Of a stretch of DNA of 64,000 nt, positions 1-64,000 are shown one piece after another. The position numbers and the translations under genes were made by a program. The notes under the pieces are model-generated. The model saw nothing but the letters and a program-made list of their open reading frames with translations, did no database searches and had not been told where the DNA came from. The DNA comes from an uncultured Thalassospiraceae bacterium. Its GTDB lineage: Bacteria; Pseudomonadota; Alphaproteobacteria; Rhodospirillales; JAPHRK01. Numbering within the stretch: the stretch's first letter is position 1; every line of letters starts with the position of its first letter. The stretch lies in contig CBDULT010000003.1 of NCBI GenBank assembly GCA_965368165.1, positions 133,474-197,473 of the forward strand, given 5' to 3'.

Positions 1-1046
1 CCGTTGATTGGTGCCGAGAGGTGTTGCCTAAAGGCAAGGCGAGAGTTTTGGTGGTTAATTCGGGTAATGCCAATGCTTTCACCGGACGGGAAGGGACCAA
101 CTCCGTCACCCGGACGGCTAAAGCGGCCTCAAAAGTGTTCGGCTGTGCTGAGTCAGAGGTTTATCTCGCCTCTACGGGTGTTATCGGTGAAGTGTTGCCT
201 GACAATGTCATTACCAATGTCTTGCCCGCTTTGAAGACGGAACTTGATGGCGACAAGTGGCAGACTGCGGCTGAAGCCATTATGACGACGGATACCTTCC
301 CCAAAGGTGCCACAGCCAAGGCTATGATCGGTGACACTGAGGTCACCCTTTGCGGCATGGTCAAAGGTTCTGGCATGATTGCCCCTAATATGGGAACCAT
401 GCTGGCTTTTTTGTTTACCGATGCCAAGCTTCCGGCCTCTGTATTGCAAAAGCTCCTTGCTCAATCCTGCGACAAATCTTTCAACTGTGTCACTGTTGAT
501 AGCGATACCTCGACCAGCGATACCGCCTTGCTTTTTGCCACGGGAAAAGCTGGAAATAAAAAGATATCTAAGGCCAGTGATCCAAGCTTGAAACCCTTCA
601 AAAAGGCTCTTCGTACCCTTATGGTCGATCTCGCCAAGCAATTGGCAAAAGACGGCGAAGGTGCAGAAAAATTTATCACTATTAAAGTAACGGGCGCGGC
701 GACTTCTAAGGCCGCCAGAGTAATCGCTCTCTCTATCGCCAATTCCCCACTGGTAAAAACCGCCATCGCTGGAGAAGATGCCAACTGGGGCCGGATTGTC
801 ATGGCTGTCGGCAAAGCTGGCGAAAAAGCCAACCGCGACAAAATCGCCATCCAAATCGGCGGTGTCCAGGTTTCAGAATACGGCCAGGCCGTCGAAGGCT
901 ACGACGAAACCCCCATAGCGGAACATATGAAGGGCCGGGATATCTCTGTTGAGGTAGATGTGGGGGTTGGCAAAAGTAAGGCGACAGTCTGGACTTGTGA
1001 CTTGACCCATCGCTATATTGACATCAATGCGGACTATCGGACTTAG
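1..1046 (+). CDS. argJ: Glutamate N-acetyltransferase / amino-acid acetyltransferase ArgJ, 5' end cut by window edge
   Basis: The reading frame of ORF 21..1046 stays open back to nt 3. VVNSGNANAFTG and KGSGMIAPNMGTMLAFLFTDA (autoproteolytic Thr site context) are ArgJ family hallmarks. Confidence 0.9.
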   Translation, partial: VDWCREVLPKGKARVLVVNSGNANAFTGREGTNSVTRTAKAASKVFGCAESEVYLASTGVIGEVLPDNVITNVLPALKTELDGDKWQTAAEAIMTTDTFPKGATAKAMIGDTEVTLCGMVKGSGMIAPNMGTMLAFLFTDAKLPASVLQKLLAQSCDKSFNCVTVDSDTSTSDTALLFATGKAGNKKISKASDPSLKPFKKALRTLMVDLAKQLAKDGEGAEKFITIKVTGAATSKAARVIALSIANSPLVKTAIAGEDANWGRIVMAVGKAGEKANRDKIAIQIGGVQVSEYGQAVEGYDETPIAEHMKGRDISVEVDVGVGKSKATVWTCDLTHRYIDINADYRT

Positions 1047-1165
1047 GAGGATGGCGGTCTTGCTGTCAGTAACCAGTATCCAAAAAGAATTTTTTTCTGG
1101 TATTTCTTTTCCTTTCCCGTCATTTTTGAATGTGAATTCTGCCTAAACCATTTGAGAAGCAGCTT

Positions 1166-1675
1166 TTGATTAGCCTAGAGAAAATTAAAGAACATTCAGA
1201 GCATGTGTCGATCCTTAAATTCTCTGAGTATGTCATCAGTAAATTGGGAGGCAATAAGTACCCCATCATGAAAAACCTCGACCTGATGGATATTCCAGGC
1301 TTGGTTAATTGTATATGGAAGGTTGCCTATAGTGAAGGTTCTGATACGGAATTGAGAATGGTATTTTCTGGGTCTGAAATGGATCGTTTCTGGAAATTTA
1401 ATGCTTCCAAAGTGGGGTCGGTAGAAAATCTTTATAAAGATAAAGACTGTGCTGAGGTTATGCCTAATTTCTATAAGGAATCTCTTCAGAAAGGCAAGGT
1501 CGCTTATTCTAAACGTGTGGCAAATTTGGCCGATGCTCACGGAACGCGAACGGCCTGTATTGAGGCGATTTTCTTTCCTTGTTCTTCTGATGGTGCCAAG
1601 GTCAATTCAGGGATTGGCTATGTGGATTATTTTACAAAAACAAAAATTGAGAAAAACATCTTTTTGCTTTTGTAA
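1166..1675 (+). CDS. Hypothetical protein, resembles short stand-alone PAS-fold proteins of Alphaproteobacteria
   Basis: 169-aa ORF with TTG start and no signal peptide. The pattern LDLMDIPGLV...ELRMVFSGSEMDRFWKFN recalls the PAS_5/DUF1457-type family; this is from memory only. Confidence 0.45.
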   Translation: MISLEKIKEHSEHVSILKFSEYVISKLGGNKYPIMKNLDLMDIPGLVNCIWKVAYSEGSDTELRMVFSGSEMDRFWKFNASKVGSVENLYKDKDCAEVMPNFYKESLQKGKVAYSKRVANLADAHGTRTACIEAIFFPCSSDGAKVNSGIGYVDYFTKTKIEKNIFLLL

Positions 1676-1790
1676 ATCGCATAGCCGGATATACCCTAAA
1701 TAATTTGCACAAGACCCCTCTTATCCTTTAGTTGAAAAACCTCCTACGCCACCCATATAAAAGAGGCAAGTTCTTTTCAGGAGATTATCA

Positions 1791-2189
1791 ATGGCGCGGT
1801 TCATTGTGTCTGTAACCTGTTTGTTGATTGTGGCTTTTTCCAGCCTTGTGTCCGTGCGCGCCCAACCAGTCCCGACCCATGATCACAACAATAATACGCC
1901 GCCCTATGGGCAGGTAGCAATAGTGTCCCCCTCACATTTTGTTGTTGAAGACCCGCCGGGGAAGATGTGGGAACCCGTGGATGTCTTAATTGTTGATCCG
2001 TCGCCCCTTGTTGATAAGGAGCCAGAGTGGGTTGACCCGGCGATCACTGAGGGGGAACCACCTTGGGAGTTGCATAATCTCTCCCTGCTTTATTTGGTCC
2101 ATAAAATATCTTCTGTGGAATATGCTTATGCTGTCGCTAAAATTTTGGATGTTAAGCCAGGATCGGTGGTTACGGTTGGAGGTCAATAG
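1791..2189 (+). CDS. Secreted hypothetical protein
   Basis: Clear signal peptide (MARFIVSVTCLLIVAFSSLVSVRA-QP). The mature part is Pro/Glu-rich with no recognisable domain. Confidence 0.45.
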   Translation: MARFIVSVTCLLIVAFSSLVSVRAQPVPTHDHNNNTPPYGQVAIVSPSHFVVEDPPGKMWEPVDVLIVDPSPLVDKEPEWVDPAITEGEPPWELHNLSLLYLVHKISSVEYAYAVAKILDVKPGSVVTVGGQ

Positions 2190-2249
2190 CGAACGTCGCC
2201 TTTATCAGGATAAATGCATATGGAACGATGGTTGATAAAGGAGTGGGGG

Positions 2250-3083
2250 TCATGGTTTTTCCCAATTGAAGGGTGGTAACGACCCTAAAAGTGATTGTGT
2301 ATATTCGTGGCGGGGGTTAGTGAGGAGCTGGGAGGCTGGGGCATATTCCATAGATTTTCCCTGCTTCATGACCAGAATATGATCCGCAACCTCGGAGACC
2401 ACAGCAAGGTCGTGGCTGATAAAGAGGATTGCTGTCTGACGTTTCTCCTGCATATCTAGTAACAGATCAAGGATTTGGGCTTGGATGGTGACATCAAGGG
2501 CGGTTGTGGGTTCATCGGCGATAAGCAAAGCTGGATTGCAGGCTAAAGCCATGGCGATCATGGCGCGTTGCTTCATGCCACCTGACATTTGATGAGGATA
2601 ATCTTTAGCCCGTTTTTCGGGGTCAGGAATACCAACCACCCCTAAAAGGCTTATGGCTTCTTTCCAGGCTTCGTGACCGAGCATTTCTTCATGGATACGA
2701 AGAGCTTCGGCTATTTGGTCGCCAATTTTAAAAACGGGGTTAAAGGAGGTAGAGGGGTCCTGAAAAATCATTGAGACTTGCTTGCCTCTGATTTTCTGCA
2801 TTTCTTTTTGTGGCAGGGAGAGGGGCTTGATGCCTTGGAGAGTGATTTCTCCTGCAGTTATCCTTCCAGGAGGAGGGATAAGGCGCATGAGGGAAAGAGC
2901 CGTCATGGATTTTCCGCACCCACTTTCTCCAACCAGCCCCAAAGTCTCACCCGGCGCAATGCGAAAAGATAAATCAGTGACGGGGGTAACGTCTCCTTCC
3001 TGTGTTGGGAAAGCGACTGTTAAGTTCTTAACCGAGAGAGTTGGTTCAAGTGATGACAAGTTCCATGCCGTCTTTTGCTGCAA
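2250..3083 (-). CDS. ABC transporter ATP-binding protein, DppD/OppD-like
   Basis: Walker A GESGCGKS, signature MSGGMKQR, Walker [14 protein letters not shown]-loop ISHDL. Confidence 0.85.
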
Positions 3084-3870
3084 TTATACCGTCCCAAGCG
3101 GACTGAGCCTCTTTCACCATCTTATCAACTGTATCGTCGTCATAATCAGGAGAATAGTGGAACATAACCATTTTCTTGGCCCCAGCTTTTTGGCATAACT
3201 TCATGCCTTCCTGCCAAGTTGAATGACCCCACCCTTTTTTTGAGGGCCATTCTTCTTCGGTGAAAGTGGTGTCGTAGATAACCATATCGGCATCTTTGAT
3301 CAGCTCAAGAATTCTTGGGTTATGACTGCCTTCAACATGTTCGGTGTCGGTGACATAACAAAGTGATTTTCCATTATACTCAATGCGGTATCCGGTAGAT
3401 CCTCCGGGATGATTAAGGGGGGTGGTTTGGACACGGATGTCTAGGTTGACGTAAAATTTCTTTCCCGCAATAAAATCTTCACAGACAAAATTAGAGCCCA
3501 ACTGGTCATATTGTATAGGGTGAACCTCTTCTCTCATATGCTCGTAAATAGCCTGTTTCATCCAATCATCTCCCCGGAGGTGCCCGGCGAGCATATTGAT
3601 CGAATGTCCTGGAATATAAATCGGCTTGAAATAGTTAATTCCAGCCAGATGGTCTGTATGAACATGGCTCATGAGGATGTAGATTTCTTTGATCCCTTGA
3701 CGTAGGAATTCATCGCCGAGGTTCCTGAGGCCAGTACCTGCGTCGAGGACAAGGTGAGTATCCCCCATAGTCAATTGAATACAGGAAGTATTCCCCCCAT
3801 ATTTGAAATAAGTAGGATCAGGGCAAGCAATATTCCCCCTTACTCCCCAGAATTTCATTTGGATAGACAT
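3046..3870 (-). CDS. MBL-fold metallo-hydrolase
   Basis: HxHxDH motif (SHVHTDHLAG) plus downstream His/Asp ligands (LNHPGG, VTDTEH, FHYSPD). The 3' end overlaps the start of the ABC ATPase gene by 38 nt. Confidence 0.8.
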   Translation of the reverse strand: MSIQMKFWGVRGNIACPDPTYFKYGGNTSCIQLTMGDTHLVLDAGTGLRNLGDEFLRQGIKEIYILMSHVHTDHLAGINYFKPIYIPGHSINMLAGHLRGDDWMKQAIYEHMREEVHPIQYDQLGSNFVCEDFIAGKKFYVNLDIRVQTTPLNHPGGSTGYRIEYNGKSLCYVTDTEHVEGSHNPRILELIKDADMVIYDTTFTEEEWPSKKGWGHSTWQEGMKLCQKAGAKKMVMFHYSPDYDDDTVDKMVKEAQSAWDGIIAAKDGMELVIT

Positions 3871-4121
3871 TGTTCTTAGTAACTCTCCCCATTAAGTCCG
3901 TCCTGAAATCATTATATTTTTTTAGTTTAAACGCAACAGGATTGGACTTAGACGATCTTGTAGTCTAACTTTAGAGCAAGTAGTTTGGTAAACAAACAAA
4001 AACAACCTTAAACACAAAATAGTCCTTTTGAGGGGAAGCAATGATATCTGGGTATCTTCAAGATATTCATATATTTGTGCGCGAGAATTGATTAACGGGA
4101 ATTAACTTAGGATTTAGCTTC

Positions 4122-4925
4122 GTGGATTTTGGTACTCTCTCAGGGATGATAATCGGTGTAACCGTTGTTACCTTGGCGATCCTTGCCGGATCAGATATTT
4201 CAATTTTTTTCAACCTTCCAGGGCTTTTGATTGTTCTCGGCGGAACCTTTGCCGCTACGCTGATAAAGTTCCCAATTAATGCCGTTTTTGTCGCTATGCC
4301 TGTTGGCTTCAAGGCTGCCTTTGCTAATGAGAAAGAAGAGCCTCGAGACTATATTCGCACCGCTCTTCAACTGAGCAAGCTGGCGCGTAAAAGCGGGTTA
4401 CATGCAGTTGAGAATAACAAAATTAAAAACGCCTTTTTTAAAAAAGGTGTGCAGATGTGTGCCGATGGACGTGACCTGGTCTATATTCGCAAAATTCTGA
4501 CCCAGGACATGGCTCTCTCCATTAAACGCCAAGAAGTTGGCTCTAAAGTATTTGAGGCGGTCGGTGATTCTGCTCCAGCATTTGGCATGTTCGGTACCTT
4601 GGTGGGCTTGGTGCAAATGCTGTCAAATATGAGCGACCCTAAAACGATTGGCCCTGCCATGGCGGTGGCCCTGTTAACCACTCTCTATGGGGTGTTGTTT
4701 GCCAACCTTTTGGCTTTGCCGATTGCGGATAAACTGATGGAAAAAAGTGCTCAAGACAAAAGCTTGCGCTCTTTAATTATTGAGTGTGTTTTCCAAATAC
4801 AGCAAAAACAAAACCCAACAACCATGATTGAAATTCTTGAAGCTCACTTGCCTGAAAAGCAGCGTCGCCAAGGGGCTGATGATTCATATACGGATGGCTC
4901 TGGCAAAAAGAAAAGTAGCCGCTGA
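4122..4925 (+). CDS. motA: Flagellar-type stator protein MotA/PomA family
   Basis: GTG start and four TM helices. C-terminal MotA/TolQ/ExbB channel signature GPAMAVALLTTLYGVLFANLLALPIADKL. Confidence 0.8.
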   Translation: MDFGTLSGMIIGVTVVTLAILAGSDISIFFNLPGLLIVLGGTFAATLIKFPINAVFVAMPVGFKAAFANEKEEPRDYIRTALQLSKLARKSGLHAVENNKIKNAFFKKGVQMCADGRDLVYIRKILTQDMALSIKRQEVGSKVFEAVGDSAPAFGMFGTLVGLVQMLSNMSDPKTIGPAMAVALLTTLYGVLFANLLALPIADKLMEKSAQDKSLRSLIIECVFQIQQKQNPTTMIEILEAHLPEKQRRQGADDSYTDGSGKKKSSR

Positions 4926-4927
4926 TT

Positions 4928-5695
4928 ATGTCAACTGAACTCCAAGAAACCCTTGAAGCACAACTCAGAGCCGCGAAGAGAGGCGGGGCGCCTCGGTGGA
5001 TGGTGACCTTCGCTGATCTGATGTCGTTGCTTTTTGCTCTTTTTGTTTTGCTGGTTTCCTTTGCCAATTTCGACGAACGAAAATTTGCCGAGAGCTCGGG
5101 CCCCATGCGGGAAGCCTTTAATGTGGCTGGTAATGTCAAAGATAAACCAAACATGAAATCCACCAGCATTTTGATTGGCAGGCCAACTCCCATTGATGTG
5201 GCTGCGGAACGTCGTGAAATGGTTTTGGAACGTTTGGATGCCGGGCTAATTGAAGAAATCGCTAAAAAAATGGTGACCATTGAAGAACGTGATAACGGTG
5301 TCCTCATTCGGTTCCCAAATGCCACAGCCTTTGGCTCAGGTGGGGCAGAGCTTTCTGAAGTTGCTTACACCGCACTTGAAAAGGTGATTAATATTCTTGT
5401 TTCAGGAAGTGAAATGATCTTGGTTTCCGGTCATACGGATGACATCCCCATTTCTAATGAGATATATCGTTCCAACTGGGATTTGTCCTCTGCGCGGGCT
5501 TCTTCCGTTGTGCATTACTTCCTTAGTCGCGGTATCGATAAAAAACGCATTACCTCTCAAGGCTTTGCCGACTCACGCCCCCTTGTTGAAAATGATAGCC
5601 GAGATAACAGAGCGACCAATCGCCGGGTTGAGATATTGATAGAAATTCCCGACGTAAAAGAGAAAAAGTACAAATCATTATTAAGTAGACCCTAA
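4928..5695 (+). CDS. motB: Stator protein MotB (OmpA-like C-terminal domain)
   Basis: Starts 3 nt after the motA stop. N-terminal TM helix carries the conserved Asp (WMVTFADLMSLLFALF). C-terminal OmpA-like peptidoglycan-binding domain (SSARASSV...NRRVEI). Confidence 0.85.
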   Translation: MSTELQETLEAQLRAAKRGGAPRWMVTFADLMSLLFALFVLLVSFANFDERKFAESSGPMREAFNVAGNVKDKPNMKSTSILIGRPTPIDVAAERREMVLERLDAGLIEEIAKKMVTIEERDNGVLIRFPNATAFGSGGAELSEVAYTALEKVINILVSGSEMILVSGHTDDIPISNEIYRSNWDLSSARASSVVHYFLSRGIDKKRITSQGFADSRPLVENDSRDNRATNRRVEILIEIPDVKEKKYKSLLSRP

Positions 5696-6553
5696 TTATC
5701 TTCGCAACCCGATCAGCGAATGAATGGTCAAGGTAACCAAGATGATTGTGCCGCCGATCATGGTTTGAGGGCTTGGCACTTCACCAACCCCCAGCCAAAC
5801 CCAAAGAGGGCCAAGGGCCATTTCCAGAATCAGGATTAAGCTGACTTCTGCCGCAGGGAGAAACTTCGGACCATAGGTGATGAGGCCCATGGAGAGGGGC
5901 AAGACAAAGACTCCAAGAAGAAAAATATAGTAAGGGTCATTGCCTGAGATGCTCGACGGGTCACCTAAAAATAAAGCAAAGAGACCAGAACTCATGGAGC
6001 CAATCCCCACCGCTAAGATCGTATTGATACTTTGGTCGTGACGAAAACAAATAAGGGCTGCTGCCATAGAACAGGCCGTAAAAGCCGCCGCTATATCACC
6101 AAATAACCCCACGCCTTGAAGGCTCCCGGCGAAGATAACCATAATCCCGCCAAAACCAATGATGATGGCAATCCAGGTGTTTAAGGGGAGACGTTCTTTG
6201 ATCAGAAAATAGCCAAGGATGGCTGAAAACAGAGGCAGAGCACCCAAGATAACCAGGGTATTAGCGGCTGATGTGTTGGTTATGGAGACCAGGAAAAAGA
6301 CATTGTTGAGGCCAAATAAAAAGGCCGCGAACCATCCTAATTTACTCATGGTCTTTAAATCGTTTAGTCCTTTTTTAAAGTCTGTCCCAAAGACAAAAAG
6401 GACCAAGGCCAGCCCCATTAAAGTGCCCCGCCAAAAAAGCAAACTCCAAACTTCGGCTTCAATAAGTCGGATGAGAAGGGCGTCAGGGGAAAGAATGAAA
6501 ACGCCAATAGCCGTTAAGGTAAGCCCCTTGGCGTGGTCGGAACGAAATGTCAT
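5696..6553 (-). CDS. EamA/DMT family transporter
   Basis: About 10 TM helices in two repeated halves, typical of drug/metabolite transporters. Confidence 0.8.
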   Translation of the reverse strand: MTFRSDHAKGLTLTAIGVFILSPDALLIRLIEAEVWSLLFWRGTLMGLALVLFVFGTDFKKGLNDLKTMSKLGWFAAFLFGLNNVFFLVSITNTSAANTLVILGALPLFSAILGYFLIKERLPLNTWIAIIIGFGGIMVIFAGSLQGVGLFGDIAAAFTACSMAAALICFRHDQSINTILAVGIGSMSSGLFALFLGDPSSISGNDPYYIFLLGVFVLPLSMGLITYGPKFLPAAEVSLILILEMALGPLWVWLGVGEVPSPQTMIGGTIILVTLTIHSLIGLRR

Positions 6554-6571
6554 GGGTGTTTTTGTTCTTTG

Positions 6572-8242
6572 CTATTTATTGCGATGCCAGTTTTCGACCC
6601 ACAGAGTGGTGGGGCCTTGGTGTCCTGTGGGCTTAACTCCCTTTAACCACTTTGGCAAGATGAATGGGTTAGCGCGGAAATAAAGCGGGATGACCGGGAG
6701 CTCTTCCAGATAAATTTCCTGAACCCGCCGCCATAGTTTTTTGCGCTTCTCCCGATTGAGCTCAATCTCAATATCATCAACAAGTTGGTCCATTTCTTCA
6801 TTGACGAAACCGGGATAGTTCTGGCCCGAAAAATTATTGCCCCGATTAGGGATATAGGCTGAATGAAGGGTGGTGCGGGGGGCGTTTTCAGGCGAACTGA
6901 TCCAGGCATACATAGCCAGACCTGAGTATTTTCGTTCCGTCACTGTTTCCCCAAAAAAGACCCGGGCGGGTTGGTTTTTTATGCGGATATCAAAGCCAAT
7001 GTTTTTCAACTGGCTTTGAATGACCTGTTCAACCAGTTCCCGGCTTTTATTGCCCGCTGTGGTCATCAATTCGATGCGCAAAGGCTCTCCCTTAGAATTA
7101 TGGCGAATGCCTTTGCGAACCTTTTTCCAGCCCGCTTCATTAAGGAGTTTTAAAGCTGTTTGGGGATCGTAACTATAAGAGGGTAAATCTTTGGCGATGA
7201 CCCAATCTAAAGGACTTACCATGGTTTGTGCCACCGGCTGGCGTCCGGCAAAGAGGCGGTCACTGATAGCTTGGCGATTAAGACCAAGGATAAGGGCTTT
7301 CCGCACGCGCTTATCGGCCAAGATTGGATTGTCGAGATTAACATCCATATGCTCGTAAATAAGCCCAGCTTTGTAGCTGATATCAAATCTTTTGCTGTGG
7401 CGTTTTTCTAGGGCTACAGCCTGATCTAAGCTTAGGCCTAATTCTCCCGCAATCATATCAATGGAGCCGGAGAGAAGGTTGGCTTCAAGGGCAGCCGTAT
7501 TCTCGACCACCTTGACAACAATGCGTTTAAACGAGGGCTTTTTCCCCCACCATTTGGGGTTTTGCACCAAGATAACATGGGACCCACGAACGACTTTATC
7601 AATCAGATAGGGGCCGAAATAGAGCCCTTCGTTGGTGGTGTCGGTGTCGAAAGTTGTCCGGTTGCGATATTCCTGTGCTCCGGCTTCAAACTTAACCCGA
7701 TCCAAATGGGCTGGGAGCAAATCAAAGTCATTTATAGCATTGTATTCATAGGTTAATTTATCAAAATGCAAGGTGAAAGTTTTGTCGTTTTTGACATCTA
7801 TTTTATAGAGACTACGGTAAAGCTCCATATTGCCGACACCACTTTTCTTATGGCGTCCAACCTCCCAGGTGAATTTTACATCTTCAGTGGTGACCGCTTT
7901 ACCATCCCCCCAAGTGGCTTTGGGATGGATGGAATAGGTGATGGCAATGCCTTGTTTTCCTTTGGGTGTTTTTTCAGGAACAGCTAGTCCGTTTTCGATG
8001 GTGGGGAGCTTGGTACAGAGCAGGCAGATTAGCTTCCAGTTATGATCGTAAGCCGTGAAGGGGCGCCGGGTCATGCCGAGGATATACGATTTAGCCATCA
8101 TTGAATCGATGGTTGGGTGGAAGCTTGAGGGAAACTGGGTGATGCCGATAGTCAATTCATCTTTGGTGGCCTTGGCGGTGTTGGCAAAAAAGGCAGAGAA
8201 TAAAAGGACGAAACAAACACTGAGTTTCCCTATTTTATGCAT
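6572..8242 (-). CDS. ABC transporter substrate-binding protein, family 5 (peptide/nickel type)
   Basis: Signal peptide and a 556-aa length. SBP_bac_5-like sequence throughout (LTIGITQFPSSFHP..., YRANPFILPKWLKGV). Confidence 0.85.
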   Translation of the reverse strand: MHKIGKLSVCFVLLFSAFFANTAKATKDELTIGITQFPSSFHPTIDSMMAKSYILGMTRRPFTAYDHNWKLICLLCTKLPTIENGLAVPEKTPKGKQGIAITYSIHPKATWGDGKAVTTEDVKFTWEVGRHKKSGVGNMELYRSLYKIDVKNDKTFTLHFDKLTYEYNAINDFDLLPAHLDRVKFEAGAQEYRNRTTFDTDTTNEGLYFGPYLIDKVVRGSHVILVQNPKWWGKKPSFKRIVVKVVENTAALEANLLSGSIDMIAGELGLSLDQAVALEKRHSKRFDISYKAGLIYEHMDVNLDNPILADKRVRKALILGLNRQAISDRLFAGRQPVAQTMVSPLDWVIAKDLPSYSYDPQTALKLLNEAGWKKVRKGIRHNSKGEPLRIELMTTAGNKSRELVEQVIQSQLKNIGFDIRIKNQPARVFFGETVTERKYSGLAMYAWISSPENAPRTTLHSAYIPNRGNNFSGQNYPGFVNEEMDQLVDDIEIELNREKRKKLWRRVQEIYLEELPVIPLYFRANPFILPKWLKGVKPTGHQGPTTLWVENWHRNK

Positions 8243-10529
8243 TATCTAAAACCTGTCTTAAGTGAGTTGCTAACTCGATTTTATTGTAGGGTTTGTTGAG
8301 TAAGTTTGCCGCGAGGGTAGATAGAAATCTGTCATTTTGATTGATTTTTTCTTCACGATTGTTTGTGAAACCACTGGTCAATAGAACCCGGATTTCGGGA
8401 TATTTATCATGAACAGCTTTGGCCAGTTGATAGCCGTCGATACCACCAGGCATAATAATATCGCTAAAGATGAGGTCGATGGTTGCGGTTTGTTCGAGAA
8501 TTTGAAGGGCTTCTCTCCCATCATATGCTGTAAGAACCTTATAGCCTAAATCATGCAGATGAGAGAAAGCCACGTCGGCAAGGGCTCTTTCGTCGTCGAC
8601 CACTAAAATTGTTTCATTTCCACGGGGAGGATCAAGTTGGGAGTTGGTTGTTTTTTCCTGCTCAATTTCACGGTTGTTTGCTCTAGGGATATAAAGGCGG
8701 AAAGTTGTCCCTTTTCCAATTTCTGAATATATTTTGATATGCCCGCCGGAGCGTTGAACGAAACCATAGACCATACTAAGGCCTAAGCCTGTGCCTTTAC
8801 TTTCTTCTTTGGTGGTGAAAAAGGGCTCGAAGACTTTTTCTTTTACTTCCTTGGGCATGCCTATGCCGGTATCGCTGACGGATATCATTACAAAGTCACC
8901 GGCTTTCCCAGATTCGTTCCTTATGGCATAGTTAGCATCTAAAGTTTTATTGGCAGTTTCTATGACCAGTGTCCCTCCATCGGGCATGGCGTCGCGTGCG
9001 TTGAGGGATAGATTGAGGATGGCATCTTCTAAATCGCCCGTGTCTATATTCACGGTCCAAAGGTCATTAGCAAGATGGGTGTCTACTTTTATAGAAACCG
9101 TAAGGGACCGTGAAATAAGTTCTTCCATGTTTTGGATGAATTCATTTATAGAGGTAAGTTTACGCCCATGGGCCTCTTGGCGGGAAAACCCAAGGAGTTT
9201 TTCAGTCAGTTTTGCTGCACGTATCGTGCCGTTATGTGCTTTTTCGAGGCGCTCAAGGGCGTCGGCGTTATCGGGTATTTTACGTTTGAGGAGTTCAAGG
9301 TTCCCTTGGACAATCCCAAGAATATTATTGAAGTCGTGGGCAATTCCCCCGGTCAAATGGCCTAGAGCCTCAAGCTTTTGCGACTGCCGCAGCTTGGCAT
9401 CTGTTTTTTCTCTCTCTGTTAGGTCTCTGAACTCAGTGATCCGGAGCACTCTCCCTTTAAACGGAACACTTCGCCCTTGAACTTCCAAGGGGAATTTACG
9501 GCCATCTTTTCGTTGCCCTATGACGCTGTAAACACCGTCAAACCCTCGAGAAATATTGTCGCGAACAATACCTTGAGACTCTTCCGCAATAAGTTCCAGC
9601 CCTTGATGAGCTCTGAGTTCTTCGACTGTGTAACCAAACAGTTGTATGAGGGCATTATTGGCATCGATGAAGTGCCCGTTTTCATGGAACCCTATTGCTG
9701 TCGGGAAAAACTCTTGTAAAGAGCGGAAGCGGTCTTCGCTTTCCGTTAAAGCCCCTGCCGTATCTTTCAGTTGGTTTTCGACATTCTTGTATTCAGTGAT
9801 GTCGAGATCAACGCCACGATAGCCCGCAAAACTGCCTGATGACGTGAAAATGGGGACCCCACTGGAAATCATAATTATTTGACGACCATCTTTATGGATA
9901 TTGGTATTTTCAAGACGACTAAATGGTTGTCTTGCTTCGATGATTGGGGTGATGAGATGTTCTATTCTCGCCGCTTCTTCTGGAGACATGAAGTCAAAGG
10001 GGTTTTTACCGATAATTTCTTCGGCCTTATAGCCCAGCATTTCTCCATAGGCAGAGCTTGTATAGGTATATTGCATGTTTTCATCGACTTCCCACACCCA
10101 CTCCATAGAACAGTCAACAATATCACGAAAACGTTTCTCACTGTGCTTTAGAGCTTCTTCTGTTTTTTTACGCTCGGTTATGTCATGGAAGATGGAGACA
10201 AATTGCCCTTTGCTGGGGCTATAAGCGGTTATACTAAAGTGCTTTTGGACAGAGACAGCATAACTTTCAAATTCAGCCGGCACCCCCTCAAGGGCGACCT
10301 TACCGAATATTTCAATCCAATGAGATTTGATTTCGGGATAAATATCTAAAACGGTTTTCCCAACCATACTTTCTTTTCCAAAACCAAAAATTTTTTCGAA
10401 AGCAGGATTGGTTTCCAGGAAGCGAAAATTAATTGGTGTGCCGGATTCATTGCAAATGATCTCATGCAGCGCAAAGCCGCTGGGCATTTTCTTTAAAAGG
10501 GATTGATATTGTTGTTCTTTCATTGCCAC
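8235..10529 (-). CDS. Hybrid sensor histidine kinase with multiple PAS domains and C-terminal receiver
   Basis: Three PAS-like segments, H-box [14 protein letters not shown], HATPase G-box [12 protein letters not shown] domain (ILVVDDE...FSDIIMPG). The 3' end overlaps the SBP gene start by 8 nt. Confidence 0.9.
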
Positions 10530-10649
10530 CCCATGGTCCCCAAGACATTAGGCCTAGTTTAGCGAGAAATTCTTACTGCGTCATTAAAAAGGGTGCTACC
10601 TGGGGGGGGAAGGCAGCACCCTTTTGCGGGGAGGGAGAGGGGGGGACCT

Positions 10650-10904
10650 TTAGGCTGGAGAGGGAGGAATGCCTTCTAGATCATCTTTTTTCGCCATATA
10701 TTCATCGCGATCAATTTCACCCTGGACATAGCGGGTTTCCAACAGGGTCATTGCTTCTGACTTTCGGATACCACAACGATGCTGCTTCCCTTTTTTGAAA
10801 AACCGAACCAGCATAAAGATAGCCGCGATGGTTAAGAGGACGAATATGACATGCCCAAACCCGTGCATGAAAGAATGAGGCCCCATCCCATATTCGTAGT
10901 ACAT
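10650..10904 (-). CDS. SHOCT-domain membrane protein with His/Met-rich N-terminus
   Basis: N-terminus MGPHSFMHGFGH, one TM helix, C-terminal SHOCT-like LLETRYVQGEIDRDEYMAKKDDL. Confidence 0.6.
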   Translation of the reverse strand: MYYEYGMGPHSFMHGFGHVIFVLLTIAAIFMLVRFFKKGKQHRCGIRKSEAMTLLETRYVQGEIDRDEYMAKKDDLEGIPPSPA

Positions 10905-11329
10905 TAGTTTTTCTCCGTTTTACTGAATTTTTTGCCCTTTTTATTAAATTTTGGACGGCCCGTATCGCGGTCAATTTCAAGCTCTTGGACCAATGATCCG
11001 TCTTTAGTGACGATTTGGGCGTAAACGGTATCGTCGTCGATGGCTTTTACTTCACCAACCTTAAGGTTTTTATTACCCTGCGATGCGAGGCGACCTTCGA
11101 TGATGTCTTTGACTTGTTCAACAGTTAAATCCAAATCGCCTTTGTAAAAGCGGTGTTTGCCGTATCCCCCATACATTCCACCCATTTGGTGGTCGCTTTT
11201 CATGTGTCTGGAATGTTTATTCCAACGGTTGCAATCGTTCTTGCCTTTATCTGCGAAGGCCGGCACGGCGACGGTGGTGCCGATAACAACAGCGGAAACG
11301 GCGAGAATGGTTTTGGTTACTGTCTTCAT
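10904..11329 (-). CDS. Periplasmic His/Met-rich protein, possible metal-stress protein
   Basis: Signal peptide (AVPAFA-DK), a HSRHMKSDHQMGGMYGGYGKH stretch, and a PepSY-like C-terminal half (VGEVKAIDDDTVYAQIVTKDGSLVQELEIDRDTG). Confidence 0.5.
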   Translation of the reverse strand: MKTVTKTILAVSAVVIGTTVAVPAFADKGKNDCNRWNKHSRHMKSDHQMGGMYGGYGKHRFYKGDLDLTVEQVKDIIEGRLASQGNKNLKVGEVKAIDDDTVYAQIVTKDGSLVQELEIDRDTGRPKFNKKGKKFSKTEKN

Positions 11330-11395
11330 TTTGAAATCTCCATCAAGTGATTATAAATTTCTGTTTTCGTTCGATGGAGGGATTAAAACGGTTTG

Positions 11396-11476
11396 TTGTA
11401 ACCAGTTGATGTCGAAAAACAGGGTTTTTTGTAACCAAATATTACTAAGGACATGTCTGTTACAATCTGTTACCAA
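11396..11476. promoter_or_regulatory. Candidate response-regulator binding sites in a divergent promoter (GTTAC repeats)
   Basis: CTGTTACAAT/CTGTTACCAA tandem 10-bp direct repeat at 11457-11476, 42-61 nt upstream of the ompR-like ATG. The opposite orientation has TTGTAACCA twice (11396-11404 and 11429-11437), 33 bp apart. Confidence 0.35.
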
Positions 11477-11517
11477 GTTGTTCCCATCTTGTTGTTATTA
11501 AGAGCTATAGTTTTCTT

Positions 11518-12237
11518 ATGGAACGTACAGCACACATATTGGTCGTCGATGATGACCGCGAGATCAGGGACCTTGTTGGAGGTTTCTTGAATAAGCATGG
11601 CTATCGTACAAGCTTGGCACGAGATGGTCAGGAGATGAAGAAGGTTCTTGGTGACCAATCCATTGACCTAGTGGTTCTTGACCTCATGATGCCTGGTGAA
11701 GATGGTTTGAGTCTTTGCCGTAATTTACGCGCTAAATCCAATATCCCTGTCATAATGCTCACCGCTATGGGAGAGGAAACGGACCGCATTATTGGCCTGG
11801 AAATGGGGGCCGATGATTACCTCCCCAAACCGTTCAACCCTCGAGAACTACTTGCGCGCATAAAAGCCGTCCTCCGACGATTTAGTGAAGGGAGCCAGAC
11901 CTCAGGGGAGGGCAACGCCTTGAAATTTTCTGGATGGAAACTTAACGTCAATGAACGGGAATTGTTATCCGCAGATGATGTGGTTGTTCCCTTAAGTGGG
12001 GGAGAATACGAACTTCTCATTGCGTTTCTTGAGCGTCCTCAACGTGTCCTCAGCCGGGATCAGCTTCTTGACTTTGCAAGAGGGCGAGATGCTCAACCCT
12101 TTGACCGGGCCATTGATGTCCAGGTAAGCAGGCTACGCAAAAAATTAGAACCCGACCCTAAGGAGCCAACACTGATCAAGACAGTAAGGGGCGGTGGCTA
12201 TATCTTTGCGACCAAAGTGGAAAAGGTAGATGGGTAA
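11518..12237 (+). CDS. OmpR/PhoB-family response regulator
   Basis: REC domain (ILVVDDD...LVVLDLMMPGEDG...KPF) and winged-helix output domain (LLIAFLERPQRVLSRDQLL...IKTVRGGGY). Confidence 0.9.
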   Translation: MERTAHILVVDDDREIRDLVGGFLNKHGYRTSLARDGQEMKKVLGDQSIDLVVLDLMMPGEDGLSLCRNLRAKSNIPVIMLTAMGEETDRIIGLEMGADDYLPKPFNPRELLARIKAVLRRFSEGSQTSGEGNALKFSGWKLNVNERELLSADDVVVPLSGGEYELLIAFLERPQRVLSRDQLLDFARGRDAQPFDRAIDVQVSRLRKKLEPDPKEPTLIKTVRGGGYIFATKVEKVDG

Positions 12238-13660
12238 ATTTAGACAACATTTCCGATCCCAAAGTCTCCTGACCAGAACAATTATCCTTATTGTCGCTGC
12301 CGTGGTGGTCTCAAATGTTATTGGCTGGGCAATTTTCCAAAAAGATCGCCATGAATCAGAATGGGCCGTTGGTATTGAACGGCTTGCTGAACGTCTGACG
12401 CTTCCTGTGATCGCTTTGGCTGAAAATCCTAAGTTTGATCGGCCGGACCTTAATCGTTCTCTTGGACTTCGGGGTCAATTCGTATGGATGAGTAAGAGGG
12501 TTGTCGAAGATGATATTCTGCCTTTTCCCATGGGAAGGGCACTTGAAGAGGCTGTCGGAAAAGAACTGGCAGGAACCGGAGTAGATAACTTTAGTCTAGG
12601 GCTTGTCGATGATGACGATATGGAAGAGGTCAGAGGCTTCGAGGAGCACGAAGACCGCATGAAGCATCGTCGCCGCAGCCGAATTGGGCGTGAGGGAGAG
12701 GAGTGGGGGCGTCATTGGAAAAAAAGTAAAGATTTTTTGGTTCTTTCGGCTAAATTAGATGAAAAACAATGGGTTAATGTCGCTGTTCCTTTTAAACCCA
12801 TAAACTTCGGTTGGGCCCCTCGTAATCCCGGCGGATTTTTTTTCCCTCTCATCATTATCATTGTGGTTACCGTTTGGGCCATGCGCCGGGCGACACGCCC
12901 CTTAACGACTTTTGCCCAGGCTGCTGAACGTTTGGGACGAGATGTTAATGCCCCGCCTCTTGAGGTAAAAGGCCCCAAAGAGGTTCGCAAAGCCGCAACT
13001 GCCTTCAATGAAATGCAAGATCGCTTGAGGGTGTTTATTAAAGACCGCACCCAAATGTTAGCGGCTGTCTCCCATGACCTGAGGACCCCAATCACCCGCT
13101 TACGGTTGCGGGCCGAGTTTATGGAAGATGAGGTTCAACGGGAGAAGATGCTCAGCGACCTGGAAGAAATGGAAGCTATGATCGCCGCCACGCTTTCTTT
13201 TGCCCGTGATGATGCCGCCAGTGAAACCACCAAAAAACTGGATATTGCTGCCTTACTCAGTAGTTTATGTTCGGATATGGTTGATGGGGGAGAAACGGCA
13301 ACTTACGAAGGCCCTGAAACCTTAGCCTTTGAGGGCCGTCCTGTCAGTTTGAAAAGAGCCTTTGCCAACCTGCTTGAAAATGCTGTTAAATATGGGCATG
13401 AAGCAACGGTACGGCTCTTGACAACCGATGCAAAAATTTTCGTCACCATAGAAGATAAAGGGCCAGGGATTCCAGCCGATCAATTAGAAAAAGTTTTTGA
13501 TGCTTTTTATCGGGTAGAAACCTCTCGCAGTCGTGAAACGGGTGGTACGGGACTTGGTCTGTCTGTGGTTCGCTCAATCATTCATGCCCATGGGGGTGAA
13601 ATTAAATTGAGTAACCGTCCTGAAGGTGGGCTAAAGGTTGTGGTAAGTTTGCCCATATAG
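12230..13660 (+). CDS. Sensor histidine kinase partner of the OmpR-like regulator
   Basis: Overlaps the regulator gene by 8 nt. It has two TM helices flanking an acidic/His-rich periplasmic loop. HAMP domain, H-box AAVSHDLRTPIT, N-box LLENAVKYG, G-box GTGLGLSVV. Confidence 0.9.
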   Translation: MGKFRQHFRSQSLLTRTIILIVAAVVVSNVIGWAIFQKDRHESEWAVGIERLAERLTLPVIALAENPKFDRPDLNRSLGLRGQFVWMSKRVVEDDILPFPMGRALEEAVGKELAGTGVDNFSLGLVDDDDMEEVRGFEEHEDRMKHRRRSRIGREGEEWGRHWKKSKDFLVLSAKLDEKQWVNVAVPFKPINFGWAPRNPGGFFFPLIIIIVVTVWAMRRATRPLTTFAQAAERLGRDVNAPPLEVKGPKEVRKAATAFNEMQDRLRVFIKDRTQMLAAVSHDLRTPITRLRLRAEFMEDEVQREKMLSDLEEMEAMIAATLSFARDDAASETTKKLDIAALLSSLCSDMVDGGETATYEGPETLAFEGRPVSLKRAFANLLENAVKYGHEATVRLLTTDAKIFVTIEDKGPGIPADQLEKVFDAFYRVETSRSRETGGTGLGLSVVRSIIHAHGGEIKLSNRPEGGLKVVVSLPI

Positions 13661-13680
13661 AACTTGAGAAAGGGACTAAG

Positions 13681-14340
13681 ATGCCAATTGATCGCCGCCG
13701 TTTATTGATTTGGACTTTGAGGGCGAGTGCCTTAGGGCTGGTCGGCCTGTTGCCTCGCCCTTTGGCGGCAATGGTCAAACCTGGAATGCGCTCTATGCGG
13801 GGGGATATTCAAATTAATGGCACCCCTGCCCAAAACGATCAATTGGTGAATCTTGGGGATCATATTCGCACAGGCAAGGGGGCTGAGGCTGTCTTTGTCT
13901 TTGGCTCAGATGCTTATTTACTGCGTGAAGATAGCGAAATTGAGTTCCCTATGAATAACCCGGCGGAACAGGCTTTGACGGTTATTTCCGGGAAAGTTCT
14001 CGCTGTGTTTGGGCAGCGTAAAATAAAGATCAATACCCCATACGTTACGATCGGTATACGGGGTACCGGGGTTTATATGGAAGCCTATCCAGATAGGGAT
14101 TATATCTGCCTATGTTATGGAAAGGCCGTTTTAAGGTCGACAATAAACCGAAACATAGGCGATGTCTTGGATGCCTTCCATCACGATGCACCTAAGAATT
14201 TCTATGCAGATGAAAAACGTTCTGGTGGTTTGATGGAAGCGGCGAAGATGGTTAATCATCAGGATGAAGAGTTGATCATGCTTGAAGCCTTAGTCGGAAG
14301 AATTCCCCTCTTCGGCCCCAACCCGATCAAAATGCCTTAA
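13681..14340 (+). CDS. FecR-domain protein with Tat-type signal
   Basis: Twin-arginine N-terminus (IDRRRLLIWTL). FecR-like pattern GDIQINGTPA...LGDHIRTGKGAEAVFVFGSDAYLLREDSEIEF. Confidence 0.5.
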   Translation: MPIDRRRLLIWTLRASALGLVGLLPRPLAAMVKPGMRSMRGDIQINGTPAQNDQLVNLGDHIRTGKGAEAVFVFGSDAYLLREDSEIEFPMNNPAEQALTVISGKVLAVFGQRKIKINTPYVTIGIRGTGVYMEAYPDRDYICLCYGKAVLRSTINRNIGDVLDAFHHDAPKNFYADEKRSGGLMEAAKMVNHQDEELIMLEALVGRIPLFGPNPIKMP

Positions 14341-14662
14341 AGGGGGTTTCCCCCTAACTTGGAGATGTCGTTCTGAGGCAATCGTTGTGTTGAATAGGGC
14401 GACGACCTGAAGAAAATACCAGCCGTCTGCTTAAGCGTTAAGTTTTTTAAACATATTGCTACCCGATTCCTTTAAACGGGATTTGACTTAGTTATCTGGG
14501 CCAGCCCCTAATATTAAATATGGCACAAAAAAGGACTTGAGGCGGACTTCTTTTTGCTTTGGTTTTTTTTATGCCGCGTAGGGATGAAAATAGGGGCGGC
14601 ATATGGGGTTCGCCGCCATCAAATTTTACCTTCTAAGAGAGACGGGGTGATGCCGCTGTGCC

Positions 14663-15355
14663 TCAGTCCGCCCCTTTGCCGCCATGGGCTTTGGACCAGC
14701 CGATGGGGTCGGCGAGGAATTCTTTTACACCTGCGATGGCTTCTGGGGGGAAAGCCTTTTGCTCTTCCGCTACCTGTAAGACATCGTGCCAATTTGCCAA
14801 ATAGTGCATGGTGACACCTTCGTCTTCGAGGGCTTGTAGAGCACCTGGAAAGACACCGTAGAAGAAAACAACAAAGCAATCGCTGACTTTAGCACCAGCC
14901 TGCCTTAAGGCACGGACAAAATTGAGTTTAGAACCGCCGTCGGTGGCAAGGTCTTCAACCAGGAGAACCCGGTCACCTTCTTTAAGGTCGCCCTCAATTT
15001 GAGCATTTCGTCCAAACCCTTTGGGTTTTTTGCGCACATATTGCATGGGGACGGACATGGCTTCGGCAATCCAGGCGGCATAAGGAATCCCTGCTGTTTC
15101 GCCACCTGCAACGGAATCGATGGCGTTGAAACCTTCTTCCCGCTCAGAATTGGCAACCGCCAACTCAATAATTTTGCGTCTGGCATTCACAAAGGAGATG
15201 ATTTTGCGACAATCAATATATACCGGACTCGCCCAGCCAGCCGTCAGGGTATAAGGCTCTTCAGGCCGAAAGTTAACGGCTTTGATTTCAAGAAGAATAC
15301 GTGCGGTGATTAAACCCGCTTCTTTCTGTTCTGGCGTACGAGCAACTGTTGGCAT
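14663..15355 (-). CDS. pyrE: Orotate phosphoribosyltransferase
   Basis: PRPP-binding motif VLLVEDLATDGGS. Overall PyrE-like sequence of the long alphaproteobacterial type. Confidence 0.85.
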   Translation of the reverse strand: MPTVARTPEQKEAGLITARILLEIKAVNFRPEEPYTLTAGWASPVYIDCRKIISFVNARRKIIELAVANSEREEGFNAIDSVAGGETAGIPYAAWIAEAMSVPMQYVRKKPKGFGRNAQIEGDLKEGDRVLLVEDLATDGGSKLNFVRALRQAGAKVSDCFVVFFYGVFPGALQALEDEGVTMHYLANWHDVLQVAEEQKAFPPEAIAGVKEFLADPIGWSKAHGGKGAD

Positions 15356-15480
15356 GGATGTCCCCTAAGCATAAAGAATGCATTGTCTATGGTGGTCTAT
15401 GGTGAAAGAATTTTTAGCAGGAAGAATGCCCCCTGTCACAGGGGGTTTGCTGGGGAAAACTAGGCAAGTTGGGGATAACT

Positions 15481-15816
15481 TTAATGCCCTCCCTTTCTGA
15501 GTTGGTAGCCATCGTCAGTTAAGTCATCAAAAAAATGGGTGACTTTATCGTGGCGGATGGGTCCGCCTTCCGCATCCGGTTCAAGGTTCCGCTCAGCCAC
15601 GTAGGTTTGAATATCAGAATTATCAACTAATACATGGTACCAGGGGATATCTTTCGGGGGGGTGCTTTTGGCGTTGCTTTTATACCAAACATCGCTGCCT
15701 TTGAATTGAGGGTCCACATCAATAACCACGCCACGGTACTCAAAAAGCTTATGATGTATGATCTGCCCAACATGGAATTTTGCACTGATGGTGGTCATGA
15801 TATTCCTATTTGTCAT
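15481..15816 (-). CDS. hspQ: Heat-shock protein HspQ / YccV (hemimethylated-DNA-binding domain)
   Basis: FHVGQIIHHKLFEYRGVVIDVDP...PWYHVLV is the YccV-like domain signature. Confidence 0.8.
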   Translation of the reverse strand: MTNRNIMTTISAKFHVGQIIHHKLFEYRGVVIDVDPQFKGSDVWYKSNAKSTPPKDIPWYHVLVDNSDIQTYVAERNLEPDAEGGPIRHDKVTHFFDDLTDDGYQLRKGGH

Positions 15817-15887
15817 TTATTAGATAAAACCTTACACCTTACATAAGTTTGATATCTACCAATAACCACATGCTTTTGGAAAAAACT

Positions 15888-16679
15888 ATGCCCGAAACTT
15901 CATCTGCCCCCATTCTTGTTTCTCGTGACGGTGTTGTCGCTACGGTTACTTTGAACAATCCGACCAAGCGTAATGCTTTGAATAAGGCCATGTGGGTTGC
16001 GCTTCGCGAGGCTATGATTGAATTGTCATCTGATGAGTCTTTGCGGTGCGTGATTGTAAAAGGGGCGGGTGAAGAGGCTTTTGCTGCGGGGGCGGATATT
16101 TCGGAGTTTGAGACCGAACGGGATACACCCGAAAAGACGCGCGCATATGATGATTTGTTAAGTTCGGCTCTTGAAGCTCTTTACACCTGTCAGCATCCGA
16201 CCATTGCCATGGTCCGTGGTGCTTGCATGGGCGGTGGATTGCAAATCGCCATTCAATGTGATTTGAGAATTTCTGGTGAGTCTGGGAAATTTGGGGCTCC
16301 GATCAAAGTGTTAGGGTTGGCTATGCCCTCGAAAGAAATTGAAGGTATCATGAATATCATTGGGGCGGCAGCGATGACTGAGGTGCTGCTTGAAGGTAAA
16401 GTCTTGAATGCGCAAGAGGCGTATAGCAAAGGTGCCGTGACCCGTGTGGTTGCCGATGATAAGCTGGAAGAAGAAGTTTTAGCCACCGCCAAGCGGATTT
16501 CACAAGGGGCACCCCTAACGGCCCGCTGGCACAAAAAATTCATCCAAAACCGCCAAGCTATGAGTAACCTCACTGAAGATGAAGTTGATGGCGGCTACTT
16601 TTATTTGGATTCGGAAGATTACAAAGAAGGTGTGAATGCCTTCCTCAATAAACGCCGCCCAGAATTTAAGGGGAAGTGA
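15888..16679 (+). CDS. Enoyl-CoA hydratase/isomerase family protein
   Basis: Crotonase fold with GAGEEAFAAGADISEF and ACMGGGLQIAIQCDLR. The ATG at 15888 is preferred over the TTG at 15849 given in the ORF track. Confidence 0.85.
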   Translation: MPETSSAPILVSRDGVVATVTLNNPTKRNALNKAMWVALREAMIELSSDESLRCVIVKGAGEEAFAAGADISEFETERDTPEKTRAYDDLLSSALEALYTCQHPTIAMVRGACMGGGLQIAIQCDLRISGESGKFGAPIKVLGLAMPSKEIEGIMNIIGAAAMTEVLLEGKVLNAQEAYSKGAVTRVVADDKLEEEVLATAKRISQGAPLTARWHKKFIQNRQAMSNLTEDEVDGGYFYLDSEDYKEGVNAFLNKRRPEFKGK

Positions 16680-16857
16680 TTCTTGGTTTATCTCGGATCA
16701 TTGTGGTGATCCGTTGCCAAACCATCACCCCTAATAAATCATCTTTTGCTTTTAACTCAGCAATTCTTCGGGTTGAGTAATGCAAGGCATCATAATGTCC
16801 ATGTTGTTGGACGAGGATGTTTGCGGATTGGCTTATTTCGTGGTCTGATGTGTTCAT
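16666..16857 (-). CDS. Small conserved hypothetical protein
   Basis: A..LVQQHG..A...S.RRIAEL...DD..G...W..I pattern recalls a small protein family common in Alphaproteobacteria. Start taken at MNTSDHE (the ORF track allows 16872). Confidence 0.4.
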   Translation of the reverse strand: MNTSDHEISQSANILVQQHGHYDALHYSTRRIAELKAKDDLLGVMVWQRITTMIRDKPRITSP

Positions 16858-16908
16858 GGAGACTATAATCAAACAAGAACATTAAGAGAACATTAACGCA
16901 AGTAGGAT

Positions 16909-17526
16909 TTGATTTTGGATCATAAGCTTATTCGGAAAGGCCTCGATGCTCTTGCTGAGATTGACCCGGATGTTGCTGTCGGGTTGAAGCTTGTCGGGTA
17001 TCCTGAACCTCGAATTCGGCCCCATGGTTTTGAAACCATATTGCGCATAATCGTCGGCCAACAAATTTCTACAGAAGCGGCGGCGGGCATTCTTGGTCGG
17101 TTAGATTTTGCTTGGCCCCATAAAACCCCAGAAACCTTTTTAGAGTTTAGTGAAGAGCAAATACGAGGCTTTGGTTTTTCCCGTCGCAAGGTGGAATATA
17201 GCCAAGGGGTCGCCCAGTCTATTGTTGGTGGTAGCCTTGATATTGATGGTTTGCCAAACCTGCCCGATTCAGAAGTAATTGCTGAGTTGGTGAAACTTAA
17301 GGGGATCGGGGTTTGGTCGGCCGAAATATATGCCATGTTCAGCCTGGGGAGGCCTGATATGTTCCCTGCTGATGACCTTGCCTTGCAAGAAGCTTTGCGG
17401 CGCCTTAAGGGGTTAGAAGAGCGACCAAAAGGAAAAGAGGTCAGAGAGTTAACCGTCCATTGGTCTCCCTGGCGTTCGGTTGGGGCATTGTTTTTGTGGA
17501 AATATTATCGAGGGGCTCCTAAATAG
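16909..17526 (+). CDS. alkA: DNA-3-methyladenine glycosylase II family (HhH-GPD)
   Basis: HhH-GPD features: IVGQQISTEAA, LKGIGVWSAEIYAMF, FPADDLALQEAL. Confidence 0.8.
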   Translation: MILDHKLIRKGLDALAEIDPDVAVGLKLVGYPEPRIRPHGFETILRIIVGQQISTEAAAGILGRLDFAWPHKTPETFLEFSEEQIRGFGFSRRKVEYSQGVAQSIVGGSLDIDGLPNLPDSEVIAELVKLKGIGVWSAEIYAMFSLGRPDMFPADDLALQEALRRLKGLEERPKGKEVRELTVHWSPWRSVGALFLWKYYRGAPK

Positions 17527-17594
17527 GGCACCGTCATGGCTTGACAAAAATAGTTCTGTTTACGAACATTGGCGTAAATTAACCGGAGGAAAAT

Positions 17595-17810
17595 ATGGTC
17601 GATGCAGGATTTTGTCGCGATTGTAGCATGTGGGTTTTTGAAGAAAATCGGCAACTACAAAACCCAGATGAGCAAGACGGATACGGGGAATGCCAGCGCA
17701 TTGCCGATATGATGGCGAACCCAAACAAGGCTTTAGCGCGCATTGATGAAGAGTTTGCTAAATTTCAATGTCGGGGTGATTACGGCTGCACTTTATTTTT
17801 GGCTAAGTAA
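17595..17810 (+). CDS. Small Cys-containing hypothetical protein
   Basis: 71 aa with a good SD (GGAGGA 6 nt upstream). CxxC plus three further Cys; no recognisable family. Confidence 0.4.
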   Translation: MVDAGFCRDCSMWVFEENRQLQNPDEQDGYGECQRIADMMANPNKALARIDEEFAKFQCRGDYGCTLFLAK

Positions 17811-17904
17811 TTAAAATTACCTTATATTAGAAAAGGCTTGTCAAGCGACTCTATTATCCATACTATTTGTTTAACATGTAAAATAAATAGTATGGATAAG
17901 ATCA

Positions 17905-19272
17905 ATGGCGACTTCATGGAAAAAGCGTTTAGCCTTCATACCTCCGGTCGTTTTGGGTGTTGTGGTGATGGCCTATGCCGCTTCAAACAAAACAAGCCCA
18001 ATCCAGGCCCCCCCTCAGGAAATTGCAAAATCTGTTAGGGTTATTGAAGTTTCAAAAACCCCCGTTGTCGCCAGAGCGATTGGATATGGAAGCGTTAAGC
18101 CCAGCAATGTTTGGAATGCTATTTCTAGAGTAAAAGGCACGGCGGTTTATGTTCATCCAAATTTTAAAAAGGGAACGGTCTTACCTAAAGGAACGGAGTT
18201 GGTTAGGATTGATCCCACTGACTACCAGCTCACCATTGCCCAGTTTGAAGCCAACATCAGGGCGACAGAAGCCCAGCTTAAAGAATCCATTGTTAATGAA
18301 GAAAACACCCGCGCCTCTTTAGCCATTGAAGAGAACGTTCTTTCAATCAAGAAACGGGACTTAGCCCGTAAGGAAGAATTGAAGAAGAAAGGGGCGGCGT
18401 CGGCGTCCTCAGTTGATCAAGCTCGCAGGGATTCTCTTACTCAAAGTCAGCAAGTGCAAAACCTTAAAAACTCTCTTAATTTGACTCCAACCAAACGAAA
18501 GGTGCTTGAAGAACAAAAGGCGGTTTATGAGGCTCAATTAGAAGCGGCGAAGCTGGATTTAGAAAGAACATCTATCGTTTTGCCTTACGACGCCCGTATT
18601 TCTGAGGCCAATGTCGAAATCAGCCAGTACGTACAGAGTGGGGCGGTTCTAGGCGTTGCGGATTCGATCGAAACCTCTGAAGTTGAAGCTCAGTTACCAC
18701 TTTCACGATTTGGTACGGTCTTAAATGCCTCTGCCAATGGTTCGGGCATCGTCACACAAAGCGACTTGATGAAATTTGCCGATAAGATTGGGGTTGCGGC
18801 TGTTGTCCGCCTGAAGTCGGGGGAGTTTAATATTCAATGGGAAGGGCGGGTGGTGCGAATCAGCGATACGGTAGACCCCCAAACCCGGACCGTTGGCGTC
18901 ATTGTTGCTGTTGATCACCCTTATGAAAATGCCAGACTTGGTACCCGACCACCTTTGGTGAAGGGGATGTTTGTCGAGGTCGAGCTTTTGGCTTCTACTT
19001 CCCAAAATACCATCGTTATTCCCCGCACGGCCCTTAAAGGGACAAATGTTTTTACGGTGAGTGCTGAAAACAGGATGGTCGCCAAACCTGTAAAAATCGC
19101 CTTTTCCCAAGGAAACTTTGTGGCTGTAAGTGAGGGGCTTTCTGTGGGGGATAAAGTTGTCGTTTCTGATGTTATTCCTGCCGTTGAAGGGCTTTTGCTG
19201 GCTCCTGTGATAGATCAGAATTTACAGAAAAATTTAATTCATGAGGCTGGGGCAAAAGGGGCGGCAAAATGA
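17905..19272 (+). CDS. RND efflux periplasmic adaptor (membrane fusion protein)
   Basis: N-terminal anchor, coiled-coil hairpin region and beta-barrel domains typical of the HlyD_D23 family. The stop overlaps the pump gene start (ATGA). Confidence 0.85.
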   Translation: MATSWKKRLAFIPPVVLGVVVMAYAASNKTSPIQAPPQEIAKSVRVIEVSKTPVVARAIGYGSVKPSNVWNAISRVKGTAVYVHPNFKKGTVLPKGTELVRIDPTDYQLTIAQFEANIRATEAQLKESIVNEENTRASLAIEENVLSIKKRDLARKEELKKKGAASASSVDQARRDSLTQSQQVQNLKNSLNLTPTKRKVLEEQKAVYEAQLEAAKLDLERTSIVLPYDARISEANVEISQYVQSGAVLGVADSIETSEVEAQLPLSRFGTVLNASANGSGIVTQSDLMKFADKIGVAAVVRLKSGEFNIQWEGRVVRISDTVDPQTRTVGVIVAVDHPYENARLGTRPPLVKGMFVEVELLASTSQNTIVIPRTALKGTNVFTVSAENRMVAKPVKIAFSQGNFVAVSEGLSVGDKVVVSDVIPAVEGLLLAPVIDQNLQKNLIHEAGAKGAAK

Positions 19273-22200
19273 TTCGTTTTTGCGCGGCTCATCCAACCAT
19301 TTCAAACCTGATGATGATTGGTTTTTTTGTTGTCGGTATTATCGCGGCCCCTCAATTGCTCCGAGAAACCTTTCCTCGGGTCCAGCCCCGTAAGGTAGAA
19401 GTTAAAGTGCTCTATCCAGGGGCTAGTGCTGAAGAGGTGGAAGAGGCTGTTTGCCGTCCCATTGAAGATGCTGTCGATAAGGTCAACAATGTGGATGAGA
19501 TTGCTTGTGAATCTCGTGAAGGAATCGGCAAAGCAACGGTGGAAATGAGTGAAGGGAAAGACTTCGATAAATTTTTCACCGACGTCAAATCAGAAATTGA
19601 AGCGGTTACGACCTTTCCGGATATTTCAGAAACCCCGGTGACCAAACAATTAGGGCGCACCGATTTTGTCGCTTCTGTGGCGATTACAGGCCCTGCTAGT
19701 TTGCCAGCTTTAAAAGCCTACGCTCAAGACGTCAAAGACCGCATGCTCCGGTGGGGAACAATTTCCCAAGTATCTATCACTGGGTTCTCTCAACACCAAA
19801 TTCGTATTGAACTAAATGATGCCACCCTGCGTCAATTTGGCTTGAGTGCCCAAGATATTGCCAGTTCAATTTCAAAACAAAGCATAGACTTACCCCTGGG
19901 AACCATTGAAACCAGTGAAAGAGAAATTTTGGTTCGCTATGCCGATCAGCGTCGTCGTTTGATTGAGTTTGAAGACCTAATTGTTGTTTCAGGAAGCCTG
20001 GGAGGACAAATACGCCTTGGGGATATCGCCCAGATTTCTGATGCGTTTGAATTGGATGAAAGCAAAAGCATATTCAACGGCCAGCGAGCTGCTATTCTCG
20101 ATATTTCCAAAACTGAAACCGAAGACCAACTCAAAGCCATTGAAGCCGTTAACGCCTTTATTGCCAATGAAAATGCGATAATGCCTAAAAGCGTGCGGCT
20201 CACGCTCACGAACGACCTTTCGTCCATCGTTCAAGACCGACTGGATTTATTGCTCTCAAACGGCGTGCAGGGTTTGATTTTAGTCTTTGCTGCTATGTGG
20301 TTGTTCTTCGGACTCCGTTTCTCCTTTTGGGTGGCTATGGGATTGCCGGTCTCCTTTATGGGAGGCATTGGTCTCATGCTTGCTGTGGGCTATTCCATTA
20401 ATATGTTGACCATGGTTGGTCTTTTGATTGCGATCGGCGTGCTGATGGATGATGCCATCGTCATCTCAGAAAACGTTGCCGCCCACCGTCAGAAGGGGAA
20501 GTCTCCCTTAGAATCTGCGGTGGACGGTGCCAAAGAAGTCCTTCCTGGTGTTTTGTCATCCTTTGCGACAACGGCTTGCATTTTTGGCTCTCTGGTTTTC
20601 CTGCAAGGGAACATGGGGGAGATTCTAAAAGTTGTCCCTGTTGTAATGCTCTTTGTCCTGACAGTAAGTCTAATTGAAGCCTTTCTTATCCTGCCGAGTC
20701 ACCTCCACCATACCTTAGAGCATTTGACGATAGAACGCCCCACAGGCATTAGGGGCAAGATGGAAGATTTAATAGATTTTCTGCGTCGGAATATCATTGG
20801 CAAATACTCCCAGCTTGCCATTCGCTGGCGTTATATGACTATTGGTATTGCCCTTGGTGTTTTGATCCTTTCTGCGGCTATGCCTGCTAGTGGACTTCTT
20901 AAATTTGTCGCCTTCCCTGATTTGGAAGGGGATGTGATCGAGGCGCGAATTCTCTTGCCTCAAGGCACGCCACTTGCCAGGACTGAAGCGATTGTTGACA
21001 AAATGGTTAAGGCTGTTGCGGCCGTTGACAAAAAACTTACCCCCGACCAGCCTGGTCAGCAACAGTATGTCCGCAATGTTATGGTGACCTACAATAAAAA
21101 CAAAGATGCTTTTGAGGAAGGCCCTCATGTTGCGACAGTGACGGTTGATCTTCTCAGTGCGGAGATAAGGAATAACTCCATTGATGAAATGGTTGCTATT
21201 TTGCGTCAAGAGGTTGGGGCCGTTCCGGATGTATTGAACATTAAGTATGCGGAACCAGCCATAGGTCCTGCCGGGTTACCCATCGATATTCGGATTATTG
21301 GTGATGATTTGAATGATCTCAAGGCGGCCTCCACCGAACTGGTGGAATGGTTACGCCGTTATGAAGGAACGTTGGACATCAATGATGATCTTCGCCCTGG
21401 TAAGCCTGAATTACGTATCCGCTTGCGTGAAGGGGCCTTGAGCCTTGGTGTTGATTCTAAAATGCTTGCCGATCAGCTTCGTTCCGCATTCTATGGCGCG
21501 ACGGCAAATGAGGTCCAGGTCGGCCCTGAATCCCTTGATGTTGATATCCAGTTAAAGGCCGAAGATCGCGATAGCCTGGCTGATTTAGACTATTTTGTTG
21601 TGACTGGAAAAGGAGGAGCCCAAATTCCTCTGTCTGTGGTTGCCCATGTTGAAGAAGGGCGGGGGGTGGCACGGATCAACCGGGTTGATCACCGTCGGGT
21701 GGTAACGATCCAGGGTGAGATTGATATGGCGATTGCCAATGCCGATGCCATTGTCAAAGATACGACGGCGAAGTTTGTTCCCGGCTTACTTAAGCGTTAT
21801 CCTGGAATTGAGTTTTCAGTCCAAGGGCAGAATAAAGAAGTCGGCAAGACACAAAAATCCATGCTCCGTGGCTTTGTGGTTGGCCTTATTGGGGTGTTCA
21901 TCCTGCTCAGTTTCCAGTTTAGAAGCTATGTGGAACCTCTTGTGGTTATGGTGGCGATTCCCTTTGCATTTGTCGGTGTGGTGTGGGGGCATGTGATTAT
22001 GGGCTTAGACATTTCAATGCCCAGCATGATGGGTTTTGTCTCATTGGCGGGAATTGTGGTGAATAACTCGATCTTATTGGTGGCTTTTACCAAGATACGC
22101 CATGGTGAAGGAATGTCTATTGCAGATGCTGCTGGGGCGGCAAGTAAAGGCCGTTTCAGGGCTATCTTCCTGACATCTATCACCACGATTGCAGGGTTGT

Positions 22201-22400
22201 TACCAATTTTGTTTGAGACCAGCCTTCAGGCTCAGGTTCTCATCCCGTTGGTTACCAGTATTGCCTTCGGTCTCATCGCTTCCGCCCTCTTAGTGCTCTT
22301 TGTCATCCCCGCCCTCTATGTCATTTTAGACGATTTAGGGCTGAGTACTTTATCAAAGGATGACGAAAGAGCGGAAGAAGTTGAAGGGGTAATTAGTTAG
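19269..22400 (+). CDS. RND family efflux permease (AcrB/CzcA superfamily)
   Basis: 1043 aa with 12 TM helices in two halves and large periplasmic loops; ACR_tran-like throughout. Confidence 0.9.
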   Translation: MIRFCAAHPTISNLMMIGFFVVGIIAAPQLLRETFPRVQPRKVEVKVLYPGASAEEVEEAVCRPIEDAVDKVNNVDEIACESREGIGKATVEMSEGKDFDKFFTDVKSEIEAVTTFPDISETPVTKQLGRTDFVASVAITGPASLPALKAYAQDVKDRMLRWGTISQVSITGFSQHQIRIELNDATLRQFGLSAQDIASSISKQSIDLPLGTIETSEREILVRYADQRRRLIEFEDLIVVSGSLGGQIRLGDIAQISDAFELDESKSIFNGQRAAILDISKTETEDQLKAIEAVNAFIANENAIMPKSVRLTLTNDLSSIVQDRLDLLLSNGVQGLILVFAAMWLFFGLRFSFWVAMGLPVSFMGGIGLMLAVGYSINMLTMVGLLIAIGVLMDDAIVISENVAAHRQKGKSPLESAVDGAKEVLPGVLSSFATTACIFGSLVFLQGNMGEILKVVPVVMLFVLTVSLIEAFLILPSHLHHTLEHLTIERPTGIRGKMEDLIDFLRRNIIGKYSQLAIRWRYMTIGIALGVLILSAAMPASGLLKFVAFPDLEGDVIEARILLPQGTPLARTEAIVDKMVKAVAAVDKKLTPDQPGQQQYVRNVMVTYNKNKDAFEEGPHVATVTVDLLSAEIRNNSIDEMVAILRQEVGAVPDVLNIKYAEPAIGPAGLPIDIRIIGDDLNDLKAASTELVEWLRRYEGTLDINDDLRPGKPELRIRLREGALSLGVDSKMLADQLRSAFYGATANEVQVGPESLDVDIQLKAEDRDSLADLDYFVVTGKGGAQIPLSVVAHVEEGRGVARINRVDHRRVVTIQGEIDMAIANADAIVKDTTAKFVPGLLKRYPGIEFSVQGQNKEVGKTQKSMLRGFVVGLIGVFILLSFQFRSYVEPLVVMVAIPFAFVGVVWGHVIMGLDISMPSMMGFVSLAGIVVNNSILLVAFTKIRHGEGMSIADAAGAASKGRFRAIFLTSITTIAGLLPILFETSLQAQVLIPLVTSIAFGLIASALLVLFVIPALYVILDDLGLSTLSKDDERAEEVEGVIS

Positions 22401-23016
22401 GGTTTTTATGCATTTCCTTGATCAAGTAAGCAAAGGCACGGGAAACCCTTTGGGCTCTGGACAGTTCAATAAAGCTTATTGACCATTCATTTGCTTTGCT
22501 CATCTCACGGGGAGAATTGTTTTCGAGTTTTTCTTCAAACTCGTTTTTCACCTGCCGAAATGAAGTGAATGAACTGTCAGCATCTGTTTCTTCAACTTTG
22601 ATTGTGGCGACAGACATGCAGTCTTTTACTTTGCAGCGGATAATGAGCCGTGCGCCGTAATCTTCAGTCACAATTTCATTTTCAGGATCTAAGCCGGCGA
22701 AGGGCATTGAGGTAATGTAGTTTGCTTTTAGGGCTTTGTATTTGTCTTTGCCTTCAAGCATGCCGCGCTCATCAATAGTTTCGTTGAGAATAAAATGGTT
22801 TTTTTCGACTTTAGCGCGGGTCCGATTGCTCCTTGAGACTTTATATCCCTTTTCATCGACCCGGTCTAAGTGGTTGTAGCCCCCATAGTGGGGGATTTGT
22901 TCAAGCAAAAACTTAATGGCCATGCGAGGGGTTGGCAAATTGGGGTTGGGTTCTTCGGCTTGGGCATTAAAGACCAATCCGAGGGAGAGCAAAGCTGATA
23001 CTGAAAGAAGGCGCAT
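22393..23016 (-). CDS. Secreted hypothetical protein
   Basis: Signal peptide (LGLVFNAQA-EE) and no recognisable domain. The 3' end overlaps the RND gene end by 8 nt (convergent). Confidence 0.5.
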   Translation of the reverse strand: MRLLSVSALLSLGLVFNAQAEEPNPNLPTPRMAIKFLLEQIPHYGGYNHLDRVDEKGYKVSRSNRTRAKVEKNHFILNETIDERGMLEGKDKYKALKANYITSMPFAGLDPENEIVTEDYGARLIIRCKVKDCMSVATIKVEETDADSSFTSFRQVKNEFEEKLENNSPREMSKANEWSISFIELSRAQRVSRAFAYLIKEMHKNPN

Positions 23017-23185
23017 GATAAATTGAGCTACATAGTTATTTCTAAAAGGTGGCGAAACCTATCACAGGTGGATGGTTAGGCAAAGGGTCGTAAAACCCTA
23101 TATTTTTTCTGGATATTCAGGCTGGAATACCTATCTGTAATCATAAGCACTCCTTTGGGGAGGGCGTCGAGCTGAATAGCAAAAG

Positions 23186-23473
23186 GTGAAAGCAATGAGG
23201 TATTCGAGAGAGGAGTTAAATCGCCATATGGATGGAGGTGAAAGCTCCAGTGAAGAACGGCGATTGGAAGAAGAAAGGCGACTGGAAAATGGGCGTCGGC
23301 AAAATATGGAACGCCGTTATGGAAAACCGGCGCAATGGAATAAGGTGAATCTCTCTCTAGAAGACCAGCAAGACGTGACGAAAAGAGGTGATTATTTTGT
23401 CCCCCGGACTGAAGAAGAACGTCGCCATGCGGAAGACCGTCGTAGTGAATACGCTCGGCGTGATGGGGATTAG
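23186..23473 (+). CDS. Small Arg/Glu-rich protein with repeated E-R-R motifs
   Basis: EERRLEEERRLENGRRQNMERRYG ... EEERRHAEDRRSEYARRDGD. Coding status rests only on ORF length and position. Confidence 0.35.
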   Translation: MKAMRYSREELNRHMDGGESSSEERRLEEERRLENGRRQNMERRYGKPAQWNKVNLSLEDQQDVTKRGDYFVPRTEEERRHAEDRRSEYARRDGD

Positions 23474-23479
23474 TTTTAC

Positions 23480-23764
23480 TTGATGAACATTGCTATAGCC
23501 CTGGAAAGTCTTGAGGGCTGGAAACAAGAAGAAGGGCGGCAAGCTATCCGTCGAACGTTTGTTTTTGATAATTTCGCCCAGGCCTTTGGCTTTATGACCC
23601 GGTGCGCCGAGCAAGCCGAGGTGATGAACCATCATCCAGAATGGTCCAATATTTACAATCGTGTTGATGTCACCTTAACTACCCATGACTCCGGTGGGGT
23701 GACAGAAAAAGACATTGCTCTGGCACAGTTTATGAACCTGACCGCTGGGCACGACGTTCAATAA
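23480..23764 (+). CDS. phhB: Pterin-4-alpha-carbinolamine dehydratase
   Basis: [25 protein letters not shown] is the PCD/DCoH signature. Confidence 0.85.
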
Positions 23765-24629
23765 AACCTCTTAAGTGTTCTGGTGTTTCCGCCATATGAG
23801 TGTACTTGTCAAATTGACTGGTGATGAGGGTCAGGCGGTCGGTGAATGGCGGTGGGTTGGAGGTGTCGAGTAAAGGCTCTGCCATGGCAGCAAAGCTTGC
23901 GCTTTGAAATTCCAAAGAGAGGCTGATACGGGGTTCTGTTGCCATAGCCGAACTCCGTCCGCTCCAATGCCAGAGGTCTTGGGGCCATCCAAGGACAGAG
24001 CCAGTTTTGGCTGGCAAGGCCCGGACATCTTGCAGTTTTATCTGCTTCGCATCGGTGATTGGCGGTTCATATTGGGCCTCGAAGGGACGGGGGAGAACAT
24101 GCATGCAGCCGTTTTCTGGTGTGGTATCGGTCAGGGGAACCCATAAAGACAGGCTCATCAGTATATCGTCAAAACGTGTTTCTCCCACACAATCCACATG
24201 GGGCGGCCAGCCCGCACTGTCTTTGTCAATTGTAATATGCCAAGCCCAAAGATGGGGCAGGAGGGCGGGTTGGTCTCCCAGGAAATGAGAGATGAGATTT
24301 TTTAAACGGTGAAAAACCTGCCAGGGCGCATCGTAGAGATAGATAAAGACGGGCGGGAAGTCTTCTGCGGTCAAAGTTTTAATGCCCTGCCTGAGGGCTG
24401 TTAGCTCGTCGCCCTCAAATACAGGCGGCAGGTGCAAATAACCCTCACGCCAGAAAATATCAGATATTTCGCTTAGTTGCTCCTTACTAAAGGTGAGAGG
24501 CACTGGGAAGGGACTGGTTGATTCAATCTCTAAAGCCGGGTTGAGCCGCTGCCAAAACGAGATATCTTCTATATGATTCACAATTTCTACTCTTGCAGAT
24601 GAAAAGATAATCTTCGATAAGGGACTCAT
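23730..24629 (-). CDS. Hypothetical protein, possibly PhyH-like Fe(II)/2OG dioxygenase
   Basis: HxD-like WPPHVDC plus a later His (LWHWSG). Only a weak family impression. Confidence 0.4.
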
Positions 24630-25206
24630 GGATAAAAAACAAGCACCAGGTTGGCTCAGACCAACCGTTGATTACGGCCCAATCTTTGTATTCTTTGCAG
24701 CCTACTACGTAGGTGGCCTGTTTACAGCAACTGCCGCAATCATGATTACGACAGCCATCTCCCTGGTTTTATCGTTCATTTTTGAGCGGCGTATTCCAAT
24801 GATGCCCTTGATCACAGCTTTGGTTGTTGGCGTTTTTGGGGGGTTAACCTTGTGGCTTAAAGACGATACTTTTATCAAAATGAAGCCGACAATTGTGCAG
24901 GGAATGTTCTCTGTGATTTTGTTTGGTGGAATGGCCTTTGGTAAAAATTTCCTCAAATCTCTTATGGGAACATCCTGGCAAATGGAAGATGAGGGATGGC
25001 GAAAATTAACCTTTCGTTTTGCGTTGTTTTTCGCCGTTATGGCTGTTGTTAACGAAGCCGTCTGGCGGACTCAAACAACGGATTTTTGGGTTAATTATAA
25101 GGTTTTCGGGATAATGGGTTTAACCATGGTTTTTGTCATGACCCAACTCCCCTTGCTTAATCGCTACAACACTGCCGAAGAGGATGATACCGATGCCTCA
25201 ACTTGA
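24628..25206 (+). CDS. yciB: Intracellular septation protein A family (YciB/IspZ)
   Basis: Five TM helices; YciB-like N-terminus (DYGPIFVFFAAYY) and length. Confidence 0.75.
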   Translation: MDKKQAPGWLRPTVDYGPIFVFFAAYYVGGLFTATAAIMITTAISLVLSFIFERRIPMMPLITALVVGVFGGLTLWLKDDTFIKMKPTIVQGMFSVILFGGMAFGKNFLKSLMGTSWQMEDEGWRKLTFRFALFFAVMAVVNEAVWRTQTTDFWVNYKVFGIMGLTMVFVMTQLPLLNRYNTAEEDDTDAST

Positions 25207-25558
25207 GTTGGATACATGGCAATTGGTTCGGGTAATGGTTTACCTTGAAGAACAAGACAGCCAAAACTCGTTGCTTAAACGGTGGGGCGATATCTGGCAG
25301 GACCTGGATAAAAAACTGGCTGAACTTAGCGAAAACGACTTTGAAGCTTATTCAGACCTGATGATGAATCAAAATGTAGTTTTTGAACATACCTCAAAGG
25401 ATGATGTGACCCAGGTTTTAAAGGCCTTGGATGGCGTGATCGTGCAAATGAAAGGGATGGTTAAAACTCAAAAGCTTGATGAAATGCAAAAAGATAACCT
25501 GGATTTTGAGATTGCTGAGTTGCAATCACTCCGTCGCCGTTTCAAGTTGCTTGCGTAA
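25184..25558 (+). CDS. Hypothetical protein
   Basis: 124-aa acidic helical ORF overlapping the yciB end by 23 nt; no domain recognised. Confidence 0.4.
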   Translation: MIPMPQLELDTWQLVRVMVYLEEQDSQNSLLKRWGDIWQDLDKKLAELSENDFEAYSDLMMNQNVVFEHTSKDDVTQVLKALDGVIVQMKGMVKTQKLDEMQKDNLDFEIAELQSLRRRFKLLA

Positions 25559-26116
25559 GGTGCCAACCTGAGCGGTGAGTTGATTGCGCAACTCGGTTCC
25601 TTCGTCCCGTTTGGCCTTTTGTTTGACCATTTCTTTTGCTGCCCCTTCCATCTCTTTAACCCGATCAGCCAATAACTTATCCAGTTTTTTCAATTTCCAA
25701 TCCAGGCTCTTGATGTTGGCGAGACGGTCTTCGCGGCGATTGGCTTTGTAACGGCGATAAGCTTTCCAGACAAAGTAGGAACTAAGTGCCCCCATCAACA
25801 ACATTCCTCCGGCAAAGAAGGCCATACCTTCTAAAGTTTTGTTGGGGGAATTTGAGAAAGCTAAAACCGTCCCCCACATGCCGATGGTGATGACGCCTGC
25901 TACCGCCATGGCGAGAACTTTTGTGACAAAGTTATCATTTTCTCGCCAGGTTTTTTCGTCTTCAAGGATCGCATGGGTGATTTCAACCCGGGCCATATCT
26001 TGCCACTTGCGAAAATTCATCCCGCCTCTTTCTGTTCGTCCTTCACGGATGAACATCTCAAGCTGATGAATGATGACTTGCGCCCGCTCGTCGGGGGTTG
26101 GGTTGTGTACGTCCAC
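25526..26116 (-). CDS. Hypothetical membrane protein with C-terminal coiled coil
   Basis: Two central TM helices and a Lys/Glu-rich helical tail. Confidence 0.45.
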   Translation of the reverse strand: MDVHNPTPDERAQVIIHQLEMFIREGRTERGGMNFRKWQDMARVEITHAILEDEKTWRENDNFVTKVLAMAVAGVITIGMWGTVLAFSNSPNKTLEGMAFFAGGMLLMGALSSYFVWKAYRRYKANRREDRLANIKSLDWKLKKLDKLLADRVKEMEGAAKEMVKQKAKRDEGTELRNQLTAQVGTLRKQLETATE

Positions 26117-26269
26117 TGTGGTTAACCTGTTATCGCTTCAATAGATAAGGAAAGTTGTTAAGTATATCCCAGGTTGGTTAAGAAAACTTTTCAATCAAAA
26201 ACGTTTGTTCCCAAACTAATTTTAGATTAGGAAAGGGGGTAACAGACAGTTTTTAATGAGGTAATAGAT

Positions 26270-27697
26270 ATGTTTATTAATGGTCAGTGGAAGCAATCAG
26301 CCGACGGAACAACCTTCGACGTTTTAAATCCAGCAAATGGTGAAAAAATTCAAGAAGTGCCCAATGGGGGCGTTGCAGAAGCGCGTGAAGCTATAGACGC
26401 GGCTGAGGCAGCCTTTAAGGATTGGTCTAAAACCACAGCCTACAAACGCTCTGATTACCTTTATAAAGCTTATCAGTTGATGGTTGAGCAGAAAGAAGAC
26501 TTGGCTCGGATTATGACTGAGGAGCAAGGAAAGTCTTTGAAAGCAGCCCGTAATGAAGTGCAATATGGGGCCGATTTCCTGCTTTGGTATGCGGAAGAAG
26601 CGAAACGGGTCAATGGGGAAATACTGCCTTCTGCCCGTGCTGACCAACGGCTCATGGTGTTGCGCCAGCCTGTTGGTGTTGTTGCGGCTATCACCCCCTG
26701 GAATTACCCGATCTCCATGGTTACTCGTAAGATTGCTCCCGCTTTGGCTGCCGGCTGTACAGTTGTTTTAAAACCTGCCGAAGCCACCCCCTTATGTGCC
26801 ATTGCTATGTTCAAAATTTTTGAAGCGGCTGGTATTCCTGCTGGGGTGGTTAATCTGGTGACGGCCGAAGATCCAAAACTCATTGGGGCTGAATTCACCT
26901 CAAACCCCGCCGTTCGCAAATTAACTTTCACGGGTTCTACAGGTGTCGGCAAAATGCTTGCCGGAGAAGCCGGGAAGCATGTGAAACGTATTTCCCTAGA
27001 GCTCGGCGGGCATGCTCCCTTTGTGGTTTTTGATGATGCGGACCCAGAGTATGCGGCAAAAGGTGGTTTGCTGGCTAAATTCCTTAATTCAGGACAGGCC
27101 TGTATCAGCCCGAATCGCTTTTTTGTCCATCGCTCAGTCCATGATCGCTTTGTGGCGACCTTTAAGGAGCGAGTCGCCAAAATGAAGGCGGGAAGTGGTT
27201 TTGAAGAGGGGGTCACCATTGGCCCATTGGTTAATCAGGTTGCGATCGACAAGGTTGACCGTCAAGTAAAAGACGCCGTTGCCAAAGGGGCTGAGTTAAT
27301 CGCGGGAGGACAAGTTTTAACCAACGATGGTTTGGATAAAGGCTTCTTCTATGCGCCAACAATTTTGGCGAACGTCACCCCCGATATGGCGATCTTTCGT
27401 GAGGAAACCTTTGGTCCTGTGGCCCCAATTATTGTTTTTGATGATGAGGCACAAGTCCTTGAAATGGCTAACGATACCAACTATGGCCTCGCGGCATATG
27501 TCTTTACCAGAGATATTTCTCGTGCCATGCGCATGTTTGAAGGGCTTCAGTACGGCATCATTGGTATCAATGATATTAACCCAACCTCTGCTGCGGCTCC
27601 GTTTGGGGGCATGAAAGAAAGTGGCCTGGGTCGCGAAGGAGCACATGAAGGGATTCTTGAATATCTGGAAACGAAGCTCGGTGGTTTTTCAGTATAA
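26270..27697 (+). CDS. gabD: NAD(P)-dependent succinate-semialdehyde dehydrogenase
   Basis: Aldehyde dehydrogenase glutamate site ELGGHAP and Cys site FLNSGQACISPNR. High overall GabD likeness. Confidence 0.9.
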   Translation: MFINGQWKQSADGTTFDVLNPANGEKIQEVPNGGVAEAREAIDAAEAAFKDWSKTTAYKRSDYLYKAYQLMVEQKEDLARIMTEEQGKSLKAARNEVQYGADFLLWYAEEAKRVNGEILPSARADQRLMVLRQPVGVVAAITPWNYPISMVTRKIAPALAAGCTVVLKPAEATPLCAIAMFKIFEAAGIPAGVVNLVTAEDPKLIGAEFTSNPAVRKLTFTGSTGVGKMLAGEAGKHVKRISLELGGHAPFVVFDDADPEYAAKGGLLAKFLNSGQACISPNRFFVHRSVHDRFVATFKERVAKMKAGSGFEEGVTIGPLVNQVAIDKVDRQVKDAVAKGAELIAGGQVLTNDGLDKGFFYAPTILANVTPDMAIFREETFGPVAPIIVFDDEAQVLEMANDTNYGLAAYVFTRDISRAMRMFEGLQYGIIGINDINPTSAAAPFGGMKESGLGREGAHEGILEYLETKLGGFSV

Positions 27698-27833
27698 TTT
27701 TAGTAAAATTAGGTTGTTTCTACGGAGAAGCTCAAACTATTGAACGAAGGGAATAAGTTTCTGGATTGAGCTGTGAATCCTGTGCTAAAGTTTTTGATAT
27801 TGATAATCGCCGATCTATATAAGAGTCGAAAAA

Positions 27834-28901
27834 ATGGGTCTCCTATTGGGGCAAGATTTAGAAAAAATACTCGACGAAGTGTCACACGGTGAACGTGCGG
27901 CTGTCGCCAAGAAAGTTGCATCTGAATATAATGCCAATGCCCTTTCTGATAGCGACCGTGAACTTGCTCATTCCATTTTCAAGATTCTTTCAGAAGACCT
28001 TACTGTAAAAGTAAGGTCTTCTCTTTCTGAGAGCCTTAAAGATAGCAAAGATATCCCCCATGAACTTGCCCTCAAGCTCGCCAATGATGTGGTGGATGTT
28101 TCCCTCCCGCTATTAGAATTCTCAGATATCCTGACCGATAGTGATTTGACGCAAATTATCCGAACCAGAGCCTCTGTCGAACAAACCGCAATTGCAAAGC
28201 GTAAAAAAGTTTCAAGCTTTCTTTCAGAAGAACTTGTCACCCATGGGGACGAAGAAGTTGTCACAGCCCTTGTTGAAAATAAAGGCGCTGAAATCGAAGA
28301 AGAGACCTTAGACAAGGTTATTGATAACTATAGTAACGTTGAAGCCATAAACGTTGGAATGGTATTTAGGGATTCTCTCCCCATCAATATTGCAGAACGC
28401 CTGGTGGCTATTGTTACTGATGAAATTCGTATGTATCTGGTTTCAACCCATGAAGTGCGCGATAGCATCCTTGAAGACGCGGTTTTACAAGGGCGTGAAA
28501 ATACCGTTGCCAACCTTCTTCAACAAACCAACAAACCCGTTAGGGATGTGGCCGCTCTGGTAACACAAATGGAAGAAACCGGACGGTTAACGGCCTCAAT
28601 AATTCTTAAGTCTCTAGAGATTTCCGATCTGGATTTCTTTGAATACGGTATTGCAATTAAAGCAAAAGTTCCTGTCCACAATGCGAGAATTCTCTTACGT
28701 GACCAAGGGCATACTGGTTTTTTAGCCCTCTACAAACAAGCTTGCCTGCCTATGGAAGAGTTCGATTGGTGCCATGGGCGGATCGAAGTTCTTTATGGGG
28801 CTAGTGGCGGAAAAACCGTCTATGTTGGCATGTCCCAAAGTACCTTCGATGAAACGGGCGGTGAAGGATTTGTCGATGATTCCTGGATCGATGTTACTTA
28901 A
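27834..28901 (+). CDS. DUF2336-like helical repeat protein
   Basis: Repeated HEAT-like helices (ELALKLANDVVDVSLPLLEFSDILTDSDL) as in alphaproteobacterial DUF2336 proteins; from memory. Confidence 0.55.
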   Translation: MGLLLGQDLEKILDEVSHGERAAVAKKVASEYNANALSDSDRELAHSIFKILSEDLTVKVRSSLSESLKDSKDIPHELALKLANDVVDVSLPLLEFSDILTDSDLTQIIRTRASVEQTAIAKRKKVSSFLSEELVTHGDEEVVTALVENKGAEIEEETLDKVIDNYSNVEAINVGMVFRDSLPINIAERLVAIVTDEIRMYLVSTHEVRDSILEDAVLQGRENTVANLLQQTNKPVRDVAALVTQMEETGRLTASIILKSLEISDLDFFEYGIAIKAKVPVHNARILLRDQGHTGFLALYKQACLPMEEFDWCHGRIEVLYGASGGKTVYVGMSQSTFDETGGEGFVDDSWIDVT

Positions 28902-28916
28902 GACTCTTAAATGGGT

Positions 28917-29462
28917 TTAAACCAATCCGTATAAGTGAGCCATTTCCTGAACATAATCAGGCCAGTTTCCATTTTCAAAGCCCTGCCAAGTTGGGTGTCC
29001 TCCTCGCCAAACATAGGATACGAGTTCGAGGAAGTGTCCTTCACTAAAGGTATAATCCCCTATTGTAACTTCACCTGTTTCTATATGCCCGACCTTTATA
29101 TCCCGAGGCTGGGCATATTTCTTCAAAAGGGTGAGGGTTTCCTCCTGATGAAGATAGCCATCAAGCTTTTGCCTAAAGTTGTCAGGTTTTTCTGGAAATG
29201 GCCATTTACTGTAGAGTTCCCCTAAATAACCGTCATGGCTAACCCCATGGATAGCTCCCATTAGGTCCCCCATTTTTCCATGAGTTTCAATGGCGTGCCC
29301 CGGAATTGTAACAAAAGGCTGGTTGTTTTTGACAGCCATGGCCGCCGGGCAAAAATCGGTGGCAAAAAAGAAGATGTCGTTGAGTAGGAGGGAGTCGGTT
29401 TCGATATTGTAGAACCCAAAAGCGACTTCACCATGACTGTTCGAATTAAAAGCTAACGGCAT
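28917..29462 (-). CDS. Hypothetical protein
   Basis: 181-aa His-rich ORF; no domain recognised. Confidence 0.45.
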   Translation of the reverse strand: MPLAFNSNSHGEVAFGFYNIETDSLLLNDIFFFATDFCPAAMAVKNNQPFVTIPGHAIETHGKMGDLMGAIHGVSHDGYLGELYSKWPFPEKPDNFRQKLDGYLHQEETLTLLKKYAQPRDIKVGHIETGEVTIGDYTFSEGHFLELVSYVWRGGHPTWQGFENGNWPDYVQEMAHLYGLV

Positions 29463-29562
29463 AGCAAGGACTCCTTTGAACAGTTAGAAAGTTTGTGGCA
29501 GTTTAGGGTGTGTTGCTAGAACACACTATATATTCCAATAGGTATTACTAAAGGATTGAACT

Positions 29563-30036
29563 ATGTCCAAGTGGCACGTGCGTTTCTTGAGGTTGGCCCA
29601 TGAGGTTGCGAGTTGGTCTAAAGACCGCTCAACCCAAGTCGGGGCCGTTGTTATTCGCCCAGATAGAACGCCGGGCCCCTACGGCTACAATGGTTTCCCT
29701 CGTTCGGTTGATGATGACCGAGATGATCGCCATGAACGCCCAAATAAGTATGACTGGACCGAACACGCTGAGCGCAATGCCATTTTTAATGCGGCTCGAA
29801 TCGGTGTGCCATTGGAAGATTGTACCATATATGTGACTCATTTTCCATGTACCGATTGCACCAGAGCCATAATCCAGGTGGGAATGAAGAAAGTTGTGGT
29901 TGATGAAGCCAGCCTAGGGGGGGATTTTGGTGAACGCTGGGGCGAAGGTCGGCAAATTTCCCGAGAAATGTTTATGGAGGCCGGGGTTGAAATTGAAATT
30001 GTCCCCATGCCAAAAGATGATGAGAGTACCGACTAA
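29563..30036 (+). CDS. dCMP deaminase family zinc deaminase
   Basis: HAERNA and PCTDCTRAI zinc-binding motifs. Confidence 0.85.
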   Translation: MSKWHVRFLRLAHEVASWSKDRSTQVGAVVIRPDRTPGPYGYNGFPRSVDDDRDDRHERPNKYDWTEHAERNAIFNAARIGVPLEDCTIYVTHFPCTDCTRAIIQVGMKKVVVDEASLGGDFGERWGEGRQISREMFMEAGVEIEIVPMPKDDESTD

Positions 30037-30038
30037 GA

Positions 30039-30809
30039 ATGTGTGAGTTACTTGGGCTTAACGCCAATGTTCCAACGGATATTTGTTTTAGTTTCTCAGG
30101 ACTTATGGAGCGGGGCGGGCGAACCGGACCTCATAAAGATGGCTGGGGAGTCGCCTTTTATGAAGGCAAAGGCTGCCGCACATTCCACGACCCTCTTGCC
30201 AGCGCGAACTCTGAAGTGGCAAAGCTGGTTAAAAGTTACCCCATCAAGAGCCTCAATGTGGTTTGTCATATTCGCCAGGCCACTCATGGGCGCGTTTGCT
30301 TGGAAAATACCCACCCCTTTACCCGCGAGCTTTGGGGACGCAACTGGGCTTTCGCTCACAATGGTAAACTGAAAGGGATTAAGCGGTGGCCTTTGACCTT
30401 TTATAAGCCCATTGGGGGAACCGATAGCGAATATGCCTTCTGCTGGATTCTGGACCAACTTCGCCAAAAATACCCTAAACCGCCAGCCAAACCTGAAACC
30501 TTGTGGCGGACCCTCAAAAAGTTGTTTGCCAAGGTCAATGAACTCGGGGTGTTCAACGGCTTGCTAAGCGATTCTAAGTACCTTTATGCCTATTGTAGCA
30601 CAAACTTAGCCTGGGTGACTCGACGCGCTCCCTTTGGGGAAGCAAGCCTGATTGATGCGGAAGTAAACGTTGATTTTGCCCAGGAAACCACCCCCAACGA
30701 TGTGGTGACGGTGGTTGCGACCCGGCCTTTAACCGACAATGAAACCTGGACTGTTCTTACGCCGGGGGCCTTCTTGGTTTTCCATGAAGGCCTTTCTGTC
30801 TTTAATTAA
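30039..30809 (+). CDS. Class II glutamine amidotransferase (YafJ-like)
   Basis: N-terminal nucleophile MCELLG and GATase_4-like sequence (HIRQATHG...NTHPF...FAHNG). Confidence 0.85.
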   Translation: MCELLGLNANVPTDICFSFSGLMERGGRTGPHKDGWGVAFYEGKGCRTFHDPLASANSEVAKLVKSYPIKSLNVVCHIRQATHGRVCLENTHPFTRELWGRNWAFAHNGKLKGIKRWPLTFYKPIGGTDSEYAFCWILDQLRQKYPKPPAKPETLWRTLKKLFAKVNELGVFNGLLSDSKYLYAYCSTNLAWVTRRAPFGEASLIDAEVNVDFAQETTPNDVVTVVATRPLTDNETWTVLTPGAFLVFHEGLSVFN

Positions 30810-30822
30810 TGAAGGAAGAGTA

Positions 30823-31605
30823 ATGGATTCATCTACTGAACGGTTGGTATTGCCAGATGAAGAACTTGAGTATCGTTGGGTTGGTGATGAAAATGCTGCT
30901 GGTCCTGTTCTGGTGTTCCTTCATGAAGGTTTAGGCTGTGCAGCTCTTTGGAAGGATTTTCCTGATAGGGTTTGTACAAAAACAGAAAGACGGGGATTGG
31001 TCTTTAGTCGCTCTTGTTATGGTCATTCTTCTTATGCGCGCTTGCCCCGTGCCGTAGAGTTTATGCATATCGAAGGTCTAGAAATACTACCAAAAGTTCT
31101 TGATGCTGCGGGCATTGAAAAAGCTATTCTGGTTGGTCATAGCGATGGGGCTTCTATTTCCTTGATCAATGCTGGTGGGGTGCAAGACCCACGGGTTGAA
31201 GGATTAATCGTGGAGGCCCCCCATGTCTTTGTTGAAGAATTCTCCATTAAGGCTATTAGCCAAACCCGAGAAACATACCTCAATACCGACCTCAGAAAGA
31301 AATTACGCAAGTATCATGGCCTCAATGTGGATAACGCCTTCTGGGGCTGGAATGATATCTGGCTTGACCCGGATTTCCTGGAGTGGAATATCGAAGAATA
31401 CCTGTCGAAAATCACCATTCCAACCTTGGTTATTCAAGGGGAAGATGATGAATATGGCACCATGGAACAGGTGGACCGGATCGAAGCACAAATTGGTGGA
31501 AAACTGGAAACCTGTAAAATTCCAGACTGCGGTCACTCGCCCCACAATGCGAAACCAGATGAAACACTCAATGCAATGGTTGGGTTTATTAAAGAGTTTA
31601 CCTAA
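30823..31605 (+). CDS. Alpha/beta hydrolase
   Basis: Nucleophile elbow GHSDGAS and C-terminal His (CGHSPH). The ATG at 30823 has an SD and is preferred over the track start at 30739. Confidence 0.8.
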   Translation: MDSSTERLVLPDEELEYRWVGDENAAGPVLVFLHEGLGCAALWKDFPDRVCTKTERRGLVFSRSCYGHSSYARLPRAVEFMHIEGLEILPKVLDAAGIEKAILVGHSDGASISLINAGGVQDPRVEGLIVEAPHVFVEEFSIKAISQTRETYLNTDLRKKLRKYHGLNVDNAFWGWNDIWLDPDFLEWNIEEYLSKITIPTLVIQGEDDEYGTMEQVDRIEAQIGGKLETCKIPDCGHSPHNAKPDETLNAMVGFIKEFT

Positions 31606-32399
31606 GTCTTCTCTGCCAGTCGGTCCAAGCGCAGTCTGTGTCTTGGGTCCGTTAACCTAAAAACAGCCCCGTAGACGGCGGAAACGGCTCCAAGGGCTGT
31701 GCCCCCCGCGATAACGAACATAACTAAGATTTGATATTTTACCGCTTCTAAAGGGTCCGCTCCGGCGAGTATTTGCCCGGTCATCATGCCAGGAATGAGG
31801 ACCAAGCCTGCCGCTGACATGGAATTTATAATAGGCATAAAAGCACTATGAAGAGACTTACGGATGATCGGGCGGGTTGAGATCCAGATTGTCCGTCCTA
31901 AACACAACTGGGCTTCGACGGCTGATTTCTCTCGGGTTAACCCCTCTATCAAATTATGTAGCCCTAGGCTAATCCCCGTCATGGTGTTGCCAATAATGAT
32001 TCCCAGCATAGGCAGGGCAAATCGAGGCGCATACCAGGGGTCTGGTGAGATGGCGGTGAGGGCGGCGGCAGCAACTACCACTGAGGCCATAGACATGCTG
32101 ATTGTTCCAAGCCCATAAGACCACCACCCCTTAAAGCGTCGTTCTTGCCGAGACATAATTTCCCGCCCGGCAAAGGCTATCATGAAGACTGCCGCAAGGC
32201 CTGTCAGAAGGGGCGAGGTGAGGGTGAAGAGGGTTTTAAGCACAAAGCCCATAAGGGTGAGTTGGACCGCAGTTCGAATGGCAGCAACGATCAGTTTTTT
32301 TGCGACACCCAATTGTAAATAAAGGGATATTCCCGCATTAACCAAAACCAATAAAGAGAGAAAAGCTAAATCCCAATAGGATAAGGAGAGGTAACTCAT
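31602..32399 (-). CDS. fetB: FetB/YbbM-like ABC exporter permease (UPF0014)
   Basis: About 7 TM helices and 265 aa. The start overlaps the upstream ATPase gene end by 4 nt. Confidence 0.7.
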   Translation of the reverse strand: MSYLSLSYWDLAFLSLLVLVNAGISLYLQLGVAKKLIVAAIRTAVQLTLMGFVLKTLFTLTSPLLTGLAAVFMIAFAGREIMSRQERRFKGWWSYGLGTISMSMASVVVAAAALTAISPDPWYAPRFALPMLGIIIGNTMTGISLGLHNLIEGLTREKSAVEAQLCLGRTIWISTRPIIRKSLHSAFMPIINSMSAAGLVLIPGMMTGQILAGADPLEAVKYQILVMFVIAGGTALGAVSAVYGAVFRLTDPRHRLRLDRLAEKT

Positions 32400-33010
32400 A
32401 GGGGGCCTTCCGTTGCCTGACCATTGTCCAGGCTAAGAAGCCGTTTTGCCATACGCGTGGCTTGTGACCGATCATGGCTTACCCAAATAACTAGCCCCCC
32501 CGCCGCCATAAACTCACGTACTAAGTTTTCAACAGCCGTGGTTGTTTCTGGGTCCAGGGCTGCTGTTGGTTCGTCAAGGAGAAGAACTTTGGGAGTGGTT
32601 TCTAAGGCCCGGAGTAGGGCGAGGCGTTGCTTCTCTCCGGTGGAAAGCCGTTGAATTGTCCATTCCCCGGCCTCGTCAGGCATGAGCACTGAAGAGAGTT
32701 GTTTTTTGACTTTACCCCAATCAACAAAGTGGTCCTGGACCTTATCGTCCCACCAACCACTCTCCGCCGGGAGGTAGGCAACTTGATTGCGCCACTGATA
32801 ACCTGTCATCTGGTCGCGGTTATGCCCATTAAGGGTGATCGTACCCTCATTGGGGTCTAGGTCTGCAATGGCGCGGAGGAGAAGGGACTTTCCTGCCCCA
32901 GATGGTCCCTGGACAGCCAAGCACTCGCCCCTTGAGAGTTGTAAGGACAGAGGTGACAAACCAGGGCGATGGAGGCCTGTAATTTCCAATGCCCCCAGTT
33001 GGTCTGTCAT
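32396..33010 (-). CDS. fetA: FetA/YbbL-like ABC ATP-binding protein
   Basis: Walker A GPSGAGKS, signature LSTGEKQR, Walker B LLLDEPTAALD. Start taken at MTDQLG (the track allows 33046). Confidence 0.8.
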   Translation of the reverse strand: MTDQLGALEITGLHRPGLSPLSLQLSRGECLAVQGPSGAGKSLLLRAIADLDPNEGTITLNGHNRDQMTGYQWRNQVAYLPAESGWWDDKVQDHFVDWGKVKKQLSSVLMPDEAGEWTIQRLSTGEKQRLALLRALETTPKVLLLDEPTAALDPETTTAVENLVREFMAAGGLVIWVSHDRSQATRMAKRLLSLDNGQATEGPL

Positions 33011-33023
33011 GGCTAAATTGTTC

Positions 33024-33263
33024 CTAGGAGAAGGCCTTAAACGCAACCATGGTAAAGGTGTCTTTTATGCCGGGAAGTTTTTGAATGTTCTCGGTAACGA
33101 AATGACCAATATCGTCATTGTCACCGAGATAGCACTTTACCATCAGGTCATACTTGCCAGAGATGGAGTGGACCTCAGAGACTTGCTCCACTTCCACAGC
33201 TTCGTCGGCAACTTCATAAACCTGACCGAGCTCGCACTTAATTTGAACAAAGATGGTTTGCAT
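33024..33263 (-). CDS. Lrp/AsnC ligand-binding-domain-only protein
   Basis: 79 aa; AsnC_trans_reg pattern (VQIKCELGQVYEVADEAVEVEQVSEVHSISGKYDLMVK). Confidence 0.7.
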   Translation of the reverse strand: MQTIFVQIKCELGQVYEVADEAVEVEQVSEVHSISGKYDLMVKCYLGDNDDIGHFVTENIQKLPGIKDTFTMVAFKAFS

Positions 33264-33271
33264 TGACCGAC

Positions 33272-35350
33272 CTATTCTTGCTTCAACTGTTCAGAAGTTT
33301 TCTCTAATCCCGGAGCGACTTCAACAACTTTCGAGCTATCTTCTTTTGAAGCATTTTCAAGGATAGCAGAGGCCGCCGCTGCCGCAGCTTCAACGGATTC
33401 TGAGGAAGGTGTTTCTTCAACAGGCTCTTTTTCAGCTTTTGATCCAGAAGAGAACACGGATTGGAGAATAGCTTTCGCCGCTTCTACAGTGCCAAGAGCC
33501 CCAGAAGATTTTTTCGTTGCCGGGGCTTTTACCGGGGCTGGAGCTTCCACTGTTTCAGTAACGGATTCAGCTTTAGGCTGTTCGTCAGCTACAGGAGCTT
33601 CCGCAGCTTGTTCTGTAGCGGCGGGAGCTTCGGGTGTTTCTGTTTTAGGCGTCGACGCCTCAAGGTCAACAATAGGGACCTCAACGATTCCAGTTGTTTC
33701 TGGAACCGCTTCCTCCACGGGTTCCGCTTTTTTACGGCGGGGGGTGGTTTTGCGTGGTTTGCGTTTTGGCTTTTCTTCCGCAGCTTTAGACTCAGGCACG
33801 ATGATTGCCGCTTGCAAAATAAATGCCGGAGGATTATCGCCAAACCCTTTTACCGAAATATCGGGTTCGTCGTCGTAGTTGTCCCGATAACGTCCGCGTG
33901 GACGACGTCTGTTGTCGTTGCGATCATTATTATTGTTCCGGGTGTTGCGATTGTTCCGGGTGTTGCGAGTATTGCGCTCCTCATTAGCAACAGGGGTTGC
34001 CTGAGCTTCTGGTGCTGTCTCTTGAGTTGTCTTGTCTTCGCTTGCCGGGGTTGCCGGAACGGCTTTTTGCTCTTCAACAGGTTTTGCCTCGCGCTGATTG
34101 CGGCCTCTGGGACCACGGCGGCTATTGCCTCTTGTGTTATCGCGAGGTCCCCGGCTGTTATCACTATTCCCTGATGAGGTGAAAACTTCGTCGTAATCAG
34201 GCCCCATAAGTTCTTTGAGGTCTAGCTCTGGAATATCGATCCCGATGAGTTTGTTGATAAAGCCCAAGTATTTGCTGTCGTCCCCTGTTGCAATGGTGAA
34301 AGCGTGGCCTTCATTTCCGGCTCTGCCTGTACGACCGATTCGGTGGACGTAATCTTCTGAGTGAGTTGGCACGTCAAAGTTAAAGACATGGCTCATGTTT
34401 TTGATGTCAATGCCACGCGCCGCAACATCACTACAGACCAGCATGGTGAATTCACCAGCTTTAAATTGTTCCAAAGTTTCCATACGCGCAGATTGCACCA
34501 TGTCACCGTGAAGCTGCCCGGCATTAAAGCCGTGGCGCGTCAAAGAGCGGTGGAGGATGCCCACATCTCTTTTGCGGTTACAAAAGATGATGGCATTTTT
34601 AACGTTGTCGTTATGGAGTAATTTACGCAAAACAGCGCGCTTGCGCCATTGGGTTTGCCCGCCTTGTCCACGTCCGCTTAAACGGTAGAGTCCTTGAATG
34701 ATCGTCTTGGAAGCACTCGAAGGAGCGGCAACGGTAATTTCTTTGGGGTTCATTAAGAACACGTCTGCCAACTTACGAATAGCAGGGGGCATCGTGGCCG
34801 AGAAGAACAAGGTTTGGCGAATTTTAGGGAGCAGAGAAACGATTTTCTCGACATCCGGGACAAAACCCATGTCCAACATGCGGTCGGCTTCATCAATGAC
34901 CAATATTTTGGTGTCATTGAGCAGCAAGCCTCCCCGTTCAAACAGGTCGAGTAAGCGACCCGGTGTGGCGATCAGCACGTCAACGCCACGGTCGAGCTTA
35001 GCTTTTTGCTCTTCCATGGAAACGCCGCCGATCAGCAGGGCCATGTTGAGTTTGTTATATTTACCGTAAGTGTCGAAGTTCTCAGCAACTTGGGCAGCAA
35101 GCTCACGGGTTGGTTCAAGAATCAACGTGCGAGGCATGCGGGCTTTGGCCCGGCCTGAAGCAAGAATATCAATCAGTGGTAAAGTAAAGGAAGCTGTTTT
35201 CCCTGTTCCAGTTTGGGCACAGCCCAAAACATCACGTCCCATAAGAACGACGGGGATTGCTTGTTTCTGTATAGGCGTCGGCTCCGTATATCCGGTATCT
35301 TCGACGGCTTTGAGGACATCATCTGTGAGTCCTAGCTCGGAAAAGCTCAT
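33272..35350 (-). CDS. DEAD-box ATP-dependent RNA helicase with about 300-aa low-complexity C-terminal tail
   Basis: Q-motif, AQTGTGKT, PTRELA, DEAD (VIDEADRML), SAT, HRIGRTGRAG. The tail is rich in R/N/T then A/E/P/K. Confidence 0.95.
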   Translation of the reverse strand: MSFSELGLTDDVLKAVEDTGYTEPTPIQKQAIPVVLMGRDVLGCAQTGTGKTASFTLPLIDILASGRAKARMPRTLILEPTRELAAQVAENFDTYGKYNKLNMALLIGGVSMEEQKAKLDRGVDVLIATPGRLLDLFERGGLLLNDTKILVIDEADRMLDMGFVPDVEKIVSLLPKIRQTLFFSATMPPAIRKLADVFLMNPKEITVAAPSSASKTIIQGLYRLSGRGQGGQTQWRKRAVLRKLLHNDNVKNAIIFCNRKRDVGILHRSLTRHGFNAGQLHGDMVQSARMETLEQFKAGEFTMLVCSDVAARGIDIKNMSHVFNFDVPTHSEDYVHRIGRTGRAGNEGHAFTIATGDDSKYLGFINKLIGIDIPELDLKELMGPDYDEVFTSSGNSDNSRGPRDNTRGNSRRGPRGRNQREAKPVEEQKAVPATPASEDKTTQETAPEAQATPVANEERNTRNTRNNRNTRNNNNDRNDNRRRPRGRYRDNYDDEPDISVKGFGDNPPAFILQAAIIVPESKAAEEKPKRKPRKTTPRRKKAEPVEEAVPETTGIVEVPIVDLEASTPKTETPEAPAATEQAAEAPVADEQPKAESVTETVEAPAPVKAPATKKSSGALGTVEAAKAILQSVFSSGSKAEKEPVEETPSSESVEAAAAAASAILENASKEDSSKVVEVAPGLEKTSEQLKQE

Positions 35351-35583
35351 ATGGTTAAGGCTTTAATCCTGTATCTTTGGCGCAGTAGGCGCTCTAAAGT
35401 GAAGGTGTGACTCTAAAAAACTTTTTTTAGAGCCGAGTAATTGCGAGACCGGATACTAGACTTTCCCCCGCCCCTGTCAATCTTTCCGTCTAATAAGGGC
35501 TTAGAAAAGGGTGTTTTGTTGCTTGGCGCGGCATTTTTGTTCGGTTAGGCTATTTTTCACCTGTTTTTATGTGAGGAATAGTT

Positions 35584-36126
35584 ATGCTGCTTGCTGCCAA
35601 CCAAAGCTGTCTCATTGTCATCGATATGCAGGAACGACTGATGCCTGCTATACATGAAGGAGACAAAGCTATTGCCAATGCGGTTATCCTCCTTAAAGCA
35701 GCCAACCGTTTGAAAATTCCTCAAATTATGACTCGTCAGTACCCAAAAGGTTTAGGAAATACTGTACCTGAGTTGGCCGAACTTTCTCCCGTAGAGTCTG
35801 TTTTCGACAAAATGCATTTTGCTTGCACCAAAGAGCCCGGTTTTATGGCTCGGGTGAATGGGTTAGGGCGTGAGAGGATTGTTGTCGTCGGGGCGGAAGC
35901 TCATGTTTGTGTCTTGCAAACGGTTTTGGGGCTTCGCAGTGAAGGTAAAGATGTCTACGTTGTTGCCGATAGTGTATCGTCTCGAACCTCCGCCAATAAA
36001 GAGGCCGCGTTGCTGAGGATGCGCGATGCTGGTGCGCAACTGGTCACAACTGAAATGGTGGTTTTTGAGTGGCTCGACAAAGCCGGAACCCCTGAATTTA
36101 AAGAACTTAGCTCCCTTATCAAATAG
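35584..36126 (+). CDS. Isochorismatase-family hydrolase
   Basis: CLIVIDMQ and VVVGAEAHVCVLQT (catalytic Cys context). Confidence 0.8.
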   Translation: MLLAANQSCLIVIDMQERLMPAIHEGDKAIANAVILLKAANRLKIPQIMTRQYPKGLGNTVPELAELSPVESVFDKMHFACTKEPGFMARVNGLGRERIVVVGAEAHVCVLQTVLGLRSEGKDVYVVADSVSSRTSANKEAALLRMRDAGAQLVTTEMVVFEWLDKAGTPEFKELSSLIK

Positions 36127-36203
36127 GGAAGTCGATCAGAGCGTGCCTGTTTTGACTGACATATCTTGCCCGTCTTTGGTACTTTAAGGGGCGGCAAGAT
36201 TAA

Positions 36204-36347
36204 CTCACTCCCTTGTCGGCATATGAAGAAAAGGGCGATAAAATTCCAAATGCAAAGCTTGTGGTGATCGAAAATTGCGGGCATATGTCCCCTATGGAAC
36301 GCCCCGTAGAGGTCAATTTGGATATTCTTGAAGGGCGTGCAAGATAA
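36204..36347 (+). pseudogene. Remnant: C-terminal ~47 codons of an alpha/beta hydrolase
   Basis: The frame opening after the TAA at 36201 reads ...GDKIPNAKLVVIENCGHMSPMERPVEVNLDILEGRAR*. This is the catalytic-His end of an alpha/beta hydrolase, but there is no start codon and no upstream body. Confidence 0.5.
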
Positions 36348-36361
36348 ATTAAGGACAACTG

Positions 36362-36901
36362 ATGTCGAAGATTATTATGCCCTGGAAGGGTATCTCTCCT
36401 ACAATCGCTGAGGATTCATTTATTGCGCCTAACGCAGCGATTATCGGCGATGTGGTTATTGGCTCCGGGGCCAGCATTTGGTTTGGCTGTACTTTACGGG
36501 GTGATGTTCATGAAATTCGAGTTGGTGACAATACCAATATCCAAGATGGAACCGTGCTTCATGTGACGGGCGGAAAGTTCGGCTGCTACGTTGGGTCAAA
36601 TGTGTTGATCGGTCACTCTGCCTTGATCCACGGCTGCACCATCGAAGACAATGCCTTTATTGGCATGAGTTCGACCGTTCTTGATGGCGCGGTTGTTGAA
36701 GGGGGTGCCATGGTGGCTGCCGGAGCTTTGGTTGCACCGGGAAAAGTGGTTCGTAAAGGAGAGCTTTGGGCTGGAAATCCCGCAAAAAAAATGCGCGATC
36801 TACGTCCCGAAGAAATAGCTTCCTTCGCTGTCGCCGTTGGTGACTACAAAAACCTGGGCCAGGAATACAACGGCCTTCTCGCTGAATTAGGAATGGCTTA
36901 A
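36362..36901 (+). CDS. Gamma-carbonic-anhydrase-like hexapeptide-repeat protein (YrdA/PaaY type)
   Basis: Left-handed beta-helix repeats and His ligands (LRGDVHEIRVG, VLHV, IGHSALIHGC). Confidence 0.85.
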   Translation: MSKIIMPWKGISPTIAEDSFIAPNAAIIGDVVIGSGASIWFGCTLRGDVHEIRVGDNTNIQDGTVLHVTGGKFGCYVGSNVLIGHSALIHGCTIEDNAFIGMSSTVLDGAVVEGGAMVAAGALVAPGKVVRKGELWAGNPAKKMRDLRPEEIASFAVAVGDYKNLGQEYNGLLAELGMA

Positions 36902-36902
36902 A

Positions 36903-37481
36903 ATGAGTACTGAACAGATCCTTAAAGACCGTAGCGACTCTAAATGTGAACTCTGTGGTGCCACCGACTCCTTAGGTGTTTACGAAATTCCGCCGTCTTC
37001 TGATGGCAGCGCGGACCAGTCTGTGTTGGTTTGTGAAACCTGCCAGGACCAGATTGAAAACCCTGAAAAAGTTAACGTTAACCATTGGCGTTGCCTCAAC
37101 GACAGCATGTGGAGCCAGGTCCCGGCGGTGCAGGTGATGGCCTGGCGCATGCTTAATCGCTTAAGCACTGAAACATGGGCCCGTGATCAATTGGATATGC
37201 TTTATCTTGAAGATGATGTCTTAGCCTGGGCTCAATCTGGGAACACGGTCGAGCCTGACGAAGAGATGGTCAAGCATCTTGACAGCAATGGTGCGGTTCT
37301 CGAAGCGGGTGACACGGTAACTTTGATCAAAGACCTAAACGTCAAAGGCGCCAACTTCACCGCCAAACGTGGCACGGCTGTTCGTGGCATTTCTCTTGTC
37401 CCTGACAATGCCAAACAAATTGAAGGCCGCATCAGTGGTCAGCAAATTGTCATCTTGACCGAGTTTGTGAAGAAATCTTAG
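36903..37481 (+). CDS. phnA: PhnA-family zinc-ribbon protein
   Basis: N-terminal CELCG...CETC zinc ribbon. C-terminal PhnA domain (DSNGAVLEAGDTVTLIKDLNVKG...VILTEFVKK). Confidence 0.85.
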   Translation: MSTEQILKDRSDSKCELCGATDSLGVYEIPPSSDGSADQSVLVCETCQDQIENPEKVNVNHWRCLNDSMWSQVPAVQVMAWRMLNRLSTETWARDQLDMLYLEDDVLAWAQSGNTVEPDEEMVKHLDSNGAVLEAGDTVTLIKDLNVKGANFTAKRGTAVRGISLVPDNAKQIEGRISGQQIVILTEFVKKS

Positions 37482-37482
37482 T

Positions 37483-37632
37483 AAACTTGCTCGCGTCGTT
37501 CTTGATGAGGCCAAACGACTTGCGATTCAAGAAGGCGTTGCCGATGCGAATGCCAAACGTGTTATTCCTCATAATCAAGTTAAGGCTTGGTTAGAGAGTT
37601 GGGGAACTGATAACGAACTGTTGCCGCATTAA
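37483..37632 (+). pseudogene. Remnant: C-terminal part of a ribbon-helix-helix (CopG-type) antitoxin-like protein
   Basis: Reads KLARVVLDEAKRLAIQEGVADANAKRVIPHNQVKAWLESWGTDNELLPH*. The ...AGRV..H.EVKAWL.SWGT... tail is typical of CopG/RHH antitoxins (from memory). No in-frame start codon follows the upstream TGA at 37468, and no toxin partner is present. Confidence 0.45.
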
Positions 37633-38363
37633 CGAGAAATCTTAGCGACCTGATCTAAGATCAAATCGGTGATGAAGGGTTCGCAGCCGGTGGGGCGGGC
37701 ATACCAGACTTGTTTGTTACCGCTGGCGTAGGGGCCGATGAGGTTTTGGCTATCTTCCAGACTCTCGATATCTTTTAAGTTTTCCAAAATGCCGAGGGCT
37801 TCGGGGATATCGTGAGAGGCGTGAAGGCCGCCGGAAATCATGAAGGGTATGGCAACCACTATGGGGTTGGAAATGACGGTTTGCCAATTTGTGGCATAAG
37901 GCTCTTGGTCCAGATAGGCTGTTTTTACCTGAGCTAAAGGGGTGTTCTGTCGAATATTTTCGGCAATCTTTTCAGTCTGCTGGGCCGAAGCCGGGTTGGC
38001 GGCATTCCCATGCCCAAGCAACAGCAAAGAGGTTTTTCTTGGGTCTAAGCCGGCAACAGATAAAGCATTTTCACAAGCTGCTGACATGGCGTCAGGGAGT
38101 AAAGGGTGTGCTCCCACAGGGTCGCAAATGCAGGTGTGCTTATCCCCGGACATACCTTTTAAGCCGAGTTCTTTGGGAAGGATTTCATTGGTTATATGGC
38201 CCCGACTGGCAAGCACGGGGACGATAAATGTTTTAGCCGCCGTGATACCGTCGAGTGCTATTGAAAGCCTGGGCTCTTGTTTCCAAAAAGCTGTGCGTAC
38301 TTCCTTGAAATATCCGGCTTTTTCTATGGCTGTGGCATGGATATTTACAGCTCTAGCCCCCAT
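37629..38363 (-). CDS. cbiX: CbiX-type (two-domain) sirohydrochlorin chelatase; conserved N-terminus lies upstream of the first canonical start
   Basis: Second half has LLLLGHG...PFMISGGLHASHDIPEALG; first half has FIVPVLASRGHITNEILP. The 35 codons upstream (38364-38468) are open and encode ...EATLVLAAHGSS, the expected first strand plus catalytic His, but contain no ATG/GTG/TTG. Confidence 0.7.
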   Translation of the reverse strand: MGARAVNIHATAIEKAGYFKEVRTAFWKQEPRLSIALDGITAAKTFIVPVLASRGHITNEILPKELGLKGMSGDKHTCICDPVGAHPLLPDAMSAACENALSVAGLDPRKTSLLLLGHGNAANPASAQQTEKIAENIRQNTPLAQVKTAYLDQEPYATNWQTVISNPIVVAIPFMISGGLHASHDIPEALGILENLKDIESLEDSQNLIGPYASGNKQVWYARPTGCEPFITDLILDQVAKISR

Positions 38364-38468
38364 GGGATGTCGGCTTGATCCATGAGCGGCAAGAACAAGA
38401 GTTGCCTCTTTCCATGCCGGGGGCGGGTTGTTTTTCCAGGAGAAGGAAGAAGGGTCGGTTAAAATGAC

Positions 38469-39467
38469 TTAGGCTCCTAAGAAACTCTTGTTGCGCTGAT
38501 CCCAAAGAGTTTTGGCTTTTGCCTCGGCTTCGTCAATAGAAGATGCTTTGCCCATGAGTTTTAAAACAACCGCCGTGGTGCCGATTACAGCAGCCTCGCC
38601 ATAAATTTCGGTACTTTCTCCGCGCCACAAAGTTGTCAGCCTGGAAGTATCCATAACTTCATCATGGGCCGCATCAGCCCCATCCATCATAGGCGGCCAT
38701 TCTTCATCAGTCATTTCGCCATTATGCAAAGATTGGATCATCACGGACTTATGGGGACGACGTTCAGCTTCACCACCTTCGCCTTTAAAAACGGCAAGGT
38801 GCGGTTGTCCGGTCATGTCTGCGCCGACGCGATGGACATCTTTGTAATTGGGGTGAAAAATCCCCTGAATTTCGTGTGTCGCCCCAAAGGGGTTGAGCAT
38901 ACGGGCGAAGGTATTAATCGGAGACCGCAAGCCAAGAATAGCCTTAAGGTCCATCAGTTCAGACAGGCGAGGGCTAAGCTGCTCTAAAGCCATAAAGGCA
39001 AAGTTATCTTTTGCTAAATAGGAAGCCGCATCAGCAATACTTTTTGCGGGCAGAATTCCAAACCCTTCGAGAATCTGTTTGGCGTAAACCCGTCCATCTG
39101 TATGACCATCTGCCCCATGCATGAAGACCCGTGTGCCATTTTGAGAAAGCAAAAGGGCTGAAAGGATATACCAAGGAAGTTGTCGCTTTTTCCCGGCATA
39201 AGTCGGCCAATCTAAATCTACTTGTGGGGCATTATCTGGCAGGATAAAGGTTTTGCGAACGGCATCCAGAAAGCCAGCAGCTTCTTCGGGTTCTTCGGTT
39301 CTTACCCGCAATAAACAAAGGAACGCCCCGAGTTGAACGGGCTCTACATTGCCTTCCATGATAAGGTCGAAAGCCTCAGCGGTTTCTTCTCGGGTGAGAG
39401 GACGTGAGAGGCGGGGGCCCTTACCGATGATACGAATAAATTGAGCAAAAGGGTGTTCTGTTGACAT
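38469..39467 (-). CDS. Glycosyl transferase family 3 protein (TrpD2/YbiB-like)
   Basis: N-terminal helical domain (LTREETAEAFDLIMEGNVEPVQLGAFLCLLRV) and a TrpD-like core (RSPINTFARMLNP). The phosphoribosyl-anthranilate motifs look incomplete. Confidence 0.7.
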   Translation of the reverse strand: MSTEHPFAQFIRIIGKGPRLSRPLTREETAEAFDLIMEGNVEPVQLGAFLCLLRVRTEEPEEAAGFLDAVRKTFILPDNAPQVDLDWPTYAGKKRQLPWYILSALLLSQNGTRVFMHGADGHTDGRVYAKQILEGFGILPAKSIADAASYLAKDNFAFMALEQLSPRLSELMDLKAILGLRSPINTFARMLNPFGATHEIQGIFHPNYKDVHRVGADMTGQPHLAVFKGEGGEAERRPHKSVMIQSLHNGEMTDEEWPPMMDGADAAHDEVMDTSRLTTLWRGESTEIYGEAAVIGTTAVVLKLMGKASSIDEAEAKAKTLWDQRNKSFLGA

Positions 39468-39553
39468 GCCGTTGAAGTCCTTATTGGAAATATTACAATG
39501 GTTCTAAATCAAGCCAATGGGCATTTCAAAGACCCAATTCTATTTGAGGTGAA

Positions 39554-41674
39554 TTACTTGAAGCCACGCTTTGCGAGAGCAGCAAAGCAATCATCGATAT
39601 GTTGGTCGATTTCTAGGGCTAATGCCAGAGCTTCCCCCCCCTTATCCGTGCGGCAGAGGGCTACAATATTACGGGCAAAGTTAGAGACACCTATAACTCC
39701 CATATTTCCCGCAGCCCCTTGTAAACTATGGCACTCCTTTTCTAAAAGAGGAATGTCATTGGCTTCAACAGCCCGTTTAATCTCTCTTTGCCTGAGCTGC
39801 GAATCTTCAACAAATGATGTCATCAAATCTGAAAGAACGGTATTGCCTAGTGCTTGTCTTAATTCATCCAAAGTTTGATTGTTAATTTGAGCCCCAACGG
39901 GAATATCTGCTTTTTTTGTTAAGCGAGGTGGTTCAGCCGATGCGGAGTTTGGACCGCTGGAAGTCCATTGCTTCAGGATGCTATCCAGGGTTTCGCGCTT
40001 TATGGGCTTGGCAAGGCAATCGGTTGCCCCTTGCTCTTTGAATTTTTTAAAATCTTCAGGAGAAGCATGTCCTGTGACAGCAATGATAACAATGTCTTTT
40101 TCGTTCCCTTGGAGGGCGCGAATTGATTTGGTTGCTTCGATGCCATCCATTCTAGGCATCTCAACATCCATAAGGACGGCTGCATAAGCTTTGTTTTGGA
40201 CAGCATTGAGAGCTTCTAGACCGTCAGCAACGGTTTCTGAATCGTAGCCTATTGAACTCAAAAGACCCTGGGCGACCTTGCGATTGATGTCGTTGTCATC
40301 AGCAACAAGAATGAGCTTTTCTGATGATAGCGGCATTTCTTTTGAGGTTGGGACCGCTTTTGGTTTTTGAGCGGCTTCTTCGGGAACCGTGAAGGGAATC
40401 GTTACCCAGAATGAGCTTCCTTTGCCAAGTTCACTTGTAAATCCAATTTCACCTTTGAGAAGCTCAACAAGCTTTTGGCACAAAGTAAGGCCTATTCCCA
40501 TGCCGCCATACTGCCGAGACACGGATGAATCCCCTTGGGTGAAAGCGGAAAATAGGTTGTTGGCTATTTCCGGCTTAATCCCAATGCCCGTATCAGTGAC
40601 TTCAAGTTTTAAGGTAATAAGGTTCCGTGTTCTGAGCATCTGAGAAATACGGATATCTACATGACCTTTCTCGGTAAATTTAAGGGCATTACTGAGTAGG
40701 TTTTTCAGAATTTTACGAAAACTTTCGCTATCACCAATGAATGTACTAGGGAGTTGTGGGTCAATGTTATAGTTAAGAGGGAGGTTCTTTTGCGTTGCAC
40801 GATCTCGCAGGAAAAGAAGTGTAGCCTCAATGACATCGGTAAGTTCGAATTTTTCTGACTGAACCTTCACTTTGCCGAATTCTAAATCAGAAAAAGTAAG
40901 AATTTCATTGATCTCAATCTGAAGAGCCAGAGCTGATTCCTGGATGGATTTGGCAAAGTTTTTCTGAGATTGGTCTAATTCACTTTGCAAGAGGAGCTCG
41001 GTCATACCAATCACCCCGTTCATTGGGGTGCGCAACTCGTGGCTAACAGCAGACATAAACTCAGATTTAGCTTGGTTTGCATGCTCGGCTATTTGTAAAG
41101 CTTTCGTCAGCTCCGCTTCTTTGTTTTTAATTTCAGAAATGTCACGAATGGAAAGGGTGAAGCCGATTTCCCCGATAGAGTCACAGCGAATCTCAACGAC
41201 TTGCCCGTTTGGGCGAAAATGATCTAACTGAACGGGATAATCTATCGCAGAACGAATTGAAGTGAGAAGTTTTTCTGAATAATCGTCTGTGTCAAACTCA
41301 CCTGCTTGGCCGAGATAAGTAAGCTGCTCATTTAAGGAAACACCAGGTTCGACTAACTCTGAGGGGAGGTTCAGGCTTTCCTGAAGTGCTTTGTTGCAGA
41401 GTATAAGGTTTTCATTTTGATCGAAAAGGGCGAAGCCGGGGTTAAGGGCATTGAAGGCAGTTTTGAGAGTTTGAGAGTTGATTTCGTTTTCTAAAGCAGT
41501 CGAAAGTTGCTTGGAGTGGTTGCTGAAAAGGCTGTCAATAGCCTCCATTATTTCCATAATGGTTTCAGTCGCAGGACCAGAGCTGCCTTCGATAAGTTTC
41601 GAAAGCCCTTCAAAAATAACGAGTTTGGAGGTATCGAGCTCCTCTGCGATTTCTTTTAGAGTCTTAGTACTCAC
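39554..41674 (-). CDS. Hybrid sensor histidine kinase (PAS-HisKA-HATPase-REC-HPt)
   Basis: H-box MSAVSHELRTPMNG, G-box GGMGIGLTLC, REC (ILVADDNDINR...LMDVEMPRMDG), and a C-terminal HPt with HSLQGAAGNMG. Confidence 0.9.
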   Translation of the reverse strand: MSTKTLKEIAEELDTSKLVIFEGLSKLIEGSSGPATETIMEIMEAIDSLFSNHSKQLSTALENEINSQTLKTAFNALNPGFALFDQNENLILCNKALQESLNLPSELVEPGVSLNEQLTYLGQAGEFDTDDYSEKLLTSIRSAIDYPVQLDHFRPNGQVVEIRCDSIGEIGFTLSIRDISEIKNKEAELTKALQIAEHANQAKSEFMSAVSHELRTPMNGVIGMTELLLQSELDQSQKNFAKSIQESALALQIEINEILTFSDLEFGKVKVQSEKFELTDVIEATLLFLRDRATQKNLPLNYNIDPQLPSTFIGDSESFRKILKNLLSNALKFTEKGHVDIRISQMLRTRNLITLKLEVTDTGIGIKPEIANNLFSAFTQGDSSVSRQYGGMGIGLTLCQKLVELLKGEIGFTSELGKGSSFWVTIPFTVPEEAAQKPKAVPTSKEMPLSSEKLILVADDNDINRKVAQGLLSSIGYDSETVADGLEALNAVQNKAYAAVLMDVEMPRMDGIEATKSIRALQGNEKDIVIIAVTGHASPEDFKKFKEQGATDCLAKPIKRETLDSILKQWTSSGPNSASAEPPRLTKKADIPVGAQINNQTLDELRQALGNTVLSDLMTSFVEDSQLRQREIKRAVEANDIPLLEKECHSLQGAAGNMGVIGVSNFARNIVALCRTDKGGEALALALEIDQHIDDCFAALAKRGFK

Positions 41675-41847
41675 TAATTTTTCCCACTATCGTCACCCCT
41701 ACCCATCCCGCTAGGGATAAAGTTATGTAACATCTTGTACCATAACAGTAATTGGAAATATACATTCTAAAAATATAGAAAAGGTTACCTGCTTGAGCGA
41801 TGGTTCCTTGACCAACCTCATATTTCCTCCTAAAGGCGAGTGATAGT

Positions 41848-42939
41848 TTGCCCAGCCTTATTAAAAACGAGTGTTTTGTTAGAATGTCTGCAAGTTCCGC
41901 TTTAAATGTGATGCAACGCCGACACAACATAATAGCCTTATGGCTTTTGTTGGTTTGCCTAATGGTCTTTGCCATGATTGTCCTCGGAGGTGTGACTCGG
42001 TTGACCCAGTCTGGGTTGTCTATGGTCAATTGGCATCCGGTCACGGGGTGGTTCCCTCCTTTAAATGAAGCCGATTGGCAATCAGAATTTGCAAATTATC
42101 AACAATACCCTGAATTCCATAAAAAGAATTTTGATATGGATTTGCAAGGGTTCAAGTCAATTTTTTGGTTTGAATTCCTTCACCGTTTGTGGGGTCGAAC
42201 AATTGGGATCGCCTATTTTGTCCCGATGGTTTTTTTCTTCACGATGGGATGGGTTCAGGGTGGTTTAAGGTTAAAGCTTGTGATTGGATTCGTCCTTGGG
42301 GGACTTCAGGGCGTTTTGGGTTGGTACATGGTAAAGAGTGGGTTGGTTGATAATCCTGATGTTAGCCAATATCGGCTAACGGCTCACTTGGGAGCGGCCT
42401 TGATAATTATAAGCTATCTCCTTTGGTTGGCACTTGGTCTTTTGCATCCCAAACGAAATCAACCTAAAAAATCTTTTGGAAAATTATCAAGGCATGCGTT
42501 TTTTGCCACTTCGTGGGCTTTTATTACCCTTTTGTCAGGTGGTTTTGTCGCTGGGTTGGATGCGGGGTTAACCTATAACACTTTCCCTTTGATGGATGGG
42601 CAGTTGGTTCCCGATGGGCTCTTTCAAATGGAGCCAGTATTTATTAATTTTTTTGAAAATATAACAACAGTACAATTTGATCACCGTCTGCTTGCCGAGT
42701 CCTTGTTTGTTATCATTGTTTATCTTTGGTGGCGGGCGAGGGAGCTGGATATTCCTCAGCGGGGACGGTTGGCACTTAATTTACTTTTTGCCATGATTTG
42801 GATTCAGGTTGGGTTAGGTATTACCACCCTGCTGTTGGTGGTTCCGGTTTCTATCGCCGCCATTCACCAGGCTGGGGCAGTGATTGTCCTCAGTTTGGCT
42901 ATTTGGGTTACTCATGAAGCCAAGAACGCCAACTCCTAA
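41848..42939 (+). CDS. ctaA: Heme A synthase (COX15/CtaA)
   Basis: Eight TM helices with conserved His in LHR and DHR motifs (FEFLHRLWGR, QFDHRLLA). TTG start in the track; the ATG at 41884 (MSASSAL) is an alternative. Confidence 0.85.
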   Translation: MPSLIKNECFVRMSASSALNVMQRRHNIIALWLLLVCLMVFAMIVLGGVTRLTQSGLSMVNWHPVTGWFPPLNEADWQSEFANYQQYPEFHKKNFDMDLQGFKSIFWFEFLHRLWGRTIGIAYFVPMVFFFTMGWVQGGLRLKLVIGFVLGGLQGVLGWYMVKSGLVDNPDVSQYRLTAHLGAALIIISYLLWLALGLLHPKRNQPKKSFGKLSRHAFFATSWAFITLLSGGFVAGLDAGLTYNTFPLMDGQLVPDGLFQMEPVFINFFENITTVQFDHRLLAESLFVIIVYLWWRARELDIPQRGRLALNLLFAMIWIQVGLGITTLLLVVPVSIAAIHQAGAVIVLSLAIWVTHEAKNANS

Positions 42940-42971
42940 TAATTAAAGATGTTTGGAAATAAGGTTTAACT

Positions 42972-43160
42972 ATGGATTTATTTTATTTTACCGCTGCAGG
43001 AATCGTCTCCTGGGTTGTTGCTGATGCCCTGTTAGACCGAATCGAAACCATGAGGGGGAAGCGTTTTACCCATCGAAGCGTCATTTTCTTCGGATTGATC
43101 CTGGTAACACTGCTTATTGTCTTCGAAGGAAGTAAATACATCCTTGGGGCAAAAACCTAA
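42972..43160 (+). CDS. Small two-TM hypothetical membrane protein
   Basis: 62 aa with two hydrophobic helices, lying 32 nt downstream of ctaA. Confidence 0.4.
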   Translation: MDLFYFTAAGIVSWVVADALLDRIETMRGKRFTHRSVIFFGLILVTLLIVFEGSKYILGAKT

Positions 43161-43177
43161 GCGTTTACTTTATTAAG

Positions 43178-43191
43178 TTGATTTAACTCAA
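43178..43191. promoter_or_regulatory. FNR/Dnr-type box, one mismatch (TTGATttaaCTCAA)
   Basis: Matches TTGAT-N4-ATCAA except for one base. It lies upstream of the HCO operon, but about 360 nt from the first ORF. Confidence 0.4.
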
Positions 43192-43552
43192 GGGTATGAA
43201 ATTAAACCAATTTTACCTGAGAGGTTACCCGAAAAAATAAGTGAAACTTTGGTTCGATGATGGCTAATTCTTGACGAAGGTTAAGGCTATTTTTGGACCA
43301 AAATGGTCTTTTGTGTTAAATCACGCAGTCGAATGCGTCTTTTTTCGTGGAAATATGGCGAAAAAAAGGCCATGGTGTGCGAGGATTGAATTAATCCGGC
43401 GGTAGGATTGTTGAGGGACCATTTTGCGGTTGCGCCCTAGGGGGGGCAATTTCCGCGCAACCCGAAGCATAATTTCCGCTTTAGTTTTTTTTGTTGGTGA
43501 GTCTCCCCCGTGAGATGAGCCAATTCATTTTGGGATTTGAGGGAGGTTCTTT

Positions 43553-43711
43553 ATGACCGAACCCAATAACACTGAGGACGGCCCTGTTCCGTTCATGCAA
43601 CAGCTTTTGGATAATCCATTTTTGCTGCTGTTCGTAGGCGTCGCATTACCGTCGGTTCTTTACACAATCTGGGGAATCGTGGACGTAATGTCGATTCCTG
43701 TTGGTCAATAA
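43553..43711 (+). CDS. Unlisted 52-aa single-TM ORF preceding HCO subunit II
   Basis: ATG preceded by GGGAGG at -12 to -7. Reads MTEPNNTEDGPVPFMQQLLDNPFLLLFVGVALPSVLYTIWGIVDVMSIPVGQ*. It ends 18 nt before subunit II and is below the ORF-track size cutoff. Confidence 0.45.
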   Translation: MTEPNNTEDGPVPFMQQLLDNPFLLLFVGVALPSVLYTIWGIVDVMSIPVGQ

Positions 43712-43729
43712 GGGATAGGAGATCGCACT

Positions 43730-44266
43730 ATGGCTATTTTCCCCCCACCACAAAAAATTTGGTGGAATGAGCCGGTAGAGAGAACTGAAGCTCTCTGGAT
43801 CGGTATCGCCCTTATTTGGGCGATGATCTTGTTCTTCATGATGCCTTATTGGCACATTGTTGGGCAACAAAACCTTTCAAATGAAGCTTACAAGGTTAGC
43901 CCTGAAGCTTTTGTTGAAAAAGTTGATGCTTATGTTGCTGCGAATACTATTCGCGAAGAAGGTGACACTGGCATTCCTGTTGTAAAAGCAACTGACAGCG
44001 GCGACGTTTATATGCTTGGTCGTCTATGGGAATGGTTCCCGATTCTTGAGCTTGAAAAAGGCAAAAGCTATCGTTTCCATCTTTCCTCTGCTGACTGGCT
44101 GCATGGTTGGTCACTTCAGCCTACCAACATCAATATTCAGGTTCACCCTGGCTATGAGATGATCTTTAACGTAACGCCAACCGAAACCGGTGAATTCGGC
44201 GTTGTTTGTAATGAATTTTGTGGAGTTGGTCACCATACCATGCTCGGCAAAATTTATGTGAAATAA
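43730..44266 (+). CDS. Heme-copper oxidase subunit II with intact CuA site
   Basis: One N-terminal TM helix and a cupredoxin domain. CuA ligands are H125 (DWLHGW) and C160-NEF-C164-GVG-H168-HT-M171. Confidence 0.85.
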   Translation: MAIFPPPQKIWWNEPVERTEALWIGIALIWAMILFFMMPYWHIVGQQNLSNEAYKVSPEAFVEKVDAYVAANTIREEGDTGIPVVKATDSGDVYMLGRLWEWFPILELEKGKSYRFHLSSADWLHGWSLQPTNINIQVHPGYEMIFNVTPTETGEFGVVCNEFCGVGHHTMLGKIYVK

Positions 44267-44279
44267 GGGGGCATTAACA

Positions 44280-45962
44280 ATGGCTGCGACTCACGAATAT
44301 CGCACATGTCCTGACACTGGATTCAAAATTGATCTTAATGCTGATAAGCTGATCAAATGGAATGCCGTGTCAGCTGTAGTGTTCTTGCTCGTTGGTGGTC
44401 TTTTTGGCCTCCTGGTAGCTCTAACACGCTGGCCTACAGTACACTTACTGGACGCTGAACTTTTCTATCTGGCTCTGACTGCACACGGTGTGGACATCCT
44501 TTTGGTATGGCTGATCTTCTTTGAAATGGCCCTGCTTTACTTCTGCTCTAGCGTTCTCCTGCAATGCCGTGTAGCCACACCAAAACTCGGTTGGCTTGCT
44601 TACTGGCTGATGCTTGGTGGTGCTGTAATGGGTAACGTTGCCGTTCTGATGGGCGAATCCAGCGTTATGTTCACCTCTTACGTGCCGATGAAGGCTTCTC
44701 CCTTGTTCTACTTGGGTCTGATCCTTTTCGCCGTTGGTGCACTTATCGTTTGTTTCATCTTCTTCGGCACTTTGGTTATTGCTAAGAAAGAAAAAACCTT
44801 CGAGGGTTCAATTCCTCTGGTGACCTATGGTGCCATGGTTGCAGCTATTATCGCTGTTTACACCATCGTATCTGGTGCTGTGATCCTGATCCCGACCCTT
44901 GCTTGGTCATTAGGTTTTATTCCTTACATTGATACCCTGCTCTATAAGGTTATCTGGTGGGGACTTGGTCACTCTTCTCAACAGGTTAATGTTTCCGCTC
45001 AAATCTCTTGCTGGTACGCTGTTGCCGCAGTCGTTTTTGGTGCGAAGCCAATTTCCGAGAAGGTTTGCCGTACGGCCTTCCTCATGTACATCTTGTTCCT
45101 GCAGTTAGCTTCTGCTCACCACCTTCTGGTGGATCCAGGCCTGACTTCAGAATACAAGATCTTCAACACCTCTTACGCTTTCTACCTCGCTGTATTCGGT
45201 TCCATGATGCATGGTTTGACCGTTCCTGGCGCGATGGAATTGGCGCAGCGCCGCAAGGGCTACACCAAAGGGCTGTTTGAGTGGCTGAGGAAAGCTCCTT
45301 GGGGTAATCCTGCATTCTCAGGTACTTTCCTGTCGATCGTTATCTTTGGCTTCCTCGGTGGTATCACCGGCGTTGTTATGGGTACCGAGCAGTTGAACCT
45401 GATCATGCACAACACCATCTATGTACCGGGTCACTTCCACGCTACGACAGCTGGTGGTACCACATTGGCATTCATGGCTCTGTCTTACTGGTTGGTTCCA
45501 ACCTTATGGCAACGTGAGCTTTGGGCACCGGGTCTGGCTAAACTTCAGCCTTACCTGTTCGGTATCGGTGTTTCCGGTATTGCTCTGTTCCAAATGGGTG
45601 CTGGTACCTTGGGTGTTTCCCGTCGTCACTGGGATATGACCTTTGCTGATGCTGCTTTGACCTATGACTATCCAGCTGCGGCTCACCTTATGATGGCTCT
45701 TAATGGCGTGTTCGCTATTATCGCTGCTATCGGTGGTGGTCTCTTCTGTATCCAAATGGTCCTTACCATTCTTGGTAAGAAAAAACCAGCTCCTGCAGAA
45801 GCTCCTGCTGCACCAGCTGCCGAAGCTCTGACTGGTCACGGTCATGGCGCAGGTCTTGCTGTACCAGGAACCTTTGTTTTGGCTCTGATCTTCTTGACCA
45901 CTTTCGTTCTCTACTATTTCGTGAACTGGAAGTATCTGTCAGAAGTCTGGATCCTCAGCTAA
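44280..45962 (+). CDS. Heme-copper oxidase superfamily subunit I, B-family-like, lacking the cross-linked Tyr (candidate NO reductase)
   Basis: Six canonical His: H69, H231, H280/H281, H385/H387. The motif is GH231-SSQ-Q235 where A/B oxidases have H-x3-Y. An extra C-terminal helix follows a Pro/Ala linker. Confidence 0.9.
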   Translation: MAATHEYRTCPDTGFKIDLNADKLIKWNAVSAVVFLLVGGLFGLLVALTRWPTVHLLDAELFYLALTAHGVDILLVWLIFFEMALLYFCSSVLLQCRVATPKLGWLAYWLMLGGAVMGNVAVLMGESSVMFTSYVPMKASPLFYLGLILFAVGALIVCFIFFGTLVIAKKEKTFEGSIPLVTYGAMVAAIIAVYTIVSGAVILIPTLAWSLGFIPYIDTLLYKVIWWGLGHSSQQVNVSAQISCWYAVAAVVFGAKPISEKVCRTAFLMYILFLQLASAHHLLVDPGLTSEYKIFNTSYAFYLAVFGSMMHGLTVPGAMELAQRRKGYTKGLFEWLRKAPWGNPAFSGTFLSIVIFGFLGGITGVVMGTEQLNLIMHNTIYVPGHFHATTAGGTTLAFMALSYWLVPTLWQRELWAPGLAKLQPYLFGIGVSGIALFQMGAGTLGVSRRHWDMTFADAALTYDYPAAAHLMMALNGVFAIIAAIGGGLFCIQMVLTILGKKKPAPAEAPAAPAAEALTGHGHGAGLAVPGTFVLALIFLTTFVLYYFVNWKYLSEVWILS

Positions 45963-46016
45963 AGGCTGCGGTGAAGGTAATCTGTTAAAACGATTGCCGA
46001 GTTAACTTTTTAGGGG

Positions 46017-46057
46017 GGGCGCCTTTCCGGTCACGGAAGGGCGCCCTTCTTTTTTTC
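46017..46057 (+). terminator. Rho-independent terminator after HCO subunit I
   Basis: 13-bp GC-rich stem (46017-46029 / 46034-46046, one G-U pair), 4-nt loop, then TTCTTTTTTT. Confidence 0.7.
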
Positions 46058-46094
46058 TATAAGGGAAAATTTATTCCACGTGGGTTTGTTTTAG

Positions 46095-46108
46095 TTGACC
46101 TAGAACAA
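46095..46108. promoter_or_regulatory. FNR/Dnr-type box, one mismatch (TTGACctagAACAA)
   Basis: Lies just upstream of the SCO1 gene. The spacing implies a very short leader or use of the internal Met (MTKT, 46159). Confidence 0.35.
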
Positions 46109-46134
46109 TCCAAAGTGAGATTTGAAAACCTAAG

Positions 46135-47022
46135 ATGCTGAGCATGTTGATATCAAAAATGACCAAAACTTTGTTGAGTTTTTTTACGGCTCTTTTCGCC
46201 CTTGTGGTAATGATGGGGAACCTGTCTTTAGCGGCTCCAAGTGCTGTTATTGATGCTTGGCCTCCTAACGCCAAAGATATGGATCAAAAGGCCGCGTTTA
46301 AATATAGCCAAAGCGCGCTGAAGCACGTGATCAGAGACGCAAAATTTACGGATCAAAATGGCAACCCGGTTTCATTGGCTGATTTCAGGGGGAAACCCTT
46401 GGTCGTAAGCTTTATCTATACAAGCTGTGTTTCCGTTTGTGTCACCATTACTGATAGCCTGTTACATTCTCTAGATGTGGCGAACGAAACCTTTGGTGAA
46501 GATCAATTTAATATTCTAACCATTGGCTTTGATACCAGTTTTGACACGCCTGAAAGTATGAAAAAGTTTGCCGAAAGGCAGGATGCGGGAGCAAAAAACT
46601 GGATGTTTTTGAGCGGTGATATCCTCAATGTTTCCCAGCTTTCCGATGACTTGGGGTTCTTCTTCTATCGGACCCCAGAGGGGTTTGACCACCTGGCTCA
46701 AGTTACCGTGATTAATAAAGTTGGTAAGGTTTATAAACAGGTTTACGGTGAATCCTTTGATACGCCTCACCTTATTGAGCCCCTCAAGGATATTATTTAT
46801 CATACGGAAAAGTCGATTTTTACGGCCGAAGGGCTCTACAAGAAACTGCAGTTCTACTGCACTGTGTATGACCCGGAGACCGATAGATATAAGTTTGACT
46901 ATTCCTATTTTATCAGCTTATTTGCGGGAGTTACCGTGATGATAGTTCCTGCTTGGGTGCTGTTCAGAACCGTGCGAAGAACTCGAAGTGAGCGGAACGC
47001 ACGAAAAGCAAAATTAGTTTGA
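46135..47022 (+). CDS. SCO1/SenC copper chaperone with extra C-terminal segment and second TM helix
   Basis: N-terminal anchor and thioredoxin-fold CxxxC (SFIYTSCVSVCVT) with a downstream His (FDHLAQV). The C-terminal YCTVYDPETDRYKFDYS is followed by a TM helix. Confidence 0.8.
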   Translation: MLSMLISKMTKTLLSFFTALFALVVMMGNLSLAAPSAVIDAWPPNAKDMDQKAAFKYSQSALKHVIRDAKFTDQNGNPVSLADFRGKPLVVSFIYTSCVSVCVTITDSLLHSLDVANETFGEDQFNILTIGFDTSFDTPESMKKFAERQDAGAKNWMFLSGDILNVSQLSDDLGFFFYRTPEGFDHLAQVTVINKVGKVYKQVYGESFDTPHLIEPLKDIIYHTEKSIFTAEGLYKKLQFYCTVYDPETDRYKFDYSYFISLFAGVTVMIVPAWVLFRTVRRTRSERNARKAKLV

Positions 47023-47128
47023 CGATGGTCAAGGCGTCAAAGCCGCTCTAAACATATAGAACTGCTAATATTCAATACGAGTTTAAGGCCATTGGTCTTA
47101 TTGAAAATAATTCGAAAGGTTTCGTAAA

Positions 47129-48712
47129 TTGTTGGATGCATTTAAGACTGCACTCAGGGTGCCATTCCTCTATTTCGAAGGACTTCTGGATGCTATTTTT
47201 GGGCAGCGGTTTAATCCGGTGTACCATCTTGGCGCACTCTGCTGGTTTTTCTATTGGATCGTTGCAATTACGGGTCTTTACCTGTTCATGGTTTTTGATA
47301 CAGGCGTACATGTCGTATACGAATCAATTGAATGGTTAACCAATGAGCAGTGGTGGTTTGGCGGCATCGCCCGGAGCCTCCACCGTTATGCTTCTGATGG
47401 TATGGTTTTTGCCATGCTTATTCATATGCTGCGGGAATTTGCCTTAGATCGTTATCATGGTGTGCGGTGGTTTGCATGGTTTACAGGCGTGCCGCTGATC
47501 TGGCTTCTTTTGACTTCAGGGATTACAGGCTATTGGTTGGTCTGGGATGAATTAGCCCAGTACATGGCTGTCGCCTCTTTTGAATGGCTTGATTGGCTTT
47601 CAATCTTTAGTGAACCTATTGCCAACAACTTCTTGCGTGAAGGCAGCCTTGGGGATCGTTTCTTCACCTTGCTGATCTTCATCCACATTTTTGTGCCGCT
47701 ATTTATGTTGTTTATCATGTGGATTCATCTGCTGCGTATGGCGCGAGCTGAAATCAATCCACCGAAAGCGATTGCCTTGGGGGCCTTTGCTCTATTGCTT
47801 GTCCTCTCTTTGGTCTATCCAGCAACAAGCCACCCGCCTGCTGACCTGAGTAAAATTCCGGTCGTTCTTAATCTCGATTGGTGGTTCTTGTTCGGCTATC
47901 CCTTCTTGGATATGACAGGACCAGGAACTCTATGGGCTGTCGCGGTTATTGGCTCTATAATTATTGCTGTACTGCCTTTTGTTATTCCTCATCGTATACC
48001 GACCCCAGCAGTCGTTAACCTTGATAATTGTAATGGCTGTGGACGTTGTTTTGAGGACTGTCCCTTTGGTGCAGTAACAATTCAACCCCGGACGGATGGT
48101 CATCCTAAGTATGAATTTGAGGCTATTGTTAAGGATAGCTTCTGTACCGCATGTGGAACTTGTTCGGGGGCCTGTCCATCCTCAAGCCCTTATCGTCGTG
48201 GCGAAGAACTGGTCACGGGTATTGATCTTCCAGACGTCCCGCTGACGGCTATTCGGGCAAGGCTTAATGCTGAGGCTAAGCGCTTAAAAGGCGATGTTAA
48301 GATTGTTGTCTTTGGATGTGAATTCGGAGGGGCTTTGAAGGAACTCGAAAGCGATGTGGTCGGAACGGTGCAAATGTCTTGTATAGCCCAGGTTCCTCCC
48401 GCATTTATTGAATATGCTTTGTCTCGTGCTGGGTTCGACGGTCTCGTCCTTTCAGCTTGTCGCCCAGGGGATTGTTATCACCGATTGGGTGTCCATTGGA
48501 CTGAAGAACGTTTGACTGGTTATCGGGACCCCTACCTTCGTCCAAAAATTTCTCGTGACGCCATCCGTGTTACCTGGGCGCGTCCAACCGAAATGGGGAA
48601 AATTAAACGTGAACTTGGTGAGTTTGTTGAGACTGTTACCAACAGAAAGACGGCTCCTGTAATTGATTCTGCTGAAGTTACCGATGCTAACGAAACGACA
48701 ACAGGCGAGTAG
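47129..48712 (+). CDS. Fusion protein: di-heme cytochrome b core + 2x[4Fe-4S] ferredoxin domain + MvhD/FlpD-like domain
   Basis: H85/H99 and H186/H200 sit at the 14-residue register. Cluster motifs CNGCGRCFEDCP and CTACGTCSGACP. MvhD-like VVFGCEFGG...MSCIAQV...GFDGLVLSACRPGDCYH. TTG start. Confidence 0.8.
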   Translation: MLDAFKTALRVPFLYFEGLLDAIFGQRFNPVYHLGALCWFFYWIVAITGLYLFMVFDTGVHVVYESIEWLTNEQWWFGGIARSLHRYASDGMVFAMLIHMLREFALDRYHGVRWFAWFTGVPLIWLLLTSGITGYWLVWDELAQYMAVASFEWLDWLSIFSEPIANNFLREGSLGDRFFTLLIFIHIFVPLFMLFIMWIHLLRMARAEINPPKAIALGAFALLLVLSLVYPATSHPPADLSKIPVVLNLDWWFLFGYPFLDMTGPGTLWAVAVIGSIIIAVLPFVIPHRIPTPAVVNLDNCNGCGRCFEDCPFGAVTIQPRTDGHPKYEFEAIVKDSFCTACGTCSGACPSSSPYRRGEELVTGIDLPDVPLTAIRARLNAEAKRLKGDVKIVVFGCEFGGALKELESDVVGTVQMSCIAQVPPAFIEYALSRAGFDGLVLSACRPGDCYHRLGVHWTEERLTGYRDPYLRPKISRDAIRVTWARPTEMGKIKRELGEFVETVTNRKTAPVIDSAEVTDANETTTGE

Positions 48713-48721
48713 GGAAAAGAG

Positions 48722-49288
48722 ATGAAAACGAACATTGTTCCAGATAAATATTTCCCAGAAGGTATTGCCGAAAAAGTAACGCCTGCGGTGTTGGTTCGTC
48801 GCATAATAGGCTTGTCAGCTTTTGCTCTTCTGACCATGTTTATTATTGGATACTTTTCAGCGTCTCCGGCTTATCATCACTTGGCTGAAAACGAAGCCGT
48901 TATTAAAGTTAGTATTACCCATAACGGGAAACGCCTTCAGGCATGTGTGAAAAAGACACGGGCCGAGTTGGCAAAATTGCCTCCAAATATGCGGGCAAAG
49001 ATGACTTGCGGACGTGAAAGAACACCTGTTCTATTGGTTGTGGCTATTGATGGGAAAGAAATTTATCGTCATGTTTCAAAGCCTAACGGTCTTTCCAGTG
49101 ATGGAGCTTCTATTTTTTATCAAAAACTGATTGTTCCTACGGGGACTCACGAAGTAAGTGTCTTGATGCGTGACAGCGTGCGCGATGAAGGTTTTGATTT
49201 TGAATATAGAGATAAGGTTGATTTGACCAGTGGTCGCAACTTTGTTGTGACCTTTGATGAGCAAAATCGCAAATTTAAAATCTATTGA
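48722..49288 (+). CDS. Single-TM hypothetical protein co-transcribed with the cytochrome b fusion
   Basis: Starts 9 nt after the upstream stop. One TM helix (IIGLSAFALLTMFIIGYF), then a beta-rich domain with two Cys. Confidence 0.5.
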   Translation: MKTNIVPDKYFPEGIAEKVTPAVLVRRIIGLSAFALLTMFIIGYFSASPAYHHLAENEAVIKVSITHNGKRLQACVKKTRAELAKLPPNMRAKMTCGRERTPVLLVVAIDGKEIYRHVSKPNGLSSDGASIFYQKLIVPTGTHEVSVLMRDSVRDEGFDFEYRDKVDLTSGRNFVVTFDEQNRKFKIY

Positions 49289-49316
49289 TAAAAGGTTCTT
49301 GAGAGGGCTGGATTAC

Positions 49317-49330
49317 TTGACTTTTGTCAA
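49317..49330. promoter_or_regulatory. Perfect palindromic FNR/Dnr/NnrR box TTGACttttGTCAA
   Basis: Exact TTGAC-N4-GTCAA, 52 nt upstream of the first Crp/Fnr gene start. Confidence 0.7.
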
Positions 49331-49337
49331 GTATAAC

Positions 49338-49376
49338 GAATAGGTGTCGGCATTCGGCACCTATTCTTCTTATTTT
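49338..49376 (+). terminator. Rho-independent terminator after the cytochrome b operon
   Basis: 12-bp stem (49338-49349 / 49555-style pairing at 49355-49366, one G-U pair), 5-nt loop, then TTCTTATTTT. Confidence 0.6.
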
Positions 49377-49381
49377 AAACT

Positions 49382-50110
49382 GTGAGCCACGTGACAGAAA
49401 CCAGTTCCCAATTTTTACCGGATAACGCTCTTGGAGCTTTAAAAGCGACAGCTCTTTTTAAGCGGTTGCCGAAGGATCAAATCGCTACTCTTTTTAGCGG
49501 TGGGGCTGTTGAAGAAATGTCTCTTAATGAGGTCCTCTTTAAACAAGACGAAGATGCTGATCGCTTTTATTTAATTCTGAGTGGTCGCGTCGAATTGTTT
49601 GTTGAGTCGGCGAAACACAAAGAAAGCATTATCGATATTATTGGTCCGGGTGAATATTTTGGAATTGCGTCTATCTTTGAAAAAGGGGCTTTCCAAAACG
49701 GCGCTAAAGTCGTTGAAGACGCAACTTTCGTGGTCATGCCAGCGATTCCTTTCCTTGAGCACTTAGAGGGCAACTTCCCCCTTATTAAAGATATGATGGC
49801 CAGCATGTCTTTTCATCTTCGCTCCCTGGTCCGTCAGGTGAGTGAGCTAAAGCTCAAAACAACGGGGCAACGGTTGGGGAGTTTTCTTCTTGGGCTTACC
49901 GATGTTGAAACCGGCAAGGCTCAGGTAAAACTTCCCTATGACAAAAAATTACTGGCGAATCGTTTAGGGATGAAACCTGAAAGCCTCTCAAGAGCTTTAG
50001 GGAAATTAAGAGATGTGGGAGTTGTTGGGGACCATGACTCATTGATTTTAGAAGATGTGGAAACTTTAAGAATATTTTGTCAGGATTCTGACTTGATGCA
50101 GTCATCATAA
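49382..50110 (+). CDS. Crp/Fnr-family regulator, Dnr/NnrR type (no N-terminal Cys cluster)
   Basis: cNMP-binding-like beta-roll, dimerisation helix, and an HTH with the FNR-family E-x-x-S-R motif (MKPESLSRALGKL). GTG start. Confidence 0.85.
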   Translation: MSHVTETSSQFLPDNALGALKATALFKRLPKDQIATLFSGGAVEEMSLNEVLFKQDEDADRFYLILSGRVELFVESAKHKESIIDIIGPGEYFGIASIFEKGAFQNGAKVVEDATFVVMPAIPFLEHLEGNFPLIKDMMASMSFHLRSLVRQVSELKLKTTGQRLGSFLLGLTDVETGKAQVKLPYDKKLLANRLGMKPESLSRALGKLRDVGVVGDHDSLILEDVETLRIFCQDSDLMQSS

Positions 50111-50147
50111 TGCGAACCTGCGTTGGGGATTTAAAGGAAATAGGGAT

Positions 50148-50846
50148 TTGAAGTCAGTATCACGGTTATTAAGCGATGAAGACCTCGAACTGGTCTGTAA
50201 AGCACCAACCTTTATTGAACTCCCAGAAGAAGACGTTGAGCGATTGATGTCCAGTGCTTCAGCCCGGAGCATGCCCCGTCATACCTTATTGTTTAGTCAA
50301 GGCGACCCTGCTGATCGATTCTATGTGGTCCTTGGGGGGAAAGTTAAACTTTTCACTGCCATGGAAAGTGGTGATGAGGGGGTCGTCGAAATAGTTGAAC
50401 CCATCCACACTTTTGCCGAAGCGGCGATGTTTGCTTCTGGCAAATTTCCTGTAAATGCTGAAGTTGTCGAAAACTCAGTATTGGTCCAGGTAAGTGCCGA
50501 GCCTTTTTTTAGAGAGCTTTCGCAAAACACAGCCTTGGCTTTTAAAATCATGGCGGCAATGTCACGTCGTCATCGTCGCCTGCTTAGGCAAATCTCCGAC
50601 CTTAAATTAAAGTCCCCAGGTCAACGCTTAGGGTCGTTCTTGCTCTCTTTGACGGAGAAGCTAGAGGGAAAGGCTCATGTCAAACTTCCCTTCGATAAAA
50701 CCCTTATTGCCAGCCATGTGGGCATGAAACCAGAAAGCCTTTCTCGGGCTATGGCGCGCCTTAGAGATATTGGTGTGATATGTGAGAGGCGCGATGTCGA
50801 GATTAATGATATCAACGCCCTCAGGGTCTTCTGCGGCGAAGAGTAG
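50148..50846 (+). CDS. Second Crp/Fnr-family regulator, Dnr/NnrR type, tandem paralogue
   Basis: Same architecture and HTH (MKPESLSRAMARL). Strong similarity to the upstream copy (GQRLGSFLL.LT...GKA.VKLP.DK.L). TTG start. Confidence 0.85.
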   Translation: MKSVSRLLSDEDLELVCKAPTFIELPEEDVERLMSSASARSMPRHTLLFSQGDPADRFYVVLGGKVKLFTAMESGDEGVVEIVEPIHTFAEAAMFASGKFPVNAEVVENSVLVQVSAEPFFRELSQNTALAFKIMAAMSRRHRRLLRQISDLKLKSPGQRLGSFLLSLTEKLEGKAHVKLPFDKTLIASHVGMKPESLSRAMARLRDIGVICERRDVEINDINALRVFCGEE

Positions 50847-51269
50847 TTACTTCGTAACGGTAACTTCCCCTGTCATCCCTTCCTGATCCCAATGGGGGCC
50901 GCAGAGGTAAGGGTAATTACCCTCATCCTCAAATTTGATTTCAAAGGCCTCATCAGGGAAAAACCTTTCTGATTCGGGCATTTTGGCCTCTTTTGGCCAA
51001 ACACTATGGCTGGTCCGCTTATCAACATTTACCCACCGAACGGTCATTCCTGGCTTGATGGTAATTTTCATCGGGCAGAAATTATATTTGTAAGTTGTCA
51101 CCACGACCGTGTTCGCAGGTAACTTCTCACTGCCAAATAATTCCTGATAGCGTGCGTCGGCTTTTTTACAGATTGCTGCGCGCTCAGCATCTGTGCTTCC
51201 TGCTTGTGCTGAGGCAGGAAAGGTAAAGGCTGAAATTATGGCTAATGTGAGAAGTGCTTTCTGAAACAT
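50847..51269 (-). CDS. Periplasmic type-1 copper protein (cupredoxin; pseudoazurin/plastocyanin-like)
   Basis: Signal peptide (FPASAQA). Ligand set is His (RTSHSVW) plus C-GP-H-WDQEG-M at the C-terminus. Confidence 0.8.
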   Translation of the reverse strand: MFQKALLTLAIISAFTFPASAQAGSTDAERAAICKKADARYQELFGSEKLPANTVVVTTYKYNFCPMKITIKPGMTVRWVNVDKRTSHSVWPKEAKMPESERFFPDEAFEIKFEDEGNYPYLCGPHWDQEGMTGEVTVTK

Positions 51270-51350
51270 CCTTTTTCCCCGGCTTTAGGTTCAGTCTTAT
51301 AAGATGATATAGCCCGTTAGTACCGAATGCCAAGAGGGATGTTTTGTTGT

Positions 51351-51391
51351 CAAAAAAAAGATGGCGGGGATAAATTCACCCCCGCCATCTT
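51351..51391 (-). terminator. Rho-independent terminator downstream of the NirT fusion gene
   Basis: 12-bp stem (51358-51369 / 51380-51391). On the minus strand it is followed by a T-run (plus-strand A-run 51352-51357). Confidence 0.7.
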
Positions 51392-51440
51392 TCCTGGTCT
51401 AATACTCAAGTCACATAAATTAGGTTGTGACTTAAGAAGA

Positions 51441-54119
51441 TTAGTTTTTGATTGCGTTTATTTCAGCGTCACCATTATCGATGCCGAGCTTGTATTCCAG
51501 TGATACGTGGTGGAAACGAGCTGTTGTGTAGTCATCGTGAATGGCAAAACCAACGGTGTAGAGTTTACCAGGTTCAAGAGAAACCAAACCGTTGGCAGCC
51601 TTTAAAGGCCGTTTCATGGTTACGGTCCAAACGCCATCGGCGAGGGTGCCCGTATATTCTACCGATTGCCCCCCCGTCATATCACGTTTGTCGAGAACAA
51701 CACCTGATTCAGAAACGCCACCATTCCCACTGAGGAAGCGGGTGAGGTCCATGAACTGGCCGGCGCTTTTCAGGCCATCAATATCGCCTTGTGGTTTGGC
51801 TTTGTCCCAGGCACCGCGTGGTTTGCCATCGTTGCCGTTGACTTCCCATTCGGTTTTGGTTTCCAGCAAATATTTAGTAACACCTGCTTTTGCCGCGTCC
51901 TGGTCTTTAGGGTGGTCAGGCATGTAGCGTGAGTCATGGTGACAGGTTGCCCAACAGCCAGCATGTGTGGCTTTTTCAACCTTGTCATCATCAATCATCA
52001 TGGCGAACTTGATTTGGTTCGCAGGGTCCATTTTACCGCCGTCGACGAAAGGTACAGGGGCGTGGGCTACGTCAGGCCACTGGAACTGCATGTGAAGGTT
52101 TTCACCATCATTAACAGCTTTAACGCTGACTTTAATATGGCCGCGTTTGCCAGGAATTGGGGTCGGCTCGGCTTTTTCACCAGAGACGATCTTGGCACCC
52201 ATTTGCTCTTGTTCACCTTCGTGACATTCGGTGCAGCGATCATCTAATTTCTTGATCGCACGCGCCCCACCATGATCAGAGCCTTTGTAGACCCACTCAA
52301 GGGAAGCCTGCCCAGGGTATAAGAAAGTGATTTCCTTTGCAGTTGCTTTGCTAAAGTCGATGCTTCCACCACCACTAGAAGAAGCGGCGGCAGGCGTGGC
52401 AGCATCAGCAGCAGGAGCGGCAGAAACCGTCCCCCCCGCTGGGGCAGCAATGGTTGCGGCATTTACATCAGCTTCCGCATTGTCGATGCCAACCTTGTAT
52501 TCCAAGGAAACATGGTGGAACCGAGCATTGGTGAAGTCATCGTGAATGGCAAAGCCCATGGTGTAGAGCTTGTCTTTCTCGAAGGATACAAAACCATCTG
52601 AGGCTTTCAGCGGACGGGTTAAGAAAGCAACCCATTTTCCATCAACCAAATTGGCTGTGATAGTAGATTTAGCACCACCTTCCATAACGCGTTTGTCGAG
52701 GACATAACCCGTTTCGGTTTTCTTGTCGCCGCTTTTGTAGCGAACCAAGTCAAGGAAGACGCCGTCTTTCTTGTAGCCATCGATTTCAGCTTGAGGACGA
52801 GCTTTGTCCCAGGCTCCGCGAGGAACGCCATCGTTGCCGTTGACCTCCCACTCGGTTTTAGTTTCCAGCAAATATTTTGTGATACCCGCTTTAGCCGCAT
52901 CCTGGTCTTTAGGGTGATCAGGCATGTAGCGTGAATCGTGGTGACAGGTTGCCCAGCACCCGGCATGGTCAGCTTTTTCAACTTTGCCATCGTCAAACAT
53001 GACAGCAAGTTTGATTTGGTTGGCTGGATCCATTTTCCCGCCGTCAACAAAAGGAACAGGGGTGTGGCCTGCATCGTCCCATTCAAAGCGCATGTAAAGG
53101 TTTGTGCCGTCATTGGCAGCCTTTACGTTTGCTTTAATGTGACCTCGTTTGCCTGGGATGGGAGTCGGTTCGGCTTTCTCACCAGAAACGATCTTGGCAC
53201 CCATTTGCTCTTGTTCACCTTCGTGGCACTCGGTGCAACGATCGTCTAGTTTTTTGATCGCGCGTGCGCCACCATGGTCGGAGCCTTTATAGACCCACTC
53301 AAGGGAAGCTATGCCAGGGTAGAGGAGAGTAATGTCCTTCCCTTCTACACCGTCCCAAGCAATCGCTTCGGCACTTCCACCACCTGAGGCAGCGGCGGCT
53401 TTTGGTGCCGGAGCTGCTGCGGCAGCTTTTTTAGCTTCTTCAGCTTTTTGGGCATCAGCAGCGGCCTTGAGTTCACCTTTGGTTGGTTTCTTTTCTTTTG
53501 GTGGCAAGTGACGATCATCGCCTGCTTTACCATCATAAGCGTCTTCACCTTCGCGAAGCAGGCCGCTAACATCTCTGTGAGCGATGCCTTTATGACAATC
53601 GATGCAGGTCATGTTGTCGGCTTGTGCCAATTGGTGATTTTTCCAAGCACGTTTTTTCTGTTTGTCTTGCTTCATGCTATCCCAGGAGTGACAGTTACGA
53701 CATTCTCTGGAATCAGTTTCCTTCATCGCCTTCCAAACATTTTTGGCGAGCTGGAAACGCTTCGCTTCAAATTTTTCAGGCGTATCAATTGTTCCAAGAA
53801 CCTTATGAAGAACCTCGTTCGAGGCTTGGATCTTCCGGATCATTTTATAGATCCAAGGCTTAGGGACGTGACAGTCTGAACAGGTTGCACGAACACCAGT
53901 TCGGTTCTGGAAGTGAACCGTTTCTTTGTATTCCTGATAGACGTTGTCTTCCATTTCATGACATGAAATACAGAAAGGCAATGTCTGGGTAGCTTCCATA
54001 ACCGTATTGAAAGCACCCCAAAAAACGATACCGACAACAAAAAATACTGCTGCGGCGAATAATGATGCCCCTAAAGGGCGCCAGGAAAGGATACGTGTAA
54101 TCATATCACCAATGGCCAT
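51441..54119 (-). CDS. nirT: NapC/NirT tetraheme quinol dehydrogenase fused to two tandem heme-c + beta-sandwich (NirB / cytochrome c-552-like, EB_dh-type) modules
   Basis: N-terminal TM helix plus CISCH, CSDCH, CRNCH and TCIDCHKGIAH, then a Lys/Ala/Pro linker. Two ~300-aa repeats follow, each with CTECH and CWATCH. Strong SD (GGGGGGAAG). Confidence 0.85.
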   Translation of the reverse strand: MAIGDMITRILSWRPLGASLFAAAVFFVVGIVFWGAFNTVMEATQTLPFCISCHEMEDNVYQEYKETVHFQNRTGVRATCSDCHVPKPWIYKMIRKIQASNEVLHKVLGTIDTPEKFEAKRFQLAKNVWKAMKETDSRECRNCHSWDSMKQDKQKKRAWKNHQLAQADNMTCIDCHKGIAHRDVSGLLREGEDAYDGKAGDDRHLPPKEKKPTKGELKAAADAQKAEEAKKAAAAAPAPKAAAASGGGSAEAIAWDGVEGKDITLLYPGIASLEWVYKGSDHGGARAIKKLDDRCTECHEGEQEQMGAKIVSGEKAEPTPIPGKRGHIKANVKAANDGTNLYMRFEWDDAGHTPVPFVDGGKMDPANQIKLAVMFDDGKVEKADHAGCWATCHHDSRYMPDHPKDQDAAKAGITKYLLETKTEWEVNGNDGVPRGAWDKARPQAEIDGYKKDGVFLDLVRYKSGDKKTETGYVLDKRVMEGGAKSTITANLVDGKWVAFLTRPLKASDGFVSFEKDKLYTMGFAIHDDFTNARFHHVSLEYKVGIDNAEADVNAATIAAPAGGTVSAAPAADAATPAAASSSGGGSIDFSKATAKEITFLYPGQASLEWVYKGSDHGGARAIKKLDDRCTECHEGEQEQMGAKIVSGEKAEPTPIPGKRGHIKVSVKAVNDGENLHMQFQWPDVAHAPVPFVDGGKMDPANQIKFAMMIDDDKVEKATHAGCWATCHHDSRYMPDHPKDQDAAKAGVTKYLLETKTEWEVNGNDGKPRGAWDKAKPQGDIDGLKSAGQFMDLTRFLSGNGGVSESGVVLDKRDMTGGQSVEYTGTLADGVWTVTMKRPLKAANGLVSLEPGKLYTVGFAIHDDYTTARFHHVSLEYKLGIDNGDAEINAIKN
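51462..52373 (-). repeat. Internal coding repeat 2 of the NirT fusion (aa 583-886)
   Basis: See repeat 1. Shared blocks include PVPFVDGGKMDPANQIK, HAGCWATCHHDSRYMPDHPKDQDAAKAG, KYLLETKTEWEVNGNDG and ARFHHVSLEYK. Confidence 0.9.
52476..53384 (-). repeat. Internal coding repeat 1 of the NirT fusion (aa 246-548)
   Basis: Aligns along its whole length with aa 583-886 at an offset of 334 aa (1002 nt). The first 57 aligned residues from LEWVYKGS are identical. Confidence 0.9.
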
Positions 54120-54195
54120 TTTTTACTTCCCCCCGGAAGGTTTTGACGGACTGAACTAATAATAACAAAACAAATGAATTGTAACTTAAAAATAT

Positions 54196-54233
54196 TTGAG
54201 AAAAAGGCGGGTATGAAGTTTTCCATACCCGCC
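54196..54233 (-). terminator. Hairpin plus T-run between nirS and the NirT fusion gene
   Basis: Perfect 10-bp stem (54206-54215 / 54224-54233), 8-nt loop, and TTTTTCTC on the minus strand. It lies 27 nt after the nirS stop. Confidence 0.6.
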
Positions 54234-54259
54234 TGATCCTTATTTTATGTGACGCTTAC

Positions 54260-55870
54260 TTAGGTTACGTGGTGTACCCGGTTGTAAACGTTGAACTTAC
54301 CAGTAGGTGTTTCGAGGTTTTTGATGCGTTTGATCTCTTTAAGAGTTTTCACATCATAGACAACGATTTCACCATTGAGCCAATCTTTCTTGCCGCCACG
54401 AGCCCAGATAGAGAACCAGATTTCGGTTCCATCTTTGTTAAACTCTTGGTGAACAGCAACAGATTTCTCACGTTCGGTGAGTCTCAGAGTCTTAACAACT
54501 TTACCGGTTTTCTTATCGATAACTTTCATAGACTGCTGAATTTCTGGCTCAGGGTGTTTGGTTTGATCAGCAAACACATATGGGCTGTTTGGGTGTGTCC
54601 GGATGAACAAGCCTGCACCATCTGTAGCGATTTTTTTACAGATTTTCCAAGCGTTATCAGGATGACCTTTAGGATCGTTACCCCATGTGGTGACTTTACC
54701 TTCGCCGAGGTGAGTCGTACCAGCAACAGGACCACAATCAGGATCTACCCAGTTAGCACCTGGTCCTGGGTGAGGTTTCTTGCCCGTTTCGATAGAAGCA
54801 ACAAACTTACGGTTGGTTGCGTCCATAACTTCGATACGGTTAGAAGCGTTCGCAGCAATTTGGAAGTACTGCTGTGTTGGGTCAAAGAAGCCATCGTGAA
54901 GGAACTTGTGGCTGTCGATTTGTTCGATACGCAGGTTAGCGATATCGGAGTAATCAACCTGCCAAAGTTGGCCGAGTTCTTTAACGGCAACGATCCAGGA
55001 AGGAGCTGTTGGTGTGTTGTAGATAGCTGCAACACGAGCTTCGTTTACATATTCGCCATCAACGTTAACACCGCGGGTGGAGATAACTTTAAGAGGCTCC
55101 ATGGTGATTGCGTCAAGGATAACGAAGTGAGGAGGCCAGTAGCCGCCACCGATTACGTATTTGTCTTTCCATTTACCATAATGGGAAACGGCAACATCAC
55201 GTGCATCGTATGCAACTTGCGTCGAGGCGACAACTTTTGGAGGGTTCATGAATAAGTCGATTTTAGACAAAAGACCATCACGACCAATTGCATACCAGAA
55301 ACGACCATCGGATGATTCTTTCATCACGTGGATAGCGTAACCAGTGTCGACTTTAGCAACAACTTTCTTGGTGTCGCCATCGATGATGCCAACTTTACCA
55401 GCGTCACGCAGAATGACCAGGAAGAAGTTTTCCCAGTTAAGACCGTGCATAGGCTTGGTTGGATACTCAGAAGGATCAACAAAAACCTGACGAGTTTTTT
55501 TCATGTCGTCAATAGACATTTCGCGAGGTTGAGGAGGTGTCATTTGGATGTAGGTGGCCAAATCTTTGATTTGTTGCTTAGAGAATATATCATCAAAGTT
55601 GTTCATGCCGCCTTCGGTGCCGAGCGTAATGATCTTTTCAAGACGCTTCTGACCGAGTTTTTGAGTTGCTTCTGGCAACAGGCTCTTACCTGTAGCGCCT
55701 TTACGCAGAGCACCGTGACAACCAGCACAACGCTGGAAGTAGAGCTCTTTAGAAGCTTCGAATGCTTCTTTAGAAAGGGTTGGTTCTGCAGCAAGTGCTG
55801 CGGCCCCGGTTCCCAGTGTTAGGCCGGCAGCCAAGGCAAACAAGGCGCCGGTAAGTGCTACTTTTTTCAT
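54260..55870 (-). CDS. nirS: Cytochrome cd1 nitrite reductase
   Basis: Signal peptide and heme-c site CAGCHG in FQRCAGCHGALRKGATGKSL. An eight-bladed d1 beta-propeller sequence runs throughout. Start taken at MKKVALTG (the track's GTG at 55924 is less likely). Confidence 0.95.
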   Translation of the reverse strand: MKKVALTGALFALAAGLTLGTGAAALAAEPTLSKEAFEASKELYFQRCAGCHGALRKGATGKSLLPEATQKLGQKRLEKIITLGTEGGMNNFDDIFSKQQIKDLATYIQMTPPQPREMSIDDMKKTRQVFVDPSEYPTKPMHGLNWENFFLVILRDAGKVGIIDGDTKKVVAKVDTGYAIHVMKESSDGRFWYAIGRDGLLSKIDLFMNPPKVVASTQVAYDARDVAVSHYGKWKDKYVIGGGYWPPHFVILDAITMEPLKVISTRGVNVDGEYVNEARVAAIYNTPTAPSWIVAVKELGQLWQVDYSDIANLRIEQIDSHKFLHDGFFDPTQQYFQIAANASNRIEVMDATNRKFVASIETGKKPHPGPGANWVDPDCGPVAGTTHLGEGKVTTWGNDPKGHPDNAWKICKKIATDGAGLFIRTHPNSPYVFADQTKHPEPEIQQSMKVIDKKTGKVVKTLRLTEREKSVAVHQEFNKDGTEIWFSIWARGGKKDWLNGEIVVYDVKTLKEIKRIKNLETPTGKFNVYNRVHHVT

Positions 55871-56036
55871 AAAGTATGCCCCCACAAAATTAAAACAGGT
55901 CGTTAATCGAATAACCGCTCTCACATGAGAACAAAAAAGCTGCTAAATCTGAGATGTTAAACCAAAGACTCAGCAAAATCATTGCGCCCAAGACGCGGTA
56001 TGCACAAATTACTACGCGCCACCCTCTAGGTCCACC

Positions 56037-56050
56037 TTAACTTTGGTCAA
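56037..56050. promoter_or_regulatory. FNR/Dnr-type box, one mismatch (TTAACtttgGTCAA), on the nirS side of the divergent region
   Basis: Near-palindrome about 170 nt upstream of the preferred nirS ATG. Confidence 0.5.
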
Positions 56051-56316
56051 ACATCCCCTATGCATCTAGTGGAAAACCCTAAGTTAGGCGAAACTGTTGT
56101 AAATATGCTCATTCTGGTGGAGTTTTTCTTGGTAGATATATTTCCTTAAGAAGGGAGCTGAGCCTAAAATGCGTACCATTCCTTAGAAAATCATGAGAAT
56201 CGATTTTTGAAAGATTGGCCTCGAAACTAAAATATAATCTGGTATATATAATAAGAGTAAGGCTTTATTTTTTCAGATTTTGTTTAGGGAATACCCTAAT
56301 ATAGCTGGGAAGGATA

Positions 56317-56330
56317 TTGACCAACATCAA
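56317..56330. promoter_or_regulatory. Consensus FNR/Dnr box TTGACcaacATCAA upstream of the nirE operon
   Basis: Both half-sites match the consensus. The centre is about 105 nt upstream of the nirE GTG. Confidence 0.7.
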
Positions 56331-56428
56331 TGTGCCATAATCGGTGGTGATGGTATGCGGGTTTATATTGTTTTAGACTCTTTGTCGGTCGAATATCGGC
56401 GAGGTGTTTTGACTTAAGGGGAGTTGTT

Positions 56429-57208
56429 GTGAGTAAGGATGTCAAAGTACATTTGGTCGGAGGGGGTCCAGGGGACCCTGAGCTGCTAACCGTAAAGGCT
56501 GTCCGTCTTCTGCAAGAAGCAGAGGTGGTTATTCTTGATCGCTTGATTTCCGAAGATATCCTCAAGCTCATCCCTAAGGGTACAAGCTGTATCTATGCGG
56601 GCAAGGCCCCTGGTCGGCACTATGTATCTCAAGATGAAATTAATGAAATGTTGGTTAAGGTCGCCCAATCTGGGCGCAAAGTAGTCCGTCTTAAAGGCGG
56701 CGACCCTTTTGTTTTTGGTCGCGGCGGCGAAGAGGCTTTGTTCCTTGCTGAGCATGGCATTCAATTTGAAATTGTTCCCGGTATTACGGCTGGTATGGGC
56801 TGCGGAAGCTCTTTAGGTATTCCGCTTACACACCGTGGTTTGGCTAAAAGTGTTCGTTTTGTTACGGGCCATAGTCGCAATAATGGGGAACTGGACCTTA
56901 ACTGGAAAAGCCTTGCAGACCCGGATACCACACTGGTCATCTACATGGGGCTAGGCACCATAGGTGAGGTGACATCAAATCTTATTTCGGCAGGACTGCC
57001 CGCAAGTACCCCTGTAGCAGCCGTTGAAAAAGGCTCAACCGAAGACGAGCGATGCTGTATAACCACCTTATCTGACCTTGAAGGTAAGGTGCGGGTTGAA
57101 GGCTTTATGCCTCCGACTTTGTTTATCGTTGGTAAGGTTGTTACGCTTGCCAAGCAGTTGAACCCAACTCTTGAAGATGTTGATGCTGGTTTGAGAATCG
57201 TTGGTTAA
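56429..57208 (+). CDS. nirE: Uroporphyrinogen-III C-methyltransferase (SUMT) of the heme d1 pathway
   Basis: VHLVGGGPGDPELLTVKA and GGDPFVFGRGGEE motifs. GTG start with an SD, positioned first in the nir biogenesis operon. Confidence 0.9.
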   Translation: MSKDVKVHLVGGGPGDPELLTVKAVRLLQEAEVVILDRLISEDILKLIPKGTSCIYAGKAPGRHYVSQDEINEMLVKVAQSGRKVVRLKGGDPFVFGRGGEEALFLAEHGIQFEIVPGITAGMGCGSSLGIPLTHRGLAKSVRFVTGHSRNNGELDLNWKSLADPDTTLVIYMGLGTIGEVTSNLISAGLPASTPVAAVEKGSTEDERCCITTLSDLEGKVRVEGFMPPTLFIVGKVVTLAKQLNPTLEDVDAGLRIVG

Positions 57209-57226
57209 TACTGGGTATTACTTAAA

Positions 57227-57577
57227 ATGAAATTTTTCCGCCTGTCCCAAGGGGCATGGCTTTGCGCCGCCATTCTGTCTCTTCCGTTTTTTGTACCTTC
57301 TGCCGCAGGTGCAGAGCCTTCTGCGGAGCGTAAAGCTGAACTGGCTTATTTTCTTGAGCAGGACTGTGGCTCTTGCCATGGCTTGACCCGCAAGGGGGGG
57401 CTTGGGACTCCGCTTACGCCAGAAAGTGTCGCTAAAACAGATGACGAAACCCTGTTTGATGTCATCATGAATGGTATCCCTGGAACGCCTATGCCGCCCT
57501 GGAAGGCGTTGCTAAGTTCCGATGAAGTCCATTATTTGATCCAGCTCATAAGAAAAGGGAAAAACCACGATGGTTAA
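57227..57577 (+). CDS. nirC: Monoheme cytochrome c (c55X-type)
   Basis: Signal peptide and CGSCHG. Small class-I cytochrome located between nirE and nirF. Confidence 0.8.
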   Translation: MKFFRLSQGAWLCAAILSLPFFVPSAAGAEPSAERKAELAYFLEQDCGSCHGLTRKGGLGTPLTPESVAKTDDETLFDVIMNGIPGTPMPPWKALLSSDEVHYLIQLIRKGKNHDG

Positions 57578-58748
57578 GTTTTTACGCCCGTTTGCTTTGG
57601 TCCTGTTTGCCCTAACCCTGAGTGGGTGCGTGACTTCCTTGCGTGGTACAGGTGACATGGGCCTTATTATTGAGCGTACTGACGGTTCTGTTCTTATTGT
57701 CGACCATTCGGTAGGCAAACCATTAGGACGGGTTGAAGGCTTGGGAGACTTAAGCCATGCCTCTGCTGTTTATTCCCGAGATGAGCGCTATGCCTATATT
57801 TTTGGCCGCGATGGGGGGCTGACCAAAGTTGATATCCTGACCCAAAAAATTGTGGGTCGGGTTATTCAGGGGGGCAACTCTATTGGAGGGGCGATCTCTC
57901 AGGATGGCAGCTTGATCGCCGTTTCCAATTACAAACCGGGGGGAGTTAAAGTCTTTGACTCCAAAACATTGGAACTTGTTGCTGACGTTCCCGCCATGGA
58001 AGAGGGCGAAACGAAAGGGTCTAAGACGGTTGGTCTTGTTGATGTGCCGGGGCAAAAATTTGTTTACGGCCTTTATGATGCGGGCGAGATATGGTCTCTC
58101 GATTTCTCTAAAGGTCGAACACCAAAGGTTACGAAATACAGAGATACGGGCACTCAGCCTTATGACGGTCTCGTTACTCCAGACGGACGTTACTATATTT
58201 CTGGCCTGTTTGGGGAAGATGGGCTTTCCTTGCTTGATCTGTGGCATACCGAAAAAGGCGTAAAACGTATCCTGGCGGGGTATGGCAAAGGTGAAAAATC
58301 TTTGCCTGTCTACAAAATGCCTCACCTCGAAGGTTGGGCCGTTGCAGATGATCTTGCTTTCCTCCCTGCTGTTGGTCGGCATGAACTTTTGGTGGTCAAT
58401 CGCAAAACCTGGAAAGAGGTGGGTCGGGTTCCTGTTCATGGGCAACCTGTTTTTGCCATGGGCCAACCAGATGGTCGCCAGATTTGGGTGAATTTTGCTT
58501 TGCCTCACAATGACACCATTCAGGTAATTGATGTCGAGACCTTAAAAGTCATTAAAACCATGAAACCCGGCAAAGGCGTTCTCCACATGGAGTTCACCCC
58601 CAGAGGGGATAAAGTTTGGATGTCGGTTCGCGATGCAAACCGGGTTGATATCTATGATACGGTGACTTTTGAGCGTCTTGGGAATTTTGAAGCTAAACGC
58701 CCAAGCGGTATCTTTTTCACCAATCGTGCCCATAAAATTGGTTTGTAG
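57570..58748 (+). CDS. nirF: Heme d1 biosynthesis protein NirF (cd1-like beta-propeller, no heme-c domain), lipoprotein
   Basis: Lipobox LTLSGC. Sequence is homologous to the NirS/NirN propeller. It overlaps nirC by 8 nt. Confidence 0.85.
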   Translation: MVKFLRPFALVLFALTLSGCVTSLRGTGDMGLIIERTDGSVLIVDHSVGKPLGRVEGLGDLSHASAVYSRDERYAYIFGRDGGLTKVDILTQKIVGRVIQGGNSIGGAISQDGSLIAVSNYKPGGVKVFDSKTLELVADVPAMEEGETKGSKTVGLVDVPGQKFVYGLYDAGEIWSLDFSKGRTPKVTKYRDTGTQPYDGLVTPDGRYYISGLFGEDGLSLLDLWHTEKGVKRILAGYGKGEKSLPVYKMPHLEGWAVADDLAFLPAVGRHELLVVNRKTWKEVGRVPVHGQPVFAMGQPDGRQIWVNFALPHNDTIQVIDVETLKVIKTMKPGKGVLHMEFTPRGDKVWMSVRDANRVDIYDTVTFERLGNFEAKRPSGIFFTNRAHKIGL

Positions 58749-58790
58749 TAGTATAATAATTACCTAAACAGGCCACGCCGCTACTAAAAT

Positions 58791-58902
58791 ACGTCACTCC
58801 CGCGAAGGCGGGAGTCCAGAAATGAAGGTATAGATATTTAATGATGATCGACCGCACAGTTCATGCAACCCTGGATTTCCGCCTTCGCGGGAATGATGAC
58901 GT
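58791..58902. repeat. 112-bp MITE/REP-like palindromic element between nirF and nirD
   Basis: Left end is ACGTCACTCCCGCGAAGGCGGGAGTCCAG. The reverse complement of the right end is ACGTCATCATTCCCGCGAAGGCGGAAATCCAG. Each end also contains its own GCGGGA/TCCCGC mini-hairpin. Confidence 0.6.
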
Positions 58903-58917
58903 TTGAGCTAAGTATTT

Positions 58918-59370
58918 ATGGATCAAGAGTTAAAACAACGGCTTTTGGAAGAGTATCAGCGGGACTTTCCTTTCAGTGCCACCCCCTATGCCGATATTGC
59001 TGAGGATTTGGGGGTGAGTGAAGAAGAAGTTCTCGAGACTTTCCAGGCCCTTTGTGAGGGTGGGACGATCAGCCGTATTGGGGCGGTCTTTAAGCCTCAT
59101 AGCGTTGGGGCCAGTACTTTAGCCGCTCTTTCTGCACCAGAAAATGATTTAGAAAAAATTGCCAAAATAGTTAGTGATTTCAAAGAAGTGAACCATAACT
59201 ATGAGCGTGAACATGCTTTTAATCTGTGGTTCGTGGTCACAGCAGATGATCAAGACGGTGTTGACCGCACTCTTGCAGAGATCGAAAAAAAAACCGGCTG
59301 TCAGGTGCTTAATCTGCCCATGCTGAAAGGCTATCATCTCGACTTAGGATTCAAAATCAAATGGAACTAA
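58918..59370 (+). CDS. nirD: Siroheme decarboxylase subunit (Lrp/AsnC-like NirD)
   Basis: LEEYQRDFPFSATPYADIAEDLGVSEEEVL and VNHNYEREHAFNLWFV are typical NirD/L/G/H (AhbA/B) motifs. Confidence 0.8.
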   Translation: MDQELKQRLLEEYQRDFPFSATPYADIAEDLGVSEEEVLETFQALCEGGTISRIGAVFKPHSVGASTLAALSAPENDLEKIAKIVSDFKEVNHNYEREHAFNLWFVVTADDQDGVDRTLAEIEKKTGCQVLNLPMLKGYHLDLGFKIKWN

Positions 59371-59852
59371 GTGAAACAGATAAGCTATTGGTCGGAGTCG
59401 TTGCTAAGGGTCTTCCGATTATCTCTCGTCCCTACGAAGAAATCGGTCGCCAAATAGGCTTGAGCGAGGAAGAGGTTATTCTCCGTCTTGCTGATCTATG
59501 CACAGCGGGTACCATCAAACGCTTTGGTGTGGTCGTGCGCCACCATGAACTTGGCTATAAGGCCAATGCCATGTGCGTTTGGGATATTCCGGATGGGCGT
59601 ATGGAAGAGATTGCCGAAAAATTCAGCTCATATGATTTTGTTACCCTTTGTTATCAACGCCCCCGACGTCTTCCGCAGTGGCCTTATAGCTTGTTTTGTA
59701 TGATCCATGGCAAAGAGCGCGCGGAAGTGTTGAAGCAGGCAGAGCAATTGGTCAAAGATTGCGGGCTGGAAGATGTCCAGCGTGATGTGCTATTCAGCGG
59801 GCGACGTTTTAAACAAAGAGGGGCGCGCTACGGCATGGTCGCATCGCAATAG
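59361..59852 (+). CDS. nirL: Siroheme decarboxylase subunit NirL
   Basis: Paralogue with IKRFGVVVRHHELGYKANAM...VTLCYQRPRRLPQWPYSLFCMIHG. It overlaps nirD by 10 nt. Confidence 0.8.
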   Translation: MELSETDKLLVGVVAKGLPIISRPYEEIGRQIGLSEEEVILRLADLCTAGTIKRFGVVVRHHELGYKANAMCVWDIPDGRMEEIAEKFSSYDFVTLCYQRPRRLPQWPYSLFCMIHGKERAEVLKQAEQLVKDCGLEDVQRDVLFSGRRFKQRGARYGMVASQ

Positions 59853-59856
59853 ATTT

Positions 59857-60324
59857 ATGAGAGAAGATAAAACCCACTTGCTCGATGACAAAGACCGGGC
59901 TTTGATCAATCACTATCAAGGGGATTTCCCCTTGTGCGAAAACCCCTTTGCTGTGGTTGGTAAAGCCGTTGGTTTAACCGAAGATGAAGCTATTCAACGC
60001 ATTCAAAGGCTTTTGGATGAAGGCGTCCTTACCCGTTTTGGTCCTTTATATCATGCCGAGCGCATGGGCGGGGGATTGACCCTGGCGGCGATGAAAATTC
60101 CTCCTGAAGATTTCGATGAAGCTGTTGAGAAAGTTAATCAATTCCCGGAAGTTGCTCATAACTATGCGCGGGAACATGCGTTGAATATGTGGTTTGTTCT
60201 GGCGACGGAAACACCAGAACGCATTGAAGAGGTTGTTGCAGAGATTGAAGAGGCGACAGGCTATAAGGTTTACAATATGCCTAAAGAAGAAGAGTTCTTT
60301 GTTGAACTCAAATTTGAGGCCTGA
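59857..60324 (+). CDS. nirG: Siroheme decarboxylase subunit NirG
   Basis: INHYQGDFPLCENPFAVVGKAVGLTEDEAI and VAHNYAREHALNMWFV. The ATG at 59857 is preferred over the track start at 59773. Confidence 0.8.
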   Translation: MREDKTHLLDDKDRALINHYQGDFPLCENPFAVVGKAVGLTEDEAIQRIQRLLDEGVLTRFGPLYHAERMGGGLTLAAMKIPPEDFDEAVEKVNQFPEVAHNYAREHALNMWFVLATETPERIEEVVAEIEEATGYKVYNMPKEEEFFVELKFEA

Positions 60325-60329
60325 GTATT

Positions 60330-60809
60330 ATGGATGACATAGATCGTCAAATTGTCCTCGCCACTCAAGGGGGCCTTCCTCTTGTCCCTAAACCCTATGA
60401 GGCCGTAGGCGAAACCGTTGGGGTTTCTTCTGCCGAAGTAATAGAGCGCATGGAAATTATGCTGGAAAACGGCATGATTCGCCGTATCGGCCTGGTGCCG
60501 AATCATTATGCTTTGGGGTATAAGTTTAACGGCATGACCACCTGGAATGTCCCAGACGAAAAAGCCCGCGAACTTGGAAAAAAGATTGGTGCTTTGGCTT
60601 GCGTTACCCATAGTTACTTAAGGCCCCGCCACTTGCCGGACTGGCCCTACAATATTTTTGCCATGGTTCACGGTAAGGATAGGGCGACGGCTGAAGCTGG
60701 GGTTGAGCAAATTGCGCAAGTATTAGGGGAGCATAACCAAGGTCATATGGTTTTGTTCAGTACTAAGATACTTAAGAAAACAGGCCTGCGATTAGGCGGG
60801 AAGAAGTAA
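60330..60809 (+). CDS. nirH: Siroheme decarboxylase subunit NirH
   Basis: IRRIGLVPNHYALGYKFNGM...VTHSYLRPRHLPDWPYNIFAMVHG. Confidence 0.8.
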   Translation: MDDIDRQIVLATQGGLPLVPKPYEAVGETVGVSSAEVIERMEIMLENGMIRRIGLVPNHYALGYKFNGMTTWNVPDEKARELGKKIGALACVTHSYLRPRHLPDWPYNIFAMVHGKDRATAEAGVEQIAQVLGEHNQGHMVLFSTKILKKTGLRLGGKK

Positions 60810-60822
60810 GGATACTAAGTTT

Positions 60823-61965
60823 ATGTTTCGCCTGTCACAGTTTATTCGTGAGATTGATAACCCAACGCCCGTAAAACCTTTCCGCAACCCTCCGGGACCT
60901 GTTGTCATTTGGAACTTGCTGCGCAAGTGCAACCTGGGCTGTAAACATTGTTATTCCTCCTCGTCCAATAAAGACTTCAGCGGAGAGTTGGAGACCGAAG
61001 AATTATTCACGGTGATGGAAGACCTTAAAGGGTTCCGGGTTCCCGTACTTATTCTTTCCGGGGGAGAACCCCTGCTGCACCCTGATATTTTCAAAATTTC
61101 AAAACGTGGTAAAGAGATGGGCTTCTATGTGGCTCTCTCTTCAAATGGCACCAAAATCACCGAAGATAATATCGGGGATATCGTCGCCATGGATTACAAC
61201 TACGTCGGGATCAGTATTGACGGTATTGGCGCAACGAATGATAAATTCAGAGTGATGGACGGGGCCTATGATGCCGCTGTTAAAGGCGTTAAGTTGTGCC
61301 AGGATGCGGGAATTAAAGTGGGTTTGCGCTTCACCATGACCCAAGATAACGCAACCGAACTTCCCAAGATGCTCGATTTGATGGATGAGTTAGATATTGA
61401 TAAATTCTATCTCTCCCACCTTAATTACGCTGGGCGAGGTAACGCCGCGCGCGAAGATGATGCTTTCTTCTCTATGACCCGTGATGCCATGGAAGTGATG
61501 TTCGAGCGCAGTCTCAAGGCTCAACGGGCTGGAATTGAGCGGGAATATGTCACCGGGAATAATGATGCCGATGGCGTCTTTATGCTGCACTGGATTAAAA
61601 AACATCATCCAGAGCATGCGGAGCATATGGAACAAAAGCTTATCCAGTGGGGTGGCAACGCGACGGGGGTCAATGTGTCTAATATTGATAACCGAGGAAA
61701 TGTGCATCCCGATACCATGTGGAGCCACCATACTCTTGGCAATGTTAAAGAACGCCCCTTTTCAGAAATTTGGTCCGATGTTTCCAATCCTTTGATGGCG
61801 GGCCTTAAGCAACGGCCACGAACTCTAAAAGGACGTTGCGGAGACTGTAAATATCAAGCTATTTGTAACGGTAATACCCGCGTTCGTGCTGAACGGACAA
61901 CAGGGGATGCCTGGGCCGAAGACCCCGGATGTTATTTAACCGATGCCGAAATTGGTTTGGCTTAG
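60823..61965 (+). CDS. nirJ: Radical SAM heme d1 biosynthesis protein NirJ
   Basis: CNLGCKHCY radical-SAM cluster motif and a C-terminal auxiliary Cys cluster (CGDCKYQAICNG). Confidence 0.9.
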   Translation: MFRLSQFIREIDNPTPVKPFRNPPGPVVIWNLLRKCNLGCKHCYSSSSNKDFSGELETEELFTVMEDLKGFRVPVLILSGGEPLLHPDIFKISKRGKEMGFYVALSSNGTKITEDNIGDIVAMDYNYVGISIDGIGATNDKFRVMDGAYDAAVKGVKLCQDAGIKVGLRFTMTQDNATELPKMLDLMDELDIDKFYLSHLNYAGRGNAAREDDAFFSMTRDAMEVMFERSLKAQRAGIEREYVTGNNDADGVFMLHWIKKHHPEHAEHMEQKLIQWGGNATGVNVSNIDNRGNVHPDTMWSHHTLGNVKERPFSEIWSDVSNPLMAGLKQRPRTLKGRCGDCKYQAICNGNTRVRAERTTGDAWAEDPGCYLTDAEIGLA

Positions 61966-61977
61966 GAACTGGAAATC

Positions 61978-63537
61978 ATGAAGCTGGTCAAATCTCTTTT
62001 CGTCGCCGCGTTGTTTTTCCCTTTCGCGGCCCAGGCTGCAGAAATGGATGCGGGCAAGCTCTATGAAGAGCATTGCCAATCTTGTCATGGTGTCGGTCGT
62101 TTGGGCGGGCAGGGACCGGCTTTGTTGCCCAGCGTGATGAAACGTTTACGCAAGCAAAGTGCCGTTAAAGTGATTATGGATGGGCGCGCCGCCACGCAAA
62201 TGGAAGGCTTCAAAGAGAAACTAAATCAAGCCCAAGTAGATGTGCTGATTGAATATATCTACAAGCCATTGCCGCAGGTGCCGACCTGGAACATGGGGCA
62301 AATTAAAGAAACTCATGATGTGATGATTGATCCGGCGACCTTGCCGAAAACCCCGCAACATAAAGCCGACCCCATGAACCTATTCACGGTGGTTGAGGGC
62401 GGGGATCACCACGTCACGATCTTGGATGGCGATAAGTTCGAACCCCTCTGGCGATTTGCTACCCGGTTTACCCTTCATGGGGGGGCAAAGTATTCTCCCG
62501 ATGGACGCTTTGTTTACCTCGCTACCCGTGATGGCTGGGTGTCTATGCATGACCTGCATAACTTTAAGACGATTGCTGAGGTGCGTGTCGGGATTAACAC
62601 CCGCAATATTGCCGTTTCTGCCGATGGTAAATACGTTATGGCAGGGAACTATCTGCCTCATTCCTTAGTGGTTCTTGATGCTAAAGATTTGAGCCCCGTT
62701 AAGTATATTCCCGTTGCCGATAAAAAGGGTAATACATCAAGAGTTTCAGCCGTTTATGCCGCCCCGCCACGGGATAGCTTTATTGTTGCCCTAAAAGATA
62801 TCAAAGAGATTTGGGAGCTTTCCTGGGACCCTAATGCAGAGCCCATCTACGGAAGTTTCGTCCATAGCTACCGTAAAGGTCAGTTGGAAGCGATCGTCGA
62901 GTATGAACAGCCCTTTGGCATTCGCCGCATTAAAGTGCCGGATTATATGGAAGATTTCTTCTTTGACCCGTCTTACTCTGAAGTGATTGGTGCCGCACGA
63001 AATGCCAAAAAAGGTGTCGTCTTTAATCTGGATGCGCGCCGTAAGGCCGGAGATTTAGAACTCGCCAGTATGCCCCACCTAGGCTCAGGTATTTATTGGA
63101 AGCGTGGTGAGCAGCTTTTGATGGCAACGCCTCACCTCAAAGGGGGGGAGGTCAGTGTGATTGATATGGATACTTGGAAGACAGTCAAGAAGATCAAGAC
63201 GAAAGGCCCAGGTTTCTTTATGCGCAGTCACAAGAACAGTCCTTATGCTTGGGTAGATGTCTTCTTTGGTCCCCATAAAGACCTGCTTCATGTCATTGAT
63301 AAAAACACTCTTGAAATTGTCAAAACCATTAATCCGGCTCCGGGTAAAACCAATGCCCATGTCGAATTTACCAAAAATGGTAGCCATGTTCTTGTATCCG
63401 TTTGGGAACAAGATGGCGCGTTGGTGGTTTACGATGCCAAAACTTTTGAAGAGGTGAAGCGCATTCCCATGAAGAAACCCGTGGGAAAGTATAACGTCTA
63501 TAATAAAATCACCTATGAAGAAGGTACCAGCCACTGA
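61978..63537 (+). CDS. nirN: NirN (cd1-like dihydro-heme d1 dehydrogenase)
   Basis: Signal peptide, heme-c site CQSCHG, and a NirS-like propeller. It is the last gene of the nir biogenesis operon. Confidence 0.85.
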   Translation: MKLVKSLFVAALFFPFAAQAAEMDAGKLYEEHCQSCHGVGRLGGQGPALLPSVMKRLRKQSAVKVIMDGRAATQMEGFKEKLNQAQVDVLIEYIYKPLPQVPTWNMGQIKETHDVMIDPATLPKTPQHKADPMNLFTVVEGGDHHVTILDGDKFEPLWRFATRFTLHGGAKYSPDGRFVYLATRDGWVSMHDLHNFKTIAEVRVGINTRNIAVSADGKYVMAGNYLPHSLVVLDAKDLSPVKYIPVADKKGNTSRVSAVYAAPPRDSFIVALKDIKEIWELSWDPNAEPIYGSFVHSYRKGQLEAIVEYEQPFGIRRIKVPDYMEDFFFDPSYSEVIGAARNAKKGVVFNLDARRKAGDLELASMPHLGSGIYWKRGEQLLMATPHLKGGEVSVIDMDTWKTVKKIKTKGPGFFMRSHKNSPYAWVDVFFGPHKDLLHVIDKNTLEIVKTINPAPGKTNAHVEFTKNGSHVLVSVWEQDGALVVYDAKTFEEVKRIPMKKPVGKYNVYNKITYEEGTSH

Positions 63538-63549
63538 AGCGGCTTGTGC

Positions 63550-63864
63550 TTATTCTGAGCCTCTTTTTCCTCGCGCATAGTCGAGGGCCTCACGGATGAA
63601 ATTTTCATAGTCATCTTGAAATTCCAGCGGAATAAGCACCCATTCTTTGAAACGTTTTTTGGTGAAGTTGAATTCATTCCCGCCGCCATTTTCGATGAGT
63701 TCGTTGACGCGCTCAGGGCTGACTTTAATAATTAAGGCGTCTGCTTTATCAAACATCATGGCGATAAAGTCGCCTTTGTACCTAAGGCAGGGGGATTTCA
63801 TCATCGTGGAGTGTTCGACTCCTGGTTCTTGGGCAATTTTGTTGACAGCATCTTCATAGCTCAT
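63550..63864 (-). CDS. Hypothetical protein, TfoX/Sxy N-terminal-domain-like
   Basis: MMKSPCLRYKGDFIAMMFDKADALIIKVSPE resembles the TfoX_N pattern; from memory. Confidence 0.45.
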   Translation of the reverse strand: MSYEDAVNKIAQEPGVEHSTMMKSPCLRYKGDFIAMMFDKADALIIKVSPERVNELIENGGGNEFNFTKKRFKEWVLIPLEFQDDYENFIREALDYARGKRGSE

Positions 63865-64000
63865 GACAAAACCCCTTGTATATATTCAAGCAATGCCGGG
63901 TTGTTTTCCAATTTCCGTGGACCCATCAGCATGCCCGTCAAGCCATTGGCTTTAAGATGGGTATAGCCAAGTAAGCTGTCAGATGTAAGCTCCAAGGTTT
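63861..64000 (-). CDS. 3' end of an unidentified CDS running off the window
   Basis: The open frame reads ...GYTHLKANGLTGMLMGPRKLENNPALLEYIQGVLS*. Its TGA overlaps the downstream ATG (ATGA). Confidence 0.3.
   Translation of the reverse strand, partial: TLELTSDSLLGYTHLKANGLTGMLMGPRKLENNPALLEYIQGVLS

Follow-up and report, generated by a model that had tools for sequence, protein, structure and literature searches.

A NirT-NirB-NirB fusion protein with eight predicted heme-c sites, encoded directly behind nirS in a Thalassospiraceae bacterium

The nirTBB locus and its signals

The DNA analyzed here (the window) is a 64-kb stretch from an uncultured Thalassospiraceae bacterium. On its minus strand an uninterrupted reading frame, which we term nirTBB, runs from an ATG at position 54119 to a TAA at 51443-51441 and encodes a protein of 892 amino acids; a ribosome-binding site (GGGGGGAAG) lies 7 nt 5' of the ATG. 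The gene is flanked directly upstream by nirS, which encodes the cytochrome cd1 nitrite reductase, and directly downstream by a cupredoxin gene (Table 1). A preliminary description of this DNA had reported the same reading frame and had placed it directly behind nirS, and both observations are confirmed. The placement extends well beyond this genome, as the fusion gene is found immediately behind nirS in 72 of 81 related loci. A cupredoxin gene lies 3' of the fusion in 37 of the 81, including a Thauera locus in which the nirT and nirB genes are split. At a distance of ~2.2-7.7 kb from the fusion we observed genes for a COX2-like CuA subunit, a very divergent COX1, SenC and a cytochrome b/ferredoxin protein; this divergent heme-copper (sNOR-like) cluster is also present in four of the 81 loci (L002, L010, L054 and L076).

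The GC-rich hairpin and T-run between nirS and nirTBB are possibly a partial terminator or attenuator, and hence a fixed-ratio expression of the two genes may not hold. No FNR/DNR box was found in front of nirTBB. The box in the divergent nirS/nirE intergenic region is suggestive by position only, with the count of such matches across the whole window not being above chance.

Table 1. Features of the nirTBB locus in coordinates of the window
Feature	Position	Strand	Basis or remark
nirTBB (NirT domain, linker, NirB module 1, linker, NirB module 2)	51441..54119	-	ORF, Pfam, motif scan
N-terminal membrane anchor, aa 17-37	54009..54071	-	hydrophobic stretch; AlphaFold helix 20-46
NapC/NirT tetraheme domain, aa 21-183	53571..54059	-	Pfam PF03264 (Cytochrom_NNT), E = 3.1e-71
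NirT CXXCH sites	C50 53958-53972; C80 53868-53882; C140 53688-53702; C172 53592-53606	-	
Linker 1, aa ~186-258	53346..53564	-	Ala/Lys/Glu/Gly/Pro-rich; mostly disordered in model
NirB-type (EB_dh) diheme module 1, aa 259-548	52476..53345	-	Pfam PF09459
Module 1 heme motifs	CTECH C295 53223-53237; CWATCH C388 52941-52958	-	
Linker 2, aa ~549-592	52344..52475	-	Ala/Ser/Gly/Thr/Pro-rich; disordered in model
NirB-type (EB_dh) diheme module 2, aa 593-892	51444..52343	-	Pfam PF09459; Pseudomonas NirB match; AlphaFold model
Module 2 heme motifs	CTECH C629 52221-52235; CWATCH C722 51939-51956	-	
nirS, cytochrome cd1 nitrite reductase, presumed electron acceptor	54260..55924	-	Pfam Cytochrom_D1, E = 1.7e-117, and cytochrome c domain
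13-bp GC-rich hairpin then TTTTTCT, between nirS and nirTBB	54205..54234	-	kept in the 85%-identical orthologous locus L002
Terminator-like hairpin (AGATGGCGGGG...CCCCGCCATCT) and eight-T run, directly 3' of nirTBB stop	51352..51390	-	sequence reading
Cupredoxin gene (plastocyanin/azurin family), candidate additional electron carrier	50847..51269	-	Pfam; own promoter-like site 51333-51304
FNR/DNR-type box TTGACCAACATCAA, divergent nirS/nirE intergenic region	56317..56330	+	sequence match

Domain architecture, heme sites and relatives

The N-terminal part of the nirTBB protein displays the layout of the NapC/NirT family, namely a single N-terminal anchor followed by four CXXCH motifs, and the presence of Arg9 and Arg14 before the anchor indicates an N-in orientation with the remainder of the protein in the periplasm. 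It matched the Pfam model with 239.1 bits against a cut-off of 24.1, the matching region corresponding to model positions 10-171 of 174, and at 63% identity (E = 4e-89) it aligns with the NirT (201 aa) encoded in a Pseudomonas locus of the canonical nirQ-nirO-nirP/nirS-nirT-nirB layout. The cut-off of the NCBIfam model TIGR02161 (napC_nirT) was missed at 255 versus 310.6 bits, with 159 of 185 model positions aligned. By sequence similarity we assign the domain to the relatives of the NirT clade, though it lies below the strict TIGR02161 threshold. AlphaFold confidence is low for this domain.

The remainder of the protein is dominated by two repeats, which BLASTP aligns over 295 aa at 77% identity (E = 1e-176). 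Scanned singly against the EB_dh model PF09459 (cut-off 33.3 bits), modules 1 and 2 scored 115 and 119.6 bits respectively, and module 2 spans model positions 3-236 of 236. Module 2 also aligns end to end with the 289-aa standalone NirB of the above Pseudomonas locus (39% identity, E = 6e-70), while module 1 used as the query is 42-46% identical to NirB proteins of Thauera and Rhodocyclaceae. Standalone homologues adjoining nirT carry the names 'denitrification system component cytochrome c-552' or 'cytochrome c-552 precursor', and the link to P. stutzeri NirB is made indirectly, via these source names and via the NirB orthologue from the Pseudomonas sp. locus with that layout. Judged by these similarities, the modules are true homologues of NirB (cytochrome c-552). 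The preliminary description had read the protein as NirT followed by two NirB-like modules and had grouped NirB/c-552 with the EB_dh family; both readings are right, as profile searches recover one NapC/NirT and two EB_dh domains above their cut-offs.

All 16 cysteines of the protein fall within eight heme-c motifs, comprising six CXXCH and two CWATCH (CX3CH) motifs, each located exactly at the residue given for it in that description. We accordingly predict eight covalent heme-c sites on the basis of these motifs, which is the top of the range of six to eight hemes proposed earlier. In an alignment of 388 modules, standalone proteins included, C295, C298 and H299 of the first site and C388, C392 and H393 of the second are 100% conserved. 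Other invariant histidines and methionines in the modules are H282, H526, H535, H536, M306, M363, M374 and M399.

At the structural level the predicted β-sandwich of the modules resembles EbdC (2ivf_C; Foldseek E = 1.4e-8, TM 0.59 on the target) and NxrC (7b04 chains C/O; Foldseek E = 2e-7 to 5e-7). A sequence-profile search also reaches EbdC (E = 1.6e-4) and NxrC (E = 7.8e-4), and a single-sequence search of the PDB with the full protein gave no match at E <= 0.01. The models and profiles point to a relationship at the level of the fold only. By motif boundaries the two low-complexity linkers are 79 and 46 aa long, and across the family their lengths range from 79 to 120 and from 36 to 58 aa. 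In the full-length model both linkers contain stretches with pLDDT < 50 and the arrangement of the domains is not fixed (pTM 0.47). These flexible linkers, together with the lack of a fixed arrangement, make tethered diheme shuttles likelier than a continuous heme chain, and the model suggests that the arms are flexibly attached shuttles rather than a rigid wire. The term multiheme 'wire' used in the preliminary description is consequently an overstatement.

The closest comparison is with the P. stutzeri nirSTB(M) system, in which members of both protein families likewise follow directly after nirS, NirT first and NirB second, and in which the heme-motif content is unchanged, with four CXXCH in NirT and a CXXCH plus a CX3CH in NirB. 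The counterparts in the Pseudomonas sp. nirQOP/nirSTB locus are 63% (NirT) and 39% (NirB) identical to the respective parts of nirTBB. The nirTBB protein differs from that system in being one polypeptide with low-complexity linkers in which NirB occurs twice, and an insertion of ~28 aa (LLETKTEWEVNGNDG.PRGAWDKA) sets the fused modules apart from standalone NirB, in which it is missing. The cupredoxin gene occupies what we take to be the position of nirM in the P. stutzeri nirSTBM order. One-module NirTB proteins (about 570-660 aa; Colwellia, Thalassotalea, Amphritea, Thioclava and others) represent the same fusion behind nirS at about 45-60% identity, but without the second NirB module.

The TorC/DorC pentaheme cytochromes follow the same principle of a quinol-oxidizing NapC/NirT tetraheme domain with an extra heme domain that feeds a specific periplasmic reductase; in TorC/DorC this extra domain is C-terminal and docks on the reductase. 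The NirT part aligns with model positions 22-179 of TIGR02162 (TorC), and the TorC cut-offs are missed (232 versus 478 bits for TIGR02162 and 176 versus 455 for NF011606), the match covering the N-terminal tetraheme half only. The extra domain of TorC is a monoheme cytochrome c domain, whereas that of nirTBB is a duplicated EB_dh β-sandwich diheme module, and its presumed partner is NirS and not a molybdoenzyme.

EbdC, NxrC and other gamma subunits of type II DMSO reductases share with the modules the β-sandwich fold and profile similarity, and are likewise heme-binding electron-transfer modules. In EbdC a single heme b is reportedly bound non-covalently, with Met and Lys as its ligands, and the partners are Mo and Fe-S subunits, whereas each nirTBB module has two invariant heme-c attachment motifs. 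The gamma-subunit cut-offs are missed (TIGR03477, 36.4 versus 169.85 bits; NF042980, 18.6 versus 400), with matches to the C-terminal ~55 residues only. A scan of major ORFs in the 64-kb window revealed no genes for molybdopterin alpha or Fe-S beta subunits, and the neighbors of nirTBB are nir genes. Finally, Rhodobacter cytochrome c_y, a membrane-tethered cytochrome with one heme domain on a flexible Ala/Pro-rich linker, offers a working analogy only: it also combines an anchor, a long flexible linker and a heme domain that carries electrons between membrane partners, but that domain is an unrelated class I cytochrome c, the anchor is not accompanied by a quinol-oxidizing domain and there is a single arm.

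Distribution and evolution of the doubled arm

Homology searches yielded more than 130 proteins with the two-module layout; their hosts are Sedimenticola, Thiodiazotropha, tubeworm symbionts, Terasakiella and Rhodospirillales. The preliminary description had called for a survey of such fusions and duplications; at the level of species about 65 of 80 loci encode one-module NirT-NirB fusions and about 10 of 80 the two-module form. Across these loci the slot after nirS is occupied by split nirT and nirB (Thauera, Rhodocyclaceae and Pseudomonas), by NirT-B, by NirT-B and a separate B gene (locus L011), or by NirT-B-B. One paper (PMC13086519) refers to a fused NirTB, reported for Halomonas sp. 2A, and in our literature searches on the fusion a tandem-NirB form was nowhere described. 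The earlier remark that no fusion with a duplicated NirB-like arm was known stands in so far as the doubled arm appears to be undescribed in print; the novelty is limited to that arm, the fusion itself being abundant in databases and already mentioned in the literature. The nirTBB protein is a variant of a known system, with a design that is uncharacterized but common in marine denitrifiers.

Contigs derived from metagenomes are classically prone to mis-assembly at tandem repeats of ~1 kb, and the doubled arm could in principle be an artefact of assembly or annotation, for instance through the collapse or expansion of a repeat or because two genes were read through as one. However, the two copies are 72% identical in DNA with no exact match longer than 38 nt, and the reading frame is uninterrupted. 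Moreover, two public contigs that are independent of each other encode the identical protein, a Rhodospirillales MAG contains an orthologue of 85% identity and equal architecture, and the two-module layout recurs in the above homologues from many lineages. An artefactual origin of the duplication is effectively refuted by these observations and can be given almost no credence.

Within a protein the two modules have a median identity of 77%, as against about 50-60% for modules in the same position between lineages. This pattern indicates, from sequence comparison, that the two arms evolve in concert. A recent duplication or gene conversion in this particular genome was considered and rejected, as synonymous differences between the copies affect 40% of the codons at which the residue is identical, and long identical DNA tracts are absent. 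Between lineage groups there is a weak positional signal (mean +0.017), and two columns are position-specific throughout the family, namely A335 in module 1 versus T in module 2, and V versus A just before the module. The signal and these two columns favor one old duplication that was later homogenized over independent duplications in each lineage; fully independent duplications are less likely because the positional signal persists between lineage groups. Speculatively, arms kept alike by concerted evolution would both do the same job, for example by serving both protomers of the NirS homodimer. The doubled, concertedly evolving arm also offers a tidy case of repeat homogenization in a respiratory protein.

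Electron acceptor and proposed function

For the supply of electrons to cytochrome cd1 in nirSTB-type denitrifiers, a path from NirT through NirB to NirS has been proposed since 1991, and to our knowledge it is still without demonstration. Natural NirT-NirB fusions behind nirS constitute strong gene-fusion evidence that both proteins work as one unit. In the ZoBell strain NirT is required for nitrite reduction, and electrons are proposed to run from NirT via NirB to NirS (PMC13086519; PMC8954225). We consider it probable that nirTBB unites in a single polypeptide the accessory cytochromes of a P. stutzeri-type nirSTB system and conveys electrons from quinol to NirS without the bc1 complex. The N-terminal helix would fix the protein in the inner membrane, and the periplasmic NapC/NirT tetraheme domain would oxidize quinol. 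Electrons would then pass to the two diheme NirB modules on their flexible 79-aa and 46-aa linkers, and the modules would dock on NirS and reduce it, either directly or through the co-encoded cupredoxin. Electrons of the quinol pool would in this way reach nitrite with no need for the bc1 complex. The analysis shows the domain identity, the eight heme-c attachment sites, the membrane anchor, the flexible linkers and the tight, conserved linkage to nirS, and the oxidation of quinol, the direction of electron flow, the identity of the partner and the bypass of bc1 are inferred.

An alternative is that the NirB arms reduce the cupredoxin and/or the divergent CuA-containing heme-copper oxidoreductase encoded nearby (sNOR-like NorSY), instead of or besides NirS, which would make nirTBB a general branch point from quinol to the periplasm in denitrification. 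The cupredoxin gene after the fusion, which persists even in the split Thauera locus, would fit this proposal, as would the nearby cluster with the CuA subunit, COX1-like protein, SenC and cytochrome b/ferredoxin protein and its recurrence in other loci. Yet nirS (72/81 loci) is linked to the fusion far more tightly than the cupredoxin gene (37/81) or the NOR-like cluster (4/81), and here a strong terminator stands between nirTBB and the cupredoxin gene, which has a promoter-like site of its own. We regard this alternative as unlikely, and still more improbable is that the modules act directly on NirS or nitrogen oxides, for example by activating cd1 reductively, by binding or scavenging NO, or through peroxidase-like chemistry, with NirT merely giving reducing power. 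In its favor, catalytic activation of cd1 by NirT/NirB has been raised as a possibility (PMC13086519), Rhodocyclus species retain NirB without NirS (PMC8954225), and the invariant histidines and methionines exceed the needs of two bis-ligated hemes. The first heme site also shows a short local likeness to cytochrome c''/DUF1924; but this match extends over ~29 residues only, at the level of the motif around the CXXCH, is absent in the window's own modules at E <= 1, and was rejected as a domain assignment. Furthermore, the closest solved folds are electron-transfer subunits, and no catalytic-site signature was found in the modules. Taken together, nirTBB most likely feeds the neighboring NirS.

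A more detailed version of this proposal is conceivable, though we hold it to be rather doubtful as a whole. According to it NirT-B-B and the NirS dimer (NirS2) would form a defined membrane-tethered quinol:nitrite oxidoreductase supercomplex operating without bc1 or soluble carriers, in which the arms, kept nearly identical in each lineage by gene conversion, would be matched to the two NirS protomers. The CX3CH heme would then sit in the ancestral heme-b pocket of the EB_dh fold, with the histidine of the motif and His535/536 replacing the Met/Lys of EbdC.

The fusion provides a single-polypeptide handle for a biochemical test of the NirT to NirB to NirS route. Nitrite respiration yields less energy by a bc1-independent route, which may also affect the accumulation of nitrite and the release of NO and N2O. 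The hosts of such proteins include abundant marine sulfur oxidizers and animal symbionts, among them Sedimenticola, Thiodiazotropha and the endosymbionts of tubeworms.

Domain composition of the nirTBB protein

The nirTBB gene occupies positions 51441-54119 as a single unbroken ORF of 892 codons, as had been given in the preliminary description; the ORF listing and translation further place it on the minus strand, which had been left unstated. It is preceded by a strong ribosome-binding site (GGGGGGAAG) 7 nt 5' of the ATG. A motif scan of the protein recovered CXXCH at C50, C80, C140, C172, C295 and C629, and CWATCH (CX3CH) at C388 and C722, the same cysteines as proposed earlier, giving eight heme-c motifs where six to eight hemes had been estimated. 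All 16 cysteines fall inside these motifs, as would be expected of a genuine multiheme c-type cytochrome. The stretch at aa 17-37 is hydrophobic, with Arg9 and Arg14 just before it, and the AlphaFold model has a helix at aa 20-46.

The N-terminal domain matches the Pfam model Cytochrom_NNT (NapC/NirT; aa 21-183, 239 bits), and the two repeats, scanned singly, cover the full 236-position EB_dh model with 115 and 120 bits. The C-terminal halves share 77% identity with each other over 295 residues (BLASTP). A standalone gene 3' of nirS-nirT in a Thauera MAG served as the NirB query; its matches are all EB_dh proteins of ~290 aa, with source names such as "denitrification system component cytochrome C-552" and "cytochrome c-552 precursor", so the earlier assignment of NirB to the EB_dh family was correct. 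The Pseudomonas sp. match lies in a nirQ-nirO-nirP / nirS-nirT (201 aa)-nirB (289 aa) layout, which is the published P. stutzeri arrangement, and its NirT and NirB stood in for the P. stutzeri sequences as alignment reference. Module 2 aligns with this NirB end to end (39% identity, E = 6e-70) and the N-terminal domain with this NirT at 63% identity (E = 4e-89). Together with the EB_dh family assignment, these matches bear out the NirT-NirB-NirB reading, the link of the modules to P. stutzeri NirB being indirect as it runs through the Pseudomonas sp. protein.

The two module copies are 72% identical in DNA, show synonymous differences in 40% of the codons for residues identical between them, and share no exact DNA match longer than 38 nt, which rules out both a mis-assembled repeat and a very recent duplication. 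The identical protein is present on two independent public contigs, and an 85%-identical orthologue with matching layout occurs in a Rhodospirillales MAG, which makes an uncultured, marine member of the Rhodospirillales (Alphaproteobacteria) the most likely source of the window.

Module fold, heme sites and tethering

In an alignment of 388 modules from two-module, one-module and standalone proteins, C295, C298, H299, C388, C392 and H393 (module 1 numbering) are 100% conserved, and H282, H526, H535, H536, M306, M363, M374, M399, K324, K370 and K415 are 97-100% conserved; the second His of CWATCHH is variable. Modelled with AlphaFold, module 2 (mean pLDDT 73, pTM 0.79) is confident in its beta-sandwich core and less so in the loops that bind heme. 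Its best Foldseek match in the PDB is the heme-b gamma subunit of ethylbenzene dehydrogenase, EbdC (2ivf_C, E = 1.4e-8), alongside NxrC of Kuenenia nitrite oxidoreductase (7b04) and then CBM9 and DOMON domains, at sequence identities of ~10%. The family sequence profile picks up both structures as well (2ivf_C, E = 1.6e-4; 7b04_C, E = 7.8e-4). To our knowledge, no heme-c, NirB-type version of the EB_dh fold has been solved. A partial HMMER alignment to EbdC, uncertain in its register, appears to put that subunit's Lys ligand beside the invariant His-His of RFHHVS and its Met ligand near the CWATCH region. The ancestral heme-b pocket may thus hold the heme attached at CX3CH, and the one at CXXCH may have been added to the fold.

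In three standalone NirB proteins (P0125, P0132 and P0194) the ~29 residues around the first CXXCH resemble, at the level of a motif, DUF1924 (Pfam, E = 1e-5 to 1e-7) and cytochrome c'' (PDB 1e8e, E = 0.013). The two modules of nirTBB itself gave no such match at E <= 1.

The full-length model, built on a 61-sequence alignment (pTM 0.47), resolves the two sandwiches well and the NirT domain poorly, and it has a membrane helix; pLDDT is < 50 at aa 198-213, 235-246 and 563-585. Both linkers are of low complexity (linker 1, 79 aa, 27% Ala and 14% Lys; linker 2, 46 aa, 35% Ala and 13% Ser), and their lengths vary from 79 to 120 aa and from 36 to 58 aa, respectively, among 132 two-module proteins. 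These features disfavor a rigid form of the "wire" named in the preliminary description and argue for modules that would act as flexibly tethered diheme shuttles.

Distribution and evolution of the doubled arm

The full-length query retrieved 2167 proteins at E <= 1e-10. The best 120 of these are nearly all 840-960 aa long with an NNT + EB_dh + EB_dh architecture, and come from Sedimenticola, Thiodiazotropha, tubeworm and snail endosymbionts, Chromatiaceae, Magnetovirga and Terasakiella. Database names of the homologues are "NapC/NirT family cytochrome c", "cytochrome C552" and "ethylbenzene dehydrogenase-related protein". A survey of fused and duplicated forms, as had been suggested, found NirT with one module in about 65 of 80 species-representative loci, with two modules in 10, NirT-B and then a second, unfused B gene in one, and split nirT and nirB in two. 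In a gammaproteobacterial MAG (L011, 7935-10915) a separate NirB gene of 360 aa comes after a NirT-NirB of 603 aa, stop to stop, an arrangement resembling a step between the one- and two-module architectures, or a split two-module form. P0285, a distant one-module fusion of 554 aa, has CTGMCH (CX3CH) rather than CXXCH as its first NirT heme motif. When the NirB-module family is clustered at 50%, 464 representatives remain (E <= 1e-3), and the two-module fusions fall into essentially one cluster.

Within one protein the two modules share a median identity of 77% (range 59-98%, 132 two-module proteins), against only about 50-60% for same-position modules across lineages. Clear positional orthology links the proteins into 41 separate groups, between which a small but persistent positional signal remains (mean +0.017); across the whole family, two alignment columns are position-specific. 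The simplest reading of these sequences would be one old duplication followed by repeated homogenization through gene conversion, the alternative being that duplication occurred repeatedly and independently. Under both, two similar arms are kept by selection.

An insertion of ~28 aa (LLETKTEWEVNGNDG.PRGAWDKA.PQ; aa 415-445 and 749-779 in modules 1 and 2 of nirTBB), modelled as an additional beta-hairpin and helix, sets the fused modules apart from the standalone Pseudomonas and Thauera NirB, where it is absent. The short type is seen in module 1 of the homologue P0002 and in both modules of P0006, suggesting that "long" and "short" variants have been swapped or differently homogenized in close relatives.

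nirTBB represents a variant form of an established system and is widespread in databases. A "fused NirTB" has been noted in Halomonas sp. 2A (PMC13086519), the sole such mention in the searchable literature. The doubled, concertedly evolving arm alone appears undescribed, no description of a tandem-NirB form having been found in the literature that could be searched.

Gene neighborhood, expression and predicted electron route

Features around nirTBB in the window
Feature	Position	Strand	Remarks
CtaA/COX15 heme A synthase gene, then NOR-like cluster	41848-49288	+	
COX2-like CuA subunit	within 41848-49288	+	178 aa
Very divergent COX1	within 41848-49288	+	560 aa; 69 bits vs CtaD cut-off 670
SCO1/SenC	within 41848-49288	+	
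Cytochrome b fusion with two 4Fe-4S motifs and FlpD domain	within 41848-49288	+	527 aa
Protein without family match	within 41848-49288	+	188 aa
FNR/DNR-type box TTGATTTAACTCAA	43178-43191		upstream of COX2-like gene
Two tandem Crp/Fnr-family regulators, FtrB/Dnr-like	49382-50846	+	242 and 232 aa
Hairpin, 13-bp, GC-rich, then TTTTTCT	54205-54234	-	within 140-nt nirS-nirTBB gap
FNR/DNR-type box TTGACCAACATCAA	56317-56330		nirS/nirE divergent region
Heme d1 biosynthesis/assembly set, complete	56429-63537	+	divergent from nirS
nirE (uroporphyrinogen-III methyltransferase), nirC (small cytochrome c), nirF	within 56429-63537	+	
Four AhbA/B-like nirD/L/G/H genes, nirJ, nirN	within 56429-63537	+	nirJ: TIGR04051, 604 bits

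Among the related loci nirS lies directly upstream of the nirTB-type gene in 72 of 81, and a cupredoxin gene downstream in 37 of 81. The gene order of the NOR-like cluster is norSY-senC-orf1, that of the cluster which genome papers on Nitrosomonas call "sNOR", and the same cluster is found near nirS-nirTB in four related loci (L002, L010, L054 and L076). Between this cluster and the cupredoxin gene sits the regulator pair, in convergent orientation to nirS, nirTBB and the cupredoxin gene. The heme d1 set is an ordinary nir accessory operon, and the genes elsewhere in the window are of ordinary chromosomal kinds.

The hairpin between nirS and nirTBB is kept, with one G-U wobble change, in L002 (7870-7899), the locus of the 85%-identical orthologue; it may be an attenuator setting the NirS:NirTBB ratio, or an mRNA-stabilizing element. 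A strong terminator-like hairpin with eight T lies 3' of the nirTBB stop codon, and the cupredoxin gene has a promoter-like site of its own. FNR/DNR-type boxes are not above chance window-wide (5 vs 3.5 expected), the two tabulated being sensibly positioned, and the window scan found none before nirTBB. It is probable that nirTBB is transcribed through read-through, possibly attenuated, from the nirS promoter, which would agree with the polycistronic nirSTB mRNA reported in P. stutzeri (PMC8954225).

An electron route from NirT via NirB to NirS has been given as a working hypothesis (PMC8954225). For nirTBB the identity of its domains, the number of heme sites, the topology, the linkers and the linkage of the genes are established; family knowledge and the gene-fusion argument point to such a route as the most likely one here. 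The membrane-anchored NirT domain would oxidize quinol and pass electrons via its four hemes to the tethered NirB modules, which would hand them to NirS without bc1, with the cupredoxin or the sNOR-like enzyme as possible further acceptors.
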